From Candidatus Adlerbacteria bacterium (GTDB taxonomy: Bacteria > Patescibacteriota > Minisyncoccia > Phycocordibacterales > SBAW01): a stretch of 64,000 bases of DNA. The notes beneath the pieces are model-generated. The model had not been told where the DNA came from. It saw only the letters and a list, made by a program, of their open reading frames with translations, and ran no database searches. This document shows, piece after piece, positions 1-64,000 of the stretch. Location: the NCBI GenBank assembly GCA_029288895.1, contig JARIGK010000001.1, positions 65,446 through 129,445 of the forward strand, given 5' to 3'. Position 1 is the first letter of the stretch. Every line of letters begins with the position of its first letter. A program made the translations under genes and the position numbers.

Positions 1-1
1 A

Positions 2-2761
2 ACTGCAACAACTTCAATCAACGGTGTATTGACCCAAGGTACAGGCTCAACACAAACAATCTTCCGTAACGGTAACCAGTACATTGGCGCTTCAAGCTTC
101 TTTAACCTCTCATATATTGGTAACCCGCTAACAGAAGGAAGTGGCTACCATGCAAGCGTGTTTAACAACTCGGTTGGTAACCGCGGCGAAGTATTGCAGC
201 TTGGCGGTGCGATGGGATCAAACACTGGCGTCGGTAACTTTATCGGTGCACTCTCGTTCGTAAACTCAAATTCAAGCGGCGGTAACCCTGGCCAGACCGC
301 AACAATCTACGGCTTTAACGACACAGCAGCAAACAACGGTGCGATGGCCTTCTTTACGCAAAATACAAGCGGCACTGCAACAGAAGCAATGCGCATCAAC
401 AGCAGCCAGCAGGTTGGCATTGGCACCACAACGCCTGCGGCGGCACTTGATGTGCGTGGTTCAGGCGGTAACGTTGGCATATTCGAAGCTGACGGCACTG
501 CAACCAACCCGACCCAATTACAGATCCGCGGCGTATCAAATTACAACAAAGTTTTCCAGATCGGCTACAACACAACAAATAGTTACGGTTCGCTCCAGGC
601 GCAAACGGTTGGCTCCACCTTTGACCCAATCGCCCTCAACCCATTGGGCGGCAACGTTGGTATTGGTACAACGACGCCAGGCTCTCCGTTAACTGTGTCT
701 GGTGCTGGCCTTGTCAGTACGTTTTACAATACAAACACGAGTAGTGATCAGCCGGTGCGTATGCTCCAACCAAGCCTTTCTACAGGTAATTCCACATCGC
801 TCGATATTGGTACTGCATGGAATTCAAATTACAACTCCGGTCAATTGCAGTTCACTAACGCGGGAGGTACGGGTAGTCAGTCCAATTATATTGGATTGGG
901 AGTATGGGGACAGACAAATGGTCTTATTGTGAACGGCTTCGGCAATGTTGGTATCGGTACTACATCGCCTGTTGCGACACTTGGCATGACGGGCAGCATC
1001 GGCGTTAACTCGACGCAGCTCTCTATTAATGCAAACGGTAGCGTTGGCGTAGGTACAAATACAACAAATGCGAAATTTACTATCAACGGAACCGGCGGCA
1101 ATGCATCGCACGGCGAGTTGGAAATTTCGAACACAGCCGTTACTTCGAACCTCGGCATCATAGGTATCGAAACAGGAAATAACTCATTGGCAAACGGCGG
1201 CACCTTGGGCGATCTCTCTATCATATCGGCCGGAAGCCTCATTTTGCAGGCGGGCGGCGGGGGAACGGTAAAGTTTAATAACACATCGACGGGGCAGGCT
1301 CAATTCTTCGGCTGGTCACAGCTCGACACCGACCCTAGAAGCGGCGCGATATTCGTAGGCAGCAACTCAGGATTCCGCGGAGTAATCCAATACGGTGCCA
1401 ACCCTTCAAGTTCGCTTTCTATCGACAATACCTACGACTCATCTACGGGTATTGGTATCCAATTTAGAACTCGCACCTCCGGCACCTCAACGACAACTGC
1501 AATGGCTATTCTCAACAATGGCAACATCGGTGTCGGTACAACAAACCCTGGACAGAAATTAACGGTGGCGGGCGCTGACAACTCGGCAACAGTTTCTATT
1601 GGTTTGTTCCGCAGTTCGCTTGATTATGGCCTGCTGCTGTCGACTGTCGGTAGTACAGGCAATTCAAGCATTGTTGCCTCGGGCAGCGGTTCAAGTTTGA
1701 CTCTTGGTGCAAGCGGGACCTCACCTTTTGTAATAGCTTCAAACGGCAACGTCGGTATTGGTAGTACGTCGCCTTCGCGAATAATGTCTATCCAGTCTGC
1801 AGTGTCGACTGCGCAGATGACGGTTGCATACGACACATCGCGCTACACCGACTTCCTCACAAACTCTGTGGGCGACCTTACGATCACGCCGCAGGGCCAA
1901 GACATCTTCAGCAACGACAGCAACCTCTGGATCTGTTCTGGCGGCTCGTGCCCAAGCGGTACGCCAACTGGCACCGGTAACATCATTGTCGAAAACAACA
2001 TCGGTATTGGTACTACGACGCCGAAGTATCGTCTCACTATTGAATCGCAAAACAACACTGACAACCTCTTCCAGATTGCGTCGTCGACAAACCAGAGTAT
2101 CGTCGTTGTAAACGCAAACGGCCGTGTCGGTATCGGCACCTCGACTCCAAGCCAGCAGTTCTCGGTTGCAGACCGCCTCTTCGTTGGCGCAGGCGGTGCG
2201 TCGGGTATGGGTACTGCAACGTCGACCTTCCAAGGCGACATCAAGATCACCGGTAAGCTCGACGTCGGCACCATCGACCCTGTGTACACCATCGACGGCG
2301 TGAAGTACGCAACCTACGGCCACTCGACTGTGGGCCTCAAAGAAGAAGCTGTCGCCGTACTTGAGGTGACAGATAAAAATCCAAAGACCGGCAAGTACGA
2401 AAAGAAAATCTCATTCAAAGATTTGGACAAAGGAAGCGACCTCTGGCTCTTCTACCAAGTCACTGACTTTGGTGATAATTGGAAGAACCTTGTCATCAAC
2501 CTGACGGCGTCGTTCGACGGCTCGGTCTTCTATACCAAGGTGCCGAACGAGGCAGCGGTTGTCGTTTCGGCAGACCAGCCTGGCGAAGTCTCGGCGCGCT
2601 TTATCGCAAACCGCTTCGACTCCGACAAGTGGCCGAATATTCGCCCAGACCAAAACGGGCCGTATAAGGGCCATGAGCTCCAAACTACGCCGACAGGGCA
2701 GGCAACTGCCGTGGGCAGCATAATGCCAATTCGTGCCGATGCCTTTGATCCGGCACAGTAG
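2..2761 (+). CDS. 5'-partial giant extracellular repeat protein with about 40-aa periodic G-N-V-G-I-G-T-T-x-P repeats (tail-fibre-like or beta-helical surface protein). The reading frame is open to the window edge.
   Basis: More than 15 copies of GNVGIGTTTP / GSVGVGTNTT / NIGVGTTNP / RVGIGTSTP motifs at regular spacing. Gly/Asn/Ser/Thr-rich with no Cys until the C-terminus. No stop between position 2 and the annotated TTG at 29. Confidence 0.6.
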   Translation, partial: TATTSINGVLTQGTGSTQTIFRNGNQYIGASSFFNLSYIGNPLTEGSGYHASVFNNSVGNRGEVLQLGGAMGSNTGVGNFIGALSFVNSNSSGGNPGQTATIYGFNDTAANNGAMAFFTQNTSGTATEAMRINSSQQVGIGTTTPAAALDVRGSGGNVGIFEADGTATNPTQLQIRGVSNYNKVFQIGYNTTNSYGSLQAQTVGSTFDPIALNPLGGNVGIGTTTPGSPLTVSGAGLVSTFYNTNTSSDQPVRMLQPSLSTGNSTSLDIGTAWNSNYNSGQLQFTNAGGTGSQSNYIGLGVWGQTNGLIVNGFGNVGIGTTSPVATLGMTGSIGVNSTQLSINANGSVGVGTNTTNAKFTINGTGGNASHGELEISNTAVTSNLGIIGIETGNNSLANGGTLGDLSIISAGSLILQAGGGGTVKFNNTSTGQAQFFGWSQLDTDPRSGAIFVGSNSGFRGVIQYGANPSSSLSIDNTYDSSTGIGIQFRTRTSGTSTTTAMAILNNGNIGVGTTNPGQKLTVAGADNSATVSIGLFRSSLDYGLLLSTVGSTGNSSIVASGSGSSLTLGASGTSPFVIASNGNVGIGSTSPSRIMSIQSAVSTAQMTVAYDTSRYTDFLTNSVGDLTITPQGQDIFSNDSNLWICSGGSCPSGTPTGTGNIIVENNIGIGTTTPKYRLTIESQNNTDNLFQIASSTNQSIVVVNANGRVGIGTSTPSQQFSVADRLFVGAGGASGMGTATSTFQGDIKITGKLDVGTIDPVYTIDGVKYATYGHSTVGLKEEAVAVLEVTDKNPKTGKYEKKISFKDLDKGSDLWLFYQVTDFGDNWKNLVINLTASFDGSVFYTKVPNEAAVVVSADQPGEVSARFIANRFDSDKWPNIRPDQNGPYKGHELQTTPTGQATAVGSIMPIRADAFDPAQ

Positions 2762-2781
2762 GGAGGAGTATACTAACCACT

Positions 2782-2973
2782 ATGAGACGCGTGCTCGCAT
2801 TACTCACCCCATTGTCGCTTGTAGGCATACTGAGTTTCTACGGAATCTCGTGGCTCCATGCGGCGCCAGAGCCAACGATGTGCGCAGTTACAGACCATAC
2901 TGCTTCTGCAACGGTCCCACAGGCACACACAGACGAGAGAGTTTATTTTGTTGGGTGCGGCGGGCTTTTCTAA
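2782..2973 (+). CDS. 63-aa exported or membrane-anchored small peptide (cassette 1 peptide). Hydrophobic N-terminus, conserved C-terminus ...ERVYFVGCGGLF.
   Basis: The palindromic -10 box AGTATACT lies 7 nt upstream of the ATG. The stop overlaps the next ATG (TAATG). A paralogous peptide at 14802 has the same C-terminal motif. Confidence 0.6.
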   Translation: MRRVLALLTPLSLVGILSFYGISWLHAAPEPTMCAVTDHTASATVPQAHTDERVYFVGCGGLF

Positions 2974-3422
2974 TGAGCACCAAAGACCCACGGGATTGGC
3001 GGATTGTGCCCACTGTATATAAGGAGGGGGAGTACGCAGCGCCTATTGCACGTTTTGAACGGAGCGATTTTGTATGGGAAAAACTCGGCGCAACACTCGA
3101 TGCGCACCGCCCACACGGGCTCGGTATTATGCTTTCGTTTGCATGGCAGCTCCATACGTATGCATATAACGAAGCAAACAAACGAGGTGTGGTGACTGCG
3201 GTTGCCATGCCCACCAACGTAAGCGCCTTGTCGGGGCTTATGAAATCAGTGCCTATTGATGCAGTGCTGACAACAGACGAAGGTGCGCGCGCGTTTATGG
3301 ACGATCTGCGCGAGGTAGGTATGCTCGAGCGCATCAAGGTATGGATTATCGTTTCACCCAAAGATGCGCCTAGCTCATTCACCGCACCCGTCGGTGTCAC
3401 CGTGCATGACATACTCCCATGA
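2973..3422 (+). CDS. About 150-aa protein of unknown function (cassette 1 middle gene). It is translationally coupled to the peptide upstream and the ligase downstream.
   Basis: ATG overlaps the peptide stop (TAATG). Its stop overlaps the ligase start (ATGA). About 40% identical to the 15012..15335 product (GLGI[ML]L, VxAVA[ML]P[TS]x[VI]SAL[ST]GL and IKxW[IF]IV motifs). Confidence 0.6.
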   Translation: MSTKDPRDWRIVPTVYKEGEYAAPIARFERSDFVWEKLGATLDAHRPHGLGIMLSFAWQLHTYAYNEANKRGVVTAVAMPTNVSALSGLMKSVPIDAVLTTDEGARAFMDDLREVGMLERIKVWIIVSPKDAPSSFTAPVGVTVHDILP

Positions 3423-4702
3423 ATAATCAACACGCACTTCTTCAAACAGCGCTCGACTTCGCGCTCCGAAATCCGCACTCTGATTTTTATCGTCGGAAGT
3501 TTGGCGCATCGTGGGAACAGTATTTTGGCAAGCCAATAGAAGACATTCCATTTCTGGTGCGAAAAGAAATTGATGATGCGCCGATATTTGAACGGACGTT
3601 TGTACCGCGCGAGATGGTGCGTTTTATCCGCTCGACGTCAGGCTCGAGCGGGAAACATGTGATCGGGTTCCCGATGCTTGAAGAAGGGTTGTATCAAGAA
3701 TTTTTGCGTTCTATCGGGTATACGCATACACCGGGGCAGCTCTCGCGTTACTTCGAACCATACTTTACGCAGATGAATATACGCTCGATGCTGCTCTTTT
3801 CCGCTGGCGCGTTTGTGCATGAGGCTCGCGTGCGAGACATGGAAGGAAGGCAGTGTATCGCTGGAGAATTTTCGCAACCCAAACTTACGGCACAGCTCGG
3901 TACCGAAGCCGCTGTGGATGCAATTGTCGGCAACCCAAGCGGGCTGGTCGATTTTGCTCCGCATATGCGTGCTGCCGGGGGCCATACAGGCGTCCGCCTT
4001 ATTATCTCGGTTGGTGAGCGCCCCACGGCACTCCAGTTTGAAACACTCGAGACTTCGTTCCCGAATGCAAAAATTGCATTGCAGTATGGCCTTACAGAAT
4101 CGCAAGGATATGTTGGCTATACCTGTCCAGAAAAACTAAGCGTCGACCCCAAAGCGCTGCACTTGGCAGAGGGGACCCTCTTTATGGAACTTATCGACCC
4201 GGATACCGAAGCGGTATTGCCGCTCCAGCCTGGCACCGAAGGCGAGGTGGTTATAACTACGCACGAACCGCAAGGATTCCCACTTATACGCTATCGGACC
4301 GGAGATTTTGCACGCATTCGCGAAGAGTCCTGTAGCTGTACGGGGAGCCCCTTGTTGTTTGAATGTATGGGGAGGCTCGAGCTTGATCGCGTGCGCGTCC
4401 CCAAAGGCATGCTCACGATTGCAGCAATTGAGCATGCAATTTTTGGGTTTGGCGGCGTTCGCGAATTTGAAGCGAAGTGGAATACAGACGGTGGCCTGCC
4501 TCGATTGGAGATTTCTTTATATATGGAACACCGATACGCTGCAGAACATGTTATGGCCGATGAGCTTGCGTCGCGCATCCGTATTGCGCCCACAGTAACC
4601 TACAAAACAATAGTGGACGAAGGTCGCGCACTGCCACTGTCCGTAACGATACTGCCTCCCGAACAGTGGGTCGGCTGGAAAAAGAAAAAGCGATTGCGTT
4701 AG
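3419..4702 (+). CDS. PaaK / coenzyme F390 synthetase / CapK-like adenylate-forming enzyme (ANL superfamily). Cassette 1 ligase.
   Basis: P-loop-like RSTSGSSGKHV near residue 70, a YRTGD hinge motif and a C-terminal subdomain of about 100 aa. Total length 427 aa, typical of phenylacetate-CoA ligase-like enzymes. Confidence 0.75.
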   Translation: MNNQHALLQTALDFALRNPHSDFYRRKFGASWEQYFGKPIEDIPFLVRKEIDDAPIFERTFVPREMVRFIRSTSGSSGKHVIGFPMLEEGLYQEFLRSIGYTHTPGQLSRYFEPYFTQMNIRSMLLFSAGAFVHEARVRDMEGRQCIAGEFSQPKLTAQLGTEAAVDAIVGNPSGLVDFAPHMRAAGGHTGVRLIISVGERPTALQFETLETSFPNAKIALQYGLTESQGYVGYTCPEKLSVDPKALHLAEGTLFMELIDPDTEAVLPLQPGTEGEVVITTHEPQGFPLIRYRTGDFARIREESCSCTGSPLLFECMGRLELDRVRVPKGMLTIAAIEHAIFGFGGVREFEAKWNTDGGLPRLEISLYMEHRYAAEHVMADELASRIRIAPTVTYKTIVDEGRALPLSVTILPPEQWVGWKKKKRLR

Positions 4703-5151
4703 TTCGTAAGGGGGAGTAGGTCGCCTGCAACAACGGTGTTTGCCTCAAGGCGGCTGCGCTCGAGCGAATTGGTAAATTGAATATAGATCTGTTCGCCTAT
4801 TTGAAACCCTGTTTGTTCAAGCGGCTCTACTGATACGTTAGCAATGACGCCGTCTGCTCCTGGAGTTCCATGGATGCGTGACATGGTTGCGTTCGGGGCG
4901 AGCCATATTTTTGCTGTTGCTGTTCGCCCCATGCCAGCATCATACGAAATGATCATCCACCCCGCATCGGTATTATTTTGAAGCAGCGTTGCAGATCGTC
5001 TCGTGTCTTTTATGACGCCCACTACGTTTGCTTTCGCTCTTTGAAGGTTTGGGTCTTTTGTTGCGTTGGCCTGCATAACATTGAGCGTGATGCTGCCAGC
5101 AAGCAATGCGCTCAATGCAAACAAGAAGGGCGCTGTACTTTTCTGGGTCAT
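4699..5151 (-). CDS. Secreted hypothetical protein (150 aa) with a signal peptide.
   Basis: Hydrophobic N-terminus (MTQKSTAPFLFALSALLAGSITLNVMQA). Convergent with the ligase, with a 4-nt overlap. Confidence 0.45.
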   Translation of the reverse strand: MTQKSTAPFLFALSALLAGSITLNVMQANATKDPNLQRAKANVVGVIKDTRRSATLLQNNTDAGWMIISYDAGMGRTATAKIWLAPNATMSRIHGTPGADGVIANVSVEPLEQTGFQIGEQIYIQFTNSLERSRLEANTVVAGDLLPLTN

Positions 5152-5157
5152 AGGTAG

Positions 5158-5586
5158 TTACTGAGTTGGCGATATAAATATAATCATAGCGTATGGAGTA
5201 GTATTGTTCGGGCTAAGCCACACGGTAGTGCGTATTCGCAGCCCGCTTTTTATTGTTTTTGCTGTGTCCGTTTGGAGCAGCCGCGAATCGACAATTAGTC
5301 CTTGCTCGTCTTGTGTAATAGTACGTACAAGCATGGCCGTGTCATTGTCGTAGTGGATGAGAATCGTGCGCGACACCCGGCCGGGGTACGGGTCTTCTTT
5401 CAGGAGAAATGAATCAGAGGATACCCGAGTAACAGTGCCACTGAGCGATAGCGACATACTGTGTTGCAATGTAAGTGCCGCTGCGGCGCTGCTGTTGTCG
5501 GGCAAGACTAATATCCCCATTGTTGAAGCAACAATAGCTCCAACACAGACGCCAAAGACGATCGCCAATGCTGAAGAAACATTCAT
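5158..5586 (-). CDS. Exported or membrane-anchored hypothetical protein (142 aa).
   Basis: N-terminal TM/signal segment. A TATACT -10 box lies 6 nt upstream of its ATG, on the minus strand at 5593-5598. Confidence 0.45.
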   Translation of the reverse strand: MNVSSALAIVFGVCVGAIVASTMGILVLPDNSSAAAALTLQHSMSLSLSGTVTRVSSDSFLLKEDPYPGRVSRTILIHYDNDTAMLVRTITQDEQGLIVDSRLLQTDTAKTIKSGLRIRTTVWLSPNNTTPYAMIIFISPTQ

Positions 5587-5634
5587 CCGTCCAGTATAGC
5601 GCGCATAGAGAAACCTTTCGCGTATACTATATAT

Positions 5635-7089
5635 ATGCGTATAGTTCGCACGTTTCTGCCAGCACTGGCGCTCGTCCTTGTGTGCGTGGTTTACATGCTA
5701 TTGCCGTTAGCAACACAAGACGCAGGAGGCGCCCTCCTTTCATGTGCTGCTATAGGTGTCGTGTTGTTGGCCATACTGGCGTGGGGGTATGTGCCTAGCC
5801 CTCGCCACTGGCATGTATCCCAATGGCTGCTTGTGGCATGTATAGGTTCGGTTTTTGTATCTGTGCTTCTGTCAAAAAATTACGCCCATGCGTTATGGGG
5901 ATTTTCGTTCGACATGACATCCGCGTTCTTCCTTTTGTTTGTATTCGTACTCCCACTTATTGTGGGTGGGCTTCCGGTCCATGTGCGGAGAATTATTTTT
6001 TTGGCGTCTTGTGTATCGCTTGCATTGCTCTTGATATATCCGCTCGTGCGCTCGGAAGTGTATGTCCGCCCGTCGAACGATGCCACAATGGGAATTGAAG
6101 CTGCCTCGTATGCAGATGGCGGGACGCGTGCACTCCTTGTTGGTGTAGGGCCCAACTCATTTTTGTATGCCTGGCAAAAATACAGGCCAACTGCGGTACT
6201 CACAACGCCATTTTGGAATGAAGATTTTCCTGTAGGTGGTAGTGTGCTCGCAACACTCATGATCGAATGTGGCGTACTGAGTGTCTTGCTCTTGTGTCTC
6301 GCATACTTGTCTGCGTGTGCAGAGGAAGTATGGAGAAGTCTCACAGAGGAATATTCGATCATTAGAAAAAGTTTGTATACGTTGCCTGCGTGGATCGTTC
6401 TTGGCTCTTTGTTTGCTCTTATGTTTGCGGAGCCGTCGGCGCCGCTGGTGTTGGTGTGTGGAATGCTTCTTGGGTCATTTCGCTTTCATACAGAGCCACG
6501 GATTGTACTCGGCCCATGGACTCGCGGCGCAGGTGTTGTAGTGGGTGTTGCATACCTGTGCGTTGTGGCCTATATAGCAACCGCTGTTATATTTTATTTT
6601 TCTGCGTTCTCAAAAGTGCAAGCGCAAGATCTGACTTCGGCGCAACACACAGGAGAATATTCCTATCAGCTCTATAAAAATCCACAGACTGCACGATTTC
6701 TTTCGCAGACCTTCCGTTCGCTTGGTCATGAACTTGGGCGGACGCACGTAGGGCAGGACACAATCCAAGCTTCCTTCCATGCTGCGAGCGCATATGCCCG
6801 TGCAGCAACGGTGCAAGAACCACAGAATGGCCAAAATTGGAAATTGCTTGGTATCAGTCTCGCAGAAGAATTAGCGCTGCAAAAAAATGCCGCCTTTTTT
6901 AGTGAAGGTAAAAAAGCTTTTGATACAGCAGCGGTGCGTATTCCTGCTGACCCATCAATTTTCTTTTTCGAAGCCCAGCTATATATCTTGGCAGGGGACA
7001 GAGAGGGTGCAAAGTCCTTGCTTGATAAAGCGCTTGCTTTGAAGCCTGACTATACCGAAGCAAACGATCTGCGTACGGCCATACAGTAG
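5635..7089 (+). CDS. Polytopic membrane protein, O-antigen ligase/Wzy-like, with a C-terminal TPR-like region.
   Basis: At least 10 predicted TM helices followed by a soluble C-terminal helical-repeat region (KALALKPDYTEAND). A TATACT box lies 6 nt upstream of the ATG. Confidence 0.45.
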   Translation: MRIVRTFLPALALVLVCVVYMLLPLATQDAGGALLSCAAIGVVLLAILAWGYVPSPRHWHVSQWLLVACIGSVFVSVLLSKNYAHALWGFSFDMTSAFFLLFVFVLPLIVGGLPVHVRRIIFLASCVSLALLLIYPLVRSEVYVRPSNDATMGIEAASYADGGTRALLVGVGPNSFLYAWQKYRPTAVLTTPFWNEDFPVGGSVLATLMIECGVLSVLLLCLAYLSACAEEVWRSLTEEYSIIRKSLYTLPAWIVLGSLFALMFAEPSAPLVLVCGMLLGSFRFHTEPRIVLGPWTRGAGVVVGVAYLCVVAYIATAVIFYFSAFSKVQAQDLTSAQHTGEYSYQLYKNPQTARFLSQTFRSLGHELGRTHVGQDTIQASFHAASAYARAATVQEPQNGQNWKLLGISLAEELALQKNAAFFSEGKKAFDTAAVRIPADPSIFFFEAQLYILAGDREGAKSLLDKALALKPDYTEANDLRTAIQ

Positions 7090-7098
7090 GGCACTACT

Positions 7099-8643
7099 AT
7101 GAGAACAGCAGAACATCGAACGCTCTACGTCCGTATTTTTTTGAGCGCCATCTGTCTTGGTGTGTGTCTGTTGAGCGCACGAAATTATACTTCCACGCTG
7201 CCGCTTGGATATAACGTCGTACTTATAAGCATTGATAGTCTGCGCACCGATCATATGAGTTTGTACGGATATGAACGTCCGACAACCCCCACTATCGATG
7301 CGTATGCAAAGGGCGCGGCTGTATTCGACAACTATTTTTCGACGAGCATGATAACCCCGATAAGCGAGATGAGCGTACAAACAGGCACGTACCCATTTAC
7401 GAGCGGCCTCATCAATTTTGAATCCATTCTTTCTCCTAAAGTCGAAACTCTAGCCGAAGTGCTCCATGCACATGGATGGAAGACAGCGTCGTTTGGCTCT
7501 TCGGTCGAGTTCGACCTTCCGGTTTCGAAAATCGATTTCTCCAGAGGGTTTGATGCGTATGTTGGTAATGTCAATCTAAAAGAAAAACCATTGCCGTGGT
7601 TTGGGCGCAACGATTCGCATATAGATGAAGCGCTTGCGTGGGCGAGAAACGCATCATATGGCACGCAGCCGTTCTTTCTGTGGCTACGTATCGGCTCGGC
7701 TCATTGGCCGTATGGGTATGATGAACCTGCGCACGTTACGGACCCGGCCTACGATGGGCCGATGAAAGCAGACATGTCATCCCCTACAGAGCAGGAGATG
7801 ATATCTATGTTTAGCCAACGGTACGGCACTATTTGGAACGGCCGCGAGTATGGAGTGAATGCCGGCCGCAGTAGTGCAGGTGTGCAAGAAGATATTTCAT
7901 ATATTACTGATAGATATGACGATGGCATTATCAAAACAGATCGTGAGCTAGCGCCGCTTCTGGCGTTTCTTTCGCAAACGTATATCGCCGACAGAACGAT
8001 TGTCATTATTGAGTCCGAACACGGAGAAGGGTTAGGGGAAAGGGGATACGTAGCGCATTACGACATATCAGATGATGAAACTCATGTTCCACTTATTATC
8101 AAAGCACCCTTGCTGCGCCCACAAAACGTACAAGATTTGATTTCTGGCGTTGATGTATTCCCCACACTTATGGCCGCACTTCATCTTCCGCAGAAAAAAG
8201 TGGACGGGATAAATTTCCTCCCGCGGCTGTCGGGTGCATCAAGCACTACTCCACGCGGTGAGATATTTTTGACGCGCACGCCGCTGTGGGAGCGAATCTT
8301 GAGTACGGAGGTGCCGTGGCTTTTGCCGCTCGTACCCAAAGACAACGCTGCCAACTATCACGATACGGCACTACGAACAGATGAATGGAAGCTTGTGCAT
8401 CGCACTGCGCGCCAGGCAGAAGAGCAATACTCGTGGTACGGGCACATGAGCGGTGTGCCTGTCGTGCGCCCAGAGTACGAGCTGTACCACATGCCCACTG
8501 ACCCGCACGAGACTATGAATGTGTATGCAGAGTACCCACAGATCGCAGAGGCTCTCAAAGAAAAACTGCTTTCGTGGGAACGTATAACAGAGGGGCGTAG
8601 TACTATACAAATGAAACCAGGAAGCCTTCAGCCGTATTTTTAA
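7099..8643 (+). CDS. Alkaline-phosphatase-superfamily ('sulfatase-like') membrane-anchored enzyme with a Thr nucleophile motif. Likely a phosphodiesterase or phosphotransferase acting on an envelope polymer.
   Basis: N-terminal metal-binding motif ISIDSLRTDHMSLYGY. Nucleophile region ITPISEMSVQTGTYP resembles the NPP/EptA-type T-x-P...TG-x-YP motif, not the sulfatase C/S-x-P-x-R motif. Confidence 0.6.
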   Translation: MRTAEHRTLYVRIFLSAICLGVCLLSARNYTSTLPLGYNVVLISIDSLRTDHMSLYGYERPTTPTIDAYAKGAAVFDNYFSTSMITPISEMSVQTGTYPFTSGLINFESILSPKVETLAEVLHAHGWKTASFGSSVEFDLPVSKIDFSRGFDAYVGNVNLKEKPLPWFGRNDSHIDEALAWARNASYGTQPFFLWLRIGSAHWPYGYDEPAHVTDPAYDGPMKADMSSPTEQEMISMFSQRYGTIWNGREYGVNAGRSSAGVQEDISYITDRYDDGIIKTDRELAPLLAFLSQTYIADRTIVIIESEHGEGLGERGYVAHYDISDDETHVPLIIKAPLLRPQNVQDLISGVDVFPTLMAALHLPQKKVDGINFLPRLSGASSTTPRGEIFLTRTPLWERILSTEVPWLLPLVPKDNAANYHDTALRTDEWKLVHRTARQAEEQYSWYGHMSGVPVVRPEYELYHMPTDPHETMNVYAEYPQIAEALKEKLLSWERITEGRSTIQMKPGSLQPYF

Positions 8644-8648
8644 GTACT

Positions 8649-10091
8649 ATGAATCTCACGAAATTTTTCTCGACGCGGTCCGGTATACAAGTGTTAGTTG
8701 CGGTTGGTCTGTGTGTACTTGTAGGTTTTTTTATTTTTCTGGGAGAGCATAGATCTGCGTCGTCTGGCCCATCGTTTGGAGTTTGTCGCGGGTGCAACGT
8801 CCTTATCATAGGCGTTGATACACTCCGTGCTGACCGTTTGCATGTCTTTGGCTATAGCCGAAATACGACACCAACCATTGATGCCCTTGCCGCAAAAGGG
8901 TACGCCTTTTCAAATGCAATAGCGCCAGCAAGTTGGACTGTCCCTTCGTTTATGTCTATTTTTACGGGCACGTACCCTTCGGTGCATGGTGTTACAAATA
9001 AGTTTATTTCGTTTTCACAAGACCAAAAGCAACTTTCAAATTTGAAAATAACGGCTCCGCAAATCCAAACGCTTGCAGAAGTGCTCAAAGCAGAAGGCTA
9101 TGCAACGGGTGGCTTTACTGGAGACGCGGGCGTGTCGGGAAAGTTTGGATATAACCTTGGGTTTGATGCGTATACCGATGAGAAAGCGTTTGGAGGCTTA
9201 GAAAACAGCAAGAGCCACGCGTTAGCGTGGGCAGATCAGCTCGGCGACAAACATTTCTTTATGTTTTTCCACGGCTACGATTTGCATGGGCAATCGGCTC
9301 CGTCTGCTACAAACCCGTTTCTAGACTCTACGTATCACGGGCCCTACACCGGTAGTCCTCAAGAAGAATCAGTGTTGCGCGAGGGCGTGTTGACGCCCAA
9401 AGGCATCACGCTGACTCCGCAAGATGCGAAGTTTTGGAGCGATACGTATGACGGCAAAGTTGTACAGGCAGACAAAGAATTACAAACATTTTTGACAGAC
9501 ATGTCCGTGCGCGGATTGCTTAAGAACACACTCATCGTGTTGGTGTCAGACCATGGAGAGGAGTTTTATGAACACAAAGGGTTTGACCACGGACATACGC
9601 TCTATGACGAACTCGTACACGTCCCGCTTATCTTCGTTGTCCCAGGGATGCAGGGAGGCCAGATAATCAAGAGCCAAGTCAGTACCATGGATGTTATGCC
9701 GACCATCCTCTATCTCCTTGGGATTACCCCGCGCGGAGAGCTGTCCAATCAGTTGTCAGGCAGAGCGAATCTGGCATCGTACTTTACTGCCACATCAACG
9801 AAAGGGTATGACGTTTTTTCGGAAACTAACTACCGCGGGTACACCTATAAAAGGAGCGTGCGCACAGCGGATGGATGGAAGTATATTTTGACCCTCGAAA
9901 CCGGGAAAGAAGAACTATATAACCTCACTGTCGACAAAGGAGAGCATACGAATCTTGTTTTGACAGACGCAGATAAGGCAGAACAATTACGTGTTGAATT
10001 AAGGAATCATCTCGAGCAGGATCTACACTACGATATGTCGAAAACGCCAGCCGTTACATGCCTCCCTGTATATGACGGGGAATGTAAGTAA
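8649..10091 (+). CDS. Paralogous alkaline-phosphatase-superfamily enzyme with a Thr nucleophile motif, membrane-anchored.
   Basis: IIGVDTLRADRLHVFGY and SWTVPSFMSIFTGTYP motifs. It lies 6 nt after the previous paralog. Confidence 0.6.
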   Translation: MNLTKFFSTRSGIQVLVAVGLCVLVGFFIFLGEHRSASSGPSFGVCRGCNVLIIGVDTLRADRLHVFGYSRNTTPTIDALAAKGYAFSNAIAPASWTVPSFMSIFTGTYPSVHGVTNKFISFSQDQKQLSNLKITAPQIQTLAEVLKAEGYATGGFTGDAGVSGKFGYNLGFDAYTDEKAFGGLENSKSHALAWADQLGDKHFFMFFHGYDLHGQSAPSATNPFLDSTYHGPYTGSPQEESVLREGVLTPKGITLTPQDAKFWSDTYDGKVVQADKELQTFLTDMSVRGLLKNTLIVLVSDHGEEFYEHKGFDHGHTLYDELVHVPLIFVVPGMQGGQIIKSQVSTMDVMPTILYLLGITPRGELSNQLSGRANLASYFTATSTKGYDVFSETNYRGYTYKRSVRTADGWKYILTLETGKEELYNLTVDKGEHTNLVLTDADKAEQLRVELRNHLEQDLHYDMSKTPAVTCLPVYDGECK

Positions 10092-10148
10092 TCAAGAGCG
10101 TTTACAGGGCTCTTTGTGGCAGCTCCGGGTATACGGTATTCTTCTAGT

Positions 10149-10745
10149 ATGAGTACTCGTCCCATTCCTCGTCTTGTAGTCGGAGGAATACTGATGTGCC
10201 TTATATTTGCTCTCGCTCTTCAGGGTGGCGAGGCGTCTGCTGCAACACTTACGTCTCCGGTGACAGTGACAGGTAGTATTAGCGTGCTCGGCACGCTCTC
10301 CAAAGGTTCTGGTACATTCGTCATTGACCATCCGCTCGACCCTGCGAACGAATTGCTGTACCACTCCTTCGTCGAATCACCAGATGTAAAAAACCTCTAC
10401 GACGGCATCGCCACACTCGACAGCAAGGGGGAAGCGACAATTGTGTTGCCAGATTATTTTCTTGCACTCAATAAAGATTTTCGATATTTAGCAACACCCA
10501 TTGGCGCTCCTATGCCTACCTTGCATTTGGGCAAAGAGGTGGGCAAGCGCTGGTTTAATCTCTTTGGGGCAATACAATTTAAAATAACGGGTGGTGTGCC
10601 GGGCGGCCGCGTCTCATGGCAAGTCACGGGCATCCGCCACGACAAATTTATCGAGGACAATCCTATCCAGGTTGAAGTAGAAAAGACTGACGACACACTG
10701 GTAAAGAAGGGTGAATATCTTTTCCCTGAATTCTATGGACACTAA
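10149..10745 (+). CDS. Secreted protein with a conserved 'GSGTFVIDxPxDPANxLLYHSFVESPDVKN' domain (paralog 1 of 3).
   Basis: Signal/TM segment followed by the core KGSGTFVIDHPLDPANELLYHSFVESPDVKNLYDGIATLDSKGEATIVLPDYF, which is nearly identical in the next two genes. Confidence 0.55.
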   Translation: MSTRPIPRLVVGGILMCLIFALALQGGEASAATLTSPVTVTGSISVLGTLSKGSGTFVIDHPLDPANELLYHSFVESPDVKNLYDGIATLDSKGEATIVLPDYFLALNKDFRYLATPIGAPMPTLHLGKEVGKRWFNLFGAIQFKITGGVPGGRVSWQVTGIRHDKFIEDNPIQVEVEKTDDTLVKKGEYLFPEFYGH

Positions 10746-11292
10746 ACGAAACACTCTAAGAATTGGTGTAAGTATGTTAATACTGGCGATTCCCGTGCTC
10801 GCGTCTGCTGTCACCCTCACTGGAAACATACAATTTAAAGGAAATTTGGCGATAACAGGGGCGCTCTCGAAAGGCTCCGGCACCTTCGTCATCGATGATC
10901 CCATTGACCCTGCTAACAAACTGCTCTATCACTCGTTCGTCGAGTCGCCAGATGTAAAAAACATCTACGACGGCATCGCAACACTCGACAGCAAAGGGGA
11001 GGCAACTATTGTGCTGCCAGATTATTTCGATGCGTTGAACAAGGATTTTCGGTATGAATTTTTCCCGCTCGATAAGGCCGATCCAGGGCTCTATATAAAA
11101 ACTGGCGCCGACGTTGTGAAGAATCAATTTACGATTGCGGGCGGGACGCCAGGCGACCGCGTTTCGTGGCAAATCACTGGCATCCGCCACGACCCGTACA
11201 TTCTTGCGAACCCGGTTGTGGTAGAGGTTCCGAAAACCAACGATACTATTGTAAAAAAAGGCCAGTATCTATTTGAGGGGTATGAAAAATAA
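10735..11292 (+). CDS. Secreted conserved-domain protein (paralog 2 of 3).
   Basis: Same core domain with more than 85% identity over about 70 aa. The start is uncertain; either ATG 10735 or ATG 10774. Confidence 0.5.
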   Translation: MDTKRNTLRIGVSMLILAIPVLASAVTLTGNIQFKGNLAITGALSKGSGTFVIDDPIDPANKLLYHSFVESPDVKNIYDGIATLDSKGEATIVLPDYFDALNKDFRYEFFPLDKADPGLYIKTGADVVKNQFTIAGGTPGDRVSWQITGIRHDPYILANPVVVEVPKTNDTIVKKGQYLFEGYEK

Positions 11293-11986
11293 GACGATAT
11301 ATTTTTTTGCGCTTGCTTCACTTATATGTATGCCCATGGTGTGCGTGCACGCCTACGCTGAAGGCGGATATTACGGCCAAGGATATTATGAAGGGTATTA
11401 CCAAAGCTATTATCAGCCGTACTATCAGCCGTACTATCAGCCAACGTATCAAACGGTATTTACAAAAAATGCTGCTGCAAGCAAGACGGTGGCGGTTACG
11501 GGTAGCGTATCAAAAAGCTCCGGTACCTTCGTCATTGATGACCCAATCGACCCCGCTAACAAATTGCTTTACCACTCGTTCGTCGAGTCGCCTGACGTCA
11601 AAAACATCTACGATGGCATCGCAACACTCGACAGCAAGGGGGAAGCGACAATTGTGTTGCCCGATTATTTCGATGCGTTGAACAAGGATTTTAGATATCT
11701 GACGCGCCCAATTGGCGCCCCTATGCCAAACCTCTACATCAAAGATGAAGTGCACGACAACACATTTAGTATCGGTGGCGGGAGCCCTGGTGGACGTGTC
11801 TCATGGCAAGTCACTGGGATTCGCCACGATGCGTATATCGTTGCACACCCTATTGTCCCGGTGGTGGATAAAAGCAAAGACACAATCGTCGACCGTGGGA
11901 GCTATATCTATCCTGCAGGATTCACTTCATTTGGGAGTACATTCTTTGGATCTCTCTCGACGTTTTTTAATGCTATTTTCCACTAG
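11282..11986 (+). CDS. Secreted conserved-domain protein (paralog 3 of 3) with an N-terminal Tyr/Gln-rich low-complexity stretch.
   Basis: GGYYGQGYYEGYYQSYYQPYYQPYYQPTYQ followed by the same core domain. Confidence 0.5.
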   Translation: MKNKTIYFFALASLICMPMVCVHAYAEGGYYGQGYYEGYYQSYYQPYYQPYYQPTYQTVFTKNAAASKTVAVTGSVSKSSGTFVIDDPIDPANKLLYHSFVESPDVKNIYDGIATLDSKGEATIVLPDYFDALNKDFRYLTRPIGAPMPNLYIKDEVHDNTFSIGGGSPGGRVSWQVTGIRHDAYIVAHPIVPVVDKSKDTIVDRGSYIYPAGFTSFGSTFFGSLSTFFNAIFH

Positions 11987-11989
11987 CGC

Positions 11990-13177
11990 ATGAAGAAGTA
12001 TGTGCTTGTTGCGTGTGCCGGTGCGCTCCTTGTAGGAAGCGCAGCGCTGGTGTATGTAAAACACATACATACAACGCCCGAAGCATATGCCAAGAGTATT
12101 GTGGCTCGCTGCGCCAGTGCAGCCGACCGCACGCAGTGTTATGTGGACGAAGTGCCAAAACTTCTCGACCAAGGGGTAACGTTTGAACATTCGTTTGAAG
12201 TTGCGTACGACATCCAAGAACTCGACCAGACAGGCGAGTACTGCCATCGCATTGGGCACGCGCTTGGTGGGGCGGAAGTAGCAAAAGATCCTACTAAATG
12301 GAAAGAAGTTGCGCGCCGCACGCCGCTTGGCGAATGTCTTGCAGGAGGCTTGCATGGTGCGTTTGAAGAACATTTCAGTAAAGAGTCCCTTGCGCCTTCA
12401 GATATCCCAGCATTTAAACAAGAGATGCGCGGATTTTGCGATGTTCAGGCAGATATTCCATCATCGCCGGTGGATTTGACCATGTGTTCGCACGGTTTAG
12501 GCCATCTCTTTGTGTATGCAACAGCTGGAGATGTACAGGAATCGATCGACTTATGTTCTTCGATGAACTTTAAAACGGAAGGCGGCGTCACTGCAGAAGG
12601 CCAAGAGCTTTCCTGTTATGACGGTATGTTTATGCAGTTGCTTGAACCGCACGACAGTGAAGACGCAGCTCTTATTAAAGGGCATGAGCAAACAAAAGAT
12701 ACCGTGGGCGCCTACTGCAATGCATTCGCGCCGCTCGTACAAGCTGCATGTATCGCCCGAAGTGCCCCATTGTTTTATAAAGACTTAAATGCTGGTGCGC
12801 CCAAGCCGCTCGATTGCAATATGCTTGATAGCCAGCGTCGGCGTGACTCGTGCCTTTCGACACAGCTTCGTCTCTTTGCCCGTGATACGTTTTTTAACCT
12901 TGATGCCACGGACGACTACTGCGCTACCTACCCACAAAATAAACGGGGGTGGTGTTATGCGTCTGCTGGTTCGTTTGCGTTTATGTCCGGGTACGATTAC
13001 GAGCAGCCCTATCGTTTTTGTGCGCGGGCAGCAGCGCTTGGGGTTGGCGACCAATGCTATCAGACGCTTGCGAACATCATCCCTAACACATTCCGCGAAG
13101 ATGATCCGTCTCGTAAAGAGTTGTGCGAAAAGCTGCCCAGCGCTTATGTGCAGGCATGCATTGCGCAGCAGCAGTAA
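11990..13177 (+). CDS. Membrane-anchored, extracytoplasmic Cys/His-repeat protein (family member A). About 7 repeats of C-x-x-G... including C-x-HG-[LI]-GH.
   Basis: N-terminal TM segment. Motifs CHRIGHALG, CLAGGLHGAF, CSHGLGHLFVY, CYDGMFMQ and others. 16 Cys in total. Confidence 0.55.
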   Translation: MKKYVLVACAGALLVGSAALVYVKHIHTTPEAYAKSIVARCASAADRTQCYVDEVPKLLDQGVTFEHSFEVAYDIQELDQTGEYCHRIGHALGGAEVAKDPTKWKEVARRTPLGECLAGGLHGAFEEHFSKESLAPSDIPAFKQEMRGFCDVQADIPSSPVDLTMCSHGLGHLFVYATAGDVQESIDLCSSMNFKTEGGVTAEGQELSCYDGMFMQLLEPHDSEDAALIKGHEQTKDTVGAYCNAFAPLVQAACIARSAPLFYKDLNAGAPKPLDCNMLDSQRRRDSCLSTQLRLFARDTFFNLDATDDYCATYPQNKRGWCYASAGSFAFMSGYDYEQPYRFCARAAALGVGDQCYQTLANIIPNTFREDDPSRKELCEKLPSAYVQACIAQQQ

Positions 13178-13183
13178 AGCCCG

Positions 13184-14779
13184 TTATTTTCTAAGCTCGA
13201 GTAGTCGTGCTGTAAGTGGTGCGAATACTTCTGTGTGAGCGCGCGCATCCAGTGCTAGAAGGGTAGATAGTGCGTATGCAGATTGTAGGTCGCGTTTGTA
13301 CGAAAGTAGTGTATAGCCTGTAGGTGCAAGCTCCACTGTCGAGCGACTTTCAAATAATGATGTGCCAGGGGGGAATGGGCCCGTCTCATTTCCGATCATA
13401 AAGAGAGATGAAATGCCGCCGCGCAACATAAAAAACACGCTCGTCCGGTATGGGTCGTACGTGCCGGTAACATAGGTGCCAAGCGAAAGGTCATCGAAGT
13501 AACCTACGACACGCTCAAAATGTGCGCTTCCTGTGCGCGAAGCTAATACAAGGTTCCGAAGCGTTTCGAGTTGTTCGGCCCCAAGCATCGCAGGGAGTGT
13601 GCGTTGGTCTGTTGTAGTGAGGAGCCGTTCCGCACTTTGTATAAATGCTCGATACGATTGCTCGCGAGGCACATCTTCACTAATGAGTTCGTTTTGTGCA
13701 GCGAGCATATCATGTACGGTGGATGAGTTAGAAGGCATGAGCGGGACGATAGGATGTTGTTGCAATGTTTCGCGTGCGTCTTGTATCGACAGCAGAAGCC
13801 CAACGTCCTGGCCAAAATCTTGGCAAATATAGGCATTAAATGATTGGTTGGAATAGGTCGCCCCAGTGTTGTAGTACGCCTTGCTGTAGCGCACGGGTAT
13901 TTTCTTGAGGTCGTAAAAGAAAGAGTCGTTCAAGATTGTAAAATATTCCGCTGTCACGCCAGAAAGTATGGACGCGTGTGTTCCCACATCAACATATGCA
14001 GGAGTAAATGACGGATAGCATCGTGAATGAGAAAGTGCAACGGTGGTCGTGTCGGTAAGCGTTACGCCGAGGCGTGCAGTAAACGCACGCGCTGCAGTTT
14101 TGATATACGCCACATCGCTCGGGAGGTCGGTCGATGCAGGTAATGTGTTCTGTGCTGATGGAGAAGAGGCTCCTGATGGAGGCCAATACCTCCAGTGTGC
14201 GCACTCGAGCACGTTACCTTCTGCACACGAGTAGCGCCTATTTTCTTCTTTTCTCATTGCGATGAGCCCTTGTCTGCCTCGTTCGAGCACTGACATGATA
14301 TACCCTGAGCTTGTAGTGCCGCCAAAGGATTGAATGGTAGTTTTTTTGCCGACATCGAGCGCCGCAATATCGTGTGCGAGCGCTGCATCATATGAATCAA
14401 AAAGTGCGAGAAGGGCAGCGTGGTACGCGTCTGCATGTGCTGATGTCGGCTCTGTAAGGAGTGCTCTTCGTTTTTCTTCTGCCGAGGCGCTAGCTTCAAG
14501 AAATGCGATTGGGTAGACACCGTGGCTCCATGAGCCATCCGAATCGTCGCTGAAGGGGAGTACTGCAACGCGCGCACTTTTTTCGAGCTCTTGTGTCGCC
14601 GTGATCATATCAGGCAGCGATGTTCGAGGAAGCGCCATCATGGGATATTCCTCATGTTGCCGTGCATATCCGGCCCATCCATCTGCGTGTGCGGAGTAGA
14701 AGAAATACCCTAGAACTATAAGGATACAAAGGAGAAGTGCGAGACCAAGGCGGAGTGCACGTATTCTTGCAGCCTTCAT
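13184..14779 (-). CDS. 531-aa N-terminally membrane-anchored protein of unknown function (paralog of 16615..18246).
   Basis: Single N-terminal TM segment. Shares AEPT(S/Q)xHAxxYHAAL(L/H)AL and other blocks with the 546-aa paralog. Divergent from the cassette 2 peptide, sharing the AGTATACT palindrome. Confidence 0.55.
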   Translation of the reverse strand: MKAARIRALRLGLALLLCILIVLGYFFYSAHADGWAGYARQHEEYPMMALPRTSLPDMITATQELEKSARVAVLPFSDDSDGSWSHGVYPIAFLEASASAEEKRRALLTEPTSAHADAYHAALLALFDSYDAALAHDIAALDVGKKTTIQSFGGTTSSGYIMSVLERGRQGLIAMRKEENRRYSCAEGNVLECAHWRYWPPSGASSPSAQNTLPASTDLPSDVAYIKTAARAFTARLGVTLTDTTTVALSHSRCYPSFTPAYVDVGTHASILSGVTAEYFTILNDSFFYDLKKIPVRYSKAYYNTGATYSNQSFNAYICQDFGQDVGLLLSIQDARETLQQHPIVPLMPSNSSTVHDMLAAQNELISEDVPREQSYRAFIQSAERLLTTTDQRTLPAMLGAEQLETLRNLVLASRTGSAHFERVVGYFDDLSLGTYVTGTYDPYRTSVFFMLRGGISSLFMIGNETGPFPPGTSLFESRSTVELAPTGYTLLSYKRDLQSAYALSTLLALDARAHTEVFAPLTARLLELRK

Positions 14780-14801
14780 CAGAGACAGTATACTTTACTG
14801 C

Positions 14802-15002
14802 ATGAAGAGGAGATTCGCCCTCATACCACTATTTCTCCTTTCAGCCCTTGCTGTGGGAATGCTTTCTTCAAAAAGAGATGCAGCACTGAGCTGTGTCGAG
14901 CCTGGGGTGGGCGCATCTGCTCCGAACATGTCGAATTCTTCGTCGGTACAAGCAGAAGAGTCAGATCGAGTCTACAATATTTGGTGCGGAGGCGTTTTCT
15001 AA
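14802..15002 (+). CDS. 66-aa exported or membrane-anchored small peptide (cassette 2 peptide). C-terminus ...DRVYNIWCGGVF.
   Basis: Paralog of the 2782..2973 peptide. AGTATACT lies 7 nt upstream of the ATG. Confidence 0.6.
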   Translation: MKRRFALIPLFLLSALAVGMLSSKRDAALSCVEPGVGASAPNMSNSSSVQAEESDRVYNIWCGGVF

Positions 15003-15011
15003 AACGACGGT

Positions 15012-15335
15012 ATGGATGATGCACATAGGACGTCCGCGTGGCCCGCACTCGGGCGCATGCTTGATGATATCCAACCCAAAGGCCTTGGCATTTTGTTGCC
15101 CCCGATACTTCAACTCCATCGACCTGCATATCTTGAAGCGCGTGCGCGCACTATTGTAGTCGCTGTTGCGCTTCCGTCGCAGATTTCCGCACTTACTGGT
15201 CTGGTTGAAGAAGCTTCGATCGAAGCTGTTATAGCAACACAAGGAGCGGCGAATGAATTTGCTGCCGATTTGGAGCGAGTAGGGCTTACAACAAATATAA
15301 AAGCCTGGTTTATTGTCGACGAAAAACCACTATGA
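15012..15335 (+). CDS. 107-aa protein of unknown function (cassette 2 middle gene), paralog of 2973..3422.
   Basis: About 40% identity to the cassette 1 middle gene. Its stop overlaps the ligase start. Confidence 0.55.
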   Translation: MDDAHRTSAWPALGRMLDDIQPKGLGILLPPILQLHRPAYLEARARTIVVAVALPSQISALTGLVEEASIEAVIATQGAANEFAADLERVGLTTNIKAWFIVDEKPL

Positions 15336-16618
15336 CACCGCTCTCCCGCGCGCTTTCATTTGCGATTGAAAATCCGCATTCTGATTTTTACCGCCGCAAG
15401 TACGGCAAAGACTTTCGTGCGTATATACAAAAAGAACTTTCGGAGATTCCATTTCTGACAAGACAAGAAATAGATACAACGCCCGTGTTTGACCGCATCT
15501 TTGTTCCAAAAGAAATGGTCCGGTTTGTGCGTGCGACCTCAGGTTCGTCCGGGCGCGGCGCAGTTCTATTTCCAGCAGTCGAAGAGCCGGAGATGATGGA
15601 CTTCCGACGTTCGCTCGGGTTTAGCGGCGACGAAGGTGAGGCCGGGCGCTACTTCGGGCCCTATTTTAAAAAAGAAGATGCATATTCACTGTTGATGTTT
15701 TCTACGTCCGATGCTTTGCATCAAGCCTATTTTTCCGACTACGCTGGCCGGAGGGTTATCGCGGGCGACTATCAACACGCAGAAAAGACAGTTGCACTGT
15801 CGGCAGCTGCAGGCGTTGATTCGATATTTTCATTTCCGTCGCCGCTTATCAGCATTGCAGACACTTTCAAAAAAGATGGTTTTGCCTCGCGCATCAAGAT
15901 GATTGTGCTCATGGGTGAGCGTATGACAGAACTCCAGCGCAGAACGCTTGTTGCGCAGTTTCCTCATGCAAAGATCGTCACGCTCTATGCGTCCACTGAT
16001 GCACATGGAACGATGGGGAATACGTGCCCTGCTCGCGTGACAGAATTTCCTAACCATATTCATCCGTTTCCAACATATGCGCTTGAAGTTATTGACCCTG
16101 AGTCGGGCATGGCGCTCCCTATGCAGGCAGGCACGGAAGGAGAAGTGGTAATCACGGCACTCACGCCGATGGCGTTTCCGCTCATTCGATATCGCACCGG
16201 AGATTATGCGGTCGTGCACGCCAGCGGCCCATGTGCGTGCGGCAGTACTGAGCCGCTTCTTGAGATTTTGGGCAGAGTAGAACTCGATCGCATTAAACTG
16301 CTCCCGTATGGCGGCGTGAGCGTTGCGGCTATCGAAGAAGCAATTGCTGCCCTTCCATTTCCTGTTCTTGATTTTACTGCTGCATGGTCACAGAAGGGTC
16401 CGCTGCCGGGACTCTCGCTCGTGCTCTATACCGACGGGTCTGTACCTCATGATTCTGTCGCGCTCGTGGCAGAGAAAATCCAAGTCAGCGCGACCCATAC
16501 GTATCACGATGTAGTGGTGCGTGGTGCTGTCTTGCCACTTACAGTTTCTTTTGAACCTGCAGCGGGTGCGCGTGGTCCGCATCATGCAAAGCCTAAACGT
16601 CTGCAGATTATCCGTTAG
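15332..16618 (+). CDS. PaaK / F390-synthetase-like adenylate-forming enzyme (cassette 2 ligase).
   Basis: RATSGSSGRGAV P-loop, YRTGD hinge, 428 aa. About 50% identity to the 3419..4702 product. Confidence 0.75.
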   Translation: MTPLSRALSFAIENPHSDFYRRKYGKDFRAYIQKELSEIPFLTRQEIDTTPVFDRIFVPKEMVRFVRATSGSSGRGAVLFPAVEEPEMMDFRRSLGFSGDEGEAGRYFGPYFKKEDAYSLLMFSTSDALHQAYFSDYAGRRVIAGDYQHAEKTVALSAAAGVDSIFSFPSPLISIADTFKKDGFASRIKMIVLMGERMTELQRRTLVAQFPHAKIVTLYASTDAHGTMGNTCPARVTEFPNHIHPFPTYALEVIDPESGMALPMQAGTEGEVVITALTPMAFPLIRYRTGDYAVVHASGPCACGSTEPLLEILGRVELDRIKLLPYGGVSVAAIEEAIAALPFPVLDFTAAWSQKGPLPGLSLVLYTDGSVPHDSVALVAEKIQVSATHTYHDVVVRGAVLPLTVSFEPAAGARGPHHAKPKRLQIIR

Positions 16619-18246
16619 TGGCTAGTGTCTGTATGAGTGTGCGCGTAGCGAGCGCGAGCATCGAGAAGGGACGAAATAAAGCCTCCAAATACCTGTTGGC
16701 GGATCTGTATATCTTGGAGAAGTGTCTTTTGCAATTCGTTTCTTGAAAGTTCTTTGCTCACGTCGTGTGTATATGAACGGATAGTGCCATTAAGCAATGC
16801 ATTATTCGAATCGGATGCGGTTGCGCGCACCTCGACGAGTGAGCGGAAGATGGGCTCCACCGTTCTATTATTGAGTGCAAATAATTGCGAAAGCCCGCTG
16901 CGTGCAATAAGAAATGCTTGCGGCGAGCTTTTTCTGTATTGATATGGAATATAGCTGCCGACTTGGAGGTCGTCGAAATATCCAAGCACTTCGGCGAGAT
17001 CGGCGCTACGCGCTCTGCTTTGGGCTACTAGTTCGGTGAGACGCGCGGCTTCTTCGCTGCTGCCGAGATAGTGCGCTAACGCATCTATCCCGTAGATGCG
17101 CACCAGCATGGACGATGCTGATATAAACGCATTGTAGGTGCGTTGCGTGTATACATTTTCTTGCAGCACGTGTTTTTGTGCCTGTATAAATTGCTGCGCC
17201 GTTGGTGTCAGAGAGCCGGAAAATAGAAACGGCTTGGTTCGAAGAGACGCCGAGAGATTTGAAATAGCAAGAACGTCGCCGATGTCTTCGCCTGCATCAG
17301 GGCACAAATACACGTTGAAGGGCTGATACGTAAATGTGTCGCCTGCGCTGGCGAGCGCGTGGTAAAACGGATGGTCGGTACGGGTCGTGTCGTCGAGATA
17401 TATGTCGCTCAGTAGTACAACATTGGCTGCTGCGATTCCTGAAAGTCTGGATGAGGTCGTCGCGACTGCAAAATATATCGGCGCATAGGCGTAACATGCA
17501 GAGGACGAAAGTTCTATAAGAGGAGAGGAATCAAGAGAAGGATAGACTACTGTGAGTGTCTTCCTATTCTCTACCGCTTCTTCCGTGGATGAAGATTCCG
17601 ATTGAGATTCAAGCTCTTGTGCGCTATGGAGTGTGCCAAACGTTGCGCGTGCATATATGAGTGACTCGCACTGAGATGCGGTTCCTTGTTCGCACTGCCA
17701 GCGTCTGTCTTCTTGTGCGAGTAATGATTGAGCATCTGTCTGTGCGTGCGCAAGACGCTCTTCTATATGTGCGCTTGTGGTTTTGCCACTTAAAAAATCA
17801 AACTCTGCAGGATCGTTTTGTTGGAGAAGCACATTCCGCGCATTTCTCAGGTCGTCTATATACGAAGAGATAAGCGCGTGCAGTGCAGCGTGGTACATGG
17901 AGGCGTGTTCTTGTGTCGGCTCGGCAAGAAGAGCGCGTCGAGCTGTTTCGGTGCGTGGGAGTTGGTCCAAAAAACGAAATGGGTACAGCGCGTCGCGTGT
18001 GGCCTCGCCTTCGAGGTATGGAGGTACTGCAACCGCTGCGGAGAGTTTAAATTCGGACACCGCATGTGTAAGCGATTCGGGCGTACTTCCTGGGAATGCA
18101 AATAGTGGATCAAGCTGCTGCATCTGTGCGTATGCGGCCGCACTGCCTTGCATGGTGTACATTTCATGCAACCGCTCCCATGCGCCTATGCCAAAGAGGG
18201 CAGCCACCAACAGAAGGCAGAGGAGGCCGGTTTTGAGTCTATACAT
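16615..18246 (-). CDS. About 543-aa N-terminally membrane-anchored protein of unknown function (paralog of 13184..14779).
   Basis: Convergent with ligase 2, with a 4-nt overlap. Probable ATG at 18246. The track extends it to a TTG at 18255. Confidence 0.55.
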   Translation of the reverse strand: MYRLKTGLLCLLLVAALFGIGAWERLHEMYTMQGSAAAYAQMQQLDPLFAFPGSTPESLTHAVSEFKLSAAVAVPPYLEGEATRDALYPFRFLDQLPRTETARRALLAEPTQEHASMYHAALHALISSYIDDLRNARNVLLQQNDPAEFDFLSGKTTSAHIEERLAHAQTDAQSLLAQEDRRWQCEQGTASQCESLIYARATFGTLHSAQELESQSESSSTEEAVENRKTLTVVYPSLDSSPLIELSSSACYAYAPIYFAVATTSSRLSGIAAANVVLLSDIYLDDTTRTDHPFYHALASAGDTFTYQPFNVYLCPDAGEDIGDVLAISNLSASLRTKPFLFSGSLTPTAQQFIQAQKHVLQENVYTQRTYNAFISASSMLVRIYGIDALAHYLGSSEEAARLTELVAQSRARSADLAEVLGYFDDLQVGSYIPYQYRKSSPQAFLIARSGLSQLFALNNRTVEPIFRSLVEVRATASDSNNALLNGTIRSYTHDVSKELSRNELQKTLLQDIQIRQQVFGGFISSLLDARARYAHTHTDTSH

Positions 18247-18269
18247 GCGCTTCAAGTATACTAAATACC

Positions 18270-19517
18270 GTGACTATTCCGTTGTCTATGCGCCGAGTGA
18301 CGCCGCTCATTATCTCGGTCTTTATTCTTGGCGCTACTGCGTGCTACGGCTACTACACGCACCAGAGGACGCCGTACCCGGAACTCCAAGATTTGGCGCT
18401 CCATCCGCGAAGTTTCCCCGAACTCCAAACGTATTTTAAAAATCTTGCGCAACAAAAAGGTGCGCTCTATGCATACCAAATTTTGCGCGAGGCAGAGCTG
18501 CCGCCGCAGACAGACGTGCATCTCCTTGGGCACACCGTGGGAGATGAGTTGTATAAGCAGTATGGCAAAGATGCAATTTCATATTGTACGAATGAGTTCA
18601 GGAACGCGTGCTCTCATTCTGTCGTTATCGGACTTCTTCTCGAGTACGGAACGTCGGTGCTTGATGATATTAACGAGTCATGCAAAAAAGCGCCCGGCGG
18701 TATCGGCGCCTACACAATGTGTTTCCATGGGTTAGGACATGGCGTTCTTGCGTATGAACAGTACGATTTGCCGAAGACCATCGCGCTCTGCAAAAAAATG
18801 GGAACCGCGGCATATCATAACGAAGAGTATGGGCAGTGTGTTGGTGGCGCGATTATGGAAGGGATTGCCGGGGGCGGCCACGACAGGGCCTCGTGGGAAA
18901 AAGCACGTCCGCAGTATTACACTACTCAAGATCCGCTTTCGCCATGCGACCAGAGCTATATGCCACAAGAAGTCCGTACCTTCTGTTACATCTACATCAC
19001 GCCGCATTTGGTTGAGGCCGCTGGCGGCGATATGAATCATCCAGACCCGAGCGTTTTTCCAAAAGCATTCTCGTTCTGCCGGGCACTCCCCGAATCTGAC
19101 CATAACAGGGAAGTGTGCATGAACGGGTTTGGAAAAGAATTTGTTGGATGGGCTCGCCAGAGCGACCCGCGCAGCATCACAACGCTTACTGACCAAGAAA
19201 TGGAGTTGAGTTCTTCGTGGTGTGCACTTTCGGGTACTGCCAAAGATACCCGCTACTGCTTGCAGGGTATTCAGTCATATGTGTACTGGGGTGGAGAAAA
19301 TGACCCGCGCCCATCGGTCCGTTTTTGTTCTTTGTTATATGCGCAGGATCCAGACTCTGGGTCGACCTGTTACGAAGATTTGTCGCGTCTTATCGCAAAA
19401 TATGTTGTTGATCCGGATACGCGCAAAGCAACATGCGCATTGTTGCCTGAGTCTGTGCAACACGAATGCATGACATTTAAACAAACGTGGAACGGCGAGC
19501 CCGATGTGCTGCACTGA
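18270..19517 (+). CDS. Cys/His-repeat exported protein (family member B).
   Basis: GTG start 7 nt after AGTATACT. N-terminal TM segment. Motifs CSHSVVIG, CFHGLGHGVLAY, CVGGAIMEG, CMNGFGKEF, CLQGIQSY. Confidence 0.55.
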   Translation: MTIPLSMRRVTPLIISVFILGATACYGYYTHQRTPYPELQDLALHPRSFPELQTYFKNLAQQKGALYAYQILREAELPPQTDVHLLGHTVGDELYKQYGKDAISYCTNEFRNACSHSVVIGLLLEYGTSVLDDINESCKKAPGGIGAYTMCFHGLGHGVLAYEQYDLPKTIALCKKMGTAAYHNEEYGQCVGGAIMEGIAGGGHDRASWEKARPQYYTTQDPLSPCDQSYMPQEVRTFCYIYITPHLVEAAGGDMNHPDPSVFPKAFSFCRALPESDHNREVCMNGFGKEFVGWARQSDPRSITTLTDQEMELSSSWCALSGTAKDTRYCLQGIQSYVYWGGENDPRPSVRFCSLLYAQDPDSGSTCYEDLSRLIAKYVVDPDTRKATCALLPESVQHECMTFKQTWNGEPDVLH

Positions 19518-19527
19518 TATAGCCCAC

Positions 19528-20604
19528 ATGAGCGGAGCAATTACTAGGACAAAACAGTATACGGTAGGTCTCTTGTGTATAGCGCTTGTCGTATGCGCAG
19601 GGCTACTGCTGTATTCGAGATCTGCCGCCGCATCTCTACCAACGTTTGATTTACATACGCACGATGGTCTCGTGCAAGCAGAATCATTCTGGAACAAAGA
19701 GATTGCGCGTGTTGGCGGAGAAAAAGCGTACACTGAATTTCTCGAATTCTACGCAACTTCGACGCCTCAAGATCAGCATACTGCTGCGCATATCTTTGGC
19801 GGCAGTTTATTTACAGACGAAGGAGTGCCCGGGCTCGCGGTGTGTGACACATCTTTTTCGTACGGCTGTTTCCACGAATTCCTCGCGCGCGCGATACAGC
19901 AAAACGGACTCGGCAGCGTCGACATGCTTAACGAAGCGTGTTTCCAAGCGCTGGGGCCGGGGAAGTCACTTTCCTGCGCGCATGGGTTAGGCCACGGGAT
20001 TCAGTCGTACCTTGGATACAATAACGACGCGCTCAAAAAAAGCTTAGGTATTTGTAAAACTTTGCCGTACGGCGACCCAATAGGAGGCTGTCCAGGCGGC
20101 GTATTTATGGAATTCAATATGCGTACGATGGGATCTACGTCGGGCATTCCGACGCGGCCACTTGAGCCGGGTGGTTGGTACTATCCATGCAACACCTTAT
20201 CCGTTGACGACAAAGCAGTCTGCTACTACTGGCAAACACAGTGGTGGGCACAGGTTTTGAAAGGGCAAGGAAAGAATACGGATGAGTCGTTTGTAACGAT
20301 GGGGAGATTATGCGAAAGTATTTCTTCTTCGTATCGAGAAAAGTGTTTTTCCGGTATTGGCACCCTTATAGGCATTGATTCAGATTTTGATGTTGAGAAA
20401 GCAGGTACGTTATGCAGAGAAACCTCTCCTCTAGAAAGTCAGCAGAATGTGTGTCTTATAACCGGCGCAAGCTCTTTTTTTGCTGAGCCTACAGCCCGAG
20501 CTCGAGCGTCAGGTGTGTGCTTGAATATTGCAGAACCCTGGTACACGCGTTGTGTGCGATCTTCTTTAGGAAAATCAGAAGTACCGCCCCCTATGGGAGA
20601 TTAA
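19528..20604 (+). CDS. Cys/His-repeat exported protein (family member C).
   Basis: CAHGLGHGIQSY, CPGGVFMEF, CFSGIGTLIG. TGATAT -10-like box 7 nt upstream of ATG 19528. Confidence 0.55.
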   Translation: MSGAITRTKQYTVGLLCIALVVCAGLLLYSRSAAASLPTFDLHTHDGLVQAESFWNKEIARVGGEKAYTEFLEFYATSTPQDQHTAAHIFGGSLFTDEGVPGLAVCDTSFSYGCFHEFLARAIQQNGLGSVDMLNEACFQALGPGKSLSCAHGLGHGIQSYLGYNNDALKKSLGICKTLPYGDPIGGCPGGVFMEFNMRTMGSTSGIPTRPLEPGGWYYPCNTLSVDDKAVCYYWQTQWWAQVLKGQGKNTDESFVTMGRLCESISSSYREKCFSGIGTLIGIDSDFDVEKAGTLCRETSPLESQQNVCLITGASSFFAEPTARARASGVCLNIAEPWYTRCVRSSLGKSEVPPPMGD

Positions 20605-20610
20605 TACACT

Positions 20611-21846
20611 ATGACTGCGTTGCATCCAGAAAAAAAAATCTCATTGCGCGTACGCATCCTTGGGTTTGCTATGGTGTTTGTGCTCGCTGCGTTTTTTATT
20701 GTTGGGGCAAACCCGACGCTTTCCCAAAGCGCGGCACACCTTACGGCAAAAGCGTTCGTAATGTATTGCACGAAGCAGACTGACAATGCTGCGTGTTACG
20801 AACGTACCGTACCGCGGCTGTTATATATAAGCCCCATCAGCAGTGTCTTTTCAGTGGTGCGCGAAATCCAAGCGCAAGATTCGTCGTATCGTTTTTGCCA
20901 TGTACTTGGACATCAGCTTGGTGTGTTTGAAGTGCAGCGCGACCCTAACCATTGGATGGATCTTTTGCATAACAACCCGCCAGACGGCCTGTGCTCCAAC
21001 GGGTATATCCATGGCGTTATGGTGCAGAAGTTTAGTGAGACAGTATTTACTCCTGCACAAATTGATGCGATCGTCCCAGACCTCTCCCGGGCGTGCGAAC
21101 CGTCGCCGGGGTGGAACCCGAGCGATCTTGATAAAGCAATGTGCTACCACGGTATAGGGCATGTCCTCACGCACATGACAGACGCGAATATGCCGCTGGC
21201 AGTTTCGTACTGTAAACAAATTGCGATCAAGGGCAATGAAGACTACAGCCGGGTGTGTATTTCTGGAGTATTTATGCAGATATTTCAGCCCCTTGAGCCG
21301 GAAGATTACGCGCTTATCGCACGCTTGCCTGTGAAGCCGACAAAAGAAAATCTCGCATCGTTTTGTAGTGCGTACGCGACAGAGGAAGAGAGGAGTGCGT
21401 GTCTTGGTGAAGGGTGGCCGCTCTATCGCGAACAATTACAAACAGCAGAGGGGATAGAAAAGTTTTGCACGACCAGCACCGTACCCTCAACACAAAAAAA
21501 TTGCTTTATGACGGTGTTCTCCATTGGCGCACGCGGGTCTCTGGCTGATCCAGGGCCGCACGAGGCGCTCTGTACTTCATTGCCGGCGCCATATGCAGAA
21601 GAGTGCCGCGGCATTTTGGCTGAAGCGTTTATCGAAGAAGACAGAACTAAGGTCGCGAGTGCCGCTGCAGTATGCAGTCGTGCAGAAAGTAGCAGCGCGC
21701 AGGACGCCTGTTATGAATATCTGCTTGCCCGTGCAGCGTTTACCTTTGGTAATGACAAGAGTGCGCTGGAGCCTCTCTGTAAGGTATTTCCTGCATCGTG
21801 GGCTGCCCGATGCGAGGCGGGCGAACGGCCTGAAATTCAGCAATAG
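20611..21846 (+). CDS. Cys/His-repeat exported protein (family member D).
   Basis: CHVLGHQLG, CSNGYIHGV, CYHGIGHVLTH, CISGVFMQI, CFMTVFSIG. Confidence 0.55.
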   Translation: MTALHPEKKISLRVRILGFAMVFVLAAFFIVGANPTLSQSAAHLTAKAFVMYCTKQTDNAACYERTVPRLLYISPISSVFSVVREIQAQDSSYRFCHVLGHQLGVFEVQRDPNHWMDLLHNNPPDGLCSNGYIHGVMVQKFSETVFTPAQIDAIVPDLSRACEPSPGWNPSDLDKAMCYHGIGHVLTHMTDANMPLAVSYCKQIAIKGNEDYSRVCISGVFMQIFQPLEPEDYALIARLPVKPTKENLASFCSAYATEEERSACLGEGWPLYREQLQTAEGIEKFCTTSTVPSTQKNCFMTVFSIGARGSLADPGPHEALCTSLPAPYAEECRGILAEAFIEEDRTKVASAAAVCSRAESSSAQDACYEYLLARAAFTFGNDKSALEPLCKVFPASWAARCEAGERPEIQQ

Positions 21847-21874
21847 TAGGGTGGCGGCGTGATACCATATTTGT

Positions 21875-22393
21875 ATGAAAAAATTCTGGACTCTGTTGCT
21901 GTGGAGCGCGGTCTGCTTGCCGCTTGCTGTCTCTGCGCATAACACCGGCCGGTCATTCGAGAAGCAGATCGGCAACTACCTTGTTGATATTGGCTATAAC
22001 GTCGAGACTGAAATAGTCGCTGGCGAACCAGTCTATTTTGATTATGAGCTGTATCAGCGCGAACCAGCCCCGGGCGATGCTGCATATAGCGATGTGTGGG
22101 TGCGTATCTCACAAGCCAGCACGACGCTTTTTGCAACTGGCATTGCGCACATGACGTCTGGGCAGACAGGAATGATGTACACCTTTGATAGGCCCGGAAC
22201 ATACACTATGAGTGTCCGATATGAGCGGGGAGATACAACGCTTGCCGAAACGTCATTTCCGCTGGAAGTTGCGCCGGGAGGCCCTGCATCACCATCAGTC
22301 CCATATCCGACCCTCCTCATAGGGGCAGTAATTCTTTTGTGTGGAACGGTATTTCTCCTCTATAAGCAGAGGCGAGCGCGTGCTATCGTGTAG
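21875..22393 (+). CDS. Small exported protein with a signal peptide, a beta-sandwich-sized domain and a C-terminal TM anchor. The mature N-terminus is predicted to begin with His (CopC/YcnI-like architecture).
   Basis: Predicted cleavage LAVSA|HNTG. A domain of about 110 aa follows, then LLIGAVILLCGTVFLLYKQRRAR. Confidence 0.4.
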   Translation: MKKFWTLLLWSAVCLPLAVSAHNTGRSFEKQIGNYLVDIGYNVETEIVAGEPVYFDYELYQREPAPGDAAYSDVWVRISQASTTLFATGIAHMTSGQTGMMYTFDRPGTYTMSVRYERGDTTLAETSFPLEVAPGGPASPSVPYPTLLIGAVILLCGTVFLLYKQRRARAIV

Positions 22394-22395
22394 GT

Positions 22396-23340
22396 ATGCG
22401 CTGGTCGAATTTCTTCAAATACAACAACATCGTCCCTATTACGCTCTCGTTGTTGCTGCTGTCGTTCGGGACAACGCTTGCTGCAAGTCCAGACATCCGC
22501 TCGGATGTGGCAGCAAGTGTGCTTTCGACACAAACCAAAGTTGTTTCGATTGATAATACCTACCTCGTCAATAAAGATCTTTCCACGTACACGCCGCGCG
22601 CCGTCATTTCGAATGTGACTGAAGACTCTGATTTTTATTACGTGAACTATGCATTTAATACGATTGATATCAAAGACTCTATTTGGCAGGACGTAACAAA
22701 AAACGAAACGATAAAAGTCCAAAAGGAGGCGTTGAAGGGCGGCGACTTGGGGCTCTACGTCACGCACGAATTGCGCCAGCGCATCGACCGCGAACTTGAG
22801 TTGCTGCGCGAGACCCAAGATATCGAAAAAAATCATGTCTCGCAGGCGGTCGTTGCGACTGTGTACGGCGGGTTGATAGGGAAGTTCCTCGATGATAGTA
22901 CGCATACGCTTCCGGGCTATGTGCCTGTTGTGACGCCGCCACCCCCTCCGCCCTCAGACGACGTGGCGCCAGCGGATCCGCAATCGTCGGCACAACCACA
23001 GACGGCGCCACAGCCATCGCACGGCACAGGTATACCTCCAACGATACAAGTCCTTGGCGACAACCCATCACATTTGGATGTCGGGGTCACGTATTCAGAC
23101 CTTGGCATTGTTGTGACTGATTATCTTGGGCACGACCTTGGGTACACCATTTATTTTGATGGCGTTAAAACAACCGAGATCCAACTCGATACACGAACGG
23201 CAGGTACGCACACGATTCGCTATGTTGCAGTCGATACCGACGGCAATACAGCCGAGGCAACGCGCACCGTTATTGTTGGGAACCCGGCAGCTGACGCTTC
23301 CTCAACCCCAGCGACATCGTCGGCACCGACCACGCCGTAA
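22396..23340 (+). CDS. Membrane-anchored protein with a Pro-rich linker and a C-terminal bacterial Ig-like (DUF5011/HYR-like) domain.
   Basis: PPPPPPSDDVAPADPQ linker. C-terminal segment IQVLGDNPSHLDVGVTYSDLGIVVTD...HTIRYVAVDTDGNTAEATRTVIVGN. Confidence 0.5.
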   Translation: MRWSNFFKYNNIVPITLSLLLLSFGTTLAASPDIRSDVAASVLSTQTKVVSIDNTYLVNKDLSTYTPRAVISNVTEDSDFYYVNYAFNTIDIKDSIWQDVTKNETIKVQKEALKGGDLGLYVTHELRQRIDRELELLRETQDIEKNHVSQAVVATVYGGLIGKFLDDSTHTLPGYVPVVTPPPPPPSDDVAPADPQSSAQPQTAPQPSHGTGIPPTIQVLGDNPSHLDVGVTYSDLGIVVTDYLGHDLGYTIYFDGVKTTEIQLDTRTAGTHTIRYVAVDTDGNTAEATRTVIVGNPAADASSTPATSSAPTTP

Positions 23341-23367
23341 TTACAAAGCGTTTATACTAGAGAGAAT

Positions 23368-24405
23368 ATGGCGACAAAAGTTGCAATTAATGGGTTTGGC
23401 AGAATTGGGCGCGCGTTTATGCGCGTGGCGCACGAGCATCCAGAATTGGAAGTCGTTGCAATCAATGATTTAGGAAATGCAGAGAACTTGGCATACTTGC
23501 TCAAGTACGACAGCGTCTACGGAAAGGCAGCGTTCGATGTGTCGTCGAGCGAGCATTCGCTGATTGTCGACGGCCGCGATATCCCGGTATATGCAGAAGC
23601 GGACCCTGCGAAATTGCCGTGGGCAAAGTTGGGTATTGATATCGTTATTGAAAGCACAGGTTTTTTTACTAGCTTTGAGAAATCAAAAGTGCATTTGGAT
23701 GCTGGCGCTAAACGTGTGGTAATCACAGCGCCTGTTAAGGATGAGGCGCCAGAAGGGTTGGCGGGCGCAACAATTTTGGTTGGCATCAATGACGACAAAT
23801 TCTCTACTGTGCAGGTAAGCTCGAACGCATCGTGCACCACAAACGCATCAAGCCCGCTTATCCAAATTTTGGACGAGGCGCTTGGGATTGAGAAGGCAGT
23901 ACTTTCGACAACGCACGGCTACACTGCATCGCAGAACTTGGTCGATGGTCCCGTTAAAAAAGCAAAATACAAAGACGACTTCCGTGATGGACGCGCAGGT
24001 GCACACAACATTGTGCCGTCATCAACGGGCGCTGCTATTGCTGTCACCAAAGCCATTCCATCTTTGATGGGTAAGTTTGATGGCATCTCGTTGCGCGTGC
24101 CGATTATTGCAGGTTCAATCGTGGATGTAACGTTTATCTCAAAAAAGAACACAACTGCGGAAGAGGTAAATACCATGTTGAAGAAGGCGGCAGGGGACGA
24201 ACGATGGAAGCCGGTCTTTTCTGTAACAGACGAACCGCTGGTGTCGTCTGACATTGTAGGGAGCAAATATGCATCGATTGCCGACCTGTCGATGACCCGC
24301 GTGATCGATGGCAACTTGGTAAAAGTGCTTGCGTGGTACGACAACGAAATGGGGTATACGCATGCGCTTGTTGAGCATGTGCTGCGTTTGTCAAAACATA
24401 TATAA
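23368..24405 (+). CDS. gap: Glyceraldehyde-3-phosphate dehydrogenase, type I.
   Basis: NGFGRIGR NAD-binding motif and catalytic SNASCTTN. Confidence 0.93.
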   Translation: MATKVAINGFGRIGRAFMRVAHEHPELEVVAINDLGNAENLAYLLKYDSVYGKAAFDVSSSEHSLIVDGRDIPVYAEADPAKLPWAKLGIDIVIESTGFFTSFEKSKVHLDAGAKRVVITAPVKDEAPEGLAGATILVGINDDKFSTVQVSSNASCTTNASSPLIQILDEALGIEKAVLSTTHGYTASQNLVDGPVKKAKYKDDFRDGRAGAHNIVPSSTGAAIAVTKAIPSLMGKFDGISLRVPIIAGSIVDVTFISKKNTTAEEVNTMLKKAAGDERWKPVFSVTDEPLVSSDIVGSKYASIADLSMTRVIDGNLVKVLAWYDNEMGYTHALVEHVLRLSKHI

Positions 24406-24408
24406 GGT

Positions 24409-24846
24409 ATGAAGATTTTTATCGCATCCGACCACGCTGGGTTTGCGCTCAAACAGCACCTACTTATATTTTTGAGCCAGCAAGGGTACGAGGCAGAAGA
24501 TGCGGGGCCAGCCGCGCTTGTTGAAGGTGACGATTACCCAGACACCATCGCGCCCTTAGTTGCGTATGTGCAAGGGAACCCAGGGAGTTTCGGTATTGCT
24601 ATTGGCGGCTCAGGCCAAGGGGAGGCGATGGTGTGCAACCGCGAAAAAGGAATCCGTGCAATTGTATTTTATGGAGGTCCACTCGATATAGTGAAGCTCG
24701 GACGCGAACATAATGACGCAAATGTTCTTTCGTTCGGGGCACGATTTATTACGGAAAAAGATGCAGAGCGTGCAGTGCTTACGTTTGTGACAACACCATT
24801 TTCAAACGACGAACGTCACATCCGCCGTATTCAAAAATTAGGATAA
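24409..24846 (+). CDS. rpiB: Ribose-5-phosphate isomerase B (RpiB/LacAB family).
   Basis: MKIFIASDHAGFALK..., 145 aa. Confidence 0.88.
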   Translation: MKIFIASDHAGFALKQHLLIFLSQQGYEAEDAGPAALVEGDDYPDTIAPLVAYVQGNPGSFGIAIGGSGQGEAMVCNREKGIRAIVFYGGPLDIVKLGREHNDANVLSFGARFITEKDAERAVLTFVTTPFSNDERHIRRIQKLG

Positions 24847-24856
24847 AGAAAAGACC

Positions 24857-25132
24857 TCACTTACTGCGAGGTCTTGAGCAGATGCGGACGAGCCAGGCGA
24901 TAAACCACCCGACGAGGTAGACGATCGTTACGTAGCAGGCGAGTCCTGCAACGAGAACCACTATCTGGTCGGACTGTGGAACGTGGTCGGCCTTTAAACC
25001 ATTGCTCACGGCAATGAGGTAGAGTACGCCGACACCGAGTGCGATGCTGAGGCCAATCACCCAGAGGACTACTTTCACGGTACAACTCCCTTGCTTCTCT
25101 ACAGTAATACAACTTTTGTAACTCCAAGTCAA
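24857..25132 (-). CDS. Small two-TM membrane protein, hypothetical.
   Basis: Two hydrophobic helices. A minus-strand rho-independent hairpin at 24851-24875 overlaps its stop. Confidence 0.35.
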   Translation of the reverse strand: MTWSYKSCITVEKQGSCTVKVVLWVIGLSIALGVGVLYLIAVSNGLKADHVPQSDQIVVLVAGLACYVTIVYLVGWFIAWLVRICSRPRSK

Positions 25133-25151
25133 ATGGAGCTAGAATAGAGAC

Positions 25152-25820
25152 ATGATAGAAATCATTCCGGCAGTCTTGCCAAAGAATTTTACAGAACTTC
25201 AAGATGGGCTCGAGAAAGTGGTCGGCGTTGCGCCATTGGTGCAAATCGATTTGGTCGGGAATAAAAATATTTTAGAGGGCCACGATGAAATGCCGCTGTG
25301 GCAAGAGTTTAATTTTGAGTTTGACATTATGCTGCCCGACCCAGCTCGTGAAGTCGCTCGCTGCATCGATATGGGCGCCTCGCGCATTGTGGTACATGCG
25401 TCTGCAAAAACTTCCCGCGAAGCGCTCGAGAGTATGCAACACCTGCGTGGCGGCGAGTACCCCGTAGTGCTTGGGTTGGCATTGGCGGCTCATGATACAC
25501 CCGAGGCGCTCGTACCTTTCCAGGGTTTGTATGACTACGTGCAGGTGATGGGTATCGACACTATTGGTGTGCAAGGCCAGCCGCCAGACCCGCATCATAA
25601 AGAGTTAGAGCTGCTGCGTGCATTGCGCGAGTTGCATCCAAATTTGCCGTTGTCTGTTGATGGTGGCGTGGCAGCGCACCCACGCGAGCTTGTCGATGCT
25701 GGCGCCACAACGCTCATTGTTGGTTCGGCCATTGTGTTGGCAGACGACCCGCGTACTGCATACAAAGCGATATATACTAAAGTGAATGGCTCTCACGCAG
25801 AAGACAATACAAACGCTTGA
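25152..25820 (+). CDS. rpe: Ribulose-phosphate 3-epimerase (divergent).
   Basis: C-terminal LSVDGGV...LIVGSAI motif and (beta/alpha)8-barrel-like pattern. Sits between rpiB and tkt. Confidence 0.7.
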   Translation: MIEIIPAVLPKNFTELQDGLEKVVGVAPLVQIDLVGNKNILEGHDEMPLWQEFNFEFDIMLPDPAREVARCIDMGASRIVVHASAKTSREALESMQHLRGGEYPVVLGLALAAHDTPEALVPFQGLYDYVQVMGIDTIGVQGQPPDPHHKELELLRALRELHPNLPLSVDGGVAAHPRELVDAGATTLIVGSAIVLADDPRTAYKAIYTKVNGSHAEDNTNA

Positions 25821-26643
25821 GCAAAAAGCCGAAGCGATACGCGAGACAATCATTGAGATGCTTGTGGCCGCTGGCTCGGGCCACACCGCGGGGCCGCTTG
25901 GCATGGCCGACATCTTCGCTGCGTTTTATTTTTATATTTTGAAGCATGACCCAGCGCACCCAGACTGGGATGAGCGCGACAGATTAATCCTTTCAAACGG
26001 GCACATTGTGCCTGTGCGTTACGCTGCGATGGCACACGCGGGCTACTTCCCGGTATCCGAGTGTTTAACGCTGCGTAAATTTGGGTCGAGGCTCCAAGGC
26101 CACCCGGAGAGGCTGCGCCTGCCAGGCCTTGAAACAACGTCGGGGCCTTTGGGTTCGGGACTCTCTCAAGCTGCGGGCATAGCCTATGGGTTGCGGATGG
26201 ATGGAAAGAAAAATCGCGTGTACTGCGCCATGTCAGATGGCGAGCAAGATGCCGGGCAGGTATGGGAAGCGGCGATGTTTGCAGGTGCGAACAAGCTTTC
26301 GAACCTCACGGCGGTAATGGACCGCAATAACATCCAAATAAATGGCATGACAGAACATGTGATGCCGCTGGAAAATCTGCGTGCAAAATACGAAGCGTTT
26401 GGGTGGCACGTTATTGAAGTCGATGGCCACAACATCGCGGAGTTTATACATGCCATTGACCAGGCAAAAGCTATTTACGAGCGCCCGACGCTTATCCTGG
26501 CGCATACAATCCCCGGGAAAGGTATCAAAGAGATCGAATTTGATTACACCTGGCATGGCAAGCCGCCTACAAAAGAAGAAGCGAGAAAATTCTTGCACGA
26601 ACTACGCACGCTTCGCGGCAAAGTACTAGGCGAACACGAATAG
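25786..26643 (+). CDS. tkt: Transketolase, N-terminal subunit (split tkt).
   Basis: GSGHTAGPLGMADI thiamine-diphosphate-binding motif. Confidence 0.9.
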   Translation: MALTQKTIQTLEQKAEAIRETIIEMLVAAGSGHTAGPLGMADIFAAFYFYILKHDPAHPDWDERDRLILSNGHIVPVRYAAMAHAGYFPVSECLTLRKFGSRLQGHPERLRLPGLETTSGPLGSGLSQAAGIAYGLRMDGKKNRVYCAMSDGEQDAGQVWEAAMFAGANKLSNLTAVMDRNNIQINGMTEHVMPLENLRAKYEAFGWHVIEVDGHNIAEFIHAIDQAKAIYERPTLILAHTIPGKGIKEIEFDYTWHGKPPTKEEARKFLHELRTLRGKVLGEHE

Positions 26644-26644
26644 T

Positions 26645-27100
26645 ATGGCGAACCCGGACCTTATTTCGTATATCAAACAAAACAGCACGCAATTTTCGCG
26701 CCCGATTTTGACGCAGCATTTGGTTGCCGCGGGCTGGCAGCGCGCTGACATTGATGCAGCGTTTGCCGAAATTGACGGTGTACCTGGGGGCCCGATACAA
26801 ACTCCTACGCAAACAACGCCTGAGGCGAATGTGGATTTTATTGCACAGATGCAACAACGCCGCGAAGAAGCTGCGCGTGCGGGTACCGGCTCGATCATGG
26901 AGGGGAATACCGAAATCCGCCCCAATGCAGCGCCTGCGAATATGTATGCCGGGCAGCGTGCCGCGAATGCGGGCGAGCAAAAAGGCATCATCGGTATGCT
27001 TATCAAGACGGGTCTTGTAAAAACTGAAGCGCAGGCAAATATCGTGATGATAGTATTTATTATTGCGATGCTTGGGGCTACAGCGTGGCTCCTTCTGTAA
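26645..27100 (+). CDS. Tail-anchored hypothetical protein (151 aa) inserted between the two transketolase subunit genes.
   Basis: Soluble N-terminal domain, Pro/Thr linker, C-terminal TM helix (IVMIVFIIAMLGATAWLLL). 1-nt and 6-nt gaps to its neighbours. Confidence 0.5.
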   Translation: MANPDLISYIKQNSTQFSRPILTQHLVAAGWQRADIDAAFAEIDGVPGGPIQTPTQTTPEANVDFIAQMQQRREEAARAGTGSIMEGNTEIRPNAAPANMYAGQRAANAGEQKGIIGMLIKTGLVKTEAQANIVMIVFIIAMLGATAWLLL

Positions 27101-27106
27101 ATTTCT

Positions 27107-28093
27107 ATGCTTTCTCTCCAACAAAAACTTATCTCTAACATTCGTGATGTGCCTGAGCAGGCTATGACACGCGATGGGTTTGGTGATGCGCTGCTTGAAC
27201 TCGGGGAAACAAACAAAGATGTTGTTGCGCTCTGTGCTGATTTGGCCGAGTCGACACGTATGTTGGCATTTAAAGAAAAATTTCCTGACAGGTATATAGA
27301 GTTGGGTGTGGCAGAGCAAAACTTGGCGGGCGTCGCATCAGGGTTGGCTAACTACGGCAAGATCCCGTTTATTGCCTCGTACGCATCGTTTAGCCCGGGC
27401 CGCAATAACGAACAAATCCGCACCACCATTTCGCTAAATAATGTGCCCGTCAAAATTGTAGGCTCTCATGCTGGGCTTTCTGTCGGCCCCGACGGCGCGA
27501 CGCACCAAGCGCTCGAAGATATTGCGCTCATGCGCGTACAGCCAAATATGTGTGTGCTGTCGCCAGCCGATCGTGAGCAAGCCAAGAAGGCAACGCGTGC
27601 GGCGGCGGAACATCCAGGGCCTGTCTATATCCGCCTTGCGCGCGAAAAGACACCTACAGTCACAACAAAAGACACGCCATTTGAGATAGGGAAGGCACAG
27701 CTCCTGTGGCAAGGAGAAAACCCGCAAGTTGCCGTGTTTGTAACGGGAACCTTACTATGGAATGCACTACGTGCAGCAGAAGAATTGCAAAGCGAGATTG
27801 CGGTGACGGTGGTGAACGTGCATACGATCAAACCACTCGATGAAAAAACAATTACCCAGGCTGCCCGTGCTGCAGGCGCTGCTGTGACAGTCGAAGAACA
27901 TCAAGTTGCGGGCGGGTTTGGCAGCGCGGTCGCAGAAGTGCTTGCGCGCACGGCACCCGTGCCTCTCGAATTTGTTGGCGTGCACGACCGCTTTGGCCAG
28001 TCAGGCGAGATGCAGCAGCTGTGGAATGAGTACGGCTTGGGTGTGCCGCATATCAAAGAGGCAATCAAAAACGCCTTTGCGCGAAAATTTTAA
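27107..28093 (+). CDS. tkt: Transketolase, C-terminal subunit.
   Basis: Pyrimidine-binding and C-terminal domains (GVAEQNLAGVASGLA, GPDGATHQALEDIALMR). Confidence 0.9.
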   Translation: MLSLQQKLISNIRDVPEQAMTRDGFGDALLELGETNKDVVALCADLAESTRMLAFKEKFPDRYIELGVAEQNLAGVASGLANYGKIPFIASYASFSPGRNNEQIRTTISLNNVPVKIVGSHAGLSVGPDGATHQALEDIALMRVQPNMCVLSPADREQAKKATRAAAEHPGPVYIRLAREKTPTVTTKDTPFEIGKAQLLWQGENPQVAVFVTGTLLWNALRAAEELQSEIAVTVVNVHTIKPLDEKTITQAARAAGAAVTVEEHQVAGGFGSAVAEVLARTAPVPLEFVGVHDRFGQSGEMQQLWNEYGLGVPHIKEAIKNAFARKF

Positions 28094-28110
28094 TCTATAC
28101 TGAAACGACC

Positions 28111-28302
28111 ATGGATCTTACGCAGCGCAACGTCTCAATCTTTCAATCATGGATCAACCCGGTCATCAGCCTTTTGTTTGTGGGCTCTTTTGCGCTCGGT
28201 GCATTTTTGATCGTATACAAAGTCGCGTTTGGCGAAAACCCAATAGCAAACGCAATGGCTGCTGCAATGCAGCGCGAAACTGTACTTCCAAGCGATCAGT
28301 AA
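28111..28302 (+). CDS. 63-aa single-TM small membrane protein, hypothetical.
   Basis: One hydrophobic helix. Tight spacing after tkt. Confidence 0.3.
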   Translation: MDLTQRNVSIFQSWINPVISLLFVGSFALGAFLIVYKVAFGENPIANAMAAAMQRETVLPSDQ

Positions 28303-28305
28303 ATC

Positions 28306-29307
28306 TTAGAGCGGCGAGAGTTTGTACTCGTGCGGTGCTTTGGCGAGATAGTCTTCGAGCTGTGCCCGAGTAAGCAGGCCTTTTTGTGCGCCAACTTCTT
28401 GCACGACAGACATCGCGTTTATAGGGCCCCAGAGAAGTGCTTGTTCAAGTGGTAAGCCAGTTGCCAATGCTGCGGTGACACTTGAGGCAAACGCGTCGCC
28501 TGCGCCGGTACGCTCGAACGGGGCGCGTGCATCGGGATACATGGGCACGTACCAGTATGCACCGTCTGCTGAGCGCGCATACGCACCCTTTCTGTCGTCG
28601 GTAATGATTACAATCTTGGGGCCGAGTGCATGCAACGCGTCGAGCAATACTTTTTTATCATCGGTCGGCTCTTTGCCTAAAATACGTTCTGCTTCTTCTT
28701 TATTGCACACAAACAGTTCGGTGCGTTCGTAGATTCCTTTAAGTGCATCAATACCCAACTTCATCTGGAAGGTGCCAGGTTGGAACGCGAGTTTTACATT
28801 CGGGTTTTGTGCGAGCCACTCTGCGATTTGTTGGTGATAGGGAAGAGAGTTGTCAGCAAGTGATGAAAGGTAGAGCCACTTTGTGTCAGCGGGGATGTGG
28901 GGTAGGCGGTAATCGTAGTTTTCGTGGCGGACCAAAATAGTCCGCTCTGTTTCGTACCACAACACGTAGTGGTAGTTGGAGGGTCGCGATGGGTCTTTGA
29001 CCATAAACGTCGTGTCGACGCCTTCTGCTTTAAGGACAGCAAGGCAGTCTTCGCCGTACCTGTCTTCTCCTATATATGCACGCAAGACAGACTTGAGACC
29101 AAGGCGTGCTGCGGCCACGGCAGCGTTGGATGCGTTGCCTACGGCAGGCACCAGCACAAAGTGATCGTAGGGGATTTTGTCACCCCAGCGCATGCAGATT
29201 TCGCAGCGTTCGTTGTCGATAGTGCAATGCACGCTCGCTTCTTTGAGGCGGATAAACGGTTCGGTGACGATATCGCCAATAGCAAAGAAGTCGATAGAAG
29301 AATCCAT
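28306..29307 (-). CDS. PfkB-family carbohydrate kinase (ribokinase-like).
   Basis: GAGDAF motif and di-Gly motif. Probable ATG at 29307 (MDSSIDFFAIGD), with a TATACT box 6 nt upstream. Confidence 0.8.
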   Translation of the reverse strand: MDSSIDFFAIGDIVTEPFIRLKEASVHCTIDNERCEICMRWGDKIPYDHFVLVPAVGNASNAAVAAARLGLKSVLRAYIGEDRYGEDCLAVLKAEGVDTTFMVKDPSRPSNYHYVLWYETERTILVRHENYDYRLPHIPADTKWLYLSSLADNSLPYHQQIAEWLAQNPNVKLAFQPGTFQMKLGIDALKGIYERTELFVCNKEEAERILGKEPTDDKKVLLDALHALGPKIVIITDDRKGAYARSADGAYWYVPMYPDARAPFERTGAGDAFASSVTAALATGLPLEQALLWGPINAMSVVQEVGAQKGLLTRAQLEDYLAKAPHEYKLSPL

Positions 29308-29320
29308 GCACAAAGTATAT

Positions 29321-29355
29321 CGCAAAAGAAAAGCCCCACTCGGTAGTGGGGCTTT
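29321..29355 (-). terminator. Rho-independent terminator on the minus strand (10-bp stem AAGCCCCACT/AGTGGGGCTT followed by a T-run).
   Basis: Perfect inverted repeat followed by TTCTTTTG on the minus strand, directly after small ORF 29360..29554. Confidence 0.6.
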
Positions 29356-29359
29356 GATG

Positions 29360-29554
29360 TTAGCGTTCGTTGATTAAATTGCTGGCCGCTTGTTTGCATG
29401 CTGCGCAGACAGTGTCGCCGCCAACCAGTCGCAAACTATGTTGGATGGGGACGCTCTTGTGCGCACGATGTGATGTGGGTGGCGGGCCAGCCGGAATGCA
29501 GAGCAACTGGCCGCTCTGTGTCCGAATATGCGGTAAATCCGCAGATTGAGTCAT
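29360..29554 (-). CDS. Small ORF (64 aa) with a canonical sigma70-like promoter, Shine-Dalgarno sequence and terminator. It could instead be a small RNA.
   Basis: Minus strand reads TTGACA-16 nt-TATAAA...AGGAGG-8 nt-ATG. A terminator hairpin follows directly. The product has a C-terminal CAAC motif. Confidence 0.4.
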   Translation of the reverse strand: MTQSADLPHIRTQSGQLLCIPAGPPPTSHRAHKSVPIQHSLRLVGGDTVCAACKQAASNLINER

Positions 29555-29628
29555 GTACGTGTCCTCCTGTAATTTTTATATCATTAAATTAGTTTCTGTC
29601 AACTGGAACAGTGTGTCGTATAATAGAA

Positions 29629-30489
29629 TGCATGCAAACACTTCGGGAAGTCATTAACGAATATAAGGCGGCAGGGAAGGCGCTCGGGCATTTTAATTTT
29701 TCGGATTCAAATCAGCTCAAGGCAATCGCAGAAGCGGCAAAAGAAGTCGGTGTGCCAGTTGTTGTGGGGCTCTCCGAAGGCGAACGCGAATACTTTCCAT
29801 TGGCAGAGGCGCGTGCACTTATTGATTATTACAATGCCAGTGGTGCACAAATCTATGTAAATGCCGACCACACCTACAGTATTGAAAAGGTGCAGGAAGC
29901 GCTTGCTGCGGGCGTCGACTCTGTTGTGGTCGACGGTGCAAAACTCTCGTTTGAAGAAAATGTGATGCTCTTGGCGTCGGCAGTAAAGTACGCAAAGGCG
30001 GCAGGCGGTGACATTCTTGTCGAAGGCGAGCTTGGCTACATCGGTTCGGGCTCGGATGTAAAAGATACGCTCCCCGAAGGTGCAGCTGTAACAGAAGAGA
30101 TGATGACGAAGCCGGAAGAATTGCAGAAGTTTATACAAGAAACCGGTGTCGATTTGATGGCGCCTGCTGTCGGCAATATTCATGGCATTGTGCGCTCGGG
30201 CCAGCCAAAACTTTCCATCGATAGAATCAAACAATTGGCCGGGGTAAGTACGGCGCCGCTCGTACTCCACGGCGGCTCGGGCTCGTCCGACGAGGAATTC
30301 CGCGAAGCGGTCAAAGCCGGCATCGTCATGGTCCACATCAACACCGACCTCCGCGTTCTATATAAAGACAGTCTCAAAAACGCCTTGGCTGTTGGAGAAG
30401 ATGTCGCCCCATACAAGTTCCTAGGCCCGGCTGTGGCGGCTATGCAGGCATATGTGGCGGCCAAGCTCCGCCTGTTTGCAAATGCATAG
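29629..30489 (+). CDS. fba: Class II fructose/tagatose-bisphosphate aldolase.
   Basis: HGGSG and NTD motifs. ATG 29629 (MQTLREV) lies 7 nt after TATAAT. Confidence 0.88.
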   Translation, partial: CMQTLREVINEYKAAGKALGHFNFSDSNQLKAIAEAAKEVGVPVVVGLSEGEREYFPLAEARALIDYYNASGAQIYVNADHTYSIEKVQEALAAGVDSVVVDGAKLSFEENVMLLASAVKYAKAAGGDILVEGELGYIGSGSDVKDTLPEGAAVTEEMMTKPEELQKFIQETGVDLMAPAVGNIHGIVRSGQPKLSIDRIKQLAGVSTAPLVLHGGSGSSDEEFREAVKAGIVMVHINTDLRVLYKDSLKNALAVGEDVAPYKFLGPAVAAMQAYVAAKLRLFANA

Positions 30490-30513
30490 GTTTTCTTGTA
30501 TATTTCTCGAATC

Positions 30514-31161
30514 ATGCAATTGACGGTAGAAAAGCGCGATACAGCTAAAAATACGAACGGTATGCGCCGCGAGGGTGTTATGCCTGCAGTGGTCTATGGC
30601 CGCAGCGAAGAGTCGACCCCGATTTCCTTGTCTCGCAAGGAGTTCGAGAAGGTCTTTAAGCAGGGTGGTTCTTCGACCGTCATTACCTTGAAGGGCTTGG
30701 GTGAAGATAAAGACGCCCTTATCCACGATGTGGAATTCCACGCTGTTTCGGGCGAACCGCTCCACGCTGACTTCTACGCTATTGAAAAGGGCCAGACCGT
30801 TACTGTGTCTGTTCCGCTTGAGTTCGACGGTGTTTCGCCAGCAGTCAAAGATTTGGGCGGCATCTTGGTGAAAGTTATGCACGAAATCGAAATGGAAGTG
30901 CAGCCAAAAGATTTGCCTGCCGCAATCCATGTCGACATCTCGGCACTCACTGGCCTCGACAGCAAAATTTTTGTATCTGATTTGAAGTTCCCAAGCTCAG
31001 CAGTCTTGAGCGTACCAACCGACGAAGTTGTGGCCATGGTGGACACTGCCAAGGAAGAGACCGAAGAGGCAGCACCGATGGACCTCTCGTCTATCGAAAC
31101 CTCAGTCGAACGCGGCAAGAAGGAGGAAGAAGCTTCTGCTGGCGACGAATCGGCAGAGTAA
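30514..31161 (+). CDS. rplY: 50S ribosomal protein L25 / general stress protein Ctc.
   Basis: MQLTVEKRDTAKNTNGMRREGVMPAVVYG... with an acidic C-terminal extension. Confidence 0.85.
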   Translation: MQLTVEKRDTAKNTNGMRREGVMPAVVYGRSEESTPISLSRKEFEKVFKQGGSSTVITLKGLGEDKDALIHDVEFHAVSGEPLHADFYAIEKGQTVTVSVPLEFDGVSPAVKDLGGILVKVMHEIEMEVQPKDLPAAIHVDISALTGLDSKIFVSDLKFPSSAVLSVPTDEVVAMVDTAKEETEEAAPMDLSSIETSVERGKKEEEASAGDESAE

Positions 31162-31225
31162 CCCACACAATGAATTACACAGAGAGCCGGCCAACAAGGC
31201 CGGTTTTCTAGTTTACAATAGTAGG

Positions 31226-32599
31226 ATGTCTCTTACGGCAGGGCGGCTGTGCGCCGCGGTTCTCTTTCTTTGTGTACTTATGTTCGGGTCGCTCTCGGGG
31301 AGGCCGCCACTAGCGCAGGCGGATACGAACGTGGATGCGTATCGCGCGCAGCTGCAGGCGCAGTTAAGCGACCTCGAAGCGCAAATCGCCCAGCAGCAAA
31401 AGATTTTGGATGCCGCAACCACGCAAGAGGTGTCGCTCAAGCGCGACATCAGTATTTTGGATGCGCAGATCAAGCAGGCACAGCTAGCCATCCAAGCCCG
31501 CACGCTCGTGATTCAGCAATTAACCTCGAGCATTCAGGACAAGCAAAACCAGATCTTTGGGCTGAACTCGCAGTACAACGCCGAGCTTGAGTCGCTGGCG
31601 GCTATTATGCGCGAGAAAAATACGCTCGATACAACGTCGCTTGTAGTGGTGGCATTGTCGTCGCAAAGCCTCTCTGATTTCTTTGCTGATTTAGAGACGT
31701 TCGACCAGGTGAACGCCAAGATGCAATCATCATTTGTGCAGATAACCGATACGCGCACCGCCACGGAACAGGAAAAGGCCGATTTAGAAAACCAGCTCGA
31801 AGAGGAGACACAGCTCCGCCAGGTGCAGCAATTGCAGCAGCAGCAAATCCAGTCACAGCAAGACCAAAAGCAAAAAATTTTGGCAGACACCAAAGGCCAG
31901 GAAGCGGCGTACCAAAAGATCATTTCAGCAAACCAAAAGTCTGCGGCGCAGATCCGCACTGCACTCTTCCAGCTCACTGGCTCAGCTGCCATTCCGTTTA
32001 GTAAAGCGCTCGACTATGCAAACGAGGCAAGCAAAGCAACCGGCATCCGTGCTGCGTTCTTGCTCGGCATTATCGCGGAAGAAAGTAACTTGGGCGAAAA
32101 TGTCGGCACCGGTACCTGGACCGTCGACATGAAAGCGCCGCGCGACACCGTGCCGTTCCAAGCAATTACCTCAAGTTTGGGGTTGAACCCAGACACCATG
32201 CCCGTGTCGAAAAAGCCGTGGTATGGCTATGGCGGTGCGATGGGTCCGGCACAATTTATCCCGTCGACGTGGGCCTTGATGGCGGGCTATGTGGGCAGCG
32301 ACTTCCACTACGACGCGTCCAAAGACCGCGTGGGCAAGCGCACAGGTAACCAGCCGCCGAACCCATGGAATCCAGAAGATGCCTTTATGGCCGCGGCGCT
32401 CTACCTCACAGACAGCGTTAAGGCGCCGCAGGGGACGTCGGGCGAATTCAAGGCAGCCATGTGCTACCTGGCAGGCTGCGGCAACGTGAACAACGCGAGC
32501 CTCCAGTTTTATGGCAATACCGTGGCCTCATTGGCCAAGAAATACCAGTGCCAAATCGACATAATTAACGGAAATACCAACTCAAATTCCTGCAATTAA
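31226..32599 (+). CDS. Secreted coiled-coil protein with a C-terminal lytic-transglycosylase (SLT)-like domain. Peptidoglycan hydrolase candidate.
   Basis: Signal peptide, about 250 aa of Q/L-rich coiled coil, then GIIAEESNLG (catalytic E-S) ... AMGPAQFIPSTW. Confidence 0.6.
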   Translation: MSLTAGRLCAAVLFLCVLMFGSLSGRPPLAQADTNVDAYRAQLQAQLSDLEAQIAQQQKILDAATTQEVSLKRDISILDAQIKQAQLAIQARTLVIQQLTSSIQDKQNQIFGLNSQYNAELESLAAIMREKNTLDTTSLVVVALSSQSLSDFFADLETFDQVNAKMQSSFVQITDTRTATEQEKADLENQLEEETQLRQVQQLQQQQIQSQQDQKQKILADTKGQEAAYQKIISANQKSAAQIRTALFQLTGSAAIPFSKALDYANEASKATGIRAAFLLGIIAEESNLGENVGTGTWTVDMKAPRDTVPFQAITSSLGLNPDTMPVSKKPWYGYGGAMGPAQFIPSTWALMAGYVGSDFHYDASKDRVGKRTGNQPPNPWNPEDAFMAAALYLTDSVKAPQGTSGEFKAAMCYLAGCGNVNNASLQFYGNTVASLAKKYQCQIDIINGNTNSNSCN

Positions 32600-32632
32600 A
32601 GAGGCTTGCAAAAGGCATTTTTGAGTGCTACT

Positions 32633-32851
32633 ATGGGCAGCGTGAAAACCGAAACTCATCCTAAATACTTTGCTGACGCGAAAGTCACCTGCGTATGTGG
32701 CCGCACCTTTACTGTTGGCTCGACGAAAGAAAAACTTGAAGTCGAAATCTGCAGCGCATGCCATCCGTTCTACACTGGTAACGAAAAAATCCTCGACACC
32801 GCAGGCCGCGTCGAGAAATTCAAGGCACGCCGCGCAGCTGCAAAGAAGTAG
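32633..32851 (+). CDS. rpmE: 50S ribosomal protein L31.
   Basis: HPKY...CVCG...[10 protein letters not shown] zinc-ribbon pattern. Confidence 0.85.
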
Positions 32852-32890
32852 GTACCCGACGCTCGACGCCCCACGTCGAGCGTTTTTGCT

Positions 32891-33853
32891 ATGGACATAT
32901 CTAAATACAAAGACAATCCGAAGACCGCTTATTTTGCTCAAGAGCTTGAGCGTTTGCTTGCAGAGGAGGTAGAAGTAAAAGAACTCGCAGCGGGGGATTT
33001 GGGCGACTTGGCAAAAGATGATTTGGCCCGCATCGAAGAGCAGAAGAAGGCTCTTATTGATGAGATGGAGAAGATCCTCGAGAAAGAAAAGCAGGAAGAG
33101 GAATTCCCCAACGAGGCAATTATGGAAATTCGCGCAGGCGTCGGCGGGGAAGAGGCCGCGCTTTTTGCCGAAGAATTAGCGCATATGTACCGCGCCTACG
33201 CTGAACAGGAAGGCTGGCAGGTGCGCGTGCTGTCGGAAGCTAAAACTGACTTGGGTGGCTACAAAGAAGTGATGCTCGAATTAAAGGGCCTCGAAGTATA
33301 TAAACGCCTGCGTTACGAAACAGGCGTGCACCGCATCCAGCGCATCCCTGCGACAGAAAAAAGCGGCCGCGTGCATACCTCGACGGCGTCGGTGGCAATG
33401 CTTCCTATTCGCAAAAAGCACACAGTTGAAATAAATCCGGGTGATATTGAAATGGAATTCTCACGCGCAGGGGGCGCCGGCGGGCAAAACGTCAACAAAG
33501 TGGAGACGGCCGTACGCATCGTTCACAAACCAACAGGTTTGGAAGCGCGTTCGCAGTCGGAGCGCAACCAGCTTGGCAACCGCGAAAAAGCCATGGCGGT
33601 GCTGTTGGCAAAGCTCGAACAGTACGAAGAAGAAAAGGCGAGCGCCAAGCTTTCAGCCGACCGCAAGTCGCAAATCGGCACGGGCGACCGCTCGGAGAAG
33701 ATCCGCACCTACAACGTCCTTCAAGACCGCGTGACAGACCACCGGCTTAAAGAATCGTGGCACAATTTACCCCTTATATTTGAGGGTAATATTGGCCCTA
33801 TTATCGAAGCCCTAGGCGTAGCCGACGGAGGCAGCCTTGAAGTTGCAGAATAA
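32891..33853 (+). CDS. prfA: Peptide chain release factor 1.
   Basis: GGQ motif ([11 protein letters not shown]) and PAT tripeptide ([14 protein letters not shown]). Confidence 0.9.
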
Positions 33854-33883
33854 GGCCGTCCGTGGTACGTTAGGCAGGTCTCT

Positions 33884-34609
33884 ATGGAACAAAAAAACCC
33901 CGTAATTGATACACTTTTTAAATTGGGAGCACACTTCGGCTATTCGCCGTCGCGCCGCCACCCGTCCGTTTCGAAATACATCTTCGGCGCTAAAGGCGGC
34001 ACGGAGCTTTTTGACTTGGAACAGACCGCCGCTTCGATGGCGTCGGCACTCGAAGTTATTAAGACCTTGGCAGGCCAGCGCAAGAGCATTCTCTTTGTTG
34101 GCGGTAAAGCAGAAGCGCGCGAGCCATTGGCACGCGCAGCACAGCGTTTGAACTTGCCGTTTGTCGCATCTCGCTGGATCGGCGGTACGCTTACAAACTT
34201 TAGCGAAATCAAGAAGCGCTTGAACCTTTTGGCAGAGCAGACCGAGCAGCGCGAAAAAGGCGAGCTCGCAAAATTTACCAAGCACGAGCGCCTTCTCATT
34301 GACCGCAACATTGCAGATTTGGAGCGCATGTTTGGTGGTCTCAAAGGTATGAACAAAATCCCTGATGCACTTTTCATTGTCGACCCAAAGCAGGAGGCAG
34401 GTGCAGTTGCAGAAGCAAAGCAGCTTAACATCCCGATCATCGCACTCTTGAACACCGACTGCGACACCACGAATATTCAGCACCCAATCCCAGCAAACGA
34501 CTCGTCGGTACAGGTTGTCTCGTACGTACTCGACGAAGTTGCTAAGGCATACGAAAGCAACTTGGGCACCGCCCCGAACCCTGAATCGCTCGCAGCGGCC
34601 CAGGCGTAA
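33884..34609 (+). CDS. rpsB: 30S ribosomal protein S2.
   Basis: FKLGAHFGY...RWIGGTLTNF. Confidence 0.92.
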   Translation: MEQKNPVIDTLFKLGAHFGYSPSRRHPSVSKYIFGAKGGTELFDLEQTAASMASALEVIKTLAGQRKSILFVGGKAEAREPLARAAQRLNLPFVASRWIGGTLTNFSEIKKRLNLLAEQTEQREKGELAKFTKHERLLIDRNIADLERMFGGLKGMNKIPDALFIVDPKQEAGAVAEAKQLNIPIIALLNTDCDTTNIQHPIPANDSSVQVVSYVLDEVAKAYESNLGTAPNPESLAAAQA

Positions 34610-34657
34610 GCGTTCTCTCTTCGTTACCAAACAATTATTTTTAGACGTACTTTTTGT

Positions 34658-35113
34658 ATGGCAATCACTGCAGAAGCTGTTAAAGAACTTCGCGATAAGA
34701 CGGGCATTTCGATGATGGAGTGCAAGAAAGCACTCGAAGAAGCACAAGGCGACACAGCAAAAGCTATGGAGCTCTTGCAGGCACGTGCAGCGCATGTCGC
34801 CGCAAAGAAGGCCGACCGCGAGCTTGGAGCTGGCGTCGTTGCGTCGTACATCCACAATACCGGCCAGATCGGTGCCATGGTGTTGCTTGTCTGCGAGACA
34901 GACTTTGTGTCGAAGAACGATGAGTTTATGGCACTCGCAAAAGACATTGCAATGCATGTCTCTGCGATGCGCAACGAAGATGTTGAAGCGCTCATGTCTG
35001 AGCAGTTCATCAAAGATCCGTCGAAGACCATCAAAGATCTCCTTTCTGGCGCAACCCAGAAGTTTGGCGAGCGCGTCGAAGTCGCACGCGTCAGTTGTTT
35101 TTCGGTCCGCTAA
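34658..35113 (+). CDS. tsf: Elongation factor Ts, short form (151 aa).
   Basis: AVKELRDKTGISMMECKKAL UBA-like N-terminus. Truncated dimerisation region. Confidence 0.88.
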   Translation: MAITAEAVKELRDKTGISMMECKKALEEAQGDTAKAMELLQARAAHVAAKKADRELGAGVVASYIHNTGQIGAMVLLVCETDFVSKNDEFMALAKDIAMHVSAMRNEDVEALMSEQFIKDPSKTIKDLLSGATQKFGERVEVARVSCFSVR

Positions 35114-35132
35114 ACGATAGACTGAACAGTAT

Positions 35133-35552
35133 ATGGTGCTGTTTTTTGTCTGCCTGATGCTTGTCTCGATCGCGGGGATGGTATCGTTGCTCGTCATTAA
35201 GCGCTGGGAGCTTGAGACGGGCAATATGTTGTTTGGCGGTATCCGCCCACATGTTGGCAAAAAGGCACACTCGTTCCTTACATGGGTCGAACGTGCGCTG
35301 CCGGGGATTATTTCCGACTACAGCCTTCGCACCGGCCGCCGTGTCCAAGAAACTTTGCACCGCAAAATTGCGCAGGCGTTGCTTGCGACAGAGCATGGGC
35401 TTGAGCATTTGCTTAAGCAGCTTCGCGGGGTGACAGAACACCCCAAGAGCAACAAGCCAGCCTCGGACTTTTTGCGCGAGGTTGCAGAACATAAGCGCCA
35501 GCTTGTATCATCCAAGCAGGCCGAAATGCTCGCAGAAGTTTCGGAAGAATAG
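35133..35552 (+). CDS. Membrane-anchored hypothetical protein (139 aa).
   Basis: N-terminal TM helix followed by a charged helical region. Confidence 0.4.
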   Translation: MVLFFVCLMLVSIAGMVSLLVIKRWELETGNMLFGGIRPHVGKKAHSFLTWVERALPGIISDYSLRTGRRVQETLHRKIAQALLATEHGLEHLLKQLRGVTEHPKSNKPASDFLREVAEHKRQLVSSKQAEMLAEVSEE

Positions 35553-35649
35553 TTCGCCTTTTAAAACCACACGCCGCCTTAGGGCCGACGCTTCGGTCGG
35601 CCTCCCGACCCGCAAAGCGGCGTCGGGACTCAGTTGGTAGAATATATGT

Positions 35650-35910
35650 ATGGCCTGGGTATACATACTCCAGACAAAATCAGGGAAATACTACATCGGT
35701 AGTACGACTGATATAACGGAGCGTCTCAAACATCACTTCGGAGGCTTTACGCCGTCGACCAAAAGTCTGGGTGCAGAAGCTCTGTTGTTGAAGCAGAAAT
35801 ATCAAACTCTCAAAGAAGCGCGTTCTATAGAAGCGAAAATTAAAAAGCTTAAACGGAGCGACTATATTGAGAAAATGGTAAAAGATGGCTATATTAAGCT
35901 AGTTCCGTAA
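35650..35910 (+). CDS. GIY-YIG nuclease-family protein (UPF0213-like).
   Basis: WVYILQTKSGKYYIGSTTDITERLKHH. Confidence 0.8.
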   Translation: MAWVYILQTKSGKYYIGSTTDITERLKHHFGGFTPSTKSLGAEALLLKQKYQTLKEARSIEAKIKKLKRSDYIEKMVKDGYIKLVP

Positions 35911-35915
35911 TTAGT

Positions 35916-35991
35916 GCCGCCTTAGCTCAGTTGGTAGAGCAACTCTTTTGTAAAGAGAAGGTCCCCAGTTCAAGCCTGGGAGGCGGCTCCA
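35916..35991 (+). tRNA. tRNA-Thr (anticodon TGT), 76 nt with encoded CCA.
   Basis: Hand-folded cloverleaf: 7-bp acceptor stem GCCGCCT/AGGCGGC, D-arm GCTC-AGTTGGTA-GAGC, anticodon loop TT-TGT-AA, T-arm CCCAG-TTCAAGC-CTGGG, discriminator T, then CCA. Confidence 0.85.
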
Positions 35992-35999
35992 AAGAAAAT

Positions 36000-36605
36000 T
36001 TAGTGCGTGAGTTTGCCGAAAAAGCGCTCTTTGTCCTTGTCGACCATGGCAATGAGTTGCTCTAGTAATTCTGTAACTTCGGGGGAGTTCGCTGTTTTTG
36101 TACGTTTTTGTTCGACTACTTGGGTGTAGTGTAGGCCCTCAGATTTAATAGTGCGGCCGTCTTGAATGTATTGATTAAGGAGTGGCATTAGCTTATCGAG
36201 CGCGTGAACGAATACACTTTCCGCATCAGCACGTTCTTCGTAGTGCTTGATTGTGTCGTGGACACTGCCAATTTCTGGGAATTCGACAGCAAGCTTTTTC
36301 ATCGCCTCCTGCTCACGCTCGTGCTTTTTCTCTAAAAGTTCTGGGTTTTTGGTAAACGCGTCAACGTCTCCTGCGTACACCTCAACCAAGTCGTGTATCA
36401 GAGAATATTGAATCACTTTATGGAGGTTGAGCGTAAGTCCGAATGTTTCAATGACGTACCACGCTGCCATAGCGAGCAGGTAACTATGTTCGACATCGTT
36501 CTCGTGCCTGTCTTCGCCTGGCACATGGCCTACGCGCACAACACGCTGGAACTCATTGAGTAATGTGTAGAAGTTAAGGAGTTTTGTGACATCAAGCTCC
36601 TTCAT
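36000..36605 (-). CDS. HD-domain phosphohydrolase (YfbR-like 5'-nucleotidase family).
   Basis: H...HD...D metal motif (DVEHSYLLAMAAW...IHDLVEVYAGD). Confidence 0.7.
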   Translation of the reverse strand: MKELDVTKLLNFYTLLNEFQRVVRVGHVPGEDRHENDVEHSYLLAMAAWYVIETFGLTLNLHKVIQYSLIHDLVEVYAGDVDAFTKNPELLEKKHEREQEAMKKLAVEFPEIGSVHDTIKHYEERADAESVFVHALDKLMPLLNQYIQDGRTIKSEGLHYTQVVEQKRTKTANSPEVTELLEQLIAMVDKDKERFFGKLTH

Positions 36606-36620
36606 GGAAATGTGCGCGGT

Positions 36621-37304
36621 TTAGAACCCGCTCGTGGAGGTTGCTGCGGTAGATGAGGCGAGGGTTTTGAGTTCGGGGATAAGAGCCTGGAGCTCTTCGA
36701 TGGTTTTAAAGCCATAGACCGGCGGGCGGTTGTTGATGACAAACGCGGGGAGCGGGCCATTTAATTTTTGGAGCGCGACAAGCGTCCGGAGTGCCGAGAG
36801 GTCGAGGTTGTAGTCGAACGAATAGACGCGGAGCCCCGGATATTCGCCGCGGAGGTACGAGAGCTCTTCGCCAGTGCGCGAGCAGTCAGGGCAGTCGCCG
36901 GCATTGGAGTAGAAGTAGAGCACGAAGACTGGCTTAACCTTTTTGCACTTCTGCGACACCTGCTGGAGCAAAAGATAGTCTTTTATTTCGAGCAATGAAT
37001 ACTGCTGTTTCAACTGGATCACTTCTTTGTTAGTGCTGCCCAAGTTTTGCTCTGCCACAGAGAGGCGGCTCGCCAAGTCGTTGAGCTGGTCGGAAAGCAC
37101 GGGGTTTTCTGCAATGGTCGAGCAGTCGAGGCTGCCAAGAAGGTCAAACTGTGTCTCACTCGAGAGAATATCGATCGAGATATTTTCTTCCGTCGCACGG
37201 ATGTCAGCGATGCGCTGTGCGTCGATCCGCTGTGCGATATAAAACGCGGTGCCAAAGATTGCGGCCGTGATAATAAATGCGAGCGAATATTTTTGCCAAG
37301 CCAT
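36621..37304 (-). CDS. Membrane-anchored thioredoxin/DsbA-like thiol-disulfide oxidoreductase.
   Basis: N-terminal TM segment, coiled segment, then CPDC active-site motif. ATG at 37304. Confidence 0.6.
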   Translation of the reverse strand: MAWQKYSLAFIITAAIFGTAFYIAQRIDAQRIADIRATEENISIDILSSETQFDLLGSLDCSTIAENPVLSDQLNDLASRLSVAEQNLGSTNKEVIQLKQQYSLLEIKDYLLLQQVSQKCKKVKPVFVLYFYSNAGDCPDCSRTGEELSYLRGEYPGLRVYSFDYNLDLSALRTLVALQKLNGPLPAFVINNRPPVYGFKTIEELQALIPELKTLASSTAATSTSGF

Positions 37305-37321
37305 AGAGTTGTAGTAAAAAA

Positions 37322-38554
37322 TTATACGAGCCACCCGCGTTCGCGCGAAAGTACGGTGTCCCAGGCTGCGCGTGCGAGCCACAGCGGTGCGACAAACCCA
37401 AACAGCGCAAAGTACGAAATAAACGAAAGTGTCGAAAGGCGGGTCTTTGCGATACGCTGGCCAAGCACCACTGCTGTGAGCGTCATGCAGAGCGTTGCGA
37501 TAATAAGGAACGTAAGCATGTTGGTGTTGATGTAGAACCACTGCCATGACGGCGTGGGGAGGTGCGGCGGGATGTGGGTAAGCCACATATCGGTAAAGCG
37601 GGTCACGATATACGAAACAATGTGCCACAGCGCATAGCCTGCCGAGTAGAGGCCACCGAGGAAGGCGATAAGGCCAAACGGCAACACGAGCATGCCAAAG
37701 TTGCCGTAGGCAGGGTTAAAGTACATGTACGAGTAGTCGCGGGAATTTTCGAGGTAGCCACGCGACCAACGGGTGCGCTGTCGTACGAGTGCCGGCACAG
37801 TCTTTGGTACATTGGTGTAGACAATCGCGGTGTGGACGTTTACTAACTTCAACCCATTGGCGTGCATGCGGAAGGCCATCTCCATATCTTCGGTGTGGTG
37901 CGCTTTGCGGAAGCCGCCGATTTTCTCGAAGAGCGAACGGCGATAAATAGAAAACGGCCCAGGGAGGACCGAGATGGCAGCGAGATTATCAAACATTTTT
38001 TTGTAGAAAATACCGAAGGTGTATTCGACAGACTGCATCAGTTCAAGCACGTTCTTTGGATGATTGACCTTCATCGACGGCGCTGCAGCCATGACTGTTT
38101 CGTCTTCAAATGCTTTGACCATCTCAAGCAGTGCGTCTTTTGCAACAAACGAGTCTGCGTCGAGGCAGCCAACAAGGTCGCTGTGTGAGTGTGCCAAACC
38201 GAAGTTAAGTGCCGAATATTTGCTGCCCTCGTTCTGCTTTTGGAAGATATCGACCTGTGGGTGGCCCGCAAAGGTCTGGGCTGCTTCAAACGTGTTGTCT
38301 GTTGAGCCATCGTCGATGATGACAACCTTCAATTTGTCCTTGGGGTAGTCCATCGAAAGGAGCGACTCCACAGTTGGGATAAGGGTTGCACCCTTGTTCC
38401 AGCAGGGGACGAGGATAGCCACAGAGGGGTAGTGTGAGGGGAGGTTGGCACTCTTCTTTTCGGGGCGCTTCTCAAAAAAGGATATAAGAAGGAAGACCTC
38501 AAAATAGAGGCCTATAAACAGGCATACATAGATCCCAAGGGCCCCGATGTCCAT
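37322..38554 (-). CDS. Family-2 glycosyltransferase, processive type (cellulose/chitin-synthase-like), with C-terminal TM helices.
   Basis: DDGSTD, DAD and QRTRWSRG (QxxRW) motifs. ATG at 38554. Confidence 0.8.
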   Translation of the reverse strand: MDIGALGIYVCLFIGLYFEVFLLISFFEKRPEKKSANLPSHYPSVAILVPCWNKGATLIPTVESLLSMDYPKDKLKVVIIDDGSTDNTFEAAQTFAGHPQVDIFQKQNEGSKYSALNFGLAHSHSDLVGCLDADSFVAKDALLEMVKAFEDETVMAAAPSMKVNHPKNVLELMQSVEYTFGIFYKKMFDNLAAISVLPGPFSIYRRSLFEKIGGFRKAHHTEDMEMAFRMHANGLKLVNVHTAIVYTNVPKTVPALVRQRTRWSRGYLENSRDYSYMYFNPAYGNFGMLVLPFGLIAFLGGLYSAGYALWHIVSYIVTRFTDMWLTHIPPHLPTPSWQWFYINTNMLTFLIIATLCMTLTAVVLGQRIAKTRLSTLSFISYFALFGFVAPLWLARAAWDTVLSRERGWLV

Positions 38555-38583
38555 ATAGACGAGTATACGGTATACTGCCCTGT

Positions 38584-39348
38584 ATGAAAAGCGAGTTAAA
38601 TGAAGCAGCACAAGGCAAAAATCGCGGCTCGATGCACCCAATTTCTTCGCTCGTGCGCGAGGCAAACCGCATCTTTTTTGATATGGGCTTTGCGTTTGCG
38701 TCGGGGCCCCTTGTCGAAAGCGAGTGGTACAACTTTGATGCGTTGAATGTGCCCAAAGACCACCCTGCGCGCGACATGCAGGACACTTTTTTCTTGAAAG
38801 ACGAAAAAGAGACGGTCTTGCGCACGCACACAAGCCCGGTGCAGGTGCGTTATATGGAAGAGCAGTTGAAGAAAGGCGTCCAACCACCGTACCGCGTCAT
38901 TGTGCCAGGCAAAGTCTTCCGCAACGAGGCCACAGACATGACGCACGAAGCAGAATTCTTCCAAATCGAAGGGTTGGCAGTTGGAGAGGATGTTACCTTG
39001 GCGAACTTGAAGGGTACGCTCGAGCGATTCTTTAAAGAATTGTTCAAAGGTGTGAATGTCGAAGTGCGCTTCCGCCCAAGCTTCTTCCCATTCGTCGAGC
39101 CTGGTGTCGAGGTCGACATGCGTCTGGTGGGCGAGAATGTGCCAGAAAAGCTCAAGGGCCGCTGGATCGAGATGATGGGTGCGGGTATGGTGCACCCGAA
39201 CGTTATTAAAAACGCGGGGCTCGATCCAAAGAAATACCAAGGGTTTGCCTTTGGTATGGGCCTCGACCGTTTGGCCCTTTTGCGCTGGAGCATCGACGAT
39301 GTGCGCTTGATGCACTCGGCCGACCTCCGCTTCATCAACCAATTTTAA
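38584..39348 (+). CDS. pheS: Phenylalanine-tRNA ligase alpha subunit (short, 254 aa).
   Basis: Class II aaRS motifs (HPARDMQDTFF, FRNE, GAGMVHPNV). Confidence 0.92.
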   Translation: MKSELNEAAQGKNRGSMHPISSLVREANRIFFDMGFAFASGPLVESEWYNFDALNVPKDHPARDMQDTFFLKDEKETVLRTHTSPVQVRYMEEQLKKGVQPPYRVIVPGKVFRNEATDMTHEAEFFQIEGLAVGEDVTLANLKGTLERFFKELFKGVNVEVRFRPSFFPFVEPGVEVDMRLVGENVPEKLKGRWIEMMGAGMVHPNVIKNAGLDPKKYQGFAFGMGLDRLALLRWSIDDVRLMHSADLRFINQF

Positions 39349-39350
39349 GT

Positions 39351-41162
39351 ATGAAAATTTCTAAACCCTGGCTTGATAAATTCTTCGACGCGCCGCTGCC
39401 AGATGCAGATGCGCTTTCGGATGCGCTGACATTTCATGCGTTTGAAATTGACGGCGTCGACCGCGTTGGTGACGATGATGTGCTTGATGTAAAAGTTACG
39501 CCTAACCGCGGCCACGATTGTTTGTCGCACCGCGGCATTGCAAAAGAGTTATCGACAATCTTGAAACTCCCGCTTGCGCACGACCCGTTTGGTACCAAGC
39601 CTGCGCAAAACTTTTCCATCGGTTCTGCCGAACCGGGACAAAGTTCTGCTTCGGCATCCGCACTGTCTGTGGGTATCCAAACACCTCTATGCAAGCGCTA
39701 CATGGCAGCGTATATCAAGGGTGTAAAGGTGGGGCCGTCGCCTAAGTGGCTGCAAGAGCGGCTCGAAGCAATAGGCCAGCGCTCGATAAACAACGTTGTT
39801 GATGCAACAAACTTTGTGATGTTTAACACAGGCCAGCCGCTGCATGCATTTGATGCAAACCGCCTTGGCAGCCTTAACATTGGTGTGCGCATGGCGCAGG
39901 AAGGCGAGAAGCTCGAAGCGCTCGATAAAAAAGTCTACGACCTTACTCCCGCGATGCTTGTGATTACGGCAAACGACAGACCAGTCGGTATCGCCGGCAT
40001 TAAAGGTGGCGAGGCAGACAGAATCGACGAGACAACAGTAGATGTTGTTATTGAGTCGGCAAACTTCGACGGCGTTACGATCCGCAAAGGTTCACAGGCA
40101 TTGAAGTTGCGCACCGATGCCTCATCGCGTTTTGAGCAGGTACTTTCGCCAGAACTCTGCGTGTACGGTATGAACGGCATGCTCGAATTTATCGCCCATG
40201 TTTGTGGTGGCGACGTTGTCTCGCTTGTTGATGTATACCCAGAACCACAAAAACAAACTTATGTATCTGTCACGCTCGAGCATATAAACAAACTCTTGGG
40301 TACGAAGATCACCGCAGCGGATGTTGCCGATGTATTTACGCGCCTCGGGTTTGCATACAAAGAAGAGCAAGGCGTATTCGAAGTGCAGCCGCCAGCCGAG
40401 CGTTTGGATTTGGTGATTGCAGAAGATTTGATTGAAGAAGTTGGCCGCATCATCGGCTACGACAATGTGCCCGCGGTCGAGATGCCGGCGCTTTCAAAAG
40501 CCCCGGACGTAAACGCTGGGTTCTACGCAGCAGAAAAAACGCGCGAGGAATTGATTGCGCAGGGCTACTCAGAAGTATTTACGTCAGTCTTTGCTGAAAA
40601 AGGCGAGCGCACAGTGCTCAACAAAGTTGATGGTGTAAAACCTAACCTCCGCACGAACTTGAAAGACGGCTTGCTTGATGCGTGGAATAAAAATACCCCA
40701 AACAGAGAGTTGTTGGGGCTCAAAGAATTGAAGTTGTTCGAAATCGGCACTGTCTGGGCAAATGGCGGAGAAGAGATGCATATCGCAACAGTAAATGCGA
40801 AGGGTGCAGTAGAAGAAAAGAAGCTCGAGCCCATCGCGGCAGATGCATACGATGTATTGCCGCTTTCAGACGCTGAGCGTTACGAAACATTCTCGCGCTA
40901 CCCGTACATTGTGCGCGACGTCGCATTTTGGACACCTGCTGGTACTGACGAGGCAGAAGTAGAAAAGCTGATTACAGAAAAAGCAGGGGAGTTGTGCGTG
41001 CGCATCTCGCAATTCGACCGCTTCCAAAAAGGCGACAAAACCTCGCTCGCATACCGCCTTATCTTCCAGTCGTTTGAACGTACGCTTGAAGATGCAGAAG
41101 CAAACACTGCGATGGAGCAGGTCTACGCGAGCCTAAAAGAAAAAGGGTTCGAGATCAGATAA
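39351..41162 (+). CDS. pheT: Phenylalanine-tRNA ligase beta subunit (short form, 603 aa).
   Basis: Follows pheS with a 2-nt gap. B3/4 and B5 regions and C-terminal anticodon-binding domain. Confidence 0.88.
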   Translation: MKISKPWLDKFFDAPLPDADALSDALTFHAFEIDGVDRVGDDDVLDVKVTPNRGHDCLSHRGIAKELSTILKLPLAHDPFGTKPAQNFSIGSAEPGQSSASASALSVGIQTPLCKRYMAAYIKGVKVGPSPKWLQERLEAIGQRSINNVVDATNFVMFNTGQPLHAFDANRLGSLNIGVRMAQEGEKLEALDKKVYDLTPAMLVITANDRPVGIAGIKGGEADRIDETTVDVVIESANFDGVTIRKGSQALKLRTDASSRFEQVLSPELCVYGMNGMLEFIAHVCGGDVVSLVDVYPEPQKQTYVSVTLEHINKLLGTKITAADVADVFTRLGFAYKEEQGVFEVQPPAERLDLVIAEDLIEEVGRIIGYDNVPAVEMPALSKAPDVNAGFYAAEKTREELIAQGYSEVFTSVFAEKGERTVLNKVDGVKPNLRTNLKDGLLDAWNKNTPNRELLGLKELKLFEIGTVWANGGEEMHIATVNAKGAVEEKKLEPIAADAYDVLPLSDAERYETFSRYPYIVRDVAFWTPAGTDEAEVEKLITEKAGELCVRISQFDRFQKGDKTSLAYRLIFQSFERTLEDAEANTAMEQVYASLKEKGFEIR

Positions 41163-41176
41163 ATAAAAACAGAAAA

Positions 41177-41203
41177 CCGCCCACCAGATGAGCCAATGGG
41201 CGG
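41177..41203 (-). terminator. Hairpin terminator between convergent pheT and 41224..41541 (T-run on the minus strand).
   Basis: CCGCCCA...TGGGCGG 7-bp stem flanked by an A-run on the plus strand. Confidence 0.5.
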
Positions 41204-41223
41204 CTCTGTGCTCTGGTGAGCGG

Positions 41224-41541
41224 TTAAGCTTTGATGATTTGGGTCGAGGATGAAAGATCCCATCCGTCGAAGTGACGGGGGAATGCGGCTTTGAGTTTAC
41301 CGATGCACATCTCCTGGAATGCTCGAAAATCTTCCTTCGAGCCGCCGTGACTGTACACGAAATCGATGCCGAACCTACGTTCGCCGTCAGACCCGCGTAG
41401 AGCAAGTCTCAGGAACCTCTCGTCTGTGCCCCAGGCGTTATTGACGAAGTTCGCGACGGTTTGACGGTCAGCACCAGCGCCGAACTTGAAGACTCCTGAA
41501 GCGAGAGTGCCATCTTCAAATGGCATCATTTTGCTAGTCAT
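41224..41541 (-). CDS. Hypothetical protein (105 aa).
   Basis: ORF with a terminator downstream. No recognisable motif. Confidence 0.4.
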   Translation of the reverse strand: MTSKMMPFEDGTLASGVFKFGAGADRQTVANFVNNAWGTDERFLRLALRGSDGERRFGIDFVYSHGGSKEDFRAFQEMCIGKLKAAFPRHFDGWDLSSSTQIIKA

Positions 41542-41707
41542 CTTTACCTTCCCATGAAGAGGAACAACAGTACGGGAATTCCGTACGTATTAATTTAAAC
41601 ACTATTTTTATATCTGGTCAAGTAGCGAATTTACCTTATTTTGTAAGCTTCTTTTTACACATTTTTGCTTTTGTTAAGGGCATTTTTCTGATATAATTTA
41701 GGTACAA

Positions 41708-43801
41708 ATGGCAGCTGAAAAAACGAAAAAATCGAATTACGACGCATCGTCGATTACGGTGCTCGAGGGCTTGGAGGCTGTGCGTCGCCGCCCGGGCATG
41801 TACATCGGCACCACAGGGCCCGATGGCTTGCACCACCTTATCTGGGAAATCTTCGACAACTCACGCGACGAGGCGATGGGTGGTTTTGCAAATGACATCG
41901 AAGTCGTTTTGCTCCCACCAGAAAAGGAAGGCGAGGCTGCAATCGTCCGCGTTGCCGACAACGGCCGCGGTATCCCTGTCGACGTGCACAAAGCAACAAA
42001 AGTGTCGGCACTCGAAACAATTATGTCGACGCTCCACGCCGGCGGTAAGTTCGGAGGCGAGGGCTACAAAGTCTCAGGCGGTCTCCACGGCGTGGGCTCG
42101 TCTGTCGTTAACGCACTCTCGACCTTTTTGCGTGCAGAAGTACACCGCGACGGCGGCGTACACTACCAAGACTACTCAATAGGCAAGAAGAAAGCCGCTG
42201 TTAAAAAGGTTGGCTCGTCTAAATTGCACGGCACAGTTATTTCGTTTGCTGCCGACGGCTCGATCTTTTCAACACTCGACTTTAACTTCGACAAAATCGT
42301 CTCGCACCTCCGCGAGCAGGCCTACTTGGTAAAGGGTCTGCGCATCACTATCATCGATGCCCGGAAGAGCAATGCAAAATTGCCAAAGCCAGGCGAGGTC
42401 TTCTTTATGCGCGACGAGCTTTCGGACTGCCCGTCGCAGACCTTCTACTTTGAAGGCGGTTTGCGCTCGCTCGTCTCGTTCTACAACCGCTACCAAAAGC
42501 CGGTCCACAAAAATATCTTCTATATCGAAAAAGATTTCGTCCCGGCAGAAGGGCCAGACCATAGCGTCGCGGTGGAAATTGCGCTCCAGTACGTGGACGA
42601 TATTTCGTCGCGCGTTTTCCCATTCGCAAACAACATCTACAACGCCGAAGGTGGTACGCACGTCACTGGTTTTAAGACGGCGCTTACGCGTACGCTCAAT
42701 GCCTACGGCCGCAAGAACAATGTCTTGAAAGAAAGCGAAGAAAACCTCACGGGCGATGACGTGCTCGAAGGTCTCACTGTCGTTGTTTCAGTAAAGCTCC
42801 GCGAAATCCAGTTCGAAGGCCAGACAAAGGGCAAGCTCGGCTCTGTCGAGGCACAGCCTGCAGTGTCCAACGTTTTTGCTGATGCGTTTAATGAGTTCTT
42901 GGAAGAGAACCCAGACGATGCGCGTGCTATTTTGCAAAAGTCTATTTTGGCGCTCAAAGCCCGCAAGGCTGCAAAAGCCGCAAAGGACTCGGTGCTCCGC
43001 AAAGGTGCGCTTGAAGGCATGACGCTCCCGGGCAAATTGGCAGACTGCCAGAGCAAAGATGCATCAGAGTCGGAACTCTTTGTGGTAGAAGGCGACTCGG
43101 CAGGCGGCTCGGCAAAGATGGGCCGCGACCGCCGTACCCAGGCTATCCTCCCATTGCGCGGCAAAATCTTGAACGTTGAACGCGCGCGTTTGGACAAGAT
43201 GTTGGCATCAGAGCAGATCCGCAACTTGGTTGTGGCGCTTGGTACCGCTATTGGCGAGACGTTTAATATCGAAAAACTCCGCTACCACAAGATCATTATC
43301 GCGACCGATGCCGACGTCGACGGTGCGCACATCCGCACACTCTTGTTGACGCTTTTGTACCGCCACTTCCGCCCGATTGTTGATGGTGGGTTCGTCTATA
43401 TCGCACAGCCGCCGCTCTACAAAGTGCAGAAGGGTAAACAGGTAAACTACGTCTTCTCTGACGAAGAGAAAAATAAATTGATTGGCGACGAGCCGATTGA
43501 GGTAGAGGAAGAGGGTGCCGAAGAAGAGGCTCCTGAAGAAGCAGGGGAAGAAGAAACTGCAAAAGTTGCCGTTAAAAAAGCATCAAAAGTGCGCGTGCAG
43601 CGCTACAAAGGTTTGGGCGAAATGAACCCAGAGGAATTGTGGGAGACTACGATGAACCCAGAGAACCGCGTCTTGAAGCAAGTAAACATCGATGACGCTG
43701 CAGATGCAGACCGCATCTTCGACATCTTGATGGGCGAAGATGTGCCGTCGCGCAAATCGTTCATCCAGTCGAATGCAAAGCTCGCGAACTTGGATATCTA
43801 A
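41708..43801 (+). CDS. gyrB: DNA gyrase subunit B (GHKL ATPase plus TOPRIM). Contains an acidic insertion (EEEGAEEEAPEEAGEEE).
   Basis: HHLIWEIFDNSRDEA, GLHGVGSSVVNALS, EGDSAGGSAKMGRDR, PLRGKILNVERA. Confidence 0.88.
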   Translation: MAAEKTKKSNYDASSITVLEGLEAVRRRPGMYIGTTGPDGLHHLIWEIFDNSRDEAMGGFANDIEVVLLPPEKEGEAAIVRVADNGRGIPVDVHKATKVSALETIMSTLHAGGKFGGEGYKVSGGLHGVGSSVVNALSTFLRAEVHRDGGVHYQDYSIGKKKAAVKKVGSSKLHGTVISFAADGSIFSTLDFNFDKIVSHLREQAYLVKGLRITIIDARKSNAKLPKPGEVFFMRDELSDCPSQTFYFEGGLRSLVSFYNRYQKPVHKNIFYIEKDFVPAEGPDHSVAVEIALQYVDDISSRVFPFANNIYNAEGGTHVTGFKTALTRTLNAYGRKNNVLKESEENLTGDDVLEGLTVVVSVKLREIQFEGQTKGKLGSVEAQPAVSNVFADAFNEFLEENPDDARAILQKSILALKARKAAKAAKDSVLRKGALEGMTLPGKLADCQSKDASESELFVVEGDSAGGSAKMGRDRRTQAILPLRGKILNVERARLDKMLASEQIRNLVVALGTAIGETFNIEKLRYHKIIIATDADVDGAHIRTLLLTLLYRHFRPIVDGGFVYIAQPPLYKVQKGKQVNYVFSDEEKNKLIGDEPIEVEEEGAEEEAPEEAGEEETAKVAVKKASKVRVQRYKGLGEMNPEELWETTMNPENRVLKQVNIDDAADADRIFDILMGEDVPSRKSFIQSNAKLANLDI

Positions 43802-43815
43802 TCTAGAAGGCAATA

Positions 43816-43846
43816 AAAAATCCCCGGGGAACTCCCGGGGATTTTT
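43816..43846. terminator. Bidirectional rho-independent terminator between gyrB and the CARDB protein gene.
   Basis: AAAAATCCCCGGGG-AAC-TCCCGGGGATTTTT, a near-perfect 14-bp stem flanked by an A-run and a T-run. Confidence 0.8.
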
Positions 43847-43849
43847 CTT

Positions 43850-45043
43850 TTAGTAGCCTGCGTTTGCCGAGGCGGTGTTATTACTCTCGTTGCTTTCGTA
43901 GAGGTAGTTGTTTGGGTCAACCGTGATGCTTACCGAGCCGCCGTAGGTGTTGTAGTACGGCGTTGGCTGATACTGGTTGTAGTAATTGCCAGTGGTCTGG
44001 TAGCCCACGTACGTTGGGTAGTTGTAGACACTGCTGTTTGAAGGGCAGGTGTATGAGACGCCAGGGTAGTTGTACGCACCGTTGTAGGTGTAGTTATTGG
44101 TGTAGCTGCAGTTGCTGTAGGTGTACTGGTACGACGACGGGTACGAATTGTAGTACACGTTGTTGTAATTATTGTAGTCGTAGGTGTTGTAGCCGTAATA
44201 GTTGTTCATCGTAAAGCCCAAAGTGTAGACGACTTTGTCGCCGGGGTAGAGCTTCTGCTGCGCCTGTGATGTGTAGTTGTATGTTGGGCTCGTCGGCAAT
44301 GATGCGTTGAAGGTCCAGCCAGCTGGTGCCATATTGGTGCCAACGTTCTGCACAGTAAAGTTGACGCTGTAGCGGCCCGGTGCAGTCTGTGTGACGCTGT
44401 TGATGGACACTGCCAAGTCAGGCTGGCCAAACAAATTGGTGGTGCGATGCGACGCAACGTAGGTGCTGGTGCTCGACGTCGGCTTTGTGGTCGTTGTAGT
44501 TGTCGTCTTTGCTGGTGCCGATGCAGCCTTGCCCGCGGCAATTGTTACGATGCCGCTGCCTGAGGCACCCACTGTGTTGTTTGCCAAGTTGCGTGCCGCG
44601 ACAGTGACAGTAACTGCTGCTGCAGTAGCCGTAGAGTTGGTTGCTGTGAGCTGGATGTTTTGTGTTGCGTTCGTGTAGTTAAACGGCGTATTGCATGCAA
44701 CGGTTTGCATTTTGCCTGTTGGGAGCGGTGCCTGCATCGAGACGCCATCGGCGCACGAGTACGAAATGTCGTATGCAATGTTGGCGTTGTCGGCACCTGT
44801 GCGATTGAACGAGACGGTAAACGGCGAGCCCGAGTTTACGGTTGCAGGTACGGTGACTGCGACCTGTTCGGTCTGTGTCTGCTGCGTCGTAGTAGGGGAG
44901 TGCGTGCCCGTGTTACCGAGGAAGCCCCACAATACGAAGGCGAGCTGGATAATACCCCATGCGCCCAAGAGCAAAATGGCAATAAGGCCGATAACGGCTA
45001 CTACCTGAAGCGCCCTGTCTTTAAATGTTGAGTTTTGTGCCAT
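43850..45043 (-). CDS. Membrane-anchored surface protein with a CARDB-like domain and Thr-rich and Tyr/Asn-rich low-complexity regions.
   Basis: N-terminal TM segment, TTTTTTTKPTSS linker, NYYGYNTYDYNNYNN region, C-terminal ...SVSITVDPNNYLYESNESNN typical of CARDB. Confidence 0.55.
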   Translation of the reverse strand: MAQNSTFKDRALQVVAVIGLIAILLLGAWGIIQLAFVLWGFLGNTGTHSPTTTQQTQTEQVAVTVPATVNSGSPFTVSFNRTGADNANIAYDISYSCADGVSMQAPLPTGKMQTVACNTPFNYTNATQNIQLTATNSTATAAAVTVTVAARNLANNTVGASGSGIVTIAAGKAASAPAKTTTTTTTKPTSSTSTYVASHRTTNLFGQPDLAVSINSVTQTAPGRYSVNFTVQNVGTNMAPAGWTFNASLPTSPTYNYTSQAQQKLYPGDKVVYTLGFTMNNYYGYNTYDYNNYNNVYYNSYPSSYQYTYSNCSYTNNYTYNGAYNYPGVSYTCPSNSSVYNYPTYVGYQTTGNYYNQYQPTPYYNTYGGSVSITVDPNNYLYESNESNNTASANAGY

Positions 45044-45068
45044 GCGCGAAACGTATCACAGTGAATAT

Positions 45069-45119
45069 AGCTTGTCAAGCAAGGGTTTTTATGGTCTTAT
45101 GGGCCCTACTTGACAAGCT
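45069..45119. promoter_or_regulatory. Inverted repeat (AGCTTGTCAAGCAAGGG ... CCCTACTTGACAAGCT) that places a TTGACA -35 box on each strand. Divergent promoters: TTGACA-17-TAATAT on the plus strand for 45257.
   Basis: 16-17-bp arms with a 17-nt spacer. On the plus strand, -35 at 45110-45115 and -10 TAATAT at 45133-45138. Confidence 0.5.
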
Positions 45120-45256
45120 CTACAATTAGGTGTAATATAGTTATCGTACCAAGGGAACTCTGAATTATTGATGAGTTTCCTGGAAGACAATTTTTCGCTC
45201 TGTCACATAGCCCAATCTCGGGCTTTCTAACCCAGGTTTCTTGAAAGGAGACCACT

Positions 45257-45910
45257 ATGCCTGCAACGACTCCTACCGCTACTGTAACGCTGCCGATCGT
45301 GGGTCTTCCCAAGCTGGCGCCGAAGAATACTGCCACCTGGTGGACCCCGAAGGTTGCGTACAGCCTTCTCGGGGTTCTGGTTTTCCTGGTGTTGGTGGGG
45401 TTCGCGATCTTCATGATCGCACGCTTCACTAACCCGGCAGCGCCGCTGCAGATCACCTGCGCCGACCACACGGTCGCTTCCTCGCAAGGGGAATGCGATG
45501 CGCGTGCGGAGGCCAACCGCCAGAAGGCCGAAGCCGAGCGTCTCCTCCGGGAGAATCGTGAGGCCGAGGCTCGTCGCCAGCAGGAGCGTCGCGATGCGGA
45601 AGCGCAACGCGAAGCGGAACGCCGTGAGGCCGACGCCAAGCGCGAACGAGATCGTCTCCAAGACGAACTCAATCGCGAACGCAATCGGCAGCAGCCCGTG
45701 GTTCAACCCACGGTCTATACTCCGGCGCCGCCGCTCGTGATCCAGCAATCGACACCTGCCCCTTCGTCTCGCCGTTATGCCTACGGGTGCACGGCAGATG
45801 GAACCAGGGTTGTCGGCAGGGGAACCAACCCCTGTGCTTGCACGATCGATGTGGCGGTTGGGCAAAAGTGCCCTGTCATCCGCAACGATCCGAACTATCA
45901 CGGCGGCTAA
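45257..45910 (+). CDS. Membrane protein with an Arg/Glu-rich coiled-coil segment and a Cys-containing C-terminal domain. GC-rich with a canonical Shine-Dalgarno sequence.
   Basis: AAAGGAGA lies 6 nt upstream of the ATG, with a 5' UTR over 100 nt. AEAERLLRENREAEARRQQERRDAEAQREAERREADAKRERDR. Confidence 0.5.
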   Translation: MPATTPTATVTLPIVGLPKLAPKNTATWWTPKVAYSLLGVLVFLVLVGFAIFMIARFTNPAAPLQITCADHTVASSQGECDARAEANRQKAEAERLLRENREAEARRQQERRDAEAQREAERREADAKRERDRLQDELNRERNRQQPVVQPTVYTPAPPLVIQQSTPAPSSRRYAYGCTADGTRVVGRGTNPCACTIDVAVGQKCPVIRNDPNYHGG

Positions 45911-46060
45911 ATGATCTTTGTGGAGCGAGTGCAGTTTGGCACTCGCTCCCAGAGGGGTAAGAGTACTTTATAGAGTTTGTGCGTGACTTGTGTCTTGCGA
46001 ACTTCGGTTCGCGGACATTATGACCTGCACAAGGTCCAATTAATAAATAAAAGAATAAGT

Positions 46061-47089
46061 ATGACGAATACAAACAACATTTCAACTGCACGCCGCGCAC
46101 TTTTCGGCTCTTTCGCTATGCTTGTAGTCGCATCAATGTTCTCATTGGGGTTTGTGCACACTGCCCATGCCCAGGAAGACGGCGTCATCGGCTCATACGA
46201 TACTGATGGAAGTATCGGATCCTACGATACTGGGAGTATTGGATCGTACGCCCCTAATGGCACTATCGGTACTTATACAGACGGTGTAGTGGGGACATAC
46301 AACAATAACGTTGATGGTGTCGTTGGTACTTATTCTTCCAATGTTGATGGAGCTATCGGTACTTATGTCGATGGTGTAGTGGGGACATACAACAATAACG
46401 TTGATGGCGTTATTGGGACATATACTTCAGCCCCAACAACGTATGTTTCCGGTGGCTACGCTGGTTCCTACTATCCCGCATACTACGGTTACGGTGGTTA
46501 CTACGGCGGTGGTTCGTACTACGGCTCGACATATTACGGAACTTCGTACTACCCAACCTACACGCCTAACTACGGCACAAACACGTACAACAGCAGCACG
46601 ACCTATGTCTCGAACGGTTACGCTTCTAGCGGCTCGTCTGGCAGCAGCGTTATCTACAGCGGCTCGACGTATTCATACCCTGTCATCACCGGTGTGTACC
46701 CGGTCGCAATGGCAGGCGGCCCGTCAGTGAGCCTCTCGGCAATTCCGTACACTGGCCTCGACCTTGGCGTAGGCGGCACGATCGCATATTGGTCATTCCT
46801 TATCCTCTGGTGCCTCTTTGCGGCATACCTCATCACCGTCAAGCGCGTGCATAACAAACTTATAACGATGCTCTTCGGCGAAAAGGATGCGCACGTGGCT
46901 GTCGCAGCGCACCAGGTGCACGAAGCAGTTGCTCACAAAGAGCAGGCACACGCGGGCCATGGGCACGATACACACGGCGCGTCGCACGCAAAACCTCACG
47001 CTCACGCACCAGTTGCAGCAGCTACCCAGGTAATCGACCCAATCGACCCCTTCATCCAATCGCAGATTGCGAACCGTACCGAAAAGTAA
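46061..47089 (+). CDS. Secreted low-complexity surface protein, probable sortase substrate 1. DG[VA][IV]GTY repeats, Gly/Tyr-rich, C-terminal IPYTGLDLG-TM-KRVH...LFGE module plus a His-rich tail.
   Basis: Signal peptide, about 11 DGxxGTY repeats, then SAIPYTGLDLGVGGTIAYWSFLILWCLFAAYLITVKRVHNKLITMLFGE and HVAVAAHQVHEAVAHKEQAHAGHGHDTHGASHAKPHAHA. Confidence 0.6.
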   Translation: MTNTNNISTARRALFGSFAMLVVASMFSLGFVHTAHAQEDGVIGSYDTDGSIGSYDTGSIGSYAPNGTIGTYTDGVVGTYNNNVDGVVGTYSSNVDGAIGTYVDGVVGTYNNNVDGVIGTYTSAPTTYVSGGYAGSYYPAYYGYGGYYGGGSYYGSTYYGTSYYPTYTPNYGTNTYNSSTTYVSNGYASSGSSGSSVIYSGSTYSYPVITGVYPVAMAGGPSVSLSAIPYTGLDLGVGGTIAYWSFLILWCLFAAYLITVKRVHNKLITMLFGEKDAHVAVAAHQVHEAVAHKEQAHAGHGHDTHGASHAKPHAHAPVAAATQVIDPIDPFIQSQIANRTEK

Positions 47090-47109
47090 ATACGGTACTA
47101 TAGAACAGA

Positions 47110-47790
47110 TTGACACGGCGCCCTCAACGGCGTAGGTTGTCCGCAGACGATATGGCTGCACAAAAAGGTATAGTCAATGAAATAGGAGAACGACGCGGCG
47201 CTTTTGCGGCCGCGTTTGTCGTGATTTTTGTCGCGATGGTTGTCTTTCTTGGGAGTGTTGATGCGCTGCCAAATCCTATCCACCCGTCGGTCTCTGAGGA
47301 GCCGGGCGTGAGTGGGGAAGTGCGCCAGACAGCATCCAGCACGCCGCAAGCGCCTGTGCGCATTGTTGCGCGCGACATTAGCCTCGATGCGACGGTTTCA
47401 AACCCGACATCAGTCGACGTTGATGTACTCGACCAAGCACTGCTTACAGGCGCGGTGCGCTACCCAACATCGGCACTCTTGGGTGTCGACGGTACGCTGC
47501 TTATGTTTGGCCACAGCAGTTACTTGCCCGTGGTGCACAACCAGGCGTACAAGACCTTCGACGATATACAAAAATTGAAGACGGGTTCTATCGTAAGTGT
47601 CTATTCATCCGACACGCGCTACGATTACAGTGTTGTGGATGTCCGTGTTGCAAACGCAAACGAAGACTCTATTACGCTCGACCCAGTGGGCAAGCATCTG
47701 ACGCTTGTCACCTGCGACTCGTTCGCCTCCAAGAGCAATCGTTTCATTGTCGTCGCCGATTTTGTTGGGGCCTACAGCCTCGTTCATTAA
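47110..47790 (+). CDS. Sortase-family transpeptidase, membrane-anchored.
   Basis: N-terminal TM segment. Catalytic His (LLMFGHSSY), TLxTC Cys motif (HLTLVTCDSF) and a downstream Arg (SNRFIVVADF) at sortase-typical spacing. Confidence 0.75.
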   Translation: MTRRPQRRRLSADDMAAQKGIVNEIGERRGAFAAAFVVIFVAMVVFLGSVDALPNPIHPSVSEEPGVSGEVRQTASSTPQAPVRIVARDISLDATVSNPTSVDVDVLDQALLTGAVRYPTSALLGVDGTLLMFGHSSYLPVVHNQAYKTFDDIQKLKTGSIVSVYSSDTRYDYSVVDVRVANANEDSITLDPVGKHLTLVTCDSFASKSNRFIVVADFVGAYSLVH

Positions 47791-47911
47791 AGCTTCATCT
47801 GCTCCACGGTACGTTTCTGTGAGTCCATCATTGAGAATCTCCCTCAGAGGTTTTTAGTGATGCTCTCGCAATCGCGGGAGTGTTCGCAACCACATACAGG
47901 GGAGACCCTCG

Positions 47912-48430
47912 ATGTATAAGTTCTTTTCGGTCTTTGCTCTCCTGCTTGGTATTTCGGTACCTTGTGTGGCGAGCGCTCAGGCGGTCGACTGCAGTTTGCC
48001 TGCGTTCATGTACTCCGAGTCATGTCGGATGCATGGTCGTACGGCTCATGGGCCTATACCCTACAAGCTGCCGATGATCTGCACCATTATTCGCATCGCT
48101 CAGCCGGTGCGAAAGGTGACGTTCGTCGTTCGGGATGCTGCCGGCAACGTCCTCAACCCGCCCGAGGTGGAAACTCAGCACACGTCCGATAAAAAGGACC
48201 ATGAAGTGTTCTGTGTTGGCCGCCACTGGTGGGAGAAAGCTCGGGACACCGGAGGCACCGTTGAGTTCTGTATCGAACCTGAGCCCGAGCGTGGCCTCGT
48301 TGAGAATTTCCACCGCAAGCGTTGGACATTCCGCACCTTCGAGGTCACCGAGCGTCTCAAGTATGGTGAGCGAGATTATGGAGCAATGGCAAAATATTAC
48401 GCCGCTCTTAAGACACCGTTCCCCAAGTAG
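47912..48430 (+). CDS. Secreted hypothetical protein (172 aa) with a signal peptide and 8 Cys.
   Basis: MYKFFSVFALLLGISVPCVASAQA signal peptide. Lies between the sortase and substrate 2. Confidence 0.45.
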   Translation: MYKFFSVFALLLGISVPCVASAQAVDCSLPAFMYSESCRMHGRTAHGPIPYKLPMICTIIRIAQPVRKVTFVVRDAAGNVLNPPEVETQHTSDKKDHEVFCVGRHWWEKARDTGGTVEFCIEPEPERGLVENFHRKRWTFRTFEVTERLKYGERDYGAMAKYYAALKTPFPK

Positions 48431-48498
48431 TCTGTGGAACCTGCGAGCGCATTTGAGCGCTCGCAGGACCACATTTTTTCTGAACATATAAACACCTT

Positions 48499-49380
48499 AT
48501 GACAAAAGCACACACAACCGCATCCATTTTTAAGACACTGATCGTGCCGCTTTTTGTCGCGCTGTATTTTATTGGTGGTGTTTCGTTTGCGATGCATCGC
48601 GCAGCATTCAACTCATTTTTTGATATTCATATTGCACACGCAGAAGGTGACGGCGGCGGCGACGGCGGAGGCGGTGATGGTGGTGGCGACGGTGGAGGTG
48701 GTGGTGACGGAGGTGGTAGCTCAGGTGACGCAGGAGGCAGCTCTGGCGGCGGCTCTGCTGGTGATGGCACTGGTGATGGTGAAGGTGATGCCGGAGTTGG
48801 CGATAGCGATGGGTGCTGCGGCCCGTCAGGCCCAGATGCGCCATCTGCTCCAGATTCACCAGCATCACCTTCTTCACCAGGGCCCGGTCCTGGTTCGGGC
48901 GATGGCGGCGGCGATTATATATTCCCGCCGACTCCTCCAGCGCCTGGTTGCACCACAAATTGCAATCCGGTCCCTCCTGTTTGCCCAGCAGGCACTACAG
49001 GCACATATCCAAACTGCACAACGCCGCCTGGTGGCTGCACTACAAACTGCAACCCACCTCCGCCGCCGGGTTGTACAACAAACTGCAATCCAACGCCTCC
49101 GCCCCCGCCTCCCGGCGGTGGAGGGTGCAGCTTTGGCTGCGGTGGTGGCGGTGGTTCATTTGCCTACAATTACTATCCGCCAACACTGAGTTACTACGCG
49201 ATCCCGCAAGTTACTCTTACGCAAGTGCCATACACCGGCCTTGATATGGGGCCACTTGCAACAGCGCTCTACTGGCTCTTCCTTGGCGTGTGGACGCTGC
49301 TTGGCGCTTACATGATCATCATCAAGCGCATGCATACAACTATTGCACAGAGAATGAACACCTTACTGTTCGGCGAATAA
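48499..49380 (+). CDS. Secreted low-complexity protein, probable sortase substrate 2. Gly/Asp-rich, Pro-rich, with GCTTNCNP repeats and a C-terminal VPYTGLDMG-TM-KRMH...LLFGE module.
   Basis: GDGGGDGGGG... region. Three GCTTNCNP(P) repeats. C-terminus QVPYTGLDMGPLATALYWLFLGVWTLLGAYMIIIKRMHTTIAQRMNTLLFGE. Confidence 0.6.
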   Translation: MTKAHTTASIFKTLIVPLFVALYFIGGVSFAMHRAAFNSFFDIHIAHAEGDGGGDGGGGDGGGDGGGGGDGGGSSGDAGGSSGGGSAGDGTGDGEGDAGVGDSDGCCGPSGPDAPSAPDSPASPSSPGPGPGSGDGGGDYIFPPTPPAPGCTTNCNPVPPVCPAGTTGTYPNCTTPPGGCTTNCNPPPPPGCTTNCNPTPPPPPPGGGGCSFGCGGGGGSFAYNYYPPTLSYYAIPQVTLTQVPYTGLDMGPLATALYWLFLGVWTLLGAYMIIIKRMHTTIAQRMNTLLFGE

Positions 49381-49390
49381 AAACACATAC

Positions 49391-49428
49391 GAAAAACCCC
49401 TCGAGAATCTCGAGGGGTTTTTTGTTTT
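49391..49428. terminator. Bidirectional rho-independent terminator between substrate 2 and thrS.
   Basis: GAAAAA-CCCCTCGAG-AAT-CTCGAGGGG-TTTTTTGTTTT. Confidence 0.8.
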
Positions 49429-50641
49429 ATATATTCGCGCGTTCACGGATGCGTTCGAGCATTGGCTCTACAAATTCATTCAGTGAGACAGTTTGTTTAT
49501 CGCCATTGCGATTATTTTCAACAGTCACTGTTTGGTCGGCAACTTCTTTGTCGCCCACAACAATGGTGCAGGGGATCTTGCCTGTCTTTGCTTCGCGGAT
49601 GCGTTTGCCAAGCGAGTCGTCGGCCAACATCTGCACGCGGACGCCGCGGCCCTTCAATGTACTAACGATGCTTTGTGCGTATGCGTTATGTGCTTCACCC
49701 ACGGGGAGCACGGCAACCTGCACAGGCGAGAGCCAGAGGGGGAGTGCGCCGTCGAAGTGCTCGAGCAAGATAGCAGCGCAGCGCTCAAGCGAGCCTGCGA
49801 TAGCCGCATGGATCATCACGATACGTTCCTTCTGGCCTTGTTCGTTGATGCAGGTCAAATCAAAACGTTCAGGGATGTTCATGTCGAGCTGAATCGTTGC
49901 AACTTGCCACTCGCGGCCTGCCGAGTTCTTTGCCATAAAGTCGAGCTTCGGGCCGTACAGCGCCGCTTCACCCGGACCTTCAAAGGTGTCTGCACCGCGC
50001 TCTTCTGCCAAGCTGCGCAACTCGCCTTCTGCAGTATCCCAAATGGCCGGTGTGCCGATGTATTTCTCTGGCGTTGCCGGGTCGCGGAACGAAAGGCGCA
50101 CGCGCAAGGTAAAGCCAAACTTTTTGTAGAAGGTGTCGATGATATCCCAGATCTTCAAGAACTCTTCGCGTACTTGGGTGGTGCGGCAAAAGACGTGCGC
50201 GTCATCTTGGGTAATTGAAAGCACGCGTGTGAGGCCGCCCAATTCACCCGACTGCTCGTCGCGATACACCATCGTTGTTTCTGCGTAGCGTTGCGGCATC
50301 TCGCGATAGCTGTGCGGTTTGCGGTCGAAGATCTGCGTGTGGTGCGGGCAGTTCATCGGCTTCATCGCATACTCGCGGCCTTCGCGCGAGGTAATTTTGA
50401 AGAGATCTTCAGCAAATTTTTCCCAGTGGCCAGAGGTGACATAGAGTTCTTTTTTTGTGATATGGGGGATGGTTACCTTTTCGTAGCCGCGCGCTTCGCG
50501 CATCTCCCAAATAAATTTATCGAGCTCGTTGCGGAAAATAGTCCCTTTAGGGGTCCACAGTGGGAGCCCAGGGCCTACCAATTCTGAAAATGTAAACAGG
50601 TCCTGCTCTTTGCCAATGACGCGATGATCTCGTTCTTCCAT
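49427..50641 (-). CDS. thrS: Threonine-tRNA ligase, catalytic core plus anticodon-binding domain only (404 aa; no N-terminal TGS or editing domains).
   Basis: Class II motifs (FRNELDKF motif 1, YAMKPMNCPHH, GTIQLD-like motif 3) and a C-terminal anticodon-binding domain. Preceded by a T-box leader. Confidence 0.85.
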   Translation of the reverse strand: MEERDHRVIGKEQDLFTFSELVGPGLPLWTPKGTIFRNELDKFIWEMREARGYEKVTIPHITKKELYVTSGHWEKFAEDLFKITSREGREYAMKPMNCPHHTQIFDRKPHSYREMPQRYAETTMVYRDEQSGELGGLTRVLSITQDDAHVFCRTTQVREEFLKIWDIIDTFYKKFGFTLRVRLSFRDPATPEKYIGTPAIWDTAEGELRSLAEERGADTFEGPGEAALYGPKLDFMAKNSAGREWQVATIQLDMNIPERFDLTCINEQGQKERIVMIHAAIAGSLERCAAILLEHFDGALPLWLSPVQVAVLPVGEAHNAYAQSIVSTLKGRGVRVQMLADDSLGKRIREAKTGKIPCTIVVGDKEVADQTVTVENNRNGDKQTVSLNEFVEPMLERIRERANI

Positions 50642-50830
50642 ATAATTTTTATGTAGTAGTAAATAAAATCACCCTAGTGAAAACACGAGTGCTCGTGTAC
50701 TCACTAGGGCGATCTCACTGCTGACCGCGGTTCCACCTAGTTTCCCCGTATGGGGCACTTTAGTATCGGATTAGGCTCTCGCTCCCATCTGGGACTTCGG
50801 GTGGTAGCCGAAGCAATTTCCGTTTGTCTA
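50642..50830 (-). ncRNA. T-box riboswitch leader upstream of thrS (candidate).
   Basis: Minus strand contains AAACTAGGTGGAACCGCGG, matching the T-box consensus AAnUAGGGUGGnACCGCG. The UGGA bulge is complementary to the UCCA 3' end of the tRNA-Thr found in this window. A 10-bp terminator stem GCCCTAGTGA...TCACTAGGGT is followed by GATTTTATTT. An AGAGA-like GAGAG element and ACC/ACU codons lie in the 5' stem region. An upstream TTGACA-16-TACGAT promoter is present. Confidence 0.6.
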
Positions 50831-50860
50831 TCGTATCGTGCATAGAAAGGATGTCAATAA

Positions 50861-50884
50861 AGAAAAAGCGGCCTTAATGGCCGC
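50861..50884 (-). terminator. Rho-independent terminator (minus strand) for 50891..51409.
   Basis: GCGGCC-TTAAT-GGCCGC followed by a T-run on the minus strand. Confidence 0.6.
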
Positions 50885-50890
50885 GTTCGC

Positions 50891-51409
50891 TTAAGATTTC
50901 TTTTTGCGAGAGGTTTTCCTCTTGGGCAAAGCATTTTCTTGCATGCGCTTGAGGCCTTTGGTAAACGCCTCGTACATGTTCTTCTCTGAAGCTTCAAGCC
51001 CTGCTCGACGCATCAAATAGGCGATGGCCGGCTGCTGCATGTTGCCGATAGGCTTTTTGCCACCAGCAAAAGCATCCAATGCTCCTGGGATGTTATACAG
51101 ATGCTTGTTGATCATGTTCGCAACAGGGTCGCGATGCACGACAGTCGACACGCCGAGAGAGGTCACAAAGTGCTGTTCACGCGCACCTGAGCCGCTGTTT
51201 GCAGACTCGCGCAACTGCCCTATCACGTCTTTGACCGCTTTGCGATCCTTGGCGGTCACGGACTTCGGGGCTTTTTCCAGAGCCTCGATTGCCCGTGCAT
51301 ACAAAGGGAACTCCGTACGGTTTTCCCACGTAGCGAGCGAGAGATGAGGAGGTTTGGGAATTGGTTTCCTGAGATCTTTTACGTGTTGTTCAAGTCCTGC
51401 AACGTCCAT
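50891..51409 (-). CDS. Hypothetical protein (172 aa) with a basic C-terminal tail.
   Basis: ORF bounded by a terminator. No recognisable motif. Confidence 0.4.
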   Translation of the reverse strand: MDVAGLEQHVKDLRKPIPKPPHLSLATWENRTEFPLYARAIEALEKAPKSVTAKDRKAVKDVIGQLRESANSGSGAREQHFVTSLGVSTVVHRDPVANMINKHLYNIPGALDAFAGGKKPIGNMQQPAIAYLMRRAGLEASEKNMYEAFTKGLKRMQENALPKRKTSRKKKS

Positions 51410-51457
51410 GATTAGCCTCCACAGCTAGAATTCAAGAACTTTTGTACTATAAATATC

Positions 51458-54400
51458 CTACAAAGCTTTCAGTGCTTCGGCAACCAGCGAAAGTTCGCCG
51501 TTGCGGTTGGAGAGTCGGCCTTTGAGCGCGATGCAGGTTTCGGGTTTGATGATGTCTTTGTGCTCGACAAAGTTTTTGGGGAAGACGACGGCCTCAATAG
51601 AGCCGTCGAAGTCGGAGAGTTTGATAAACGCCATCTGGTCGCCGCCGCGAGTGAGGATAGTACGTACGTCTTCTATCATGCCGGCGGCAACCGCGGTTTG
51701 GCCTGGCATAATGCGCTGCTTCATCTGGCCGATGGTCATCGGGCGCTTCGACAATTTTTCGCGGAAGCGGTCGAGCGGGTGGCCCGACACGTAGAGGCCA
51801 AGCAACTCTTTTTCCCACGCCAATTTTTCTTGCTGTGATGCTTCGGGCGCTGGAGATAATGTGATGCCGCCCGTGCTTTCTGCCATGCCGGCAAAGAGCG
51901 AGTCTTGTGCTTGCTCGGCGCCTGCGTCGCGTTGGAATTGCAGCATCAACTCCAAGTTCGCCATCATCTGCCCGCGCTCACCAAACGAGTCGAGCGCACC
52001 GCACTGGATCAGCGACTCGAGACCCTTTTTGTTCATTGTGCTGCCGGCAGTGCGTTTCAAAAAGTCAGAAAGGGAAGTAAACGGCCCGTTTGCTTTGCGC
52101 TCGGCAATCAATGCGTCCGCAACGCCTTGGCCAAAGTTTTTGATTGAGTAGAGACCGAAGCGAATTGCATCGCCTTTCAAATCGCCCGCAAGCGACGCTG
52201 CTTTTGCGCTACGCTCCTCATTGTTTGAGCCAAGCAAGGCGGTAAATGTACCGAAGCTTTCGTTCACGTCGGGCGGCAACACCTCGATACCCATGCGCTT
52301 ACATTCAGCAACAAGTATCGATACTTTGTCGACGTCGCCGGCGTCTGCTGTGAGCGCAGCCGAGAGATATTCCACTCCGTAGTTGGCTTTCAGATACGCG
52401 GTTTGGTACGAGACGCGGCCGTAGCTCGCCGAGTGCGCTTTATTAAAGCCGTATGCGGCGAATGGTTCGATCCAGGCCCAGACACGTTCTGCCTTCGCGC
52501 GCGGCCACCCCGACGTGGTGACGCAGCCTTCAATAAATTTCTCTTTCTGCTTCTGCATTTCTTCCGGGATTTTTTTACCGACGGCTTTGCGGAATTTGTC
52601 CACCTCGCCCCAGCTGTAACCCGCGAGTTGGTTTGCCATCATGAGCAAGTCGTCTTGGTACACCAAAATGCCGTAGGTCTGTTTTAAGATCGGCTCCATC
52701 GCTGGGTCTAAGTACGAAATCAAGTTCGGGTTGTGTTTGCGTTCGATATAGTTCGGGATAAATTGCATCGGCCCCGGGCGGTAGAGCGCCACCATTGCGT
52801 TGATGTCGTGGATAGTCGAGGGGCGGAGTTCTTTCAGCGCACGCGTCATGCCGCCACCGTTTAACTGGAAGGTTGCTTCAGTCTCACCGCGTGCGAGCAT
52901 TTCGAATGTTTTGGTGTCGTCGAGCGGTATCGTTTCAATATCGAGCTCTTTGCCGCGTGTCGTTTTAATAAGTTCGACGGCGTCGGCCAGCATCGTGAGG
53001 TTTTTGATACCAAGGAAGTCGAACTTGGTGAGGCCCACGCCGTCTTCGCCCACGCTGTACATGTCGTACTGCGTAATCAGCTTGCCGCCCTTGGGGTCTT
53101 TTTGGAGCGGCGCATATTCGACGAGTGGTTTGGGTGCGATAACGACGCCCGCGGCATGCACACCGACGTGGCGCGCGCAGCCTTCAATTATCTTTCCCAA
53201 GTCGATGATTTCTTTGGTCTCTGGTTCTTTCTTGTACATCTCGCCGAGCGCGGGGTTTTCCACGAGTGCGCGCTCAAGTGTCATGGGGAAGCCTTGTGAG
53301 CCCATCGGGATTTCTTTTGCGATGCGGTCGCCCAAGCCGTAGGGCTGGCCAAGCGCGCGGGCGACGTCGCGCACTACGCCGCGGGCAAGCATCGTACCGA
53401 AGGTGCCGATTTGGGCCACATGGTCGTCGCCATATTTTTTGCGCGCGTACTCAATCACCTCGTCGCGTCTATTGTCGGCGAAGTCCATGTCGATATCTGG
53501 CGCTGAGGGGCGCTCGGGGTTCAAGAAGCGCTCGAATGGGATCTTGTATTCAAGAGGGTCAATCTTGGTGATCTGCAACAAGTAGGTCGTCATTGAACCG
53601 GCGACCGAACCGCGGATGTTGGTGTAGATATTGTTCTCGCGCGCAAAGCGGATCAAATCTTCCACCACCAAAAAGTACGCGGCATAGCCCTTAAATTTAA
53701 TGATGCCAAGTTCGTAGTCGAGACGCTCGAGCACATCCTCACGGCCCTCGAGCCCGCGGGCTTTTAAACCTCTCATGCACAACTCGCGCAACAGGTCGTC
53801 TCCGGTTTTGCCCGGGGGAAGCGGGAATTCGGGGAAGATAAATTTACCGATGGTGAGTTCGACATTGCAGCGCTCGGCAATCGCCACTGTTTGTGCGAGC
53901 GCCTCTTTGCCAAACGTCGATTCCATCTCGCCGCCCGAAGGGAAGTAGTGTTCGACATCGTCGTCAGCCAAGCCGCCGTCATCGCCACCGCGGTTTTCGA
54001 TAGCGCGCATTACGTCCCACGCGCGCGCATCAGATGGCTCGAGATAAAAAATCTCCCACAGTGCTGCGTCAGTGTAGACATTCCCTTTACCAAATATCTT
54101 TTCTACTTCTGCTGAACGCTCGCCGCGGATGGTGGGCACGACAGCAATCAGCCCGTCTCTATGTTTCTTAATCAGTTCAAGCGAATAGACACCTTCGTGC
54201 TCGACTTGTACTTCAGTAACCAGTTTGAGCAAGCTCTGGTAGCCGGTGTTGTTCTCGCAGAGTAGGAGCAAACGCGACGCTTCAAGCGGCACTTCGATGC
54301 CGATGATCGGTTTGATGTCGTTATCGACGCATTCTTTATAAAAATCGATGGCGCCATAGAGGTTGCCGATGTCTGTCAGTGCCAGCGCCTCCAAACCCTC

Positions 54401-54496
54401 CTTTTTTGCCCGGGCCACAAGTTGTGGGATTTTGGGGAGCGCCTTCAGCAGTGAGTAGTGCGAATGGACATGGAGATGTGCGTACTTCGCAGACAT
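51458..54496 (-). CDS. dnaE: DNA polymerase III alpha subunit (1012 aa, compact).
   Basis: N-terminal PHP domain (HLHVHSHYSLL), polymerase core, OB-fold C-terminus. Confidence 0.9.
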   Translation of the reverse strand: MSAKYAHLHVHSHYSLLKALPKIPQLVARAKKEGLEALALTDIGNLYGAIDFYKECVDNDIKPIIGIEVPLEASRLLLLCENNTGYQSLLKLVTEVQVEHEGVYSLELIKKHRDGLIAVVPTIRGERSAEVEKIFGKGNVYTDAALWEIFYLEPSDARAWDVMRAIENRGGDDGGLADDDVEHYFPSGGEMESTFGKEALAQTVAIAERCNVELTIGKFIFPEFPLPPGKTGDDLLRELCMRGLKARGLEGREDVLERLDYELGIIKFKGYAAYFLVVEDLIRFARENNIYTNIRGSVAGSMTTYLLQITKIDPLEYKIPFERFLNPERPSAPDIDMDFADNRRDEVIEYARKKYGDDHVAQIGTFGTMLARGVVRDVARALGQPYGLGDRIAKEIPMGSQGFPMTLERALVENPALGEMYKKEPETKEIIDLGKIIEGCARHVGVHAAGVVIAPKPLVEYAPLQKDPKGGKLITQYDMYSVGEDGVGLTKFDFLGIKNLTMLADAVELIKTTRGKELDIETIPLDDTKTFEMLARGETEATFQLNGGGMTRALKELRPSTIHDINAMVALYRPGPMQFIPNYIERKHNPNLISYLDPAMEPILKQTYGILVYQDDLLMMANQLAGYSWGEVDKFRKAVGKKIPEEMQKQKEKFIEGCVTTSGWPRAKAERVWAWIEPFAAYGFNKAHSASYGRVSYQTAYLKANYGVEYLSAALTADAGDVDKVSILVAECKRMGIEVLPPDVNESFGTFTALLGSNNEERSAKAASLAGDLKGDAIRFGLYSIKNFGQGVADALIAERKANGPFTSLSDFLKRTAGSTMNKKGLESLIQCGALDSFGERGQMMANLELMLQFQRDAGAEQAQDSLFAGMAESTGGITLSPAPEASQQEKLAWEKELLGLYVSGHPLDRFREKLSKRPMTIGQMKQRIMPGQTAVAAGMIEDVRTILTRGGDQMAFIKLSDFDGSIEAVVFPKNFVEHKDIIKPETCIALKGRLSNRNGELSLVAEALKAL

Positions 54497-54502
54497 ATAG
54501 TG

Positions 54503-54510
54503 AGTATACT
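54503..54510. promoter_or_regulatory. Palindromic AGTATACT -10-like element shared by divergent dnaE and rnhB. Each start codon is 6 nt away, implying leaderless mRNAs.
   Basis: The dnaE ATG ends at 54496. The rnhB GTG is at 54517. The same palindrome recurs at 2767, 14787 and 18255. Confidence 0.55.
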
Positions 54511-54516
54511 AGGAAG

Positions 54517-55101
54517 GTGAAAAAACTCCTCATTGGCGTTGATGAAGCCGGCAGAGGGCCCTTGGCGGGGCCGGTTTCTGTTGGTGTTGTCGCAGTAGAG
54601 AAAGACTTTGATATCAAAGCGGCATTTCCGGGCGTTGGAGATTCGAAAGCCCTCAGCGAGAAAAAGAGGGAAGAGTTGTTCGCTATTGCTGAGGCGCTGC
54701 AACAGAGAGGTGACATTTCCTACGTCGTGGTATTTGCCTCGGCAGAAGAAATTGATAGGGACGGCATCGTGCCGGCAATCCGGGCTTCTGTATATAAAGG
54801 AGTAGAACAGCTGGCGCCTGAAGCCCTCGGCGTGCACGTGTTGCTTGATGGATTGTTAAACGCACCGCCCGCATATTCTCAACAAACGATCATCAAAGGC
54901 GATGCCACCGAACCGGTCATTTCACTGGCATCAATTTTAGCCAAAGTGTCGCGCGACCGTGTGATGGTTTCATTGGCAAAAATGCACCCCGAGTACGGGT
55001 TTGAAAAGCACAAAGGCTATGGGACAAAGGCCCATATTGAAGCCATCCAAAAATTTGGCCTCTCGCCAATGCACAGGCGGAGCTACTGCCGTTCCTTGTA
55101 A
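54517..55101 (+). CDS. rnhB: Ribonuclease HII.
   Basis: VDEAGRGPLAGPV catalytic motif. GTG start 6 nt after AGTATACT. Confidence 0.85.
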   Translation: MKKLLIGVDEAGRGPLAGPVSVGVVAVEKDFDIKAAFPGVGDSKALSEKKREELFAIAEALQQRGDISYVVVFASAEEIDRDGIVPAIRASVYKGVEQLAPEALGVHVLLDGLLNAPPAYSQQTIIKGDATEPVISLASILAKVSRDRVMVSLAKMHPEYGFEKHKGYGTKAHIEAIQKFGLSPMHRRSYCRSL

Positions 55102-55130
55102 TATTTGGACCTTTTTGGTATGGTGGGGCC

Positions 55131-55355
55131 ATGGTAGTCCGCATGAGACACACACGTGCACACACGGCAAACCGCCGTTCGCACCACGCGCTCAAGTCGC
55201 AGACGCTCGCAAAATGCGAGTGTGGCGCACCGCGCGTATCTCACCGCGCATGCGCGGAATGTGGCCGCTACCGTGGGCGCGTTGTCGTTGATATGGCAGC
55301 GAAGGCCAAGAAGAAGGCAGCGAAAGCTGGAAGCAAGAGCGAGGCAGCTAAGTAA
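55131..55355 (+). CDS. rpmF: 50S ribosomal protein L32 with a Lys/Ala-rich C-terminal extension.
   Basis: MVVRMRHTRAHTANRRSHHALK... CxxC...CxxC. Confidence 0.75.
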   Translation: MVVRMRHTRAHTANRRSHHALKSQTLAKCECGAPRVSHRACAECGRYRGRVVVDMAAKAKKKAAKAGSKSEAAK

Positions 55356-55415
55356 TATCTCGGTTCGCTCTTGGGTCTAATCTCGTTCGATTCTCGTTCT
55401 CGTGTTCTATAACAT

Positions 55416-56315
55416 ATGGCGAATAGACATCTTTCACGGTCGGTCGTACTCCAAACCCTGTTTGAATGGGACTTTCGCAATTGTTCAAAAGAGCAACTTT
55501 CTGAGTCGCTTCTTCGTAATGCGGGTGAGTTCGCGCCCGGCGCGGGCGATATGCCGTTTATGGAAGAGCTCCTCCAGGGCGTTGTCGACAGAAAGGCCGA
55601 TCTCGACTTGGTGATAGAAAAAGCTGCACCGGAGTGGCCGCTTGAACGTATCGCATTAGTCGACAGAAATGTCCTCCGCCTTGGCCTCTACGAATTGCTC
55701 TTTTCTGATCGAGAAAAAGTGCCGGCAAAAGTTGCAATCAACGAAGCTATCGAACTTGCTAAAAGCTTTGGCGGCGAAAACAGCGGACGCTTTGTAAACG
55801 GTGTGCTCGGTGCTGTCTACAAAGAGCTTGGCGAGCCAGGCAAAGACGAAGTCTCTAAAAAGAAAAAAGATGTTCCGTACGAGCAACTGCCAGTGCAGAA
55901 GCTTGGCGGCGCTATAGTGTACGCGCGCCACAATGGTGAAGTGTATTTGGCGCTGGTGCACGATATCTTCGGCCACTGGACGCTGTCGAAAGGAAAAATT
56001 GGCGATAAGGAGGAGTTTGCAAACGAGACGGTCGAGGAGGGAACCATCCGCGAGATCAAAGAAGAGATGGGCCTCGACATCAAACTGATAGAAAAGGTGG
56101 GCGAGAACGAGTACGTAGCGTCGGACCCTAAAACGGGCAAGAAGCGCAAGCATGTGGTGTATTTCTTGGCAGAGGCGCCCTATGGCGAAATAAGTTTAAA
56201 GGTGACAGGCGGGCTCGACGATGCACGATGGTTCAAAGTGTCGGATGCGCTTGAGCTTAATTTTTATGACGATATGTTGCCGCTTGTTACAAAAGCATTG
56301 CAGCAGATTAAATAA
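55416..56315 (+). CDS. nusB: NusB antitermination factor fused to a C-terminal NUDIX hydrolase domain.
   Basis: N-terminal 140 aa NusB-like (RSVVLQTLFEWDF...RFVNGVLGAVYKEL). The C-terminal part has the Nudix box GKIGDKEEFANETVEEGTIREIKEEMGL. Confidence 0.75.
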   Translation: MANRHLSRSVVLQTLFEWDFRNCSKEQLSESLLRNAGEFAPGAGDMPFMEELLQGVVDRKADLDLVIEKAAPEWPLERIALVDRNVLRLGLYELLFSDREKVPAKVAINEAIELAKSFGGENSGRFVNGVLGAVYKELGEPGKDEVSKKKKDVPYEQLPVQKLGGAIVYARHNGEVYLALVHDIFGHWTLSKGKIGDKEEFANETVEEGTIREIKEEMGLDIKLIEKVGENEYVASDPKTGKKRKHVVYFLAEAPYGEISLKVTGGLDDARWFKVSDALELNFYDDMLPLVTKALQQIK

Positions 56316-56320
56316 CACAC

Positions 56321-57016
56321 ATGGCAGACAAAGATTTTGGTTCGTTCGAGCGCACGCTTGGGCTCCAGTTTAATGACGTACAGATTTTGCGCCAGGCATT
56401 TACGCATCGCTCGTACATCAACGAGCATCGCGGCGAGACGCTTGGGCATAACGAACGCCTCGAGTTTTTGGGCGATGCTGTGCTCGAACTTATTTCGACC
56501 CACTTTTTGTATGAACAGTATCCAGACAAACCAGAGGGCGACCTCACCGCGTACCGCGCAGCACTTGTAAACGCCGTGACGCTCGGCGATTTGGCAGCGC
56601 AGCTTGGAATGAATGACTACCTTTTGCTTTCAAAAGGCGAGTCAAAAGACACGGGCCGCGCACGCCAAGTGCTTTTGGCAAATGCGTTTGAGGCAGTTGT
56701 TGGCGCCATCTACTTGGATTTGGGCTACGATGCCGCAAAGAAATTTATAGAAGAGCATTTGTTCCCGAAGATGGACGACATCATCAAAAAGCGCCTGTGG
56801 CAGGATGCAAAGTCGGCACTCCAAGAAAAAGTGCAAGAACAAGAGGGCACAACGCCGCACTACTCGGTGCTTAAAGAAACGGGCCCCGACCACGACAAAC
56901 ATTTCCTTGTTGGCGTCTACGCGGCTAGCCATATGCTTGCCCAAGGCGAAGGCCGCTCCAAACAAGAAGCCGAACAATCTGCAGCAAGAGCCGCACTTGA
57001 AGCGAAGGGATGGTAG
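56321..57016 (+). CDS. rnc: Ribonuclease III.
   Basis: HRSYINEH...ERLEFLGDAVLEL signature and a C-terminal dsRBD. Confidence 0.9.
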   Translation: MADKDFGSFERTLGLQFNDVQILRQAFTHRSYINEHRGETLGHNERLEFLGDAVLELISTHFLYEQYPDKPEGDLTAYRAALVNAVTLGDLAAQLGMNDYLLLSKGESKDTGRARQVLLANAFEAVVGAIYLDLGYDAAKKFIEEHLFPKMDDIIKKRLWQDAKSALQEKVQEQEGTTPHYSVLKETGPDHDKHFLVGVYAASHMLAQGEGRSKQEAEQSAARAALEAKGW

Positions 57017-57132
57017 ATATTGCTTTTTAAAATATTTGTGTTAAATTATTGGTCAGAACAGAAGTTTGGAAAATCTTTAAATTCTTCCTGAATTATATAA
57101 ATTCCACCCACTCACACCGACTGGAGGCACTC

Positions 57133-57450
57133 ATGCCTAGTGAAAACAAGGAGAAGCAAGACCTACATCAACGTCTTGTCGGCTGGCATGCCCATAAATT
57201 TGGTCTTAGCCATGAAGCCGATGAAGATGAGGTGATGGATCACGATCGGAAGTTGCGCGCGCAGGCGCAAAACCTTCCTGAAGACGCCAATTGGTTCCGT
57301 GTCTTTTGTGCTGAGCTCAAGTCAGGAATCAAAAATCCCACCATCCTTGCGTTCTGGGATTCGGATGGGGGATTGAGTTGGTCCGACGATCCTTCAATGG
57401 CGCTTGATCCTGCTCGGGAAGCGCATACAATTTTCTGCAAGGAAGAATAG
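57133..57450 (+). CDS. Hypothetical protein (about 105 aa). Start uncertain; the track ORF begins at 57049.
   Basis: GGAGG lies 5 nt upstream of ATG 57133. No recognisable motif. Confidence 0.3.
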   Translation: MPSENKEKQDLHQRLVGWHAHKFGLSHEADEDEVMDHDRKLRAQAQNLPEDANWFRVFCAELKSGIKNPTILAFWDSDGGLSWSDDPSMALDPAREAHTIFCKEE

Positions 57451-57506
57451 TGTTTAAGCTCCGCGACATGCGTCGCGGAGCTTTTTCTTTGCTACAATGT
57501 GAGGCA

Positions 57507-59720
57507 ATGCGGCTGAAGTCGATAGAACTCACGGGGTTTAAGTCATTTGCGCGCAAGACGGAATTGCAATTTGCGTCGGCTATTACTGCTATCGTGGGAC
57601 CAAATGGTTCTGGTAAATCGAACATCGCTGAGTCGTTCCGCTTTGTGCTTGGCGAGCAGTCGATGAAGTCTATGCGCGGCAAGCGCGGTGAAGATATGAT
57701 CTGGAACGGTTCAGGTGCGGTGCCGCGTGGCGGCCGTGCGTCCGTTAAACTGGTCTTCGACAATAGCGACCGCGCACTCAATTTGGATTTTGATGAAGTA
57801 ACGCTCGAGCGTGTCGTGTACCGCGACGGCGGTAACGACTATTTGCTTAACGGTAGTCAGGTGCGCTTGCGCGATATCTCGGAATTGTTGGCGCAGGCAA
57901 ACATTGGCGCATCGGGCCACCATATTATTTCGCAAGGCGAGGCAGACAGGATACTTTCGTCATCATCAAAAGAGCGCCGCGAGATGCTCGAAGACGCACT
58001 TGGCCTCACCGCCTATTTGTATAAAAAAGAAGAAGCAGAGAAAAAGTTAGAGAAAACTGCCGAGAACATGCGCGAGGTCGAAAGCTTGCGCCGCGAATTG
58101 GCACCGCATCTGCGCTTTTTGCAAACACAGGTAAAGAAAATAGAGCAGTCGCAGAAATTACGCGAAGAAACAACACTCGCCTATATCGAATACTTTAAAC
58201 GCGAAAGCGTCTACTTGAATGTCGCAGGTGCCATGCTCCGCGAAGAAAAGAGCGCACCACAAAGCGAATATACAAATCTGCAGGGCCGCATCGAACATTT
58301 GCGCGCCGAAGTCGCCAAAAAGCAGGGCGACACAGGGGCGTCCGAACTAGTGGCGCTCGAAGCTGAGGGTCGGGCTGCTGCCTCGCGCGAGGCGTCGCTT
58401 GTTCGCGACATTGGCCGCATCGAAGGAGAGATTTCTGCACACGAACGCATTGCACATACGGTGCAAGACTCTGTGCCTGGTGCTGAAGCGCGCGCATTTG
58501 CGCAGCGCGTCGAGCGTGATTTGGAAAGCGCACTCCAAGGTGGCGACATGCACGCAACACTGTCGGCGCTTATTGCATTGGCAAAAGATTTTTTGCATAA
58601 GATTACGCGCGTCCAAGAGCAGACCGGCGACTCTGTTGAGGATTTGAAGCAGAAGAAAGAATCTTTAGAACGTGAACTTGAGACGCTGCGCGCAACCCAA
58701 GAGGGCATCCAAGCAAAAGTCCGCGAATTGCGCACCAAGATCGAAGGCGAAAAGGATGCCAACCGCGAAGCCGAGCGCGAATTGTTCCAAGCAATGGCAA
58801 AGCGAAGCGAGTTGGAAGCAGTGCTTTCAAACCTGCGCAACAGGGAAGATATGCTCGCGCGCGACGAAGCGCAGTTTAAACAAGAATTGGGCGAGGCTGC
58901 TGCACTCTTGGGCCGCGAAGTTGCAGAGTACGAACAGACAAATGTATATGCCGAAAACGGCGGGGCTATTTCCGATGCCGAAATTGCAGACGAGCCGCGG
59001 CAAAACCAAGAAGAGCGCCGCCGTGCACTTGAGCGAAAGAAGATTCGTTTGGAGGAGCTTGGTGCCGGCAACTCGAGCGAGGTATTGAAAGAGCACAAAG
59101 AAACAACCGAACGCGATGAATTTTTGGCGCGCGAATTGAACGACCTCGAGGCATCGGCAGTGTCACTCAAACAGTTGATTGTGGAACTCACGGAGACATT
59201 GTCTGTCCGCTTTACCGAAGGTGTCGACAAAATCAACAGCGAGTTCGATCGCTTCTTTAAGTTGATGTTTGGCGGCGGCTCGGCAGCCTTGAATATCGTC
59301 AAAGAAAAGAAATTTGCTCGTGGTGAAGAAAATAATGAGAGTGATGAAGACAACGAAGATGTTGAAGAGGGTGTGGAAATTGGTATCTCGCTGCCCCACA
59401 AGCGCATCAAGGGGTTGCACATGCTTTCGGGCGGCGAACGCGCGCTTACATCCATTGCGCTTATCTTTGCGATGAGCCAGGTAAACCCGCCGCCATTTTT
59501 GATCTTGGATGAAACAGAAGCTGCCCTCGACGAAGCAAACTCACGCCGCTATGGCGACATGATAGAAAGTTTGGCAGAAAAATCGCAGCTTATTTTGATC
59601 ACGCACAACCGCGAAACAATGTCGCGCGCAGGTATCCTCTACGGCATCACGATGGGCTCCGACGGCGTCTCCAAACTCCTCTCCGTTAAATTCGAAGATG
59701 CACTCGCGGTGGCGAAGTAA
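57507..59720 (+). CDS. smc: SMC-family chromosome segregation ATPase, unusually short (about 738 aa).
   Basis: N-terminal MRLKSIELTGFKSF and Walker A GPNGSGKSN. Coiled-coil middle. C-terminal LSGGERALTSIALIFA signature plus Walker B LILDETEAALD. Synteny rnc-smc. Confidence 0.75.
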   Translation: MRLKSIELTGFKSFARKTELQFASAITAIVGPNGSGKSNIAESFRFVLGEQSMKSMRGKRGEDMIWNGSGAVPRGGRASVKLVFDNSDRALNLDFDEVTLERVVYRDGGNDYLLNGSQVRLRDISELLAQANIGASGHHIISQGEADRILSSSSKERREMLEDALGLTAYLYKKEEAEKKLEKTAENMREVESLRRELAPHLRFLQTQVKKIEQSQKLREETTLAYIEYFKRESVYLNVAGAMLREEKSAPQSEYTNLQGRIEHLRAEVAKKQGDTGASELVALEAEGRAAASREASLVRDIGRIEGEISAHERIAHTVQDSVPGAEARAFAQRVERDLESALQGGDMHATLSALIALAKDFLHKITRVQEQTGDSVEDLKQKKESLERELETLRATQEGIQAKVRELRTKIEGEKDANREAERELFQAMAKRSELEAVLSNLRNREDMLARDEAQFKQELGEAAALLGREVAEYEQTNVYAENGGAISDAEIADEPRQNQEERRRALERKKIRLEELGAGNSSEVLKEHKETTERDEFLARELNDLEASAVSLKQLIVELTETLSVRFTEGVDKINSEFDRFFKLMFGGGSAALNIVKEKKFARGEENNESDEDNEDVEEGVEIGISLPHKRIKGLHMLSGGERALTSIALIFAMSQVNPPPFLILDETEAALDEANSRRYGDMIESLAEKSQLILITHNRETMSRAGILYGITMGSDGVSKLLSVKFEDALAVAK

Positions 59721-59951
59721 GTTGTGTTTCGAACAAAACTGTTTTATATAAAAAGAGACCTCAACAGAGGCCGATGTTTATTTGGGAGAAGGTAGTATGG
59801 TTGGTCAGAATCTGCTCTTCAGCGGCGAATTTCTTTACCGGCGTGTGGGTCTGGGCATCTTCAGGCGCTCCATTGGAGTGGCGCCTGGCCCTTGGCTCCA
59901 GTCGGATGACATCTCTATCCCCGACACGGTTAAGAAGTTTTTCGGAATCGC

Positions 59952-60041
59952 TTAGTCGACAAGTTCGAAATCAGCGGTTCGAGCGGCCAAATCGGTCGCA
60001 GTAAGTTTTACGCGCGCGGTATCACCGAGCGCGTATTTTTT
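59952..60041 (-). pseudogene. Fragment duplicating the last 30 codons of rnr (HKKYALGDTARVKLTATDLAARTADFELVD*). It carries a plus-strand terminator hairpin downstream of smc.
   Basis: About 80% nucleotide identity to 60455..60548, with 36/37 identity over the hairpin and T-tract. Stop codons lie on both sides of the 30-codon remnant. Confidence 0.6.
60009..60041 (+). terminator. Rho-independent terminator for smc (TACGCGC...GCGCGTA plus T6).
   Basis: 7-bp stem, 13-nt loop, TTTTTT. Confidence 0.6.
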
Positions 60042-60057
60042 ATGCTAGGCTAACCGT

Positions 60058-60426
60058 ATGAATACAAGAGGCATTTTTGAAAATATACTCGATGTGCTTA
60101 TTTTTGTTATCGTTACTCTACCTATTAGCCTCATGCTTTTCTTTAGTACGTTCTGTACAGGAGACGAAGGTGATCTCGGTACTTGCGCTATTAGCCTATT
60201 CACCCCTGTGTTCAATGCAGTGTCTGCCTTCTTGCTCTTGGCGGCCTTTACAGGGATCGTTTGGATACCGTTCGTTTTTGCAGGTCTTATAATTTCGCTT
60301 GTAATAAAAGTGCGCCGCTATCGTTCAGGAGGATTCCCAAAACCCGTTGGCAAACGTGTCGTTGAATGTATAACACTTTTGCCTTTTGTGGTCGTTTTGG
60401 TCGTTTTGTACTTCTCCTACCAGTAG
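60058..60426 (+). CDS. Small polytopic membrane protein (122 aa, about 4 TM helices), hypothetical. Flanked by the duplicated rnr 3'-end element.
   Basis: Hydrophobic helices (ILDVLIFVIVTLPISLMLFF, AFLLLAAFTGIVWIPFVFAGLIISLVI, LLPFVVVLVVLYF). Confidence 0.5.
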   Translation: MNTRGIFENILDVLIFVIVTLPISLMLFFSTFCTGDEGDLGTCAISLFTPVFNAVSAFLLLAAFTGIVWIPFVFAGLIISLVIKVRRYRSGGFPKPVGKRVVECITLLPFVVVLVVLYFSYQ

Positions 60427-60454
60427 CCTCGTTTATTGGCAAACTGATGAGCCA

Positions 60455-62413
60455 CTAGGCATTGACCAATTCGAAATCTGCAGTGCGGGCCGCTAGGTCC
60501 GTTGCAACGAGTTTTACGCGCACGGTATCACCGAGCGCGTATTTTTTTTGCGTGCGCTGGCCGACGACAGCGTATTCTTTTGGTTTGTGTTCGAAAAAGT
60601 CTTTACCGATTGCCTTCATACGGACGAGGCCTTCTGATGCAGAAATTTTATCTTCCACATAAATGCCCCAGTCGGTAACGCCAGAAATAACCGCATCAAA
60701 TTCTTGCCCGACGCGTGCGCTCAAATACTCCACCTGTTTGTAGCGGATAGAATCGCGCTCGGCCGAGACGGCCTTCGCTTCCTGTTCGCTTGCCGTGAGG
60801 CACATCTTTTCCAATGTCGAATACTCGCGGCGGGTAATTGGTTTGCCGTCCAAGTGCGACGCTAAGATGCGGTGCACGAGCATGTCCGGATAGCGGCGGA
60901 TAGGCGAGGTAAAGTGCGTGTAGTAGTCGAACGCCAAGCCGAAGTGCCCGATGTTGCGTGTCGAGTAAATAGCTTTCGCCATCGAGCGCAAGGTTGCTGT
61001 GCGGATCAAATGTTCCTCAGGTGTGCCTTTGATGTCGTCCAACAATTTGCCGATATCTTTTGCAGACGGCTTTCTTTTCTTGTTAGAAAATTCGTAGCCT
61101 ATTGCGCGCACAAACGTTGCCAATTCGTCGATGCGGTCGGCCTTTGGGTCGTCGTGGATGCGGTAGAGGAAGACCAGACCGTGTTCTGGATTCTTTTCTG
61201 CCAACTTGGAGACATACTTTGCCACCTCGCGGTTGGCCAAGAGCATGAACTCTTCAATAAGAAGGTTGGTCTCGATACGCACTTTGCGCACGACGCCCAC
61301 AGGCACACCTTTTTCGTCGAGCTGGAATTTTACTTCGTTATCGCCGAAGTCTATTGCGCCCTGCTGTTCGCGCTGCTTGCGCATGATGCGCGCCAAATCT
61401 CGAAGAATAGTAAGCGCTTCGATATGTTCGCCCTCATTTTTATCTAAAATTTCTTGTGCCTGCTCGTACGTAAAGCGTTTGTTAGAACGGATGATTGATT
61501 TGGCAAACGAGCGTTCGAGTACGTCGCCCCCTTTGGTGATTTTGAATACTGCCGAAAAGGCGAGGCGATCTTCGTCGGCCTTCAAGCTGCAGACGTTGCC
61601 CGACAACTCGTGCGGGAGCATCGGGATGGTTGCATCAACAAGGTATACAGACGTGCCGCGTTTTACTGCCTCGTCATCTATAGCGGTGCCAGGTGCGCAG
61701 AAGTAGGTTGCATCGGCGATGTGTACGCCGATTTCATAATTACCATCTGGCAGCGTTTCAATCGAAAGTGCATCGTCGAAGTCCTTTGCATCCACGGGGT
61801 CGATAGTAAAGGTGAGTTTGTCGCGATAATCGGCACGCTTCTTCGCCTCTTCTTCAATAATCTGTGCGTGATTCTTTTCTATCTCTTGTGCCTCGCGCAT
61901 CACTTCGGGCGGGAAGGTGGTAGAGAAGCCGTGCTCGAGCACGATGGCGTTCATCTCCACACGATGTTGGCCCGCTTCGCCGATATTCTGCATCACGCGA
62001 CCTTTTGCCGTAGTGCCATCAAACGATACAAGTTCAACCAAAAGCTTCTCGCCTTCTTTGAATTTTTGGCCCACATCAATTGCGGTCTGGAAGCGCATGT
62101 CGTCGGGCATGACAAGGCCTGCCTTTACCGTGCAGACAAAACGCGTCTTTGCACGCTGTGCGATGTTGATGACGCGGCCGCGCGGGCGAGGGAAGAGCGA
62201 AAGCAGTTCCACCTCGACCTGGTCGCCGTTTAATGCGCCATTGAGCTTCTCTGGGAAAATCTCGATATCTTCTTTCTCTTTCTGTGGCTTGTCTGCCTTT
62301 TCATCAACAGGCCACGCGAGGTACCCCGTGCCTTTGCGGGTTACTTGGACAATGCCTGAAATATGCTTCTTTTCGCCCTTCTGGCGCCCCTGGGGAGTCA
62401 TTAATAACCTCAT
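60455..62413 (-). CDS. rnr: Ribonuclease R / RNase II-family 3'-5' exoribonuclease.
   Basis: N-terminal cold-shock/OB domains, RNB domain (HFGLAFDYYTHFTSPIRRYPDMLVHR), C-terminal S1 domain. Confidence 0.88.
   Translation of the reverse strand: MRLLMTPQGRQKGEKKHISGIVQVTRKGTGYLAWPVDEKADKPQKEKEDIEIFPEKLNGALNGDQVEVELLSLFPRPRGRVINIAQRAKTRFVCTVKAGLVMPDDMRFQTAIDVGQKFKEGEKLLVELVSFDGTTAKGRVMQNIGEAGQHRVEMNAIVLEHGFSTTFPPEVMREAQEIEKNHAQIIEEEAKKRADYRDKLTFTIDPVDAKDFDDALSIETLPDGNYEIGVHIADATYFCAPGTAIDDEAVKRGTSVYLVDATIPMLPHELSGNVCSLKADEDRLAFSAVFKITKGGDVLERSFAKSIIRSNKRFTYEQAQEILDKNEGEHIEALTILRDLARIMRKQREQQGAIDFGDNEVKFQLDEKGVPVGVVRKVRIETNLLIEEFMLLANREVAKYVSKLAEKNPEHGLVFLYRIHDDPKADRIDELATFVRAIGYEFSNKKRKPSAKDIGKLLDDIKGTPEEHLIRTATLRSMAKAIYSTRNIGHFGLAFDYYTHFTSPIRRYPDMLVHRILASHLDGKPITRREYSTLEKMCLTASEQEAKAVSAERDSIRYKQVEYLSARVGQEFDAVISGVTDWGIYVEDKISASEGLVRMKAIGKDFFEHKPKEYAVVGQRTQKKYALGDTVRVKLVATDLAARTADFELVNA
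60515..60549 (+). terminator. Plus-strand rho-independent terminator embedded in the 3' coding end of rnr (minus strand). It terminates the 60058..60426 transcript.
   Basis: TACGCGC-ACGGTATCACCGA-GCGCGTA followed by T8. Confidence 0.55.
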
Positions 62414-62491
62414 ACTAGTCTATTTATTGACGTTTTGCCAGCGGCCTGCTAAAGTGCATGCATCCCCGTTCGGGGCATTTTAATTCAGTAT

Positions 62492-62872
62492 ATGTTGACC
62501 ATCAGACTCAGCCGCGTAGGACGCAAGAACGACCCGTCATTCCGGGTTATTGTTGTTGAAAGCAAGCGCAAGCCTCAGCCAGGTAATTATTTGGAAATGG
62601 TTGGTTCGTACAACCCGAAAGCAGGTACTGTCACTTTGAAGGCAGACCGCATTAAGTACTGGCTCTCGCAGGGCGTCACTGTGTCTGACACCGTGCACAA
62701 CATGCTCGTCTCGAACAAGATCATCGACGCAAAGAAGATAAATATTTTGCCAGCATTTGTAGCGCCGGCAGTTGAAGCGGCTCCAGAAGCCCCGGCGCCT
62801 GCAGCAGAAGCAGCTCCAGCAGAAGAGGCACCTGTGGAAACTCCAGTTGCTGAAGCAACCCCAGAAGCATAA
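62492..62872 (+). CDS. rpsP: 30S ribosomal protein S16 with an Ala/Pro/Glu-rich C-terminal extension.
   Basis: MLTIRLSRVGRKNDPSFRVIVVESKRKPQPGNYLEMVGSYNP. Confidence 0.9.
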   Translation: MLTIRLSRVGRKNDPSFRVIVVESKRKPQPGNYLEMVGSYNPKAGTVTLKADRIKYWLSQGVTVSDTVHNMLVSNKIIDAKKINILPAFVAPAVEAAPEAPAPAAEAAPAEEAPVETPVAEATPEA

Positions 62873-62907
62873 ACTTCTAGTAGTGCGAACTAACAGCTAA
62901 ATATACT

Positions 62908-63282
62908 GTGATGCCAGAGAAAGATCAGGAATTTTTGGAGTTCGTCGTGAAGGGTTTGGTCGACCACCCAGAGGAGGTCAAGATCACCCGCACGGTCGAC
63001 GAGATGGGCGTTTTGCTCATGCTTGATTTGAATCAGGAAGATATGGGTAAGGTGATTGGCCGCTCGGGCAACACCGCAAAAGCTATCCGCACGCTCCTCC
63101 GCGTTGTCGGGATGAAGCACAATGCCCGCGTCAATTTGAAGATCAATGAGCCAGTTGGTGGCCGCTCACCAGAAGCTGGCGGTGGTTCAGGGAACACTGG
63201 CTGGGATGGCTCACACGAAGCTGCCGCAGCTCCGCAAATGAAGTCGATCGATGAGGCAATGGAATCCCTCGGCGATTTCTAA
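62908..63282 (+). CDS. KH-domain RNA-binding protein (YlqC/UPF0109 family).
   Basis: KVIGRSGNTAKAIRTLL (GxxG KH motif). The family is commonly found downstream of rpsP. Confidence 0.8.
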   Translation: MMPEKDQEFLEFVVKGLVDHPEEVKITRTVDEMGVLLMLDLNQEDMGKVIGRSGNTAKAIRTLLRVVGMKHNARVNLKINEPVGGRSPEAGGGSGNTGWDGSHEAAAAPQMKSIDEAMESLGDF

Positions 63283-63336
63283 AACTCTTTTGCAAAAGAA
63301 AATGCCCTCGGAGTTTCCTCCGGGGGCGTTTTTGTT

Positions 63337-63981
63337 TTAGGCGGCCAACAGAGTGGGCTCAGTCGGCGTCTCGACGAAAGGTACGAGAAGCCTGTCGAGC
63401 ATGCCTTCTATGCAATTGCGAGCAATCAAAGGATCGCTCTGCAGGAGATTGACCCAGTGCTCCACCTGCTTGCTCAGCAACTTTCGTTGACGCCGCTTTG
63501 TGCGATTTGTCTTGTACGTTTCGGAAGCCGCAGAAACAGCACGACGAAGTTCGACAAGGCGGTCGAACTCGGAAATGTGTCCTTCGGGTATCGACGGACG
63601 AATAAGTGCCACCGTCCCCAAGCAAAAAGTCGATTTGTTGTTCCTGAAGAAACGAAGGAACGCTTTTTCGACTAAAGACTTGAGTGTCGGCGCCGGAATG
63701 GTCCGAGTGAGGTTATAGAGAACCCCCGGCTTCTCGATGAAGATATCGATAGCCCGATTGAGATTGCGGCTCGGCAGCCGGTATTCGACGATGAATTCGC
63801 CGAACCACGAAGTGAACTCGGGATAGGCAAGCATGAAGGGAGCCATCCTCGCGTTCTGCGGACCGATAAGGTAGCGACGAAATTTCTCCTTGCGGGCCGC
63901 AGTGAAGCCAGCCAGCATTTTTTTCGCAAGTCTATGCGGAAGAAAGAAATCCATTGGCAAATCGTGGCGATTGCCCAACAT
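63337..63981 (-). CDS. Hypothetical protein. The reading frame is open beyond the annotated ATG to the window edge, so it may be 5'-partial.
   Basis: 214-aa ORF with no stop between 63982 and 64000 in frame. Confidence 0.35.
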   Translation of the reverse strand: MLGNRHDLPMDFFLPHRLAKKMLAGFTAARKEKFRRYLIGPQNARMAPFMLAYPEFTSWFGEFIVEYRLPSRNLNRAIDIFIEKPGVLYNLTRTIPAPTLKSLVEKAFLRFFRNNKSTFCLGTVALIRPSIPEGHISEFDRLVELRRAVSAASETYKTNRTKRRQRKLLSKQVEHWVNLLQSDPLIARNCIEGMLDRLLVPFVETPTEPTLLAA

Positions 63982-64000
63982 GAAATCACGCTCTTCCGTC

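Follow-up and report, generated by a model that had tools for sequence, protein, structure and literature searches.

We analysed a 64,000-nt window of a Candidatus Adlerbacteria genome (GCA_029288895.1, JARIGK010000001.1:65446-129445), near whose start lies a cassette of three genes (Table 1). ORF calls bore out the coupling reported in the initial annotation: the TAA of a small peptide gene shares one base with the ATG of a 149-aa ORF (TAATG), whose TGA overlaps the ATG of a PaaK-like ligase gene (ATGA). The TATACT box of the upstream promoter-like site ends 7 nt before the peptide ATG (2775–2781), a spacing from which we infer a leaderless or very short-leader transcript. In 6 of 6 close loci a TATACT -10-like box is found 7–14 nt upstream of the peptide ATG.

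Table 1. Features of the two cassettes and their surroundings, in window coordinates
Feature	Coordinates	Strand	Remarks
Promoter-like site TTGATC-18-TATACT	2745..2774	+	Sole promoter-like match within 2600-5200
Precursor peptide, copy 1, 63 aa	2782..2973	+	Start MRRVLALL, end ERVYFVGCGGLF; predicted signal/anchor MRRVLALLTPLSLVGILSFYGISWLHA; internal Cys34; C-terminal RVYFVGCGGLF, Cys at -5
Pseudo-ligase, copy 1, 149 aa	2973..3422	+	Truncated paralogue of ligase N-terminal domain; aligns to ligase residues ~63-212
PaaK-like ANL adenylating enzyme, copy 1, 427 aa	3419..4702	+	P-loop TSGSSGK, YRTGD, invariant Lys422; Cys236/Cys305 clade-conserved
Two small membrane-anchored proteins (150 and 142 aa)	4699..5586	-	Convergent with copy 1 ligase; also conserved downstream of the L005 and L007 ligases; each cluster spans 3 loci
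Cys/His-rich membrane-anchored helical-repeat protein	11990..13177	+	One of four window paralogues; frequent module neighbour
~540-aa partner, 531 aa	13184..14779	-	N-terminal TM helix, four invariant Cys
Second cassette	14802-16618		Diverged copy
Precursor peptide, copy 2, 66 aa	14802..15002	+	End DRVYNIWCGGVF
Pseudo-ligase, copy 2, 107 aa	15012..15335	+	
PaaK-like ligase, copy 2, 428 aa	15332..16618	+	ATGA overlap with pseudo-ligase
Second ~540-aa partner, 546 aa	16615..18255	-	Convergent with ligase copy 2, 4-nt overlap
Three more Cys/His-rich paralogues	18270-19517, 19504-20604, 20611-21846 (span 18270..21846)	+	

The copy 1 ligase contains both motifs ascribed to it, TSGSSGK and YRTGD. 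The former, at residues 72–78, is the P-loop expected of an ANL enzyme, with S74 and G75 conserved in 31 homologues; the latter belongs to a hinge, R291-Y-R-T-G-D296, that shows little or no variation. Profile matches to PaaK structures had E-values from 1e-22 to 6e-37 (4r1l, 6e-37; 2y27, 2e-30), which together with these motifs upholds placement in the PaaK/ANL superfamily. The enzyme is not PaaK proper, for which it scored 49.7 bits against a cut-off of 646 (TIGR02155) and 59.8 against 700 (NF041878), nor a DVU_1553 family ligase (NF045666), a model matched only in part, at 101.8 bits against 300. Its C-terminal domain has diverged too far to match Pfam AMP-binding_C_2 and could be aligned to neither PDB nor Pfam models. 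Within this domain K422 is invariant in the ligase alignment (A1) and is presumably the counterpart of the ANL A10 Lys. The P-loop, hinge, C-terminal Lys and PaaK profile matches together suggest a catalytically competent ligase.

The middle gene had been described as coding for an unknown 150-aa protein, and its copy 1 product indeed had no Pfam or NCBIfam match. Comparison of the alignment of its family (A2) with that of the ligases (A1) by hhalign changed this picture, revealing a degenerate ANL N-domain paralogue of the ligase (probability 98.7%, E 2e-16). The window versions align with full-length versions of 240–310 aa, and that of copy 1 is without P-loop, hinge motif or C-terminal domain. 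Judged by these alignments the middle protein is a catalytically dead paralogue of the ligase N-domain, truncated here to 107–149 aa. It probably serves as a non-catalytic partner or peptide-docking subunit.

The peptide belongs to a family of ∼30 distinct members of 60–85 aa, with a signal/anchor, usually one internal Cys, and a conserved C-terminus of the form F/Y-x-x-C-(G/S/N/A)-(G/S/N/A)-hydrophobic-hydrophobic-COOH; in most members the last five residues fit C-[GSNA]-[GSNA]-hydrophobic-hydrophobic. The N-terminus resembles a Sec-type signal/anchor, so the peptides are likely exported. In ∼25 distinct peptides the stop codon follows the motif directly, leaving Cys at position -5. Five peptides, a separate class, have one extra residue (E, Q or D) and hence Cys at -6, and four of these five are followed directly by the gene of a distinct ligase class of ∼370 aa. 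The initial annotation had drawn attention to a Gly-Gly followed by a terminal Phe. This is correct for copy 1 and does not extend to the family, where NS, SS, NN, NG, AG, SG and GS also occur in place of the glycines, and Y, I and L in place of Phe; apart from the Cys -6 class, the universal feature is instead Cys at -5 with two hydrophobic terminal residues. The codons of the conserved C-terminus vary synonymously from locus to locus, as expected under selection on the peptide as a protein. The copy 1 peptide has no Pfam family, only a weak TM-like Pfam match.

The window holds a second, diverged cassette, identical to the first at 42% of positions in the ligases, 47% in the middle proteins and 33% in the peptides; the C-terminal motif is common to both peptides. 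Associated with it are two members of a ∼540-aa family that the initial annotation had missed. All 5 distant contexts sampled had this family together with ligase and pseudo-ligase, and we regard the membrane-anchored, predicted extracytoplasmic protein as a fourth core part of the module. Its AF2 model was confident, and no structural relative was detected in the PDB. The neighbouring island proteins that were scanned matched no Pfam family except TPR, sulfatase and surface-Ig, and PADLOC defence models matched none of eight island proteins. It is uncertain whether the 150- and 142-aa proteins beside copy 1, which had no Pfam or PADLOC match, are part of the module.

Paceibacteria-type MAGs of the Patescibacteria/CPR carry the module, as does at least one MAG from the Alphaproteobacteria (Amylibacter, locus L019). 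The initial annotation had made its case hinge on conservation of the peptide at homologous loci, and we found ∼30 peptides beside the ligase clade, in two phyla and several gene orders. A search combining the motif with a TM segment gave 31 matches in 30 family loci, versus 3 among the 8,588 small ORFs of 136 other PaaK-like loci (1.18 Mb). All three were evident family members, leaving no false positives and ∼133 other PaaK-like loci without the peptide. Gene counts are ∼1:1 per locus. The peptide comes first in the window; L046, L167 and L168 have the canonical operon order of pseudo-ligase, ligase, peptide, 540-aa protein, and in L009 and L013 the peptide lies on the opposite strand. The peptide gene is thus near and co-conserved with a candidate modifying enzyme, as in RiPP clusters. 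Conservation beside the ligase clade, with peptide subclass matched to ligase subclass, makes a functional link between ligase and peptide, centred on the peptide C-terminus, well supported at the level of sequence; we rejected a known capsule, F390 or paa pathway as the source of this link. No Pfam, NCBIfam or PADLOC family covers the module, nor did we find any paper that does.

The peptide ORF is short and without a database family, as a chance or untranslated ORF might be. That reading is effectively refuted by ∼30 diverged homologues of the same architecture, by the synonymous variation in their conserved codons, by the conserved -10-like box upstream and by the clean result in the control loci. 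Nor is the cassette as a whole a chance arrangement, given its paralogous copy in the window, the orthologous cassettes in other CPR genomes, the synonymous variation in the peptide C-terminus, the TATACT box in six loci and the restriction of motif-bearing peptides to this ligase clade.

We interpret the cassette as one of two window copies of a conserved peptide-modification module, in which the C-terminus of the peptide would be adenylated and converted to a five-residue thiolactone for export; we hold this reading tentatively, with a probability of roughly 0.4. The cytoplasmic ligase would use ATP to form an adenylate on the free C-terminal carboxylate. The invariant Cys lies five residues upstream, and its thiol would attack this acyl-adenylate, giving a C-terminal thiolactone with the geometry of staphylococcal autoinducing peptides (AIPs). 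Export by way of the signal sequence would follow, and beyond the membrane the 540-aa partner may bind or process the modified peptide. Specificity of the peptides to the ligase clade through changes of gene order argues for this scheme, as do the anchoring of the motif at the stop codon and the pairing of the Cys -6 class with its own ligase class. There are precedents for the separate steps: the ThiF-like enzyme GrcB forms a peptide thiolactone via adenylation and EnfB adenylates the C-terminal carboxylate of a peptide (PMC12250964), and RiPP precursors with signal peptides can have a C-terminal motif modified in the cytoplasm before export (PMC13056109). The module would probably represent a new enzymatic route to an activated or cyclised peptide. 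Against the scheme, we know of no ANL enzyme that adenylates the C-terminus of a ribosomal peptide, and our literature search turned up none.

Several observations sit less well with a thiolactone. A ring of exactly five residues does not suit the Cys -6 variants, the model by itself gives no role to the conserved internal Cys (which could simply pair with the Cys at -5 in a disulfide after export), the ligase C-terminal domain is diverged as described above, and Sec passage of a thiolactone-bearing peptide has to be assumed.

The module resembles parts of several known systems. With PaaK and PaaK-like ANL enzymes (4r1l, 2y27/2y4o, 9s3l, AjiA1 6wuq, 6siw) the ligase shares superfamily, domain plan, P-loop, Y-G-x-T-E region, YRTGD hinge and, presumably, the terminal Lys. 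Unlike them it falls far below every NCBIfam equivalog cut-off, has no paa genes in its neighbourhood, and has as partners a ribosomal peptide and a dead paralogue of its own N-domain. Like the Agr system, the module has a small precursor with a segment for membrane targeting at its N-terminus and a Cys five residues before the C-terminus, as in mature AIP, whose ring spans Cys to the C-terminus (PMC13056109); the likeness of the putative ring is one of resemblance only. With small or polar residues ahead of a hydrophobic pair, pentapeptides such as CGGLF, CSSLI, CNGFF and CSGLF are similar to the AIP rings CSSLF and CASYF, attested in GVNACSSLF and DSVCASYF (PMC5762210), and a five-residue thiolactone is here the proposed product. 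It is unlikely to be an Agr system: the peptide had no AgrD Pfam match, and none of the scanned island proteins matched AgrB. Moreover, the module precursor ends at the ring residue without a C-terminal recognition tail, so peptide-bond energy could not be reused, and an ATP-dependent ligase is found instead; the stretch from signal to ring is much longer and includes an extra conserved Cys.

Adenylation of a peptide carboxylate followed by intramolecular capture, as proposed here, would parallel the ThiF/E1-like enzymes GrcB, EnfB and MccB. Their fold is unrelated to that of the ANL-type ligase, however, and no cassette protein had a ThiF match. They carry RRE domains, whereas the candidate docking subunit here is a pseudo-ANL protein, and their precursors are not described with the Sec signal peptides predicted for ours. 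The putative order of cytoplasmic modification and export, with a signal-peptide precursor and a conserved C-terminal Cys motif, would be like that of MNIO RiPPs (chryseobasins, bufferins, DybA), whose precursors have an SPI/SPII signal peptide and a Cys-containing C-terminal motif modified in the cytoplasm before export (PMC13056109). MNIO is an iron oxidase of entirely different chemistry, and none of the proteins scanned pointed to an MNIO or DUF692 gene.

Other readings place the chemistry elsewhere. PaaK-type enzymes normally adenylate small acids and hand them to thiols, and LuxE, with a PaaK-like fold, delivers its adenylated acyl group to the Cys thiol of a protein. Accordingly the ligase may activate a small carboxylic acid, aromatic or fatty, and load it in LuxE-like fashion onto the conserved peptide Cys, with export of a thioester-acylated peptide. 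The Cys flanked by G/S/N/A is the best conserved feature of the peptides, and these small neighbours would let the thiol reach the active site like a pantetheine arm; Cys -6 variants would be more easily tolerated. Some distant ligase homologues match LuxE-family Pfam PF04443 (P0045), and in one branch Lnt-like acyltransferases are coupled to the ligase. NMT1-type ABC importer genes near four loci (L023, L164, L165, L167) also suit this reading and count against the thiolactone, hinting at a small-molecule substrate. We nevertheless consider it unlikely: it explains neither the exact anchoring of the motif at the stop codon nor the one-residue C-terminal extension paired with a different ligase class, and the window is without a candidate acid or acid-supplying genes. 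LuxE is itself the protein that becomes acylated and acts alongside LuxC/D to make aldehyde, whereas the module has no lux genes and its Cys is on a separate, predicted exported peptide. The same importers would fit a purely small-molecule pathway. Ligase and pseudo-ligase would then handle a metabolite alone, such as an ABC-imported one, and the peptide would be not a substrate but a co-regulated partner of the 540-aa protein at the membrane. L164 and L165 hold ligase, pseudo-ligase and 540-aa protein with no recognisable peptide within the 9–14 kb read, a point that also counts against the thiolactone, and overlap of the peptide and 540-aa genes in L167 and L168 ties those two together. We doubt this account as well: peptide class and ligase class co-vary, five loci (L014, L016, L017, L031, L097) keep the ligase-peptide pair without 540-aa protein or pseudo-ligase, and no metabolic genes are consistently beside the ligase.

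AjiA1 (6wuq) and the PaaK-like ligase 6siw form ester or amide bonds without CoA, and the profile matches to both raise the prospect that an adenylated peptide C-terminus is passed to an external nucleophile (CoA, or an amine on lipid, cell wall or protein) instead of its own Cys. The evidence from co-occurrence and from the C-terminus serves such intermolecular conjugation or tagging equally. We find it quite improbable, as it gives no reason for the constant spacing between the invariant Cys and the C-terminus; further, the peptide has an export signal and the ligase is cytoplasmic, so the acceptor would have to be cytoplasmic and co-exported.

The thiolactone itself may be an intermediate. 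In this more speculative extension, to which we give little weight, a thioester primed with ATP in the cytoplasm would be exported to drive ligation outside, where there is no ATP, by cyclisation or surface transfer. For cyclisation, the leader would be cut just before the internal Cys; the resulting N-terminal Cys would attack the C-terminal thiolactone, and an S-to-N shift would yield a head-to-tail cyclic peptide of ∼20–36 residues. Such native chemical ligation has been shown at small scale for clostridial AIPs (PMC8251862), and here it would account for both conserved cysteines. For surface transfer, an extracytoplasmic partner would move the peptide C-terminus onto a surface amine; this role would fall to the 540-aa protein, or to the Lnt-like Cys acyltransferase in another branch. 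If true, either outcome would add a new function to the ANL enzymes and give CPR bacteria their first described peptide-modification system.

The three ORFs of cassette copy 1 were found just as the initial annotation had described them, with TAATG and ATGA overlaps and with TSGSSGK and YRTGD in the ligase. Copies 1 and 2 share 42% identity in the ligase, 47% in the middle protein (across 96 residues) and 33% in the peptide, where it lies mostly in the signal-like N-terminus and a C-terminal R-V-Y-x-x-x-C-G-G-x-F; the C-terminal stretch of the copy-1 peptide is DERVYFVGCGGLF. Rfam and tRNA scans gave no match near the cassette. Antisense ORFs opposite the middle and ligase genes (2888-3478 and 3748-4026, minus strand) also cluster across loci, solely because the sense strand is conserved; we regard these as shadow ORFs, not genes.

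The middle protein, an "unknown 150-aa protein" in the initial annotation, could be identified. In distant loci of Patescibacteria-type bacteria (CPR), the gene 5' of the ligase encodes 240-310 aa; the N-terminal part of these proteins aligns with the middle proteins of the window, and their C-terminal part ends ANL-like, as ...LPLxRY...C-x-C-G-K. Profile-profile comparison of the middle-protein alignment with the ligase alignment gave a probability of 98.7% (E 2e-16), the 149-aa protein of the window aligning to ligase residues ~63-212. Its P-loop position reads v-P-T-s-F-d-p, and it is devoid of the hinge motif and of the C-terminal domain with its Lys. The middle protein is accordingly a pseudo-enzyme (pseudo-ligase), a shortened derivative of the ligase N-domain, and we infer for it a non-catalytic role as the ligase's partner. 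This profile result also led us to reject an RRE or ACT domain. The pseudo-ligase had no match in Pfam, NCBIfam or PADLOC.

Features of the module and its surroundings, in the window and in loci (L numbers) fetched around ligase or 540-aa-protein homologues in other genomes and metagenomes
Feature	Source	Coordinates	Size	Remarks
Peptide gene, copy 1	window	2782-2973	63 aa	encodes MRRVLALLTPLSLVGILSFYGISWLHAAPEPTMCAVTDHTASATVPQAHTDERVYFVGCGGLF
Middle gene, copy 1	window	2973-3422	149 aa	start ATG overlaps peptide TAA (TAATG)
Ligase gene, copy 1	window	3419-4702	427 aa	start ATG overlaps middle-gene TGA (ATGA); TSGSSGK, YRTGD
Peptide gene, copy 2	window	14802-15002	66 aa	ends DRVYNIWCGGVF
Middle gene, copy 2	window	15012-15335	107 aa	
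Ligase gene, copy 2	window	15332-16618	428 aa	
540-aa partner genes	window	13184-14779; 16615-18255		both minus strand; flank cassette copy 2
Surface-type protein	window	29-2761	910 aa (C-terminal part)	directly 5' of cassette copy 1
Polytopic membrane protein	window	5635-7089	484 aa	
Tandem sulfatase-type pair	window	7099-10091		
Tandem secreted triplet	window	10116-10745; 10711-11292; 11273-11986		
Secreted protein, then surface-Ig-type protein	window	21875-23340	172 aa; 314 aa	
Lnt-like gene	L014	7223-8818		
Lnt-like gene	L016	7193-8782		
Lnt-like genes	L020	7242-10387		two copies
Lnt-like gene	L031	7125-8606		
Lnt-like gene	L097	6180-7643		
ABC-importer genes	L023	7226-9675		
ABC-importer genes	L164	5485-7707		
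ABC-importer genes	L165	2224-5104		
ABC-importer genes	L167	1477-3642		
Complete module	L019	5266-8808		Amylibacter sp. MAG, OZ253460.1
Identical peptide genes	L028	2822-3031; 4243-4452	69 aa each	marine MAG; 1.4 kb apart

The ligase matched only AMP-binding in Pfam, below threshold. Its best NCBIfam match was the DVU_1553 family (102 bits vs a cut-off of 300), and the PaaK models scored it at 50-60 bits vs cut-offs of 646-700. A profile of 31 homologues matched the solved PaaK structures 4r1l (6e-37), 9s3l and 2y27/2y4o, as well as the PaaK-like ligases AjiA1 and 6siw, and the P-loop, the RYRTGD motif and the C-terminal Lys are invariant family-wide. It is therefore a diverged PaaK-like ANL enzyme, probably catalytically active and no PaaK orthologue, and extends the PaaK-like branch of the ANL superfamily by one new member. 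The 17 close relatives (38-100% identity) are all in CPR-type MAGs; more distant ones show 25-30% identity. Peptide-associated ligases share a conserved Cys triad (Cys236, Cys305 and Cys307, in Y-T-C-P ... C-S-C), which the long pseudo-ligases echo in their C-terminal C-x-C-G-K. The triad's C-x-C is present in PaaK 9s3l too. L164 and L165, the two loci in which the search for a peptide was negative, have ligases that lack the triad. A structural metal site is one possible role for it, a functional tie to the peptide another.

The peptide ORF is a real gene. It is kept in six close loci (window copies 1 and 2, L005, L006, L007 and L003/L004), with synonymous codon differences at conserved residues (Arg AGA/CGG/CGA/AGG, Val GTT/GTA/GTC, Gly GGC/GGG/GGA, Cys TGC/TGT), and a TATACT box lies 7-14 nt 5' of its ATG in all six. 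TTGATC-18-TATACT at 2745-2774 is the sole promoter-like match within 2600-5200. We infer that the unit is transcribed from the peptide gene onwards, probably as a leaderless mRNA or one with a very short leader. That the ORF is non-coding is effectively excluded.

We searched for more such peptides among the small ORFs of loci around ligase homologues (79 from genomes and 80 from metagenomes, plus look-ups), requiring an N-terminal hydrophobic segment and a C-terminal C-[GASN]-[GASN]-x-[FYWLIVM] with an optional final E/Q/D/N. The family loci gave 31 matches in 30 loci (360 kb), and the other PaaK-like loci 3 matches in 136 loci (1.18 Mb, 8,588 small ORFs). All three of the latter are obvious family members (two in L028 and one in L091; ...FSGCNSIL), so the scan had effectively no false positives. 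The metagenome loci, mostly generic PaaK-like among the matches listed, served as negative control; they contributed L085, L087, L091 and L097. Co-occurrence of peptide ORFs with PaaK-like genes, raised as a check in the initial annotation, is thus confirmed for the family loci and effectively absent elsewhere. The peptide family is wide, and it is confined to this ligase clade. The two peptides of L028 are identical and end in ...VTFSGCNSIL.

Peptide C-termini include VYFMGCGGFF, IHFAGCAGFF, IFFLTCGGIY, IYFVSCGGTF, VFFVSCGSFF, VYVAGCSGLF, LFIGCNGFF, RFIGCNNMF, HFSGCSSLI and NFPGCNSIL, and KFSGCGGVI in the alphaproteobacterial Amylibacter MAG (L019). Gly-Gly and terminal Phe, on which the first reading of the sequence had laid stress, are not universal. 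Invariant instead are a Cys exactly five residues before the stop (Cys -5), then two small or polar residues, then two hydrophobic terminal residues; F/Y three residues ahead of Cys -5 is usual. Nearly all peptides have one more Cys, 19-36 residues from the C-terminus. We rejected this internal Cys as a lipobox Cys, since it lies 8-25 residues past the hydrophobic segment and the preceding residues are unlike L-[AS]-[GA]-C. We also rejected a ThiS/ubiquitin-like GG tag, because the GG varies between peptides and stands two residues before the end, and because the precursor has a signal for export. No peptide match was found in Pfam, NCBIfam or PADLOC.

Gene order varies. It is peptide, pseudo-ligase, ligase in the window; the peptide is directly 3' of the ligase in L010, L011, L012, L015 and L046, and on the opposite strand in L009, L013 and L018; L167 and L168 have pseudo-ligase, ligase, peptide and 540-aa protein, the peptide gene overlapping the next gene. 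The peptide-ligase association holds throughout. Five peptides end ...F-V-[SG]-C-G-G-F-[FIL]-[E/Q/D], placing the Cys at -6, and in four of the five cases (L013, L015, L018, L012c) the gene that directly follows encodes a different, shorter ANL of ~370 aa with P-loop TSGTTGG. Of all the evidence at hand, this co-variation of peptide class and ligase class speaks most strongly for the ligase reading the peptide C-terminus, and the comparative evidence argues strongly for a dedicated ligase-peptide pair.

A ~540-aa protein was found by ORF clustering in 11 of 21 loci, that of Amylibacter among them. A single TM helix at the N-terminus and four invariant Cys characterise it; it belongs to no Pfam, NCBIfam or PADLOC family and has no detectable structural relative in the PDB. 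A word-indexed search with the single sequence or a 15-sequence alignment gave only 3 proteins; an exhaustive HMM search gave 534 representatives (50%-identity clusters, E <= 1e-3). Five distant members sampled for context (L164-L168) all lie beside a pseudo-ligase and ligase, three of them with the peptide also. This protein is the fourth core component of the module. The Amylibacter locus holds a complete module (peptide, 171-aa pseudo-ligase, ligase and 531-aa partner) on an alphaproteobacterial chromosome, outside CPR, adjoining a large haemagglutinin-like secreted protein and a spermidine-synthase-like membrane protein; it may have been acquired by horizontal transfer.

In another branch of the ligase clade (five loci: L014, L016, L020, L031, L097), an apolipoprotein-N-acyltransferase-like (Lnt-like) gene with LNT_N and CN_hydrolase overlaps or abuts the ligase gene (gap of 7 nt in L097); pseudo-ligase and 540-aa protein are absent there. 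A peptide ending ...GCNSIL or ...GCSSLI lies nearby in all of these except L020, where none was found. Through this branch, a connection exists between the peptides and an extracytoplasmic acyltransferase that forms thioesters. In four loci (L023, L164, L165, L167), ABC-importer genes (permease and/or ATPase) and an adjacent binding-protein-like gene stand beside the module. Among the binding-protein-like products scanned (L023, L164, L165), the NMT1 match is clear in L023, marginal in L165 and absent in L164. No ABC importer was seen among the window island ORFs examined. The importers are a possible hint of a small-molecule substrate.

The analysis shows an adenylating enzyme that is competent by sequence and paired with a dead paralogue, a peptide with conserved features anchored at its free C-terminus and an export-type N-terminus, and an extracytoplasmic partner protein. 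The most economical chemistry, to which we give a probability of about 0.4, is that the ligase would adenylate the peptide C-terminal carboxylate, the Cys -5 thiol would capture the adenylate to form a five-residue thiolactone, and the signal peptide would export the product. Three lines of argument favour this chemistry. In the Agr system, cleavage of the C-terminal tail of AgrD by AgrB supplies the energy. AgrD has such a tail, whereas the module peptides end at the ring residue, so thiolactone chemistry here would need an ATP-dependent activator. The ring of an autoinducing peptide (AIP) is closed between an internal Cys and the carboxylate of the C-terminus (PMC13056109), and the predicted ring matches in size and composition CSSLF in GVNACSSLF and CASYF in DSVCASYF (PMC5762210). 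The logic also has precedents: adenylation is the route by which the ThiF-like GrcB makes a thiolactone, and EnfB adenylates the carboxylate at a peptide's C-terminus (PMC12250964); signal-peptide-bearing precursors with a C-terminal motif modified before export are also described (PMC13056109).

Against the thiolactone stand the Cys -6 peptides, the internal Cys, for which it has no explanation, the two loci without peptide and the nearby ABC importers. Nor is any ANL enzyme known to act on a peptide C-terminus; our literature search for ANL or PaaK enzymes acting on ribosomal peptides found none. The importers and peptide-free loci are compatible with a purely small-molecule role for the ligase, the peptide serving the 540-aa protein, which we consider unlikely beside the co-variation of peptide and ligase classes. 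LuxE-like S-acylation of the peptide Cys by a ligase-activated small acid would use the invariant Cys, leaves the anchoring at the free C-terminus aside, and is a similarly long shot. That the activated C-terminus goes instead to a nucleophile outside the peptide, which would retain C-terminal reading and give Cys -5 no part, seems a little more doubtful still. Should the thiolactone form, it might, though improbably, be an energy store carried outside the cell. It could then be spent in one of two ways: once the leader is removed, the internal Cys could close the peptide head to tail in a reaction of the native-chemical-ligation type (compare PMC8251862), or the partner, be it the 540-aa or the Lnt-like protein, could transfer the peptide onto an amine at the surface.

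No family in Pfam 2025, NCBIfam 2026 or PADLOC matched the whole module (ligase, pseudo-ligase, Cys -5 signal-peptide precursor and 540-aa partner), nor did the literature searched yield a paper describing such a set. The nearest known kinds are carboxylate-adenylating peptide modification and AIP-like peptides; export of an activated thioester, if true, would be categorically new. If the ligase activates the peptide C-terminus, the ANL/PaaK fold would join the enzymes known to modify ribosomal peptides, there would be an AgrB-independent, ATP-driven route to AIP-like thiolactones, and three new protein families would be defined (precursor peptide, pseudo-ANL and ~540-aa partner). The setting, CPR surface biology, is poorly understood.

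CPR have very small genomes and little biosynthetic capacity. This genome nonetheless keeps two module copies, and relatives up to three peptides, inside a large cell-surface gene island, which implies a function that matters at the cell surface, possibly in host-cell contact. The protein encoded directly 5' of cassette copy 1 is a very large surface-type protein with G-I-G-T-[ST]-[ST]-P repeats and no Pfam match, whose orthologues hold the same position in L005 (1,305-aa ORF) and L001/L002/L006 (1,600 aa called in L002). The polytopic membrane protein, with C-terminal TPR repeats and O-antigen-ligase-like by eye only, is kept in L005 and L006. Next come two sulfatase/alkaline-phosphatase-superfamily proteins (Pfam Sulfatase, E 5e-35 and 1e-40); such paralogous pairs lie near the module in L005, L008 and L009 too. 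Common to the three secreted paralogues is the block GSGTFVIDxPxDPANKLLYHSFVESPDVKNIYDG...LPDYF..LNKDFRY, and the last of them has a Tyr-rich YYQ repeat; they had no Pfam or PADLOC match and are kept in L003, L005, L006 and L165. Cys/His-rich proteins and small downstream proteins had no match in Pfam, NCBIfam or PADLOC. The pair of a 172-aa secreted protein and a 314-aa protein with a Bact_surface_Ig-like domain ends the island in L003/L004 likewise, and past ~23.3 kb the window holds housekeeping genes (GAPDH, transketolase, PfkB kinase, class II aldolase).

Follow-up and report, generated by a model that had tools for sequence, protein, structure and literature searches.

The eight-base palindrome AGTATACT, present four times in the window (the whole stretch of 64,000 nucleotides that was analysed), is read here, with a probability of roughly 0.85, as two overlapping, opposite-strand -10 hexamers TATACT that drive predicted leaderless, bidirectional transcription. 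It is the strongest form of the organism's sigma-70-type -10 element, (G)TATACT. This reading as leaderless, bidirectional promoters is well supported; the leaderless status we infer from geometry alone, as the -10 box of many genes lies only 6 to 9 bases before the start codon and their mRNAs should therefore begin at the start codon.

Palindromic boxes and the genes that they face

The four palindromes and their flanking genes are arranged as follows.

2767..2774, plus strand: AGTATACT; TATACT at 2769-2774, 7 nt (2775-2781) before ATG 2782
2782-2973, plus strand: gene for a 63-aa peptide, served by the palindrome at 2767; -35-like TTGATC at 2745-2750
14787..14794, both strands: AGTATACT common to two divergent genes, 23 bp from start to start
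14789-14794, plus strand: TATACT, 7 nt before ATG 14802 (66-aa peptide)
14787-14792, minus strand: TATACT, 7 nt before ATG 14779 (531-aa protein, 13184-14779)
18255..18262, both strands: AGTATACT common to two divergent genes, 24 bp from start to start
18257-18262, plus strand: TATACT, 7 nt before GTG 18270 (415 aa); -35-like TTGAGT at 18233-18238
18255-18260, minus strand: TATACT, 8 nt before ATG 18246 (543 aa)
54503..54510, both strands: AGTATACT common to dnaE and rnhB, 21 bp from start to start; dnaE ATG 54496 (minus strand, spacer 6 nt) and rnhB GTG 54517 (plus strand, spacer 6 nt)

The initial annotation had placed a perfect palindrome before these start codons, and on re-reading of the sequence all the distances that it gave were right. 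The palindrome reads as TATACT on both strands, with the two hexamers overlapping by 4 bp (TATA). Start codons lie 6–8 nt away on both sides of three of the four copies, and seven of the eight sides face one (binomial P of about 2e-7, by arithmetic from a chance rate of 8.2%, the frequency with which a random position has the start codon of an ORF of at least 60 aa 5–9 nt further on). The eighth side belongs to the palindrome at 2767, which faces a start codon in one direction only. The overlap geometry predicts 21 bp between divergent starts, and the three bidirectional sites have 21, 23 and 24 bp. In the dnaE/rnhB pair both hexamers stand exactly at -12..-7 (+1 being the first base of the start codon), because the start-to-start distance is 21 bp.

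Four copies compare with 0.30 expected, a 13-fold over-representation, and none of 100 dinucleotide-preserving shuffles contained four. The shorter motifs are also in excess, with 26 copies of TATACT against 11.4 expected and 20 of GTATAC against 6.3, and the shuffles never attained the observed counts of any of the three sequences. Avoidance of GTATAC as a restriction site was considered and rejected, the site being enriched three-fold.

By reading and scanning, a -35 element is recognisable in only two of the seven used directions, the plus directions at 2767 and 18255; most of the compact bidirectional sites have no recognisable -35. A scan of positions 1–20000 with a generic sigma-70 consensus gave 14 matches against 20 expected, with no overall enrichment. 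It caught the sites at 2767 and 18255, and such a scan is uninformative for promoters relying on the -10 box alone.

The gene pairs at 14787 and 18255 are assigned from ORF structure, and the 14802 peptide also from a paralogue alignment: the peptides from 2782 and 14802 are paralogous and align from M1. No homologues of the genes flanking these two palindromes were found in the related loci.

Non-palindromic boxes

Other genes of the window carry separate, non-overlapping or single boxes.

5593..5628, both strands: intergenic region of 48 bp between divergent genes, with two separate -10 boxes; 49 bp from start to start
5593-5598, minus strand: TATACT, 6 nt before ATG 5586
5622-5628, plus strand: GTATACT, 6 nt before ATG 5635
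23353..23358, plus strand: TATACT, 9 nt before GAPDH ATG 23368
25140..25145, plus strand: TAGAAT, 6 nt before ATG 25152 (ribulose-phosphate epimerase-like; Pfam-anchored start)
25773..25778, plus strand: TATACT, 7 nt before ATG 25786 (transketolase N-terminal subunit)
28096..28101, plus strand: TATACT, 9 nt before start 28111 of a 63-aa ORF (28111-28302)
29314..29319, minus strand: TATACT, 6 nt before the ATG 29307 of a pfkB-family kinase
29619..29624, plus strand: TATAAT, 7 nt before class II aldolase ATG 29632
35638..35643, plus strand: TAGAAT, 6 nt before ATG 35650 (86-aa GIY-YIG protein)
38562..38576, both strands: intergenic region of 29 bp between GT2 and pheS, with back-to-back boxes AGTATAC-g-GTATACT
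38562-38567, minus strand: TATACT, 7 nt before GT2 ATG 38554
38571-38576, plus strand: TATACT, 7 nt before pheS ATG 38584
55119..55124, plus strand: TATGGT, 6 nt before ATG 55131 (ribosomal protein bL32; Pfam-anchored start)
57493..57498, plus strand: TACAAT, 8 nt before ATG 57507 (SMC)

The GT2/pheS region, correctly described in the initial annotation as a 29-bp intergenic region, reads CAT(38552-38554)-atagacg-AGTATAC-g-GTATACT-gccctgt-ATG(38584). The GT2 ORF is over-long; its NCBIfam GT2 matches start at about residue 114, in keeping with a start codon at 38554. N-terminal anchoring to Pfam or NCBIfam profiles supports the starts of dnaE, rnhB, GAPDH, the epimerase, transketolase-N, bL25, the GIY-YIG protein, bL32, SMC and the aldolase. 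In GAPDH, position 2 of the Pfam Gp_dh_N profile coincides with residue 4; for the start at 57507, position 2 of SMC_N falls on residue 3, and for the start at 35650 profile position 1 is residue 1 of the GIY-YIG protein.

Two of the boxes lie close to or within an upstream gene. The hexamer at 28096 begins 3 nt past the stop codon of the preceding gene, while the box at 25773..25778 would be an internal promoter within the 3' end of the gene upstream. On the minus strand before pfkB, a terminator-like hairpin (29329-29357) is followed by the -10 box about 9 nt on.

The claim that further genes have boxes 6–9 nt before their starts stood for the most part. The aldolase begins at ATG 29632 and not at 29629 (TATAAT, spacer 7), and the elements given for 19528 (TATAGC, spacer 4) and 48499 (TATAAA) are weak and do not have the invariant final T. 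A -10 box is absent before the housekeeping genes for S2, EF-Ts, NusB, S16 and one aaRS, and that of gyrB is off-register, with a spacer of 10.

Identity of the hexamer and scarcity of Shine-Dalgarno sequences

Unsupervised motif discovery by expectation-maximisation (EM) on 126 homology-anchored upstream regions of dnaE and rnhB, from about 75 related species, returned a hexamer with T at 0.94, A at 0.93, T at 0.74, A at 0.90, A or C, and T at 0.97, with the extended consensus tGG-TAtA[A/C]T. It begins at -12 in 59 of the 126 regions (47%), for a modal spacer of 6 nt, and between -13 and -16 in 44 more. Positions 1, 2 and 6 (T1, A2, T6) are near-invariant, and positions 3–5 vary (TATACT, TATAAT, TAGAAT, TACACT, TACAAT). 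A -35 signal is visible as a peak of TTG exactly 23 nt upstream of the start of the hexamer, equivalent to a 17-bp spacer (12/88 and 24/209, against about 1–4 at other positions). An extended -10 is also present, with T at -15, G at -14 and G at -13 enriched. T at -1, considered as part of a pyrimidine(-1)/purine(+1) signature of the transcription start site (TSS), was discarded; it is equally common before operon-internal genes that have no -10 box.

The window has 0.09 Shine-Dalgarno (SD) 4-mers per gene, no more than background; an E. coli control gave 0.63 per gene, and in it the same pipeline detected SD sequences and no -10 peak. The earlier statement that very few genes have an SD sequence is borne out by this level, and the two exceptions that it named do carry one, AGGAG ahead of 45257 and GGAGGA ahead of 29554, a 64-aa ORF on the minus strand. 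EM on the upstream regions of 301 genes without a -10 box revealed no alternative ribosome-binding motif, with at most 0.3 bit per position and no positional preference. The sequence upstream of operon-internal genes is A-rich (43–50% A at -6..-3). The 3' end of 16S rRNA was not found in the window or in the 80 related loci; a tRNA-Thr is the only match of the Rfam/tRNA scan in the window, and the Rfam scan found no rRNA there.

The motif might in principle act in RNA, with UAUACU or UAUAAU at -12..-7 being part of a longer 5' leader and working there as a ribosome-binding site of a non-SD type or as an enhancer of translation; its partner might be an altered 16S rRNA 3' tail, in a lineage that no longer has the CCUCC anti-SD. 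A substitute signal could be expected where SD sequences are absent and the anti-SD has been lost in part of the Parcubacteria (PMC9297842), and a distance of 6–9 nt from the start codon also suits a ribosome-binding site. The conservation, however, is like that of sigma-factor recognition, with near-invariant T1, A2 and T6 and variable positions between, and unlike that of base pairing, and neither the TTG exactly 17 bp upstream nor the extended -10 TG has a role in an RNA element. The hexamer does precede some tightly coupled co-directional genes (17–26% have a -10-like hexamer, and these could be internal promoters or errors of naive start calling), but most operon-internal genes are without it and no motif was found upstream of them. 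The pfkB box, moreover, lies directly downstream of its terminator-like hairpin. An element acting in RNA is therefore considered quite improbable.

Divergent promoters in related species

The window organism is an ultra-small CPR bacterium (Paceibacteria, Adlerbacteria-like). In most of the approximately 75 related species the -10 box 6–8 nt before the dnaE ATG is kept, and the flanks diverge. The spacer between rnhB and dnaE ranges from 19 to 118 bp among the species; each gene keeps a box about 5–10 nt from its own start, and the two boxes merge into a single palindrome once the spacer shrinks to about 21 bp. The dnaE/rnhB arrangement with a shared palindrome is also present in the related loci L001, L013 and L025, and the overlapping opposite-strand -10 arrangement recurs in these three and in L015, L057, L059, L006 and L071. 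In L057 and L059 a start-to-start spacing of 18 bp is found.

Distances between divergent genes calculated from naive starts were too noisy, with many negative values from over-extended ORFs, and were replaced by homology-anchored starts for rnhB-dnaE and, for divergent pairs at large, by the requirement of a -10 box on both sides. Among the 53 pairs with a box on both sides, the start-to-start distance is 18–27 bp in 12, 28–37 bp in three and 38–47 bp in one, and the 18–27 bp cluster includes pairs other than dnaE/rnhB. This cluster supports symmetric use of the -10 box by divergent pairs, as the initial annotation had proposed.

That AGTATACT is instead the palindromic operator of a dimeric transcription factor co-regulating divergent pairs, its likeness to a -10 box being incidental, is highly improbable. 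The perfect 8-bp symmetry, the over-representation and the position between divergent genes at three of the four sites would suit an operator. In the orthologous rnhB-dnaE regions, however, conservation is limited to the half-site TATA[A/C]T, and the element splits in two when the spacer lengthens, while the non-palindromic hexamer precedes many unrelated genes at an equal distance. Furthermore, 13 of the 22 copies of AGTATACT in the related loci adjoin no start codon. An operator function may still be overlaid on the promoter.

Position of the hexamer relative to start codons

An enrichment of the hexamer at -13 to -7 had been predicted, and a scan of the window and the 80 related loci located it as a sharp peak of TANNNT at -12, about 10-fold above background, with the region -30..-21 flat. 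When the longest ORF is taken to set the start, a naive choice, TANNNT has its first base at -12 in 8 of 56 genes of the window (0.5 expected), 27 of 260 genes from close relatives (2.5 expected) and 68 of 691 genes from distant relatives (10.5 expected). Starting from the motif, 15 of the 26 TATACT hexamers in the window have the start codon of an ORF of at least 60 aa 5–9 nt downstream (P = 1.5e-10), and the same is true for 10 of the 12 GTATACT heptamers (P = 7e-10). The motif accompanies 3–4.5% of in-frame internal start-like codons, compared with 33–36% of divergent genes.

A compositional or annotation artefact, generated by AT-rich intergenic DNA and freely chosen starts, is already largely refuted and has almost no chance of being correct: naive start calling is error-prone and TANNNT is loose (1235 window copies, with no overall association with start codons), but the peak is sharp, it persists for starts fixed by homology or Pfam, it does not appear in the E. 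coli control and shuffled sequences never reach the observed counts.

Proposed mechanism of leaderless, bidirectional transcription

In the proposed mechanism, RNA polymerase holoenzyme would recognise the hexamer via the A at position 2 and the T at position 6 and melt the DNA, and transcription would start about 7 nt downstream of the hexamer, with +1 on the base that opens the ATG or GTG, or 1–3 nt ahead of it. Initiation at the start codon would therefore produce mRNAs without a 5' leader and without an SD sequence. Ribosomes would bind the 5'-terminal start codon of such leaderless mRNAs directly, and translation of operon-internal genes, which follow the stop codon of the gene before them at 0–10 nt, would rely on coupling or re-initiation. 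The initial annotation had called the mRNAs predominantly leaderless; this appears to hold for operon-first genes (about 70% of the domain-anchored ones) and not for all genes, many operon-internal ones having no signal.

GTATAC is its own reverse complement, so that adding a single A lets the box be read in either direction. Two divergent leaderless genes would in this manner share a single 8-bp element, with only 21–24 bp between their start codons. RNA polymerase would occupy the shared site in one orientation at a time, and both orientations would presumably fire. The model predicts that changing AGTATACT to AGTATACC abolishes the plus transcript only, to GGTATACT the minus transcript only, and to AGTCTACT both.

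Discussion

A wider reading, to which we give about even odds, joins these elements. SD-led initiation would have been abandoned genome-wide, in a lineage plausibly belonging to the Parcubacteria subgroup that is reported to be without the 16S anti-SD and uL1. Operon-first genes would be leaderless, transcribed from start-adjacent -10 boxes, and downstream genes would be coupled or re-initiated with no upstream signal. Under genome compaction, divergent leaderless pairs (the replication genes dnaE and rnhB among them) would have been driven to use one 8-bp palindrome in common, giving complete regulatory regions of about 21 bp in which the orientation of RNA polymerase partitions expression between the two genes.

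The CPR bacteria, or Patescibacteria, represent a large share of bacterial diversity and have unusual, reduced ribosomes; how they start translation is not addressed in the literature that could be searched here. About 75 Paceibacteria species with a canonical -10 box 6–10 nt before their starts and no SD sequence suggest a concrete, testable answer, namely leaderless initiation for operon-first genes and coupling for the others. If true, the joint reading would provide the missing mRNA-side explanation of how CPR ribosomes without an anti-SD choose start codons. Gene-start prediction in CPR metagenome-assembled genomes (MAGs) should use a leaderless-promoter model, as gene finders do for leaderless-transcribing bacteria. 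Such a model would correct many over-extended ORFs, of which the GT2 gene, rnhB and the gene at 18246 are examples in the window. The 21-bp dual-leaderless promoters would also offer compact parts, and a natural setting in which to study competition in bidirectional promoters.

Comparison with known systems

The mechanism is known from Deinococcus-Thermus, from Actinobacteria and from promoters with -10 symmetry, and its presence in CPR bacteria appears to be unreported: the literature searchable here contained no relevant paper that mentions "leaderless" together with CPR, Patescibacteria, Parcubacteria or Saccharibacteria.

Bacteroidetes and Cyanobacteria initiate translation independently of SD sequences using A-rich, unstructured leaders, their mRNAs are mostly leadered, and the Bacteroidetes promoter has a distinct -7 motif. 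The window shares with these phyla the low SD usage and the A-rich sequence before operon-internal genes, and differs from them in that its promoter box lies right next to the start codon.

About half of the Parcubacteria have a 16S rRNA without the anti-SD motif (Tsurumaki et al. 2022, PMC9297842). That study, on the same broad lineage, dealt with rRNA and ribosomal proteins and not with gene upstream regions or promoters; the window, with no SD enrichment, gives the mRNA-side counterpart.

In Deinococcus-Thermus the same architecture has been validated experimentally, and a -10 box alone suffices (Zhong et al. 2025, PMC12340547; de Groot et al. 2014, PMC4007540); the leaderless gene architecture of Actinobacteria was described by Cortes et al. 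2013 (PMC3898074). Both groups resemble the window in several respects: TANNNT lies a few bp before ATG or GTG in at least about 30% of ORFs, the -35 is optional, these genes have no SD sequence and the TSS is predicted to coincide with the start codon. The differences are that the organism belongs to the CPR/Patescibacteria and has a reduced genome, that the preferred hexamer is TATACT following a G, and that SD sequences are at background for essentially all genes, rather than for the leaderless ones only. In Deinococcus-Thermus and Actinobacteria the architecture was validated by dRNA-seq and reporters, whereas here it is predicted from the sequence.

Bidirectional promoters arising from -10 symmetry were established by Warman et al. 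(bioRxiv 10.1101/2020.01.31.928960; follow-up PMC12825309). Like those promoters, the ones described here have overlapping -10 elements on opposite strands and would be used for mRNA production, and binding of RNA polymerase would be mutually exclusive between the orientations. Divergent TSSs of the established bidirectional promoters are 7–25 bp apart. The commonest TSS spacing in the E. coli bidirectional promoters is 18 bp, with A(-11) pairing with T(-7) of the opposite hexamer, while here the overlap consists of the 4-bp TATA, which predicts 21 bp, and the start codons are 21–24 bp apart. Unlike in E. coli, both transcripts are predicted to be leaderless, and the whole intergenic region measures only 20–23 bp.

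Gene content and comparative material

The window has a GC content of about 51%. The genes recognised with NCBIfam and Pfam profiles include:

Replication and chromosome maintenance: dnaE, rnhB, gyrB and SMC
Translation and RNA processing: pheS/pheT, S2, bL25, L31, L32, EF-Ts, a release factor, NusB and RNase III
Central metabolism: class II aldolase, GAPDH and transketolase

S16 was identified by its translated sequence. The DnaE protein is 45–78% identical to that of 80 species-representative genomes labelled Paceibacterota, Adlerbacteria, Kaiserbacteria, Nomurabacteria, Vogelbacteria, Campbellbacteria, Doudnabacteria or Uhrbacteria; 80 loci (1.37 Mb) form the comparative set. On this basis the window is assigned to the chromosome of a CPR/Patescibacteria bacterium in the class Paceibacteria (Parcubacteria). 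The Adlerbacteria/Kaiserbacteria/Campbellbacteria group is taken to match 'OD1-L1' (Brown et al. 2015), a clade without uL1. For several core proteins the length falls below that usual in bacteria: DnaE has 1012 residues (51458–54496), PheT has 603 (39351–41162) and matches its NCBIfam profile only from position 157, and the release factor (32891–33853) begins at position 41 of the PCRF profile. Shortening of this kind fits CPR protein reduction.

Association of the box with start codons

The palindrome AGTATACT, which reads TATACT on both strands, is present in four copies in the window versus 0.30 expected, a number reached by none of the dinucleotide-preserving shuffles. Its distances to start codons, as given in the initial annotation, are all exact when read off the sequence:

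2767: ATG 2782 at 7 nt
14787: ATG 14802 and the minus-strand ATG 14779, each at 7 nt
18255: GTG 18270 at 7 nt, the minus-strand ATG 18246 at 8 nt
54503: the rnhB GTG 54517 and the minus-strand dnaE ATG 54496, each at 6 nt

The 29-bp spacer between pheS and the divergent GT2 gene on the minus strand also contains the two boxes described for it, arranged back to back (CAT-atagacg-AGTATAC-g-GTATACT-gccctgt-ATG). The aldolase ATG, placed at 29629, is located at 29632, and the elements claimed for 19528 and 48499 are weak, lacking the final T. The other 80 loci contain 22 copies of AGTATACT, of which 13 adjoin no start codon; therefore, the 8-mer as such is not a dedicated signal. Restriction-site effects on GTATAC were excluded, this sequence being enriched, not avoided.

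The association between box (a -10-like TANNNT hexamer) and start codon is real, with four independent tests in agreement. A motif-centred test, free of gene calling, scored start codons that are located 5–9 nt downstream and begin an ORF of 60 aa or more. These follow 15 of the 26 TATACT (P = 1.5e-10) and 10 of the 12 GTATACT sequences (P = 7e-10) in the window, with a chance of 8.2% at a random position. In a gene-centred test, starts were deliberately called in a naive way, from the longest ORF; TANNNT then has its first base at -12 in 8 of 56 window genes (0.5 expected), 27 of 260 close-relative genes (2.5 expected) and 68 of 691 distant-relative genes (10.5 expected). The motif precedes 33–36% of divergent genes versus 3–4.5% of in-frame internal ATG, GTG and TTG codons. 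When 50 kb of E. coli K-12 was put through the same pipeline as a negative control, Shine-Dalgarno (SD) 4-mers per gene amounted to 0.63, versus 0.09 in the window, and TANNNT per gene to 0.07, versus 0.34. The amino-termini of dnaE and rnhB are set by homology (MSAKFAHLHV...), not by the analyst; in most of about 75 species GTATACT, GTATAAT or CTATAAT is located 6–8 nt upstream, with unconserved flanks. Pfam amino-terminal matches fix the window starts of GAPDH, epimerase, transketolase-N, bL25, GIY-YIG, bL32 and SMC, and all seven genes have TANNNT at a spacer of 6–9 nt.

Probable promoter identity of the box

An unsupervised EM run on 126 anchored upstream 30-mers (dnaE, rnhB) returned the motif tGG-T(0.94)A(0.93)t(0.74)A(0.90)[A/C]T(0.97), recognisable as the sigma-70 -10 signature, with T1, A2 and T6 nearly invariant and a variable middle. 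Its first base falls at -12 in 59 of these regions and between -13 and -16 in another 44. Upstream of hexamers, T is enriched at -15 and G at both -14 and -13, and TTG is most frequent precisely 23 nt ahead of the first hexamer base (12/88 and 24/209 versus about 1–4 at neighbouring positions), by its position a -35 element separated from the -10 hexamer by 17 bp. Alternatively, the motif could work by RNA-RNA pairing. It would then come without a -35 or an extended -10, but both accompany the box, and it would be expected before operon-internal genes too, but the 301 genes without a -10 box yielded no upstream motif of any kind; both points argue against pairing.

The boxes are thus best read as promoter elements. 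With a 6-nt spacer, +1 would coincide with the start codon's first base, and in the pfkB-family kinase gene the box is wedged between a terminator-like hairpin directly upstream and the ATG 6 nt downstream, leaving no room for a leader. We estimate a probability of about 0.85 that the boxes are functional -10 elements yielding leaderless or near-leaderless mRNAs; statistics and comparative genomics both support this reading, which the initial annotation had proposed.

T at -1 was dropped as a signature of the transcription start site (TSS), since coupled genes lacking a box show it just as often. The base at -1 is T in 55% and G in 11% of cases in the window, and G in 7–10% in related loci; genes without a -10 box behave likewise. 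The context (C)ACTATG recurs directly before the ATGs at 2782, 7099, 8649, 15332, 20611 and 45257, operon-internal genes included, and may serve the initiation or re-initiation of translation rather than mark a TSS.

Probable bidirectional use

The divergent rnhB-dnaE pair is kept in 52 loci, with spacers, based on homology-anchored starts, of 19 bp to more than 3 kb. Spacers of 56–118 bp contain two separate boxes, each about 5–10 nt from its own start, as in the related locus L056 (CAT-gcgcca-AGTATAC...GGTATACT-gactttta-ATG). At 31–32 bp the boxes are back to back and at 19–28 bp they overlap or are fused, the window and the loci L001 and L025 having CAT/CAC-N6-AGTATACT-N6-ATG/GTG, 21 bp from start to start. 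Because each box stays near its own start across spacer lengths, the box tracks the start codon; the palindrome can be described, from this series, as the limiting case of two merged promoters. Among 53 adjacent divergent pairs with a box on both sides, start-to-start distances are 18–27 bp in 12, 28–37 bp in three and 38–47 bp in one. The first group includes genes other than dnaE and rnhB, with two pairs at 18 bp (L057 and L059). The spacer series and this cluster back the symmetric use by divergent pairs claimed at the outset, and the three palindromes between divergent genes probably fire both ways. The GTATAC core is self-complementary because the extended consensus is G-TATAC-T, and one A added upstream would make GTATACT bidirectional.

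Extent and exceptions

TANNNT is present at spacers of 5–10 nt in about 28–30 of the approximately 65 window genes. In the 26 window genes with starts anchored by domain or homology, 14–15 have the box, and six of the 11 without it are operon-internal (at most 10 nt from the preceding stop, or with an ATGA overlap), so roughly 70% of operon-first genes look leaderless. Among the exceptions, S2, EF-Ts, NusB, S16 and an aaRS lack a box, and the TATAAT of gyrB stands 10 nt from its start. The two SD exceptions named initially, 45257 and the small ORF at 29554, are real. Clear SD sequences in the 64 kb number only two, one of them at this ORF. Features around these and other sites are:

29360–29554, minus strand: 64-aa ORF, strong SD GGAGGA 7 nt from its ATG
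29329–29357, minus strand: terminator-like hairpin gccccactaccgagtggggc plus T-run, between the 64-aa ORF and the leaderless-type pfkB promoter
62902–62911: TATACT in odd register, 0–3 nt before GTG/ATG 62908/62911
62487–62492: TATACT in odd register, overlapping the opposite-strand rpsP ATG; the RNase R-like gene starts 73 nt downstream, at 62413
From 35650: 86-aa stand-alone GIY-YIG nuclease-domain gene, leaderless-type TAGAAT box, ending 5 nt before tRNA-Thr(TGT)
35916–35991: tRNA-Thr(TGT), no promoter box of its own nearby

The true start of the gene at 62908/62911 may lie further downstream, the box being too close for a leaderless start, and the tRNA may be co-transcribed with the GIY-YIG gene.

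Other loci in the window

2782–4702 and 14802–16618: two paralogous three-gene cassettes
29–2761: Gly/Thr/Ser/Asn-rich protein of at least 910 aa, running off the window start
10149–10745, 10735/10774–11292 and 11282–11986: tandem gene family
10434–10449 and 11645–11660: identical hairpin-forming 16-mer GCGACAATTGTGTTGC, followed by C[A/C]GATTATTT

Each cassette encodes a peptide (63 and 66 aa) with a signal-like amino-terminus and a conserved carboxy-terminal ...RVY..(G/W)CGG(L/V)F end, a second protein of about 107–136 aa without a Pfam match, and a third (about 427 aa) whose AMP-binding (adenylate-forming) match is weak and below the Pfam cutoff. The peptides are 33% identical end to end, and both their genes have AGTATACT boxes as predicted promoters. 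The cassettes look like a RiPP-like or peptide-modification system. The 910-aa protein, with many GNVGIGTT(S/T)P repeats and neither Pfam nor NCBIfam matches, is probably a surface or fibre protein. The 16-mer is located in two neighbouring genes of the tandem family, which suggests recent duplication.

Comparison with known systems

A full-text search of the accessible literature returned no relevant report of 'leaderless' for CPR, Patescibacteria, Parcubacteria or Saccharibacteria. A domain-wide leaderless survey drew on RefSeq complete genomes, and the accessible part of its supplements contains no Patescibacteria (PMC12340547). According to Tsurumaki et al., just 48% of 16S rRNAs from Parcubacteria have a detectable anti-SD, with an overlap with the group that lacks uL1; mRNA upstream regions were outside the scope of their study (PMC9297842). 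The start-adjacent -10 architecture plausibly explains how CPR ribosomes without an anti-SD find start codons.

As read from the sequence, the architecture (leaderless, -10-only, with symmetric shared boxes) appears to be one known elsewhere, with no prior report found for this phylum. Start-codon-adjacent -10 boxes drive leaderless mRNAs in Deinococcus-Thermus (PMC4007540, PMC12340547) and Actinobacteria (PMC3898074), as determined by dRNA-seq and reporters. That -10 symmetry generates bidirectional promoters is established for E. coli and further bacteria, with a preferred TSS spacing of 18 bp and minor classes of 23, 29 and others (bioRxiv 10.1101/2020.01.31.928960; PMC12825309). Most of the compact sites seen here have no recognisable -35, because its position falls inside the neighbouring coding sequence, and in this they resemble Deinococcus, where the -10 box alone suffices (PMC12340547).

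Follow-up and report, generated by a model that had tools for sequence, protein, structure and literature searches.

The window analysed here, a stretch of 64,000 nucleotides from a Candidatus Adlerbacteria bacterium (GCA_029288895.1, JARIGK010000001.1:65446-129445), carries two paralogous cassettes. In each of them a gene for a short peptide is followed by a gene for a truncated ligase paralogue, here called the small protein, and by a gene for a full PaaK-like ligase, with overlapping start and stop codons (Table 1). Genes for two paralogues of a protein that we call "big" flank the second cassette. The microprotein-ligase system, which is duplicated within one small genome, is surrounded by a block of secreted and envelope proteins.

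Table 1 Features of the two cassettes and their flanks; positions are counted from the first nucleotide of the window, and L numbers denote loci fetched for comparison.
Feature	Position	Strand	Length (aa)	Description
Promoter-like site	2745..2774	+		TTGATC-18-TATACT; -10 box ends 7 nt before the peptide 1 ATG, leaderless-type; consensus match only
Peptide 1	2782..2973	+	63	MRR, hydrophobic segment of ~22 residues, polar linker, C34, ending RVYFVGC59GGLF-stop; orthologues in L001, L002
C-terminal motif of peptide 1	2938..2970	+		RVYFVGCGGLF; Cys codon 2956-2958
Small protein 1	2973..3422	+	149	Putative truncated, P-loop-less ligase paralogue; start overlaps the peptide 1 stop (TAATG)
Ligase 1	3419..4702	+	427	PaaK-like ANL adenylate-forming enzyme; P-loop STSGSSGK, YRTGD, C-terminal Lys
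"Big" protein	13184..14779	-	531	N-terminal membrane anchor and uncharacterised domain with invariant Cys; divergent from cassette 2
Peptide 2	14802..15002	+	66	MKRR, hydrophobic segment, C31, ending RVYNIWC62GGVF-stop; orthologues in L003, L004, L005, L008
C-terminal motif of peptide 2	14967..14999	+		RVYNIWCGGVF; Cys codon 14985-14987
Small protein 2	15012..15335	+	107	Putative truncated ligase paralogue; 47% identical to small protein 1
Ligase 2	15332..16618	+	428	PaaK-like ANL enzyme; 42% identical to ligase 1
Second "big" paralogue	16615..18255	-	546	Convergent with ligase 2

The peptide of the first cassette reads MRRVLALLTPLSLVGILSFYGISWLHAAPEPTMCAVTDHTASATVPQAHTDERVYFVGCGGLF and that of the second MKRRFALIPLFLLSALAVGMLSSKRDAALSCVEPGVGASAPNMSNSSSVQAEESDRVYNIWCGGVF. 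Their C-termini, ...DERVYFVGCGGLF-TAA (stop codon at 2971-2973) and ...SDRVYNIWCGGVF-TAA, share the ending RVY-x3-C-G-G-[LV]-F-stop, in which the last cysteine is the fifth residue from the end. A first-pass annotation, whose coordinates took in peptide 1 and not peptide 2, had described this motif for both peptides, and it is present in both exactly as written there. Across all six frames of the 64 kb window, CGGxx-stop was found at just these two places. Each peptide has a single further cysteine, which the same annotation had placed about 30 residues upstream and which lies 25 residues upstream in peptide 1 (C34) and 31 in peptide 2 (C31). The N-terminus of the peptides is a signal-anchor-like segment, and the tail is predicted to be located extracytoplasmically. 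No RNA family was found at either peptide locus with Rfam. The TATACT-N7-ATG spacing of the promoter-like site at peptide 1 is repeated ahead of peptide 2 (-10 box at 14789-14794), and most orthologous peptide genes have a -10-like box at a similar place; these boxes, which are consensus matches only, suggest that the peptide genes have transcripts of their own, possibly leaderless ones.

Judged by sequence, the ligases belong to the ANL superfamily and lie outside every curated family that they match. Both window enzymes contain the P-loop [ST]SG[ST][ST]G, the YRTGD motif and an intact C-terminal catalytic lysine, as expected for ANL/PaaK-like enzymes, and they match PF00501 with E-values of 4e-5 and 6e-6. 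The nearest solved structures are PaaK, the phenylacetate-CoA ligases 9s3l, 4r1l and 2y27 (PDB profile, E 1e-17 to 1e-20). The ligases are not PaaK proper, reaching 50-60 bits against an equivalog cutoff of 646-700 (NCBIfam TIGR02155 and NF041878), and they stay far below the cutoffs of all matched NCBIfam families (PaaK, FlxY, the DVU_1553 family and others). They are thus closest to aryl-acid ligases, namely the PaaK structures and, among the NCBIfam models, FlxY and BagE/FevW; a weak match to FlxY is seen for the ligases of the system, those of the window included. Close homologues are few, about 17, and those with a source name come from CPR bacteria. PaaK-like enzymes adenylate a carboxylic acid and then pass the acyl group to a nucleophile, usually a thiol.

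The small protein, like the peptide and "big", is covered by no Pfam or NCBIfam model. It aligns to ligase residues about 127-201 with 85-95% probability in hhalign comparisons against ligase alignments, and it is on this alignment that we read it as a probable truncated ligase paralogue lacking the ATP-binding loop. The assignment does not rest on Foldseek, where all matches are weak (E 1.9e-3 and above): the top match is 5ie3, whose title names no enzyme, and 6qjz, an oxalyl-CoA synthetase of the ANL type, appears at rank 35 in a list mixed with periplasmic-binding-protein folds. The AF2 model, a moderate one with pLDDT 61, has a beta-alpha-beta core. Longer versions of 229-257 aa hold the equivalent position in L012, L017 and L010. 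The small protein might act as a scaffold or recognition subunit.

The two "big" paralogues are 30% identical and have one N-terminal membrane anchor and conserved cysteines each. The family comprises 534 clusters at 50% identity, with three invariant cysteines and one nearly invariant cysteine, and shows paired conserved cysteines. A 71-sequence profile identified neither a Pfam domain nor a PDB relative, and Foldseek of the AF2 model, which is poor (pLDDT 56), returned nothing below E 0.1 from the PDB. Besides the window, 9 independent loci among those fetched encode "big", L007, L010, L012, L017 and L019 among them.

For comparison, 95 loci were fetched, nine from reference genomes, six via exact-protein look-up and 80 from metagenomes, and searched for ORFs that span 35-130 aa, are hydrophobic at the N-terminus and have the ending C-[GNSA]-[GSTAN]-[LIVFM]-[FYILVWM]-(Q)-stop. 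Such ORFs are present in 18 of the loci (196 kb) and absent from the remaining 77 (539 kb), which all contain other PaaK-like ligases and thus serve as a built-in control. The 18 peptides are 62-86 aa long, start with ten residues that include 1-4 Lys or Arg, behind which comes a hydrophobic segment, and have the stop codon directly after the motif and in register without exception. Exactly two cysteines are present in 17 of them, at a spacing of 11 to 31. Likewise, four residues follow the last cysteine in 17 of them. Only the L010 peptide departs from this: it ends on CGGFIQ, which puts a Gln at the C-terminus and the cysteine at position -6. The consensus over the 18 loci is [VIL]-[YF]-x-x-[GSW]-C-[GSN]-[GST]-hydrophobic-hydrophobic-stop. 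For the peptide ORFs, dN/dS is 0.28 between window peptide 1 and L001 and 0.20 between L004 and L005. The same slot in two paralogous cassettes, the count of 18 loci against none among the controls and these dN/dS values put the motif pair far beyond chance, and we regard both ORFs of the window as genuine genes and their products as microproteins targeted to the membrane. No match was obtained when a set of 5.8 billion proteins was searched with a peptide profile. The small ORFs are mostly left uncalled as genes and are unannotated in most records, and the system is therefore invisible to standard genome mining.

The co-occurrence of the peptide with one ligase clade is solid and exclusive. 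In a neighbour-joining tree of 89 ligase sequences, calculated without bootstrap values, a single clade takes in all peptide-associated ligases, apart from about 65 others. Peptide genes lie beside ligases of this clade in about 12 independent lineages and in at least a dozen other genomes, and the system occurs in Adlerbacteria, Nomurabacteria, Sungiibacteriota, Paceibacterota and Moraniibacteriota. The distant peptide loci come from Sungiibacteriota (L007), Paceibacterota (L006) and metagenomic or other contigs (L010, L012, L014, L017, L019, L020, L023 and L029). Their ligases are 23-30% identical to those of the window, and their gene order varies, the peptide lying upstream, downstream or on the opposite strand and always within a few kb. 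Homologues of "big", of the small protein and of the Lnt-like enzyme described below are confined to peptide-type loci among the 95. The first-pass annotation had named two outcomes that would speak against the motif, namely that homologous loci would not repeat it or that it would occur without the ligase. Neither was seen: motif-type ORFs lie beside clade ligases in the 18 loci, every sufficiently long clade locus has one, and the only clade ligases without a peptide (L009, L016 and L018) are all on truncated contigs.

It might be argued that peptide and ligase are mere neighbours, the ligase serving an unrelated metabolism and the peptide, with its disulfide, being secreted or anchored without any modification. 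The closest loci (L001-L005 and L008) lend themselves to this argument, since they come from close relatives and share more than 10 kb of synteny with the window, and adjacency there counts for little. An association that persists through rearranged gene orders in independent lineages and stays limited to one ligase clade makes such a coincidence very unlikely, however. The first-pass annotation had suggested that the motif could be a recognition element for the adjacent adenylating enzyme. The clade-specific co-occurrence supports a tie to this enzyme, with recognition as a possible role of the motif; the immediate adjacency has to be given up, as an ORF of 149 or 107 aa lies in between. Of the features of a RiPP system the loci show the generic one, a gene for a precursor peptide that co-occurs in a clade-specific manner with a dedicated enzyme. 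Thioether chemistry, which the first-pass annotation had likewise considered, finds no counterpart in a conserved dehydratase, radical-SAM or cyclase partner. Two further candidate partners were rejected: ABC transporter genes adjoin the cassettes in L010 and L012 but are not homologous to each other, which does not fit a conserved importer or exporter, and a TPP enzyme is found in L007 only and is a generic acetolactate-synthase-like protein.

Peptide endings and partner genes divide the loci into two subtypes. Type A comprises both cassettes of the window, L001-5, L007, L008, L010, L012/13, L017 and L019. Its peptides end on [VIL]-[YF]-x-x-[GSW]-C-[GS]-G-hydrophobic-[FYI], with F or Y among the last three residues, and its conserved partners are "big" and the truncated ligase paralogue, the latter detected in most type A loci and not in L007 or L019. 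Type B comprises L006, L014/15, L020, L023 and L029. Here the peptides end on IRVS-x3-C-x(10-14)-[HN]F-x-G-C-[NS]-[ST]-[ILV]-[LI] (e.g. C-N-S-I-L) and are thus aliphatic at the end, and the conserved partners are an Lnt-like enzyme, an ICMT/PEMT-like methyltransferase and an aromatic amino-acid ammonia-lyase. The Lnt-like enzyme (LNT_N plus CN_hydrolase) has an alignable catalytic region, [IV]CSE; its gene follows the ligase gene, usually directly, and is translationally coupled to it. Enzymes of the Lnt family work through a Cys-thioester acyl-enzyme. Four lineages of type B (L014/15, L018, L023 and L029) have the ICMT/PEMT-like membrane methyltransferase adjoining the ligase, and three (L014/15, L029 and L020) have the ammonia-lyase. 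The best NCBIfam match of the lyase is FlxA TAL, with 609 bits against a cutoff of 700, and its MIO motif ASG is present, whereas its selectivity motif is Ser-His, as in histidine ammonia-lyase. Due to this combination, the product of the lyase could be 4-coumarate or urocanate, and its presence in type B loci implies a small aryl acid as ligase substrate. In the 64 kb window, tblastn found no Lnt-like, ICMT-like or lyase gene. Lnt-like genes occur only in type B, no type A locus has an ICMT-like gene, and type A loci have no conserved gene that would supply or import an acid.

A cysteine near the C-terminus followed by aliphatic residues, together with the ICMT-like gene of type B, resembles eukaryotic CAAX/ICMT systems. 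The first-pass annotation had dismissed a CAAX box, rightly so for the window: the cysteine is at position -5 (-6 in L010) and not fourth from the end as in a textbook CAAX box, and Pfam detects no prenyltransferase among the window ORFs of 1-23.3 kb. The ICMT-like partner reopens the idea of CAAX-like processing for type B, to which alone it would be relevant. The cysteine would be S-modified, the last four residues would be clipped off and the new cysteine carboxylate would be methylated, and the Lnt-like enzyme, a member of the C-N hydrolase family, would be at hand as well. We nevertheless regard such processing as most improbable, given the -5 position, the missing ICMT-like and Lnt-like genes of the window, the type A loci devoid of an ICMT-like gene, and the fact that neither a prenyltransferase nor Rce1/Ste24 was seen. 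The double-glycine leader recognised by C39 peptidases, which had also been discounted at first pass, does not apply either, as the GG lies at the C-terminus, three residues from the end, and not at the end of an N-terminal leader. The lipobox of lipoproteins and DAG-RiPPs, [LVI][ASTVI][GAS]C, follows directly on the hydrophobic region of the signal peptide (PMC13056109). In the present peptides the first cysteine is preceded by TM, LS, LQ, TF, LF, LN and the like, and charged residues separate these from the hydrophobic segment; with no lipobox present, the lipoprotein reading was rejected.

The loci point to an undescribed peptide-cysteine chemistry, probably of the thioester kind. We tentatively favour the reading, to which we assign a probability of roughly one in three (0.35), that the cysteine at position -5 receives a ligase-activated acyl group as a thioester and that the microprotein is the dedicated partner of a PaaK/FlxY-like ligase. 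An invariant, position-fixed cysteine in a flexible Gly-Gly (or Asn-Ser) tail would be the obvious acceptor. With only 62-86 residues, the peptide would probably be finished before membrane insertion, in keeping with what is known of small membrane proteins, and there would be time for loading in the cytoplasm, where it would meet the ligase and the truncated paralogue as a possible scaffold. The ligase would adenylate a carboxylic acid with ATP, and the thiol of the invariant cysteine would capture the acyl group as a thioester. In type B the ammonia-lyase of the same locus would most likely provide the acid, an aryl-acrylic one (4-coumarate or urocanate); in type A, where no acid-supplying gene is conserved, it may be a common or imported acid or the peptide's own C-terminus. 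The basic, hydrophobic N-terminus would then put the C-terminal tail outside the membrane, and an extracytoplasmic partner would take over the acyl group or process the peptide; type A would have "big" for this part, type B the Lnt-like Cys-acyltransferase. Lyase, ligase and Lnt-like enzyme together suggest for type B a chain leading from the acid via acyl-AMP and the S-Cys form of the peptide to an extracytoplasmic enzyme or acceptor. For type A the thioester step is favoured by homology with type B, which it would share at only 25-30% ligase identity.

Several known pathways are similar to the proposed thioester transfer. In photoactive yellow protein, TAL and a p-coumarate ligase supply a Cys-thioester chromophore. 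Type B loci, and these only, resemble this pathway and the flexirubin enzymes FlxA/FlxY in combining an ammonia-lyase, an aryl-acid ligase and a candidate cysteine acceptor. They differ in that the acceptor would be a membrane peptide of 70 aa instead of a PAS-domain protein and that the lyase has the HAL-type Ser-His motif, while type A has no lyase at all. LuxE, the PaaK-related acyl-protein synthetase, passes the activated acyl group to a cysteine thiol near the protein C-terminus and thereby acylates itself, whereas the acceptor cysteine would here sit on a separate microprotein. The closest functional analogue of the peptide as a thioester carrier is DltX. On this membrane microprotein, D-alanine is borne by the tyrosine of the FXYXXF motif, which lies strictly at the C-terminus, and the pathway begins with the ANL enzyme DltA (PMC12148441). 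The peptides share with DltX the single N-terminal helix and an extracellular C-terminal hexapeptide with an aromatic end and a reactive residue at a fixed distance (PMC12148441). In contrast to DltX, the nucleophile would be a cysteine forming a thioester and not a tyrosine forming an ester, there is no DltC carrier, and the partners are "big" or the Lnt-like enzyme. The system is not of the DltX/MBOAT type, as the tyrosine motif is missing and no Pfam match to MBOAT or SGNH was obtained among the window ORFs of 1-23.3 kb or the conserved partners. The peptide may act as a single-use thioester carrier or acceptor that merges the roles of DltC and DltX in D-alanylation; alternatively, the acyl-peptide may itself be the end product. 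As no polytopic acyl-translocating protein (MBOAT/AT3) is present, the acylated tail would have to cross the membrane together with the peptide.

The weakest point of the thioester reading is the second, equally conserved cysteine, which fits neither this model nor its main competitor, the ring closure discussed next; a disulfide would compete with the thioester. Two cysteines on an exported peptide would more simply be explained as a disulfide, which counts against the thioester.

The competing model, which we consider possible though somewhat doubtful, would dispense with an external acid. The ligase would adenylate the C-terminal carboxylate of the peptide itself (Phe/Tyr), and the cysteine would attack it to close a five-residue, 16-membered thiolactone ring like that of the AIPs. 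After export and removal of the N-terminal segment, a signal or reactive surface peptide would result, formed by means of ATP and not by the AgrB protease. In favour of such a ring, the cysteine has exactly four residues behind it in all but one of the 18 peptides, and the motif is always followed by the stop. Type A peptides, with F or Y in the last three residues, come without an acid-supplying gene, while those of the lyase-bearing type B end aliphatic, and a C-terminal Phe or Tyr is a 3-aryl-propanoic acid, similar to the substrates of coumarate and phenylacetate ligases. To our knowledge, however, no ANL or PaaK-type enzyme activates a peptide C-terminus. Furthermore, the sister clade of type B evidently takes a small acid, the C-terminal Gln of L010 with its cysteine at position six does not fit, the second cysteine and "big" are left unaccounted for, and the peptides are far longer than the mature parts of AIP precursors. 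AgrD has an acidic tail behind its ring residues, and AgrB drives thiolactone formation by cleaving this tail. The window-type ORFs stop right after the motif and have no charged post-ring tail, and no AgrB is conserved (there is no AgrB-type match among the cassette proteins in Pfam or NCBIfam); of the three agr features compared, ring spacing, tail and AgrB, only the ring spacing is found. The partner is an ATP-dependent ANL ligase, a second cysteine is conserved and the linker measures 25-45 residues, all in contrast to AgrD. The likeness lies in a small ribosomal peptide with a membrane-associating N-terminus and a cysteine followed by exactly four residues of the pattern small-small-hydrophobic-aromatic; the endings ...VGCGGLF and ...VWCGGVY match staphylococcal AIP rings such as that in SYNVCGGYF of S. 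hominis (PMC7641908). An ATP-dependent precedent in a ribosomal peptide is the ThiF-like GrcB, which forms a thiolactone on the streptococcal RiPP GrcA using the carboxylate of a Glu side chain (PMC12596934). Carboxylate adenylation followed by capture through a cysteine thiol near the C-terminus would be common to both systems, but GrcB is an E1/ThiF enzyme with an RRE domain, whereas the present ligases are of the ANL/PaaK type.

In another reading the two cysteines would simply form a disulfide loop in the exported peptide, and the C-terminus, adenylated by the ligase, would be joined through an amide to an amine on a protein, on the cell wall or on a lipid head group, comparable to tagging by ubiquitin or Atg8. 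The presence of exactly two cysteines in 17 of 18 peptides, their predicted extracytoplasmic location and the paired conserved cysteines of the partner "big" would agree with this, as would a strictly C-terminal motif with a hydrophobic end and, in type B, an Lnt-like enzyme of an amide-forming kind. Still, the ligase is cytoplasmic while the likely acceptors are outside, and the loci share no conserved acceptor or E2-like component. A role as disulfide partner alone would also not explain why the last cysteine stays at -5, since the spacing between the cysteines varies from 11 to 31. We therefore hold C-terminal conjugation to be unlikely.

Returning to the thioester, we speculate on a wider scheme for CPR bacteria, a self-loading "thioester ferry", which as a whole is rather doubtful. 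The cysteine would be charged in the cytoplasm by the PaaK-type ligase, either with an aryl or other acid or as an AIP-like thiolactone of the peptide's own C-terminus, and the acyl group would be carried across the membrane on the tail and given to extracytoplasmic cysteine enzymes, "big" or Lnt-like. If this holds true, an ANL ligase would for the first time have a ribosomal peptide as its substrate, and acyl transfers outside the cell would be powered without an MBOAT protein.

With regard to the literature, we found no papers that link a RiPP or precursor peptide to a PaaK-like enzyme or an F390 synthetase and none on a cluster of lyase, Lnt and ligase in CPR bacteria, and for RiPPs of Patescibacteria only general genome-mining surveys were found. 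Neither a Pfam or NCBIfam family nor a paper describing the whole system was found.

In conclusion, the system can be classified as a combination of known kinds, a ribosomal peptide with an adenylating enzyme and a microprotein with a C-terminal reactive tail. Our findings give a context to three unannotated families, the peptide, the truncated ligase paralogue and "big" with its 534 clusters. CPR bacteria (Patescibacteria) are tiny symbionts whose surface and signalling biology is mostly uncharted. If the invariant cysteine carries a thioester, these organisms would have a new way of making reactive or signalling peptides or of acylating the envelope, and a PaaK-type enzyme would for the first time be seen with a ribosomal peptide as its partner.

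The 24 kb around the two cassettes, each of which comprises a peptide, a small protein and a ligase gene, is an envelope or secreted-protein block, because a repeat-rich ORF, two sets of tandem or dispersed paralogues and a polytopic TPR protein with sulfatases occur there together. GIGTTxP-type repeats are abundant throughout the ORF upstream of cassette 1, which had no Pfam match and is kept immediately 5′ of cassette 1 in two syntenic relatives (L001 and L002). Each of the two PF00884 proteins carries an N-terminal hydrophobic segment. The three tandem paralogues share the core ...GSGTFVIDxPxDPANxLLYHSFVESPDVKNxYDG... and matched no Pfam family; at least one copy is present in each of the close relatives L001–L005, with three tandem copies in L002–L005. 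Of the Cys-rich paralogues, the two scanned (11990-13177 and 18270-19517) lacked Pfam matches, and the family is kept in L002–L005 and L008, also a close relative, and not in distant loci.

Features of the window and of homologous ligase loci
Feature	Location	Strand	Remark
GIGTTxP-repeat ORF, >910 aa	window 29-2761	+	extends past window start
−10-like hexamer	window 2769-2774		ahead of peptide 1
Polytopic membrane protein (C-terminal TPR repeats), then two sulfatase-family (PF00884) proteins	window 5635-10091	+	
Three tandem paralogues, 209, 193 and 237 aa	window 10116-11986	+	
Four Cys-rich paralogues, 366-415 aa	window 11990-13177 and 18270-21846	+	N-terminal anchor on each; surround cassette 2
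‘Big’ proteins	window 13184-14779 and 16615-18255	−	
−10-like hexamer	window 14789-14794		ahead of peptide 2
Ammonia-lyase, type B loci	L014 3226-4605; L029 866-2104	−	
Additional degenerate ANL-like ORFs, 254-374 aa	L010 2955-4828; L017 4857-5981	−	

Most peptide genes are preceded by a −10-like hexamer (TATACT or TATAAT-like) whose 3′ end lies 4–10 nt ahead of the ATG, a distance of exactly 7 nt for both window peptides; the hexamer was also found 5′ of peptide genes in L001–L003, L008, the type B loci L020 and L023, and others. Since Shine-Dalgarno spacing is little or absent in both window copies, their sequences suggest that the peptide transcripts are leaderless.

The Sungiibacteriota locus L007 (2803-4147) encodes one full peptide, ending …EVLFAGCGGFF; small unrelated ORFs lie between it and a second copy, …RGEDALFSGCGGFF, which is truncated and stops at 4147. 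Next come the genes for a TPP enzyme and for a tandem pair of ligases. In the Adlerbacteria locus L004 (5712-5995), the small-protein homologue match is split into two pieces in different reading frames, either because the gene is a frameshifted pseudogene or because the assembly is wrong there. In the ligase tree, the degenerate ANL-like ORFs of the distant loci L010 and L017 group on a deep branch of their own; they may represent a third type of ligase-derived subunit. The substrate of the type B ammonia-lyase is ambiguous from its sequence: the top-scoring match is the tyrosine ammonia-lyase FlxA, while the Ser-His selectivity motif is typical of histidine ammonia-lyase.

The membrane-anchored ‘big’ family has neither a Pfam model nor a solved relative. 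Clustering at 50% identity gives 534 clusters, of which 365 have E ≤ 1e-10, and the family is distributed more widely than the peptide-associated ligase clade seems to be.
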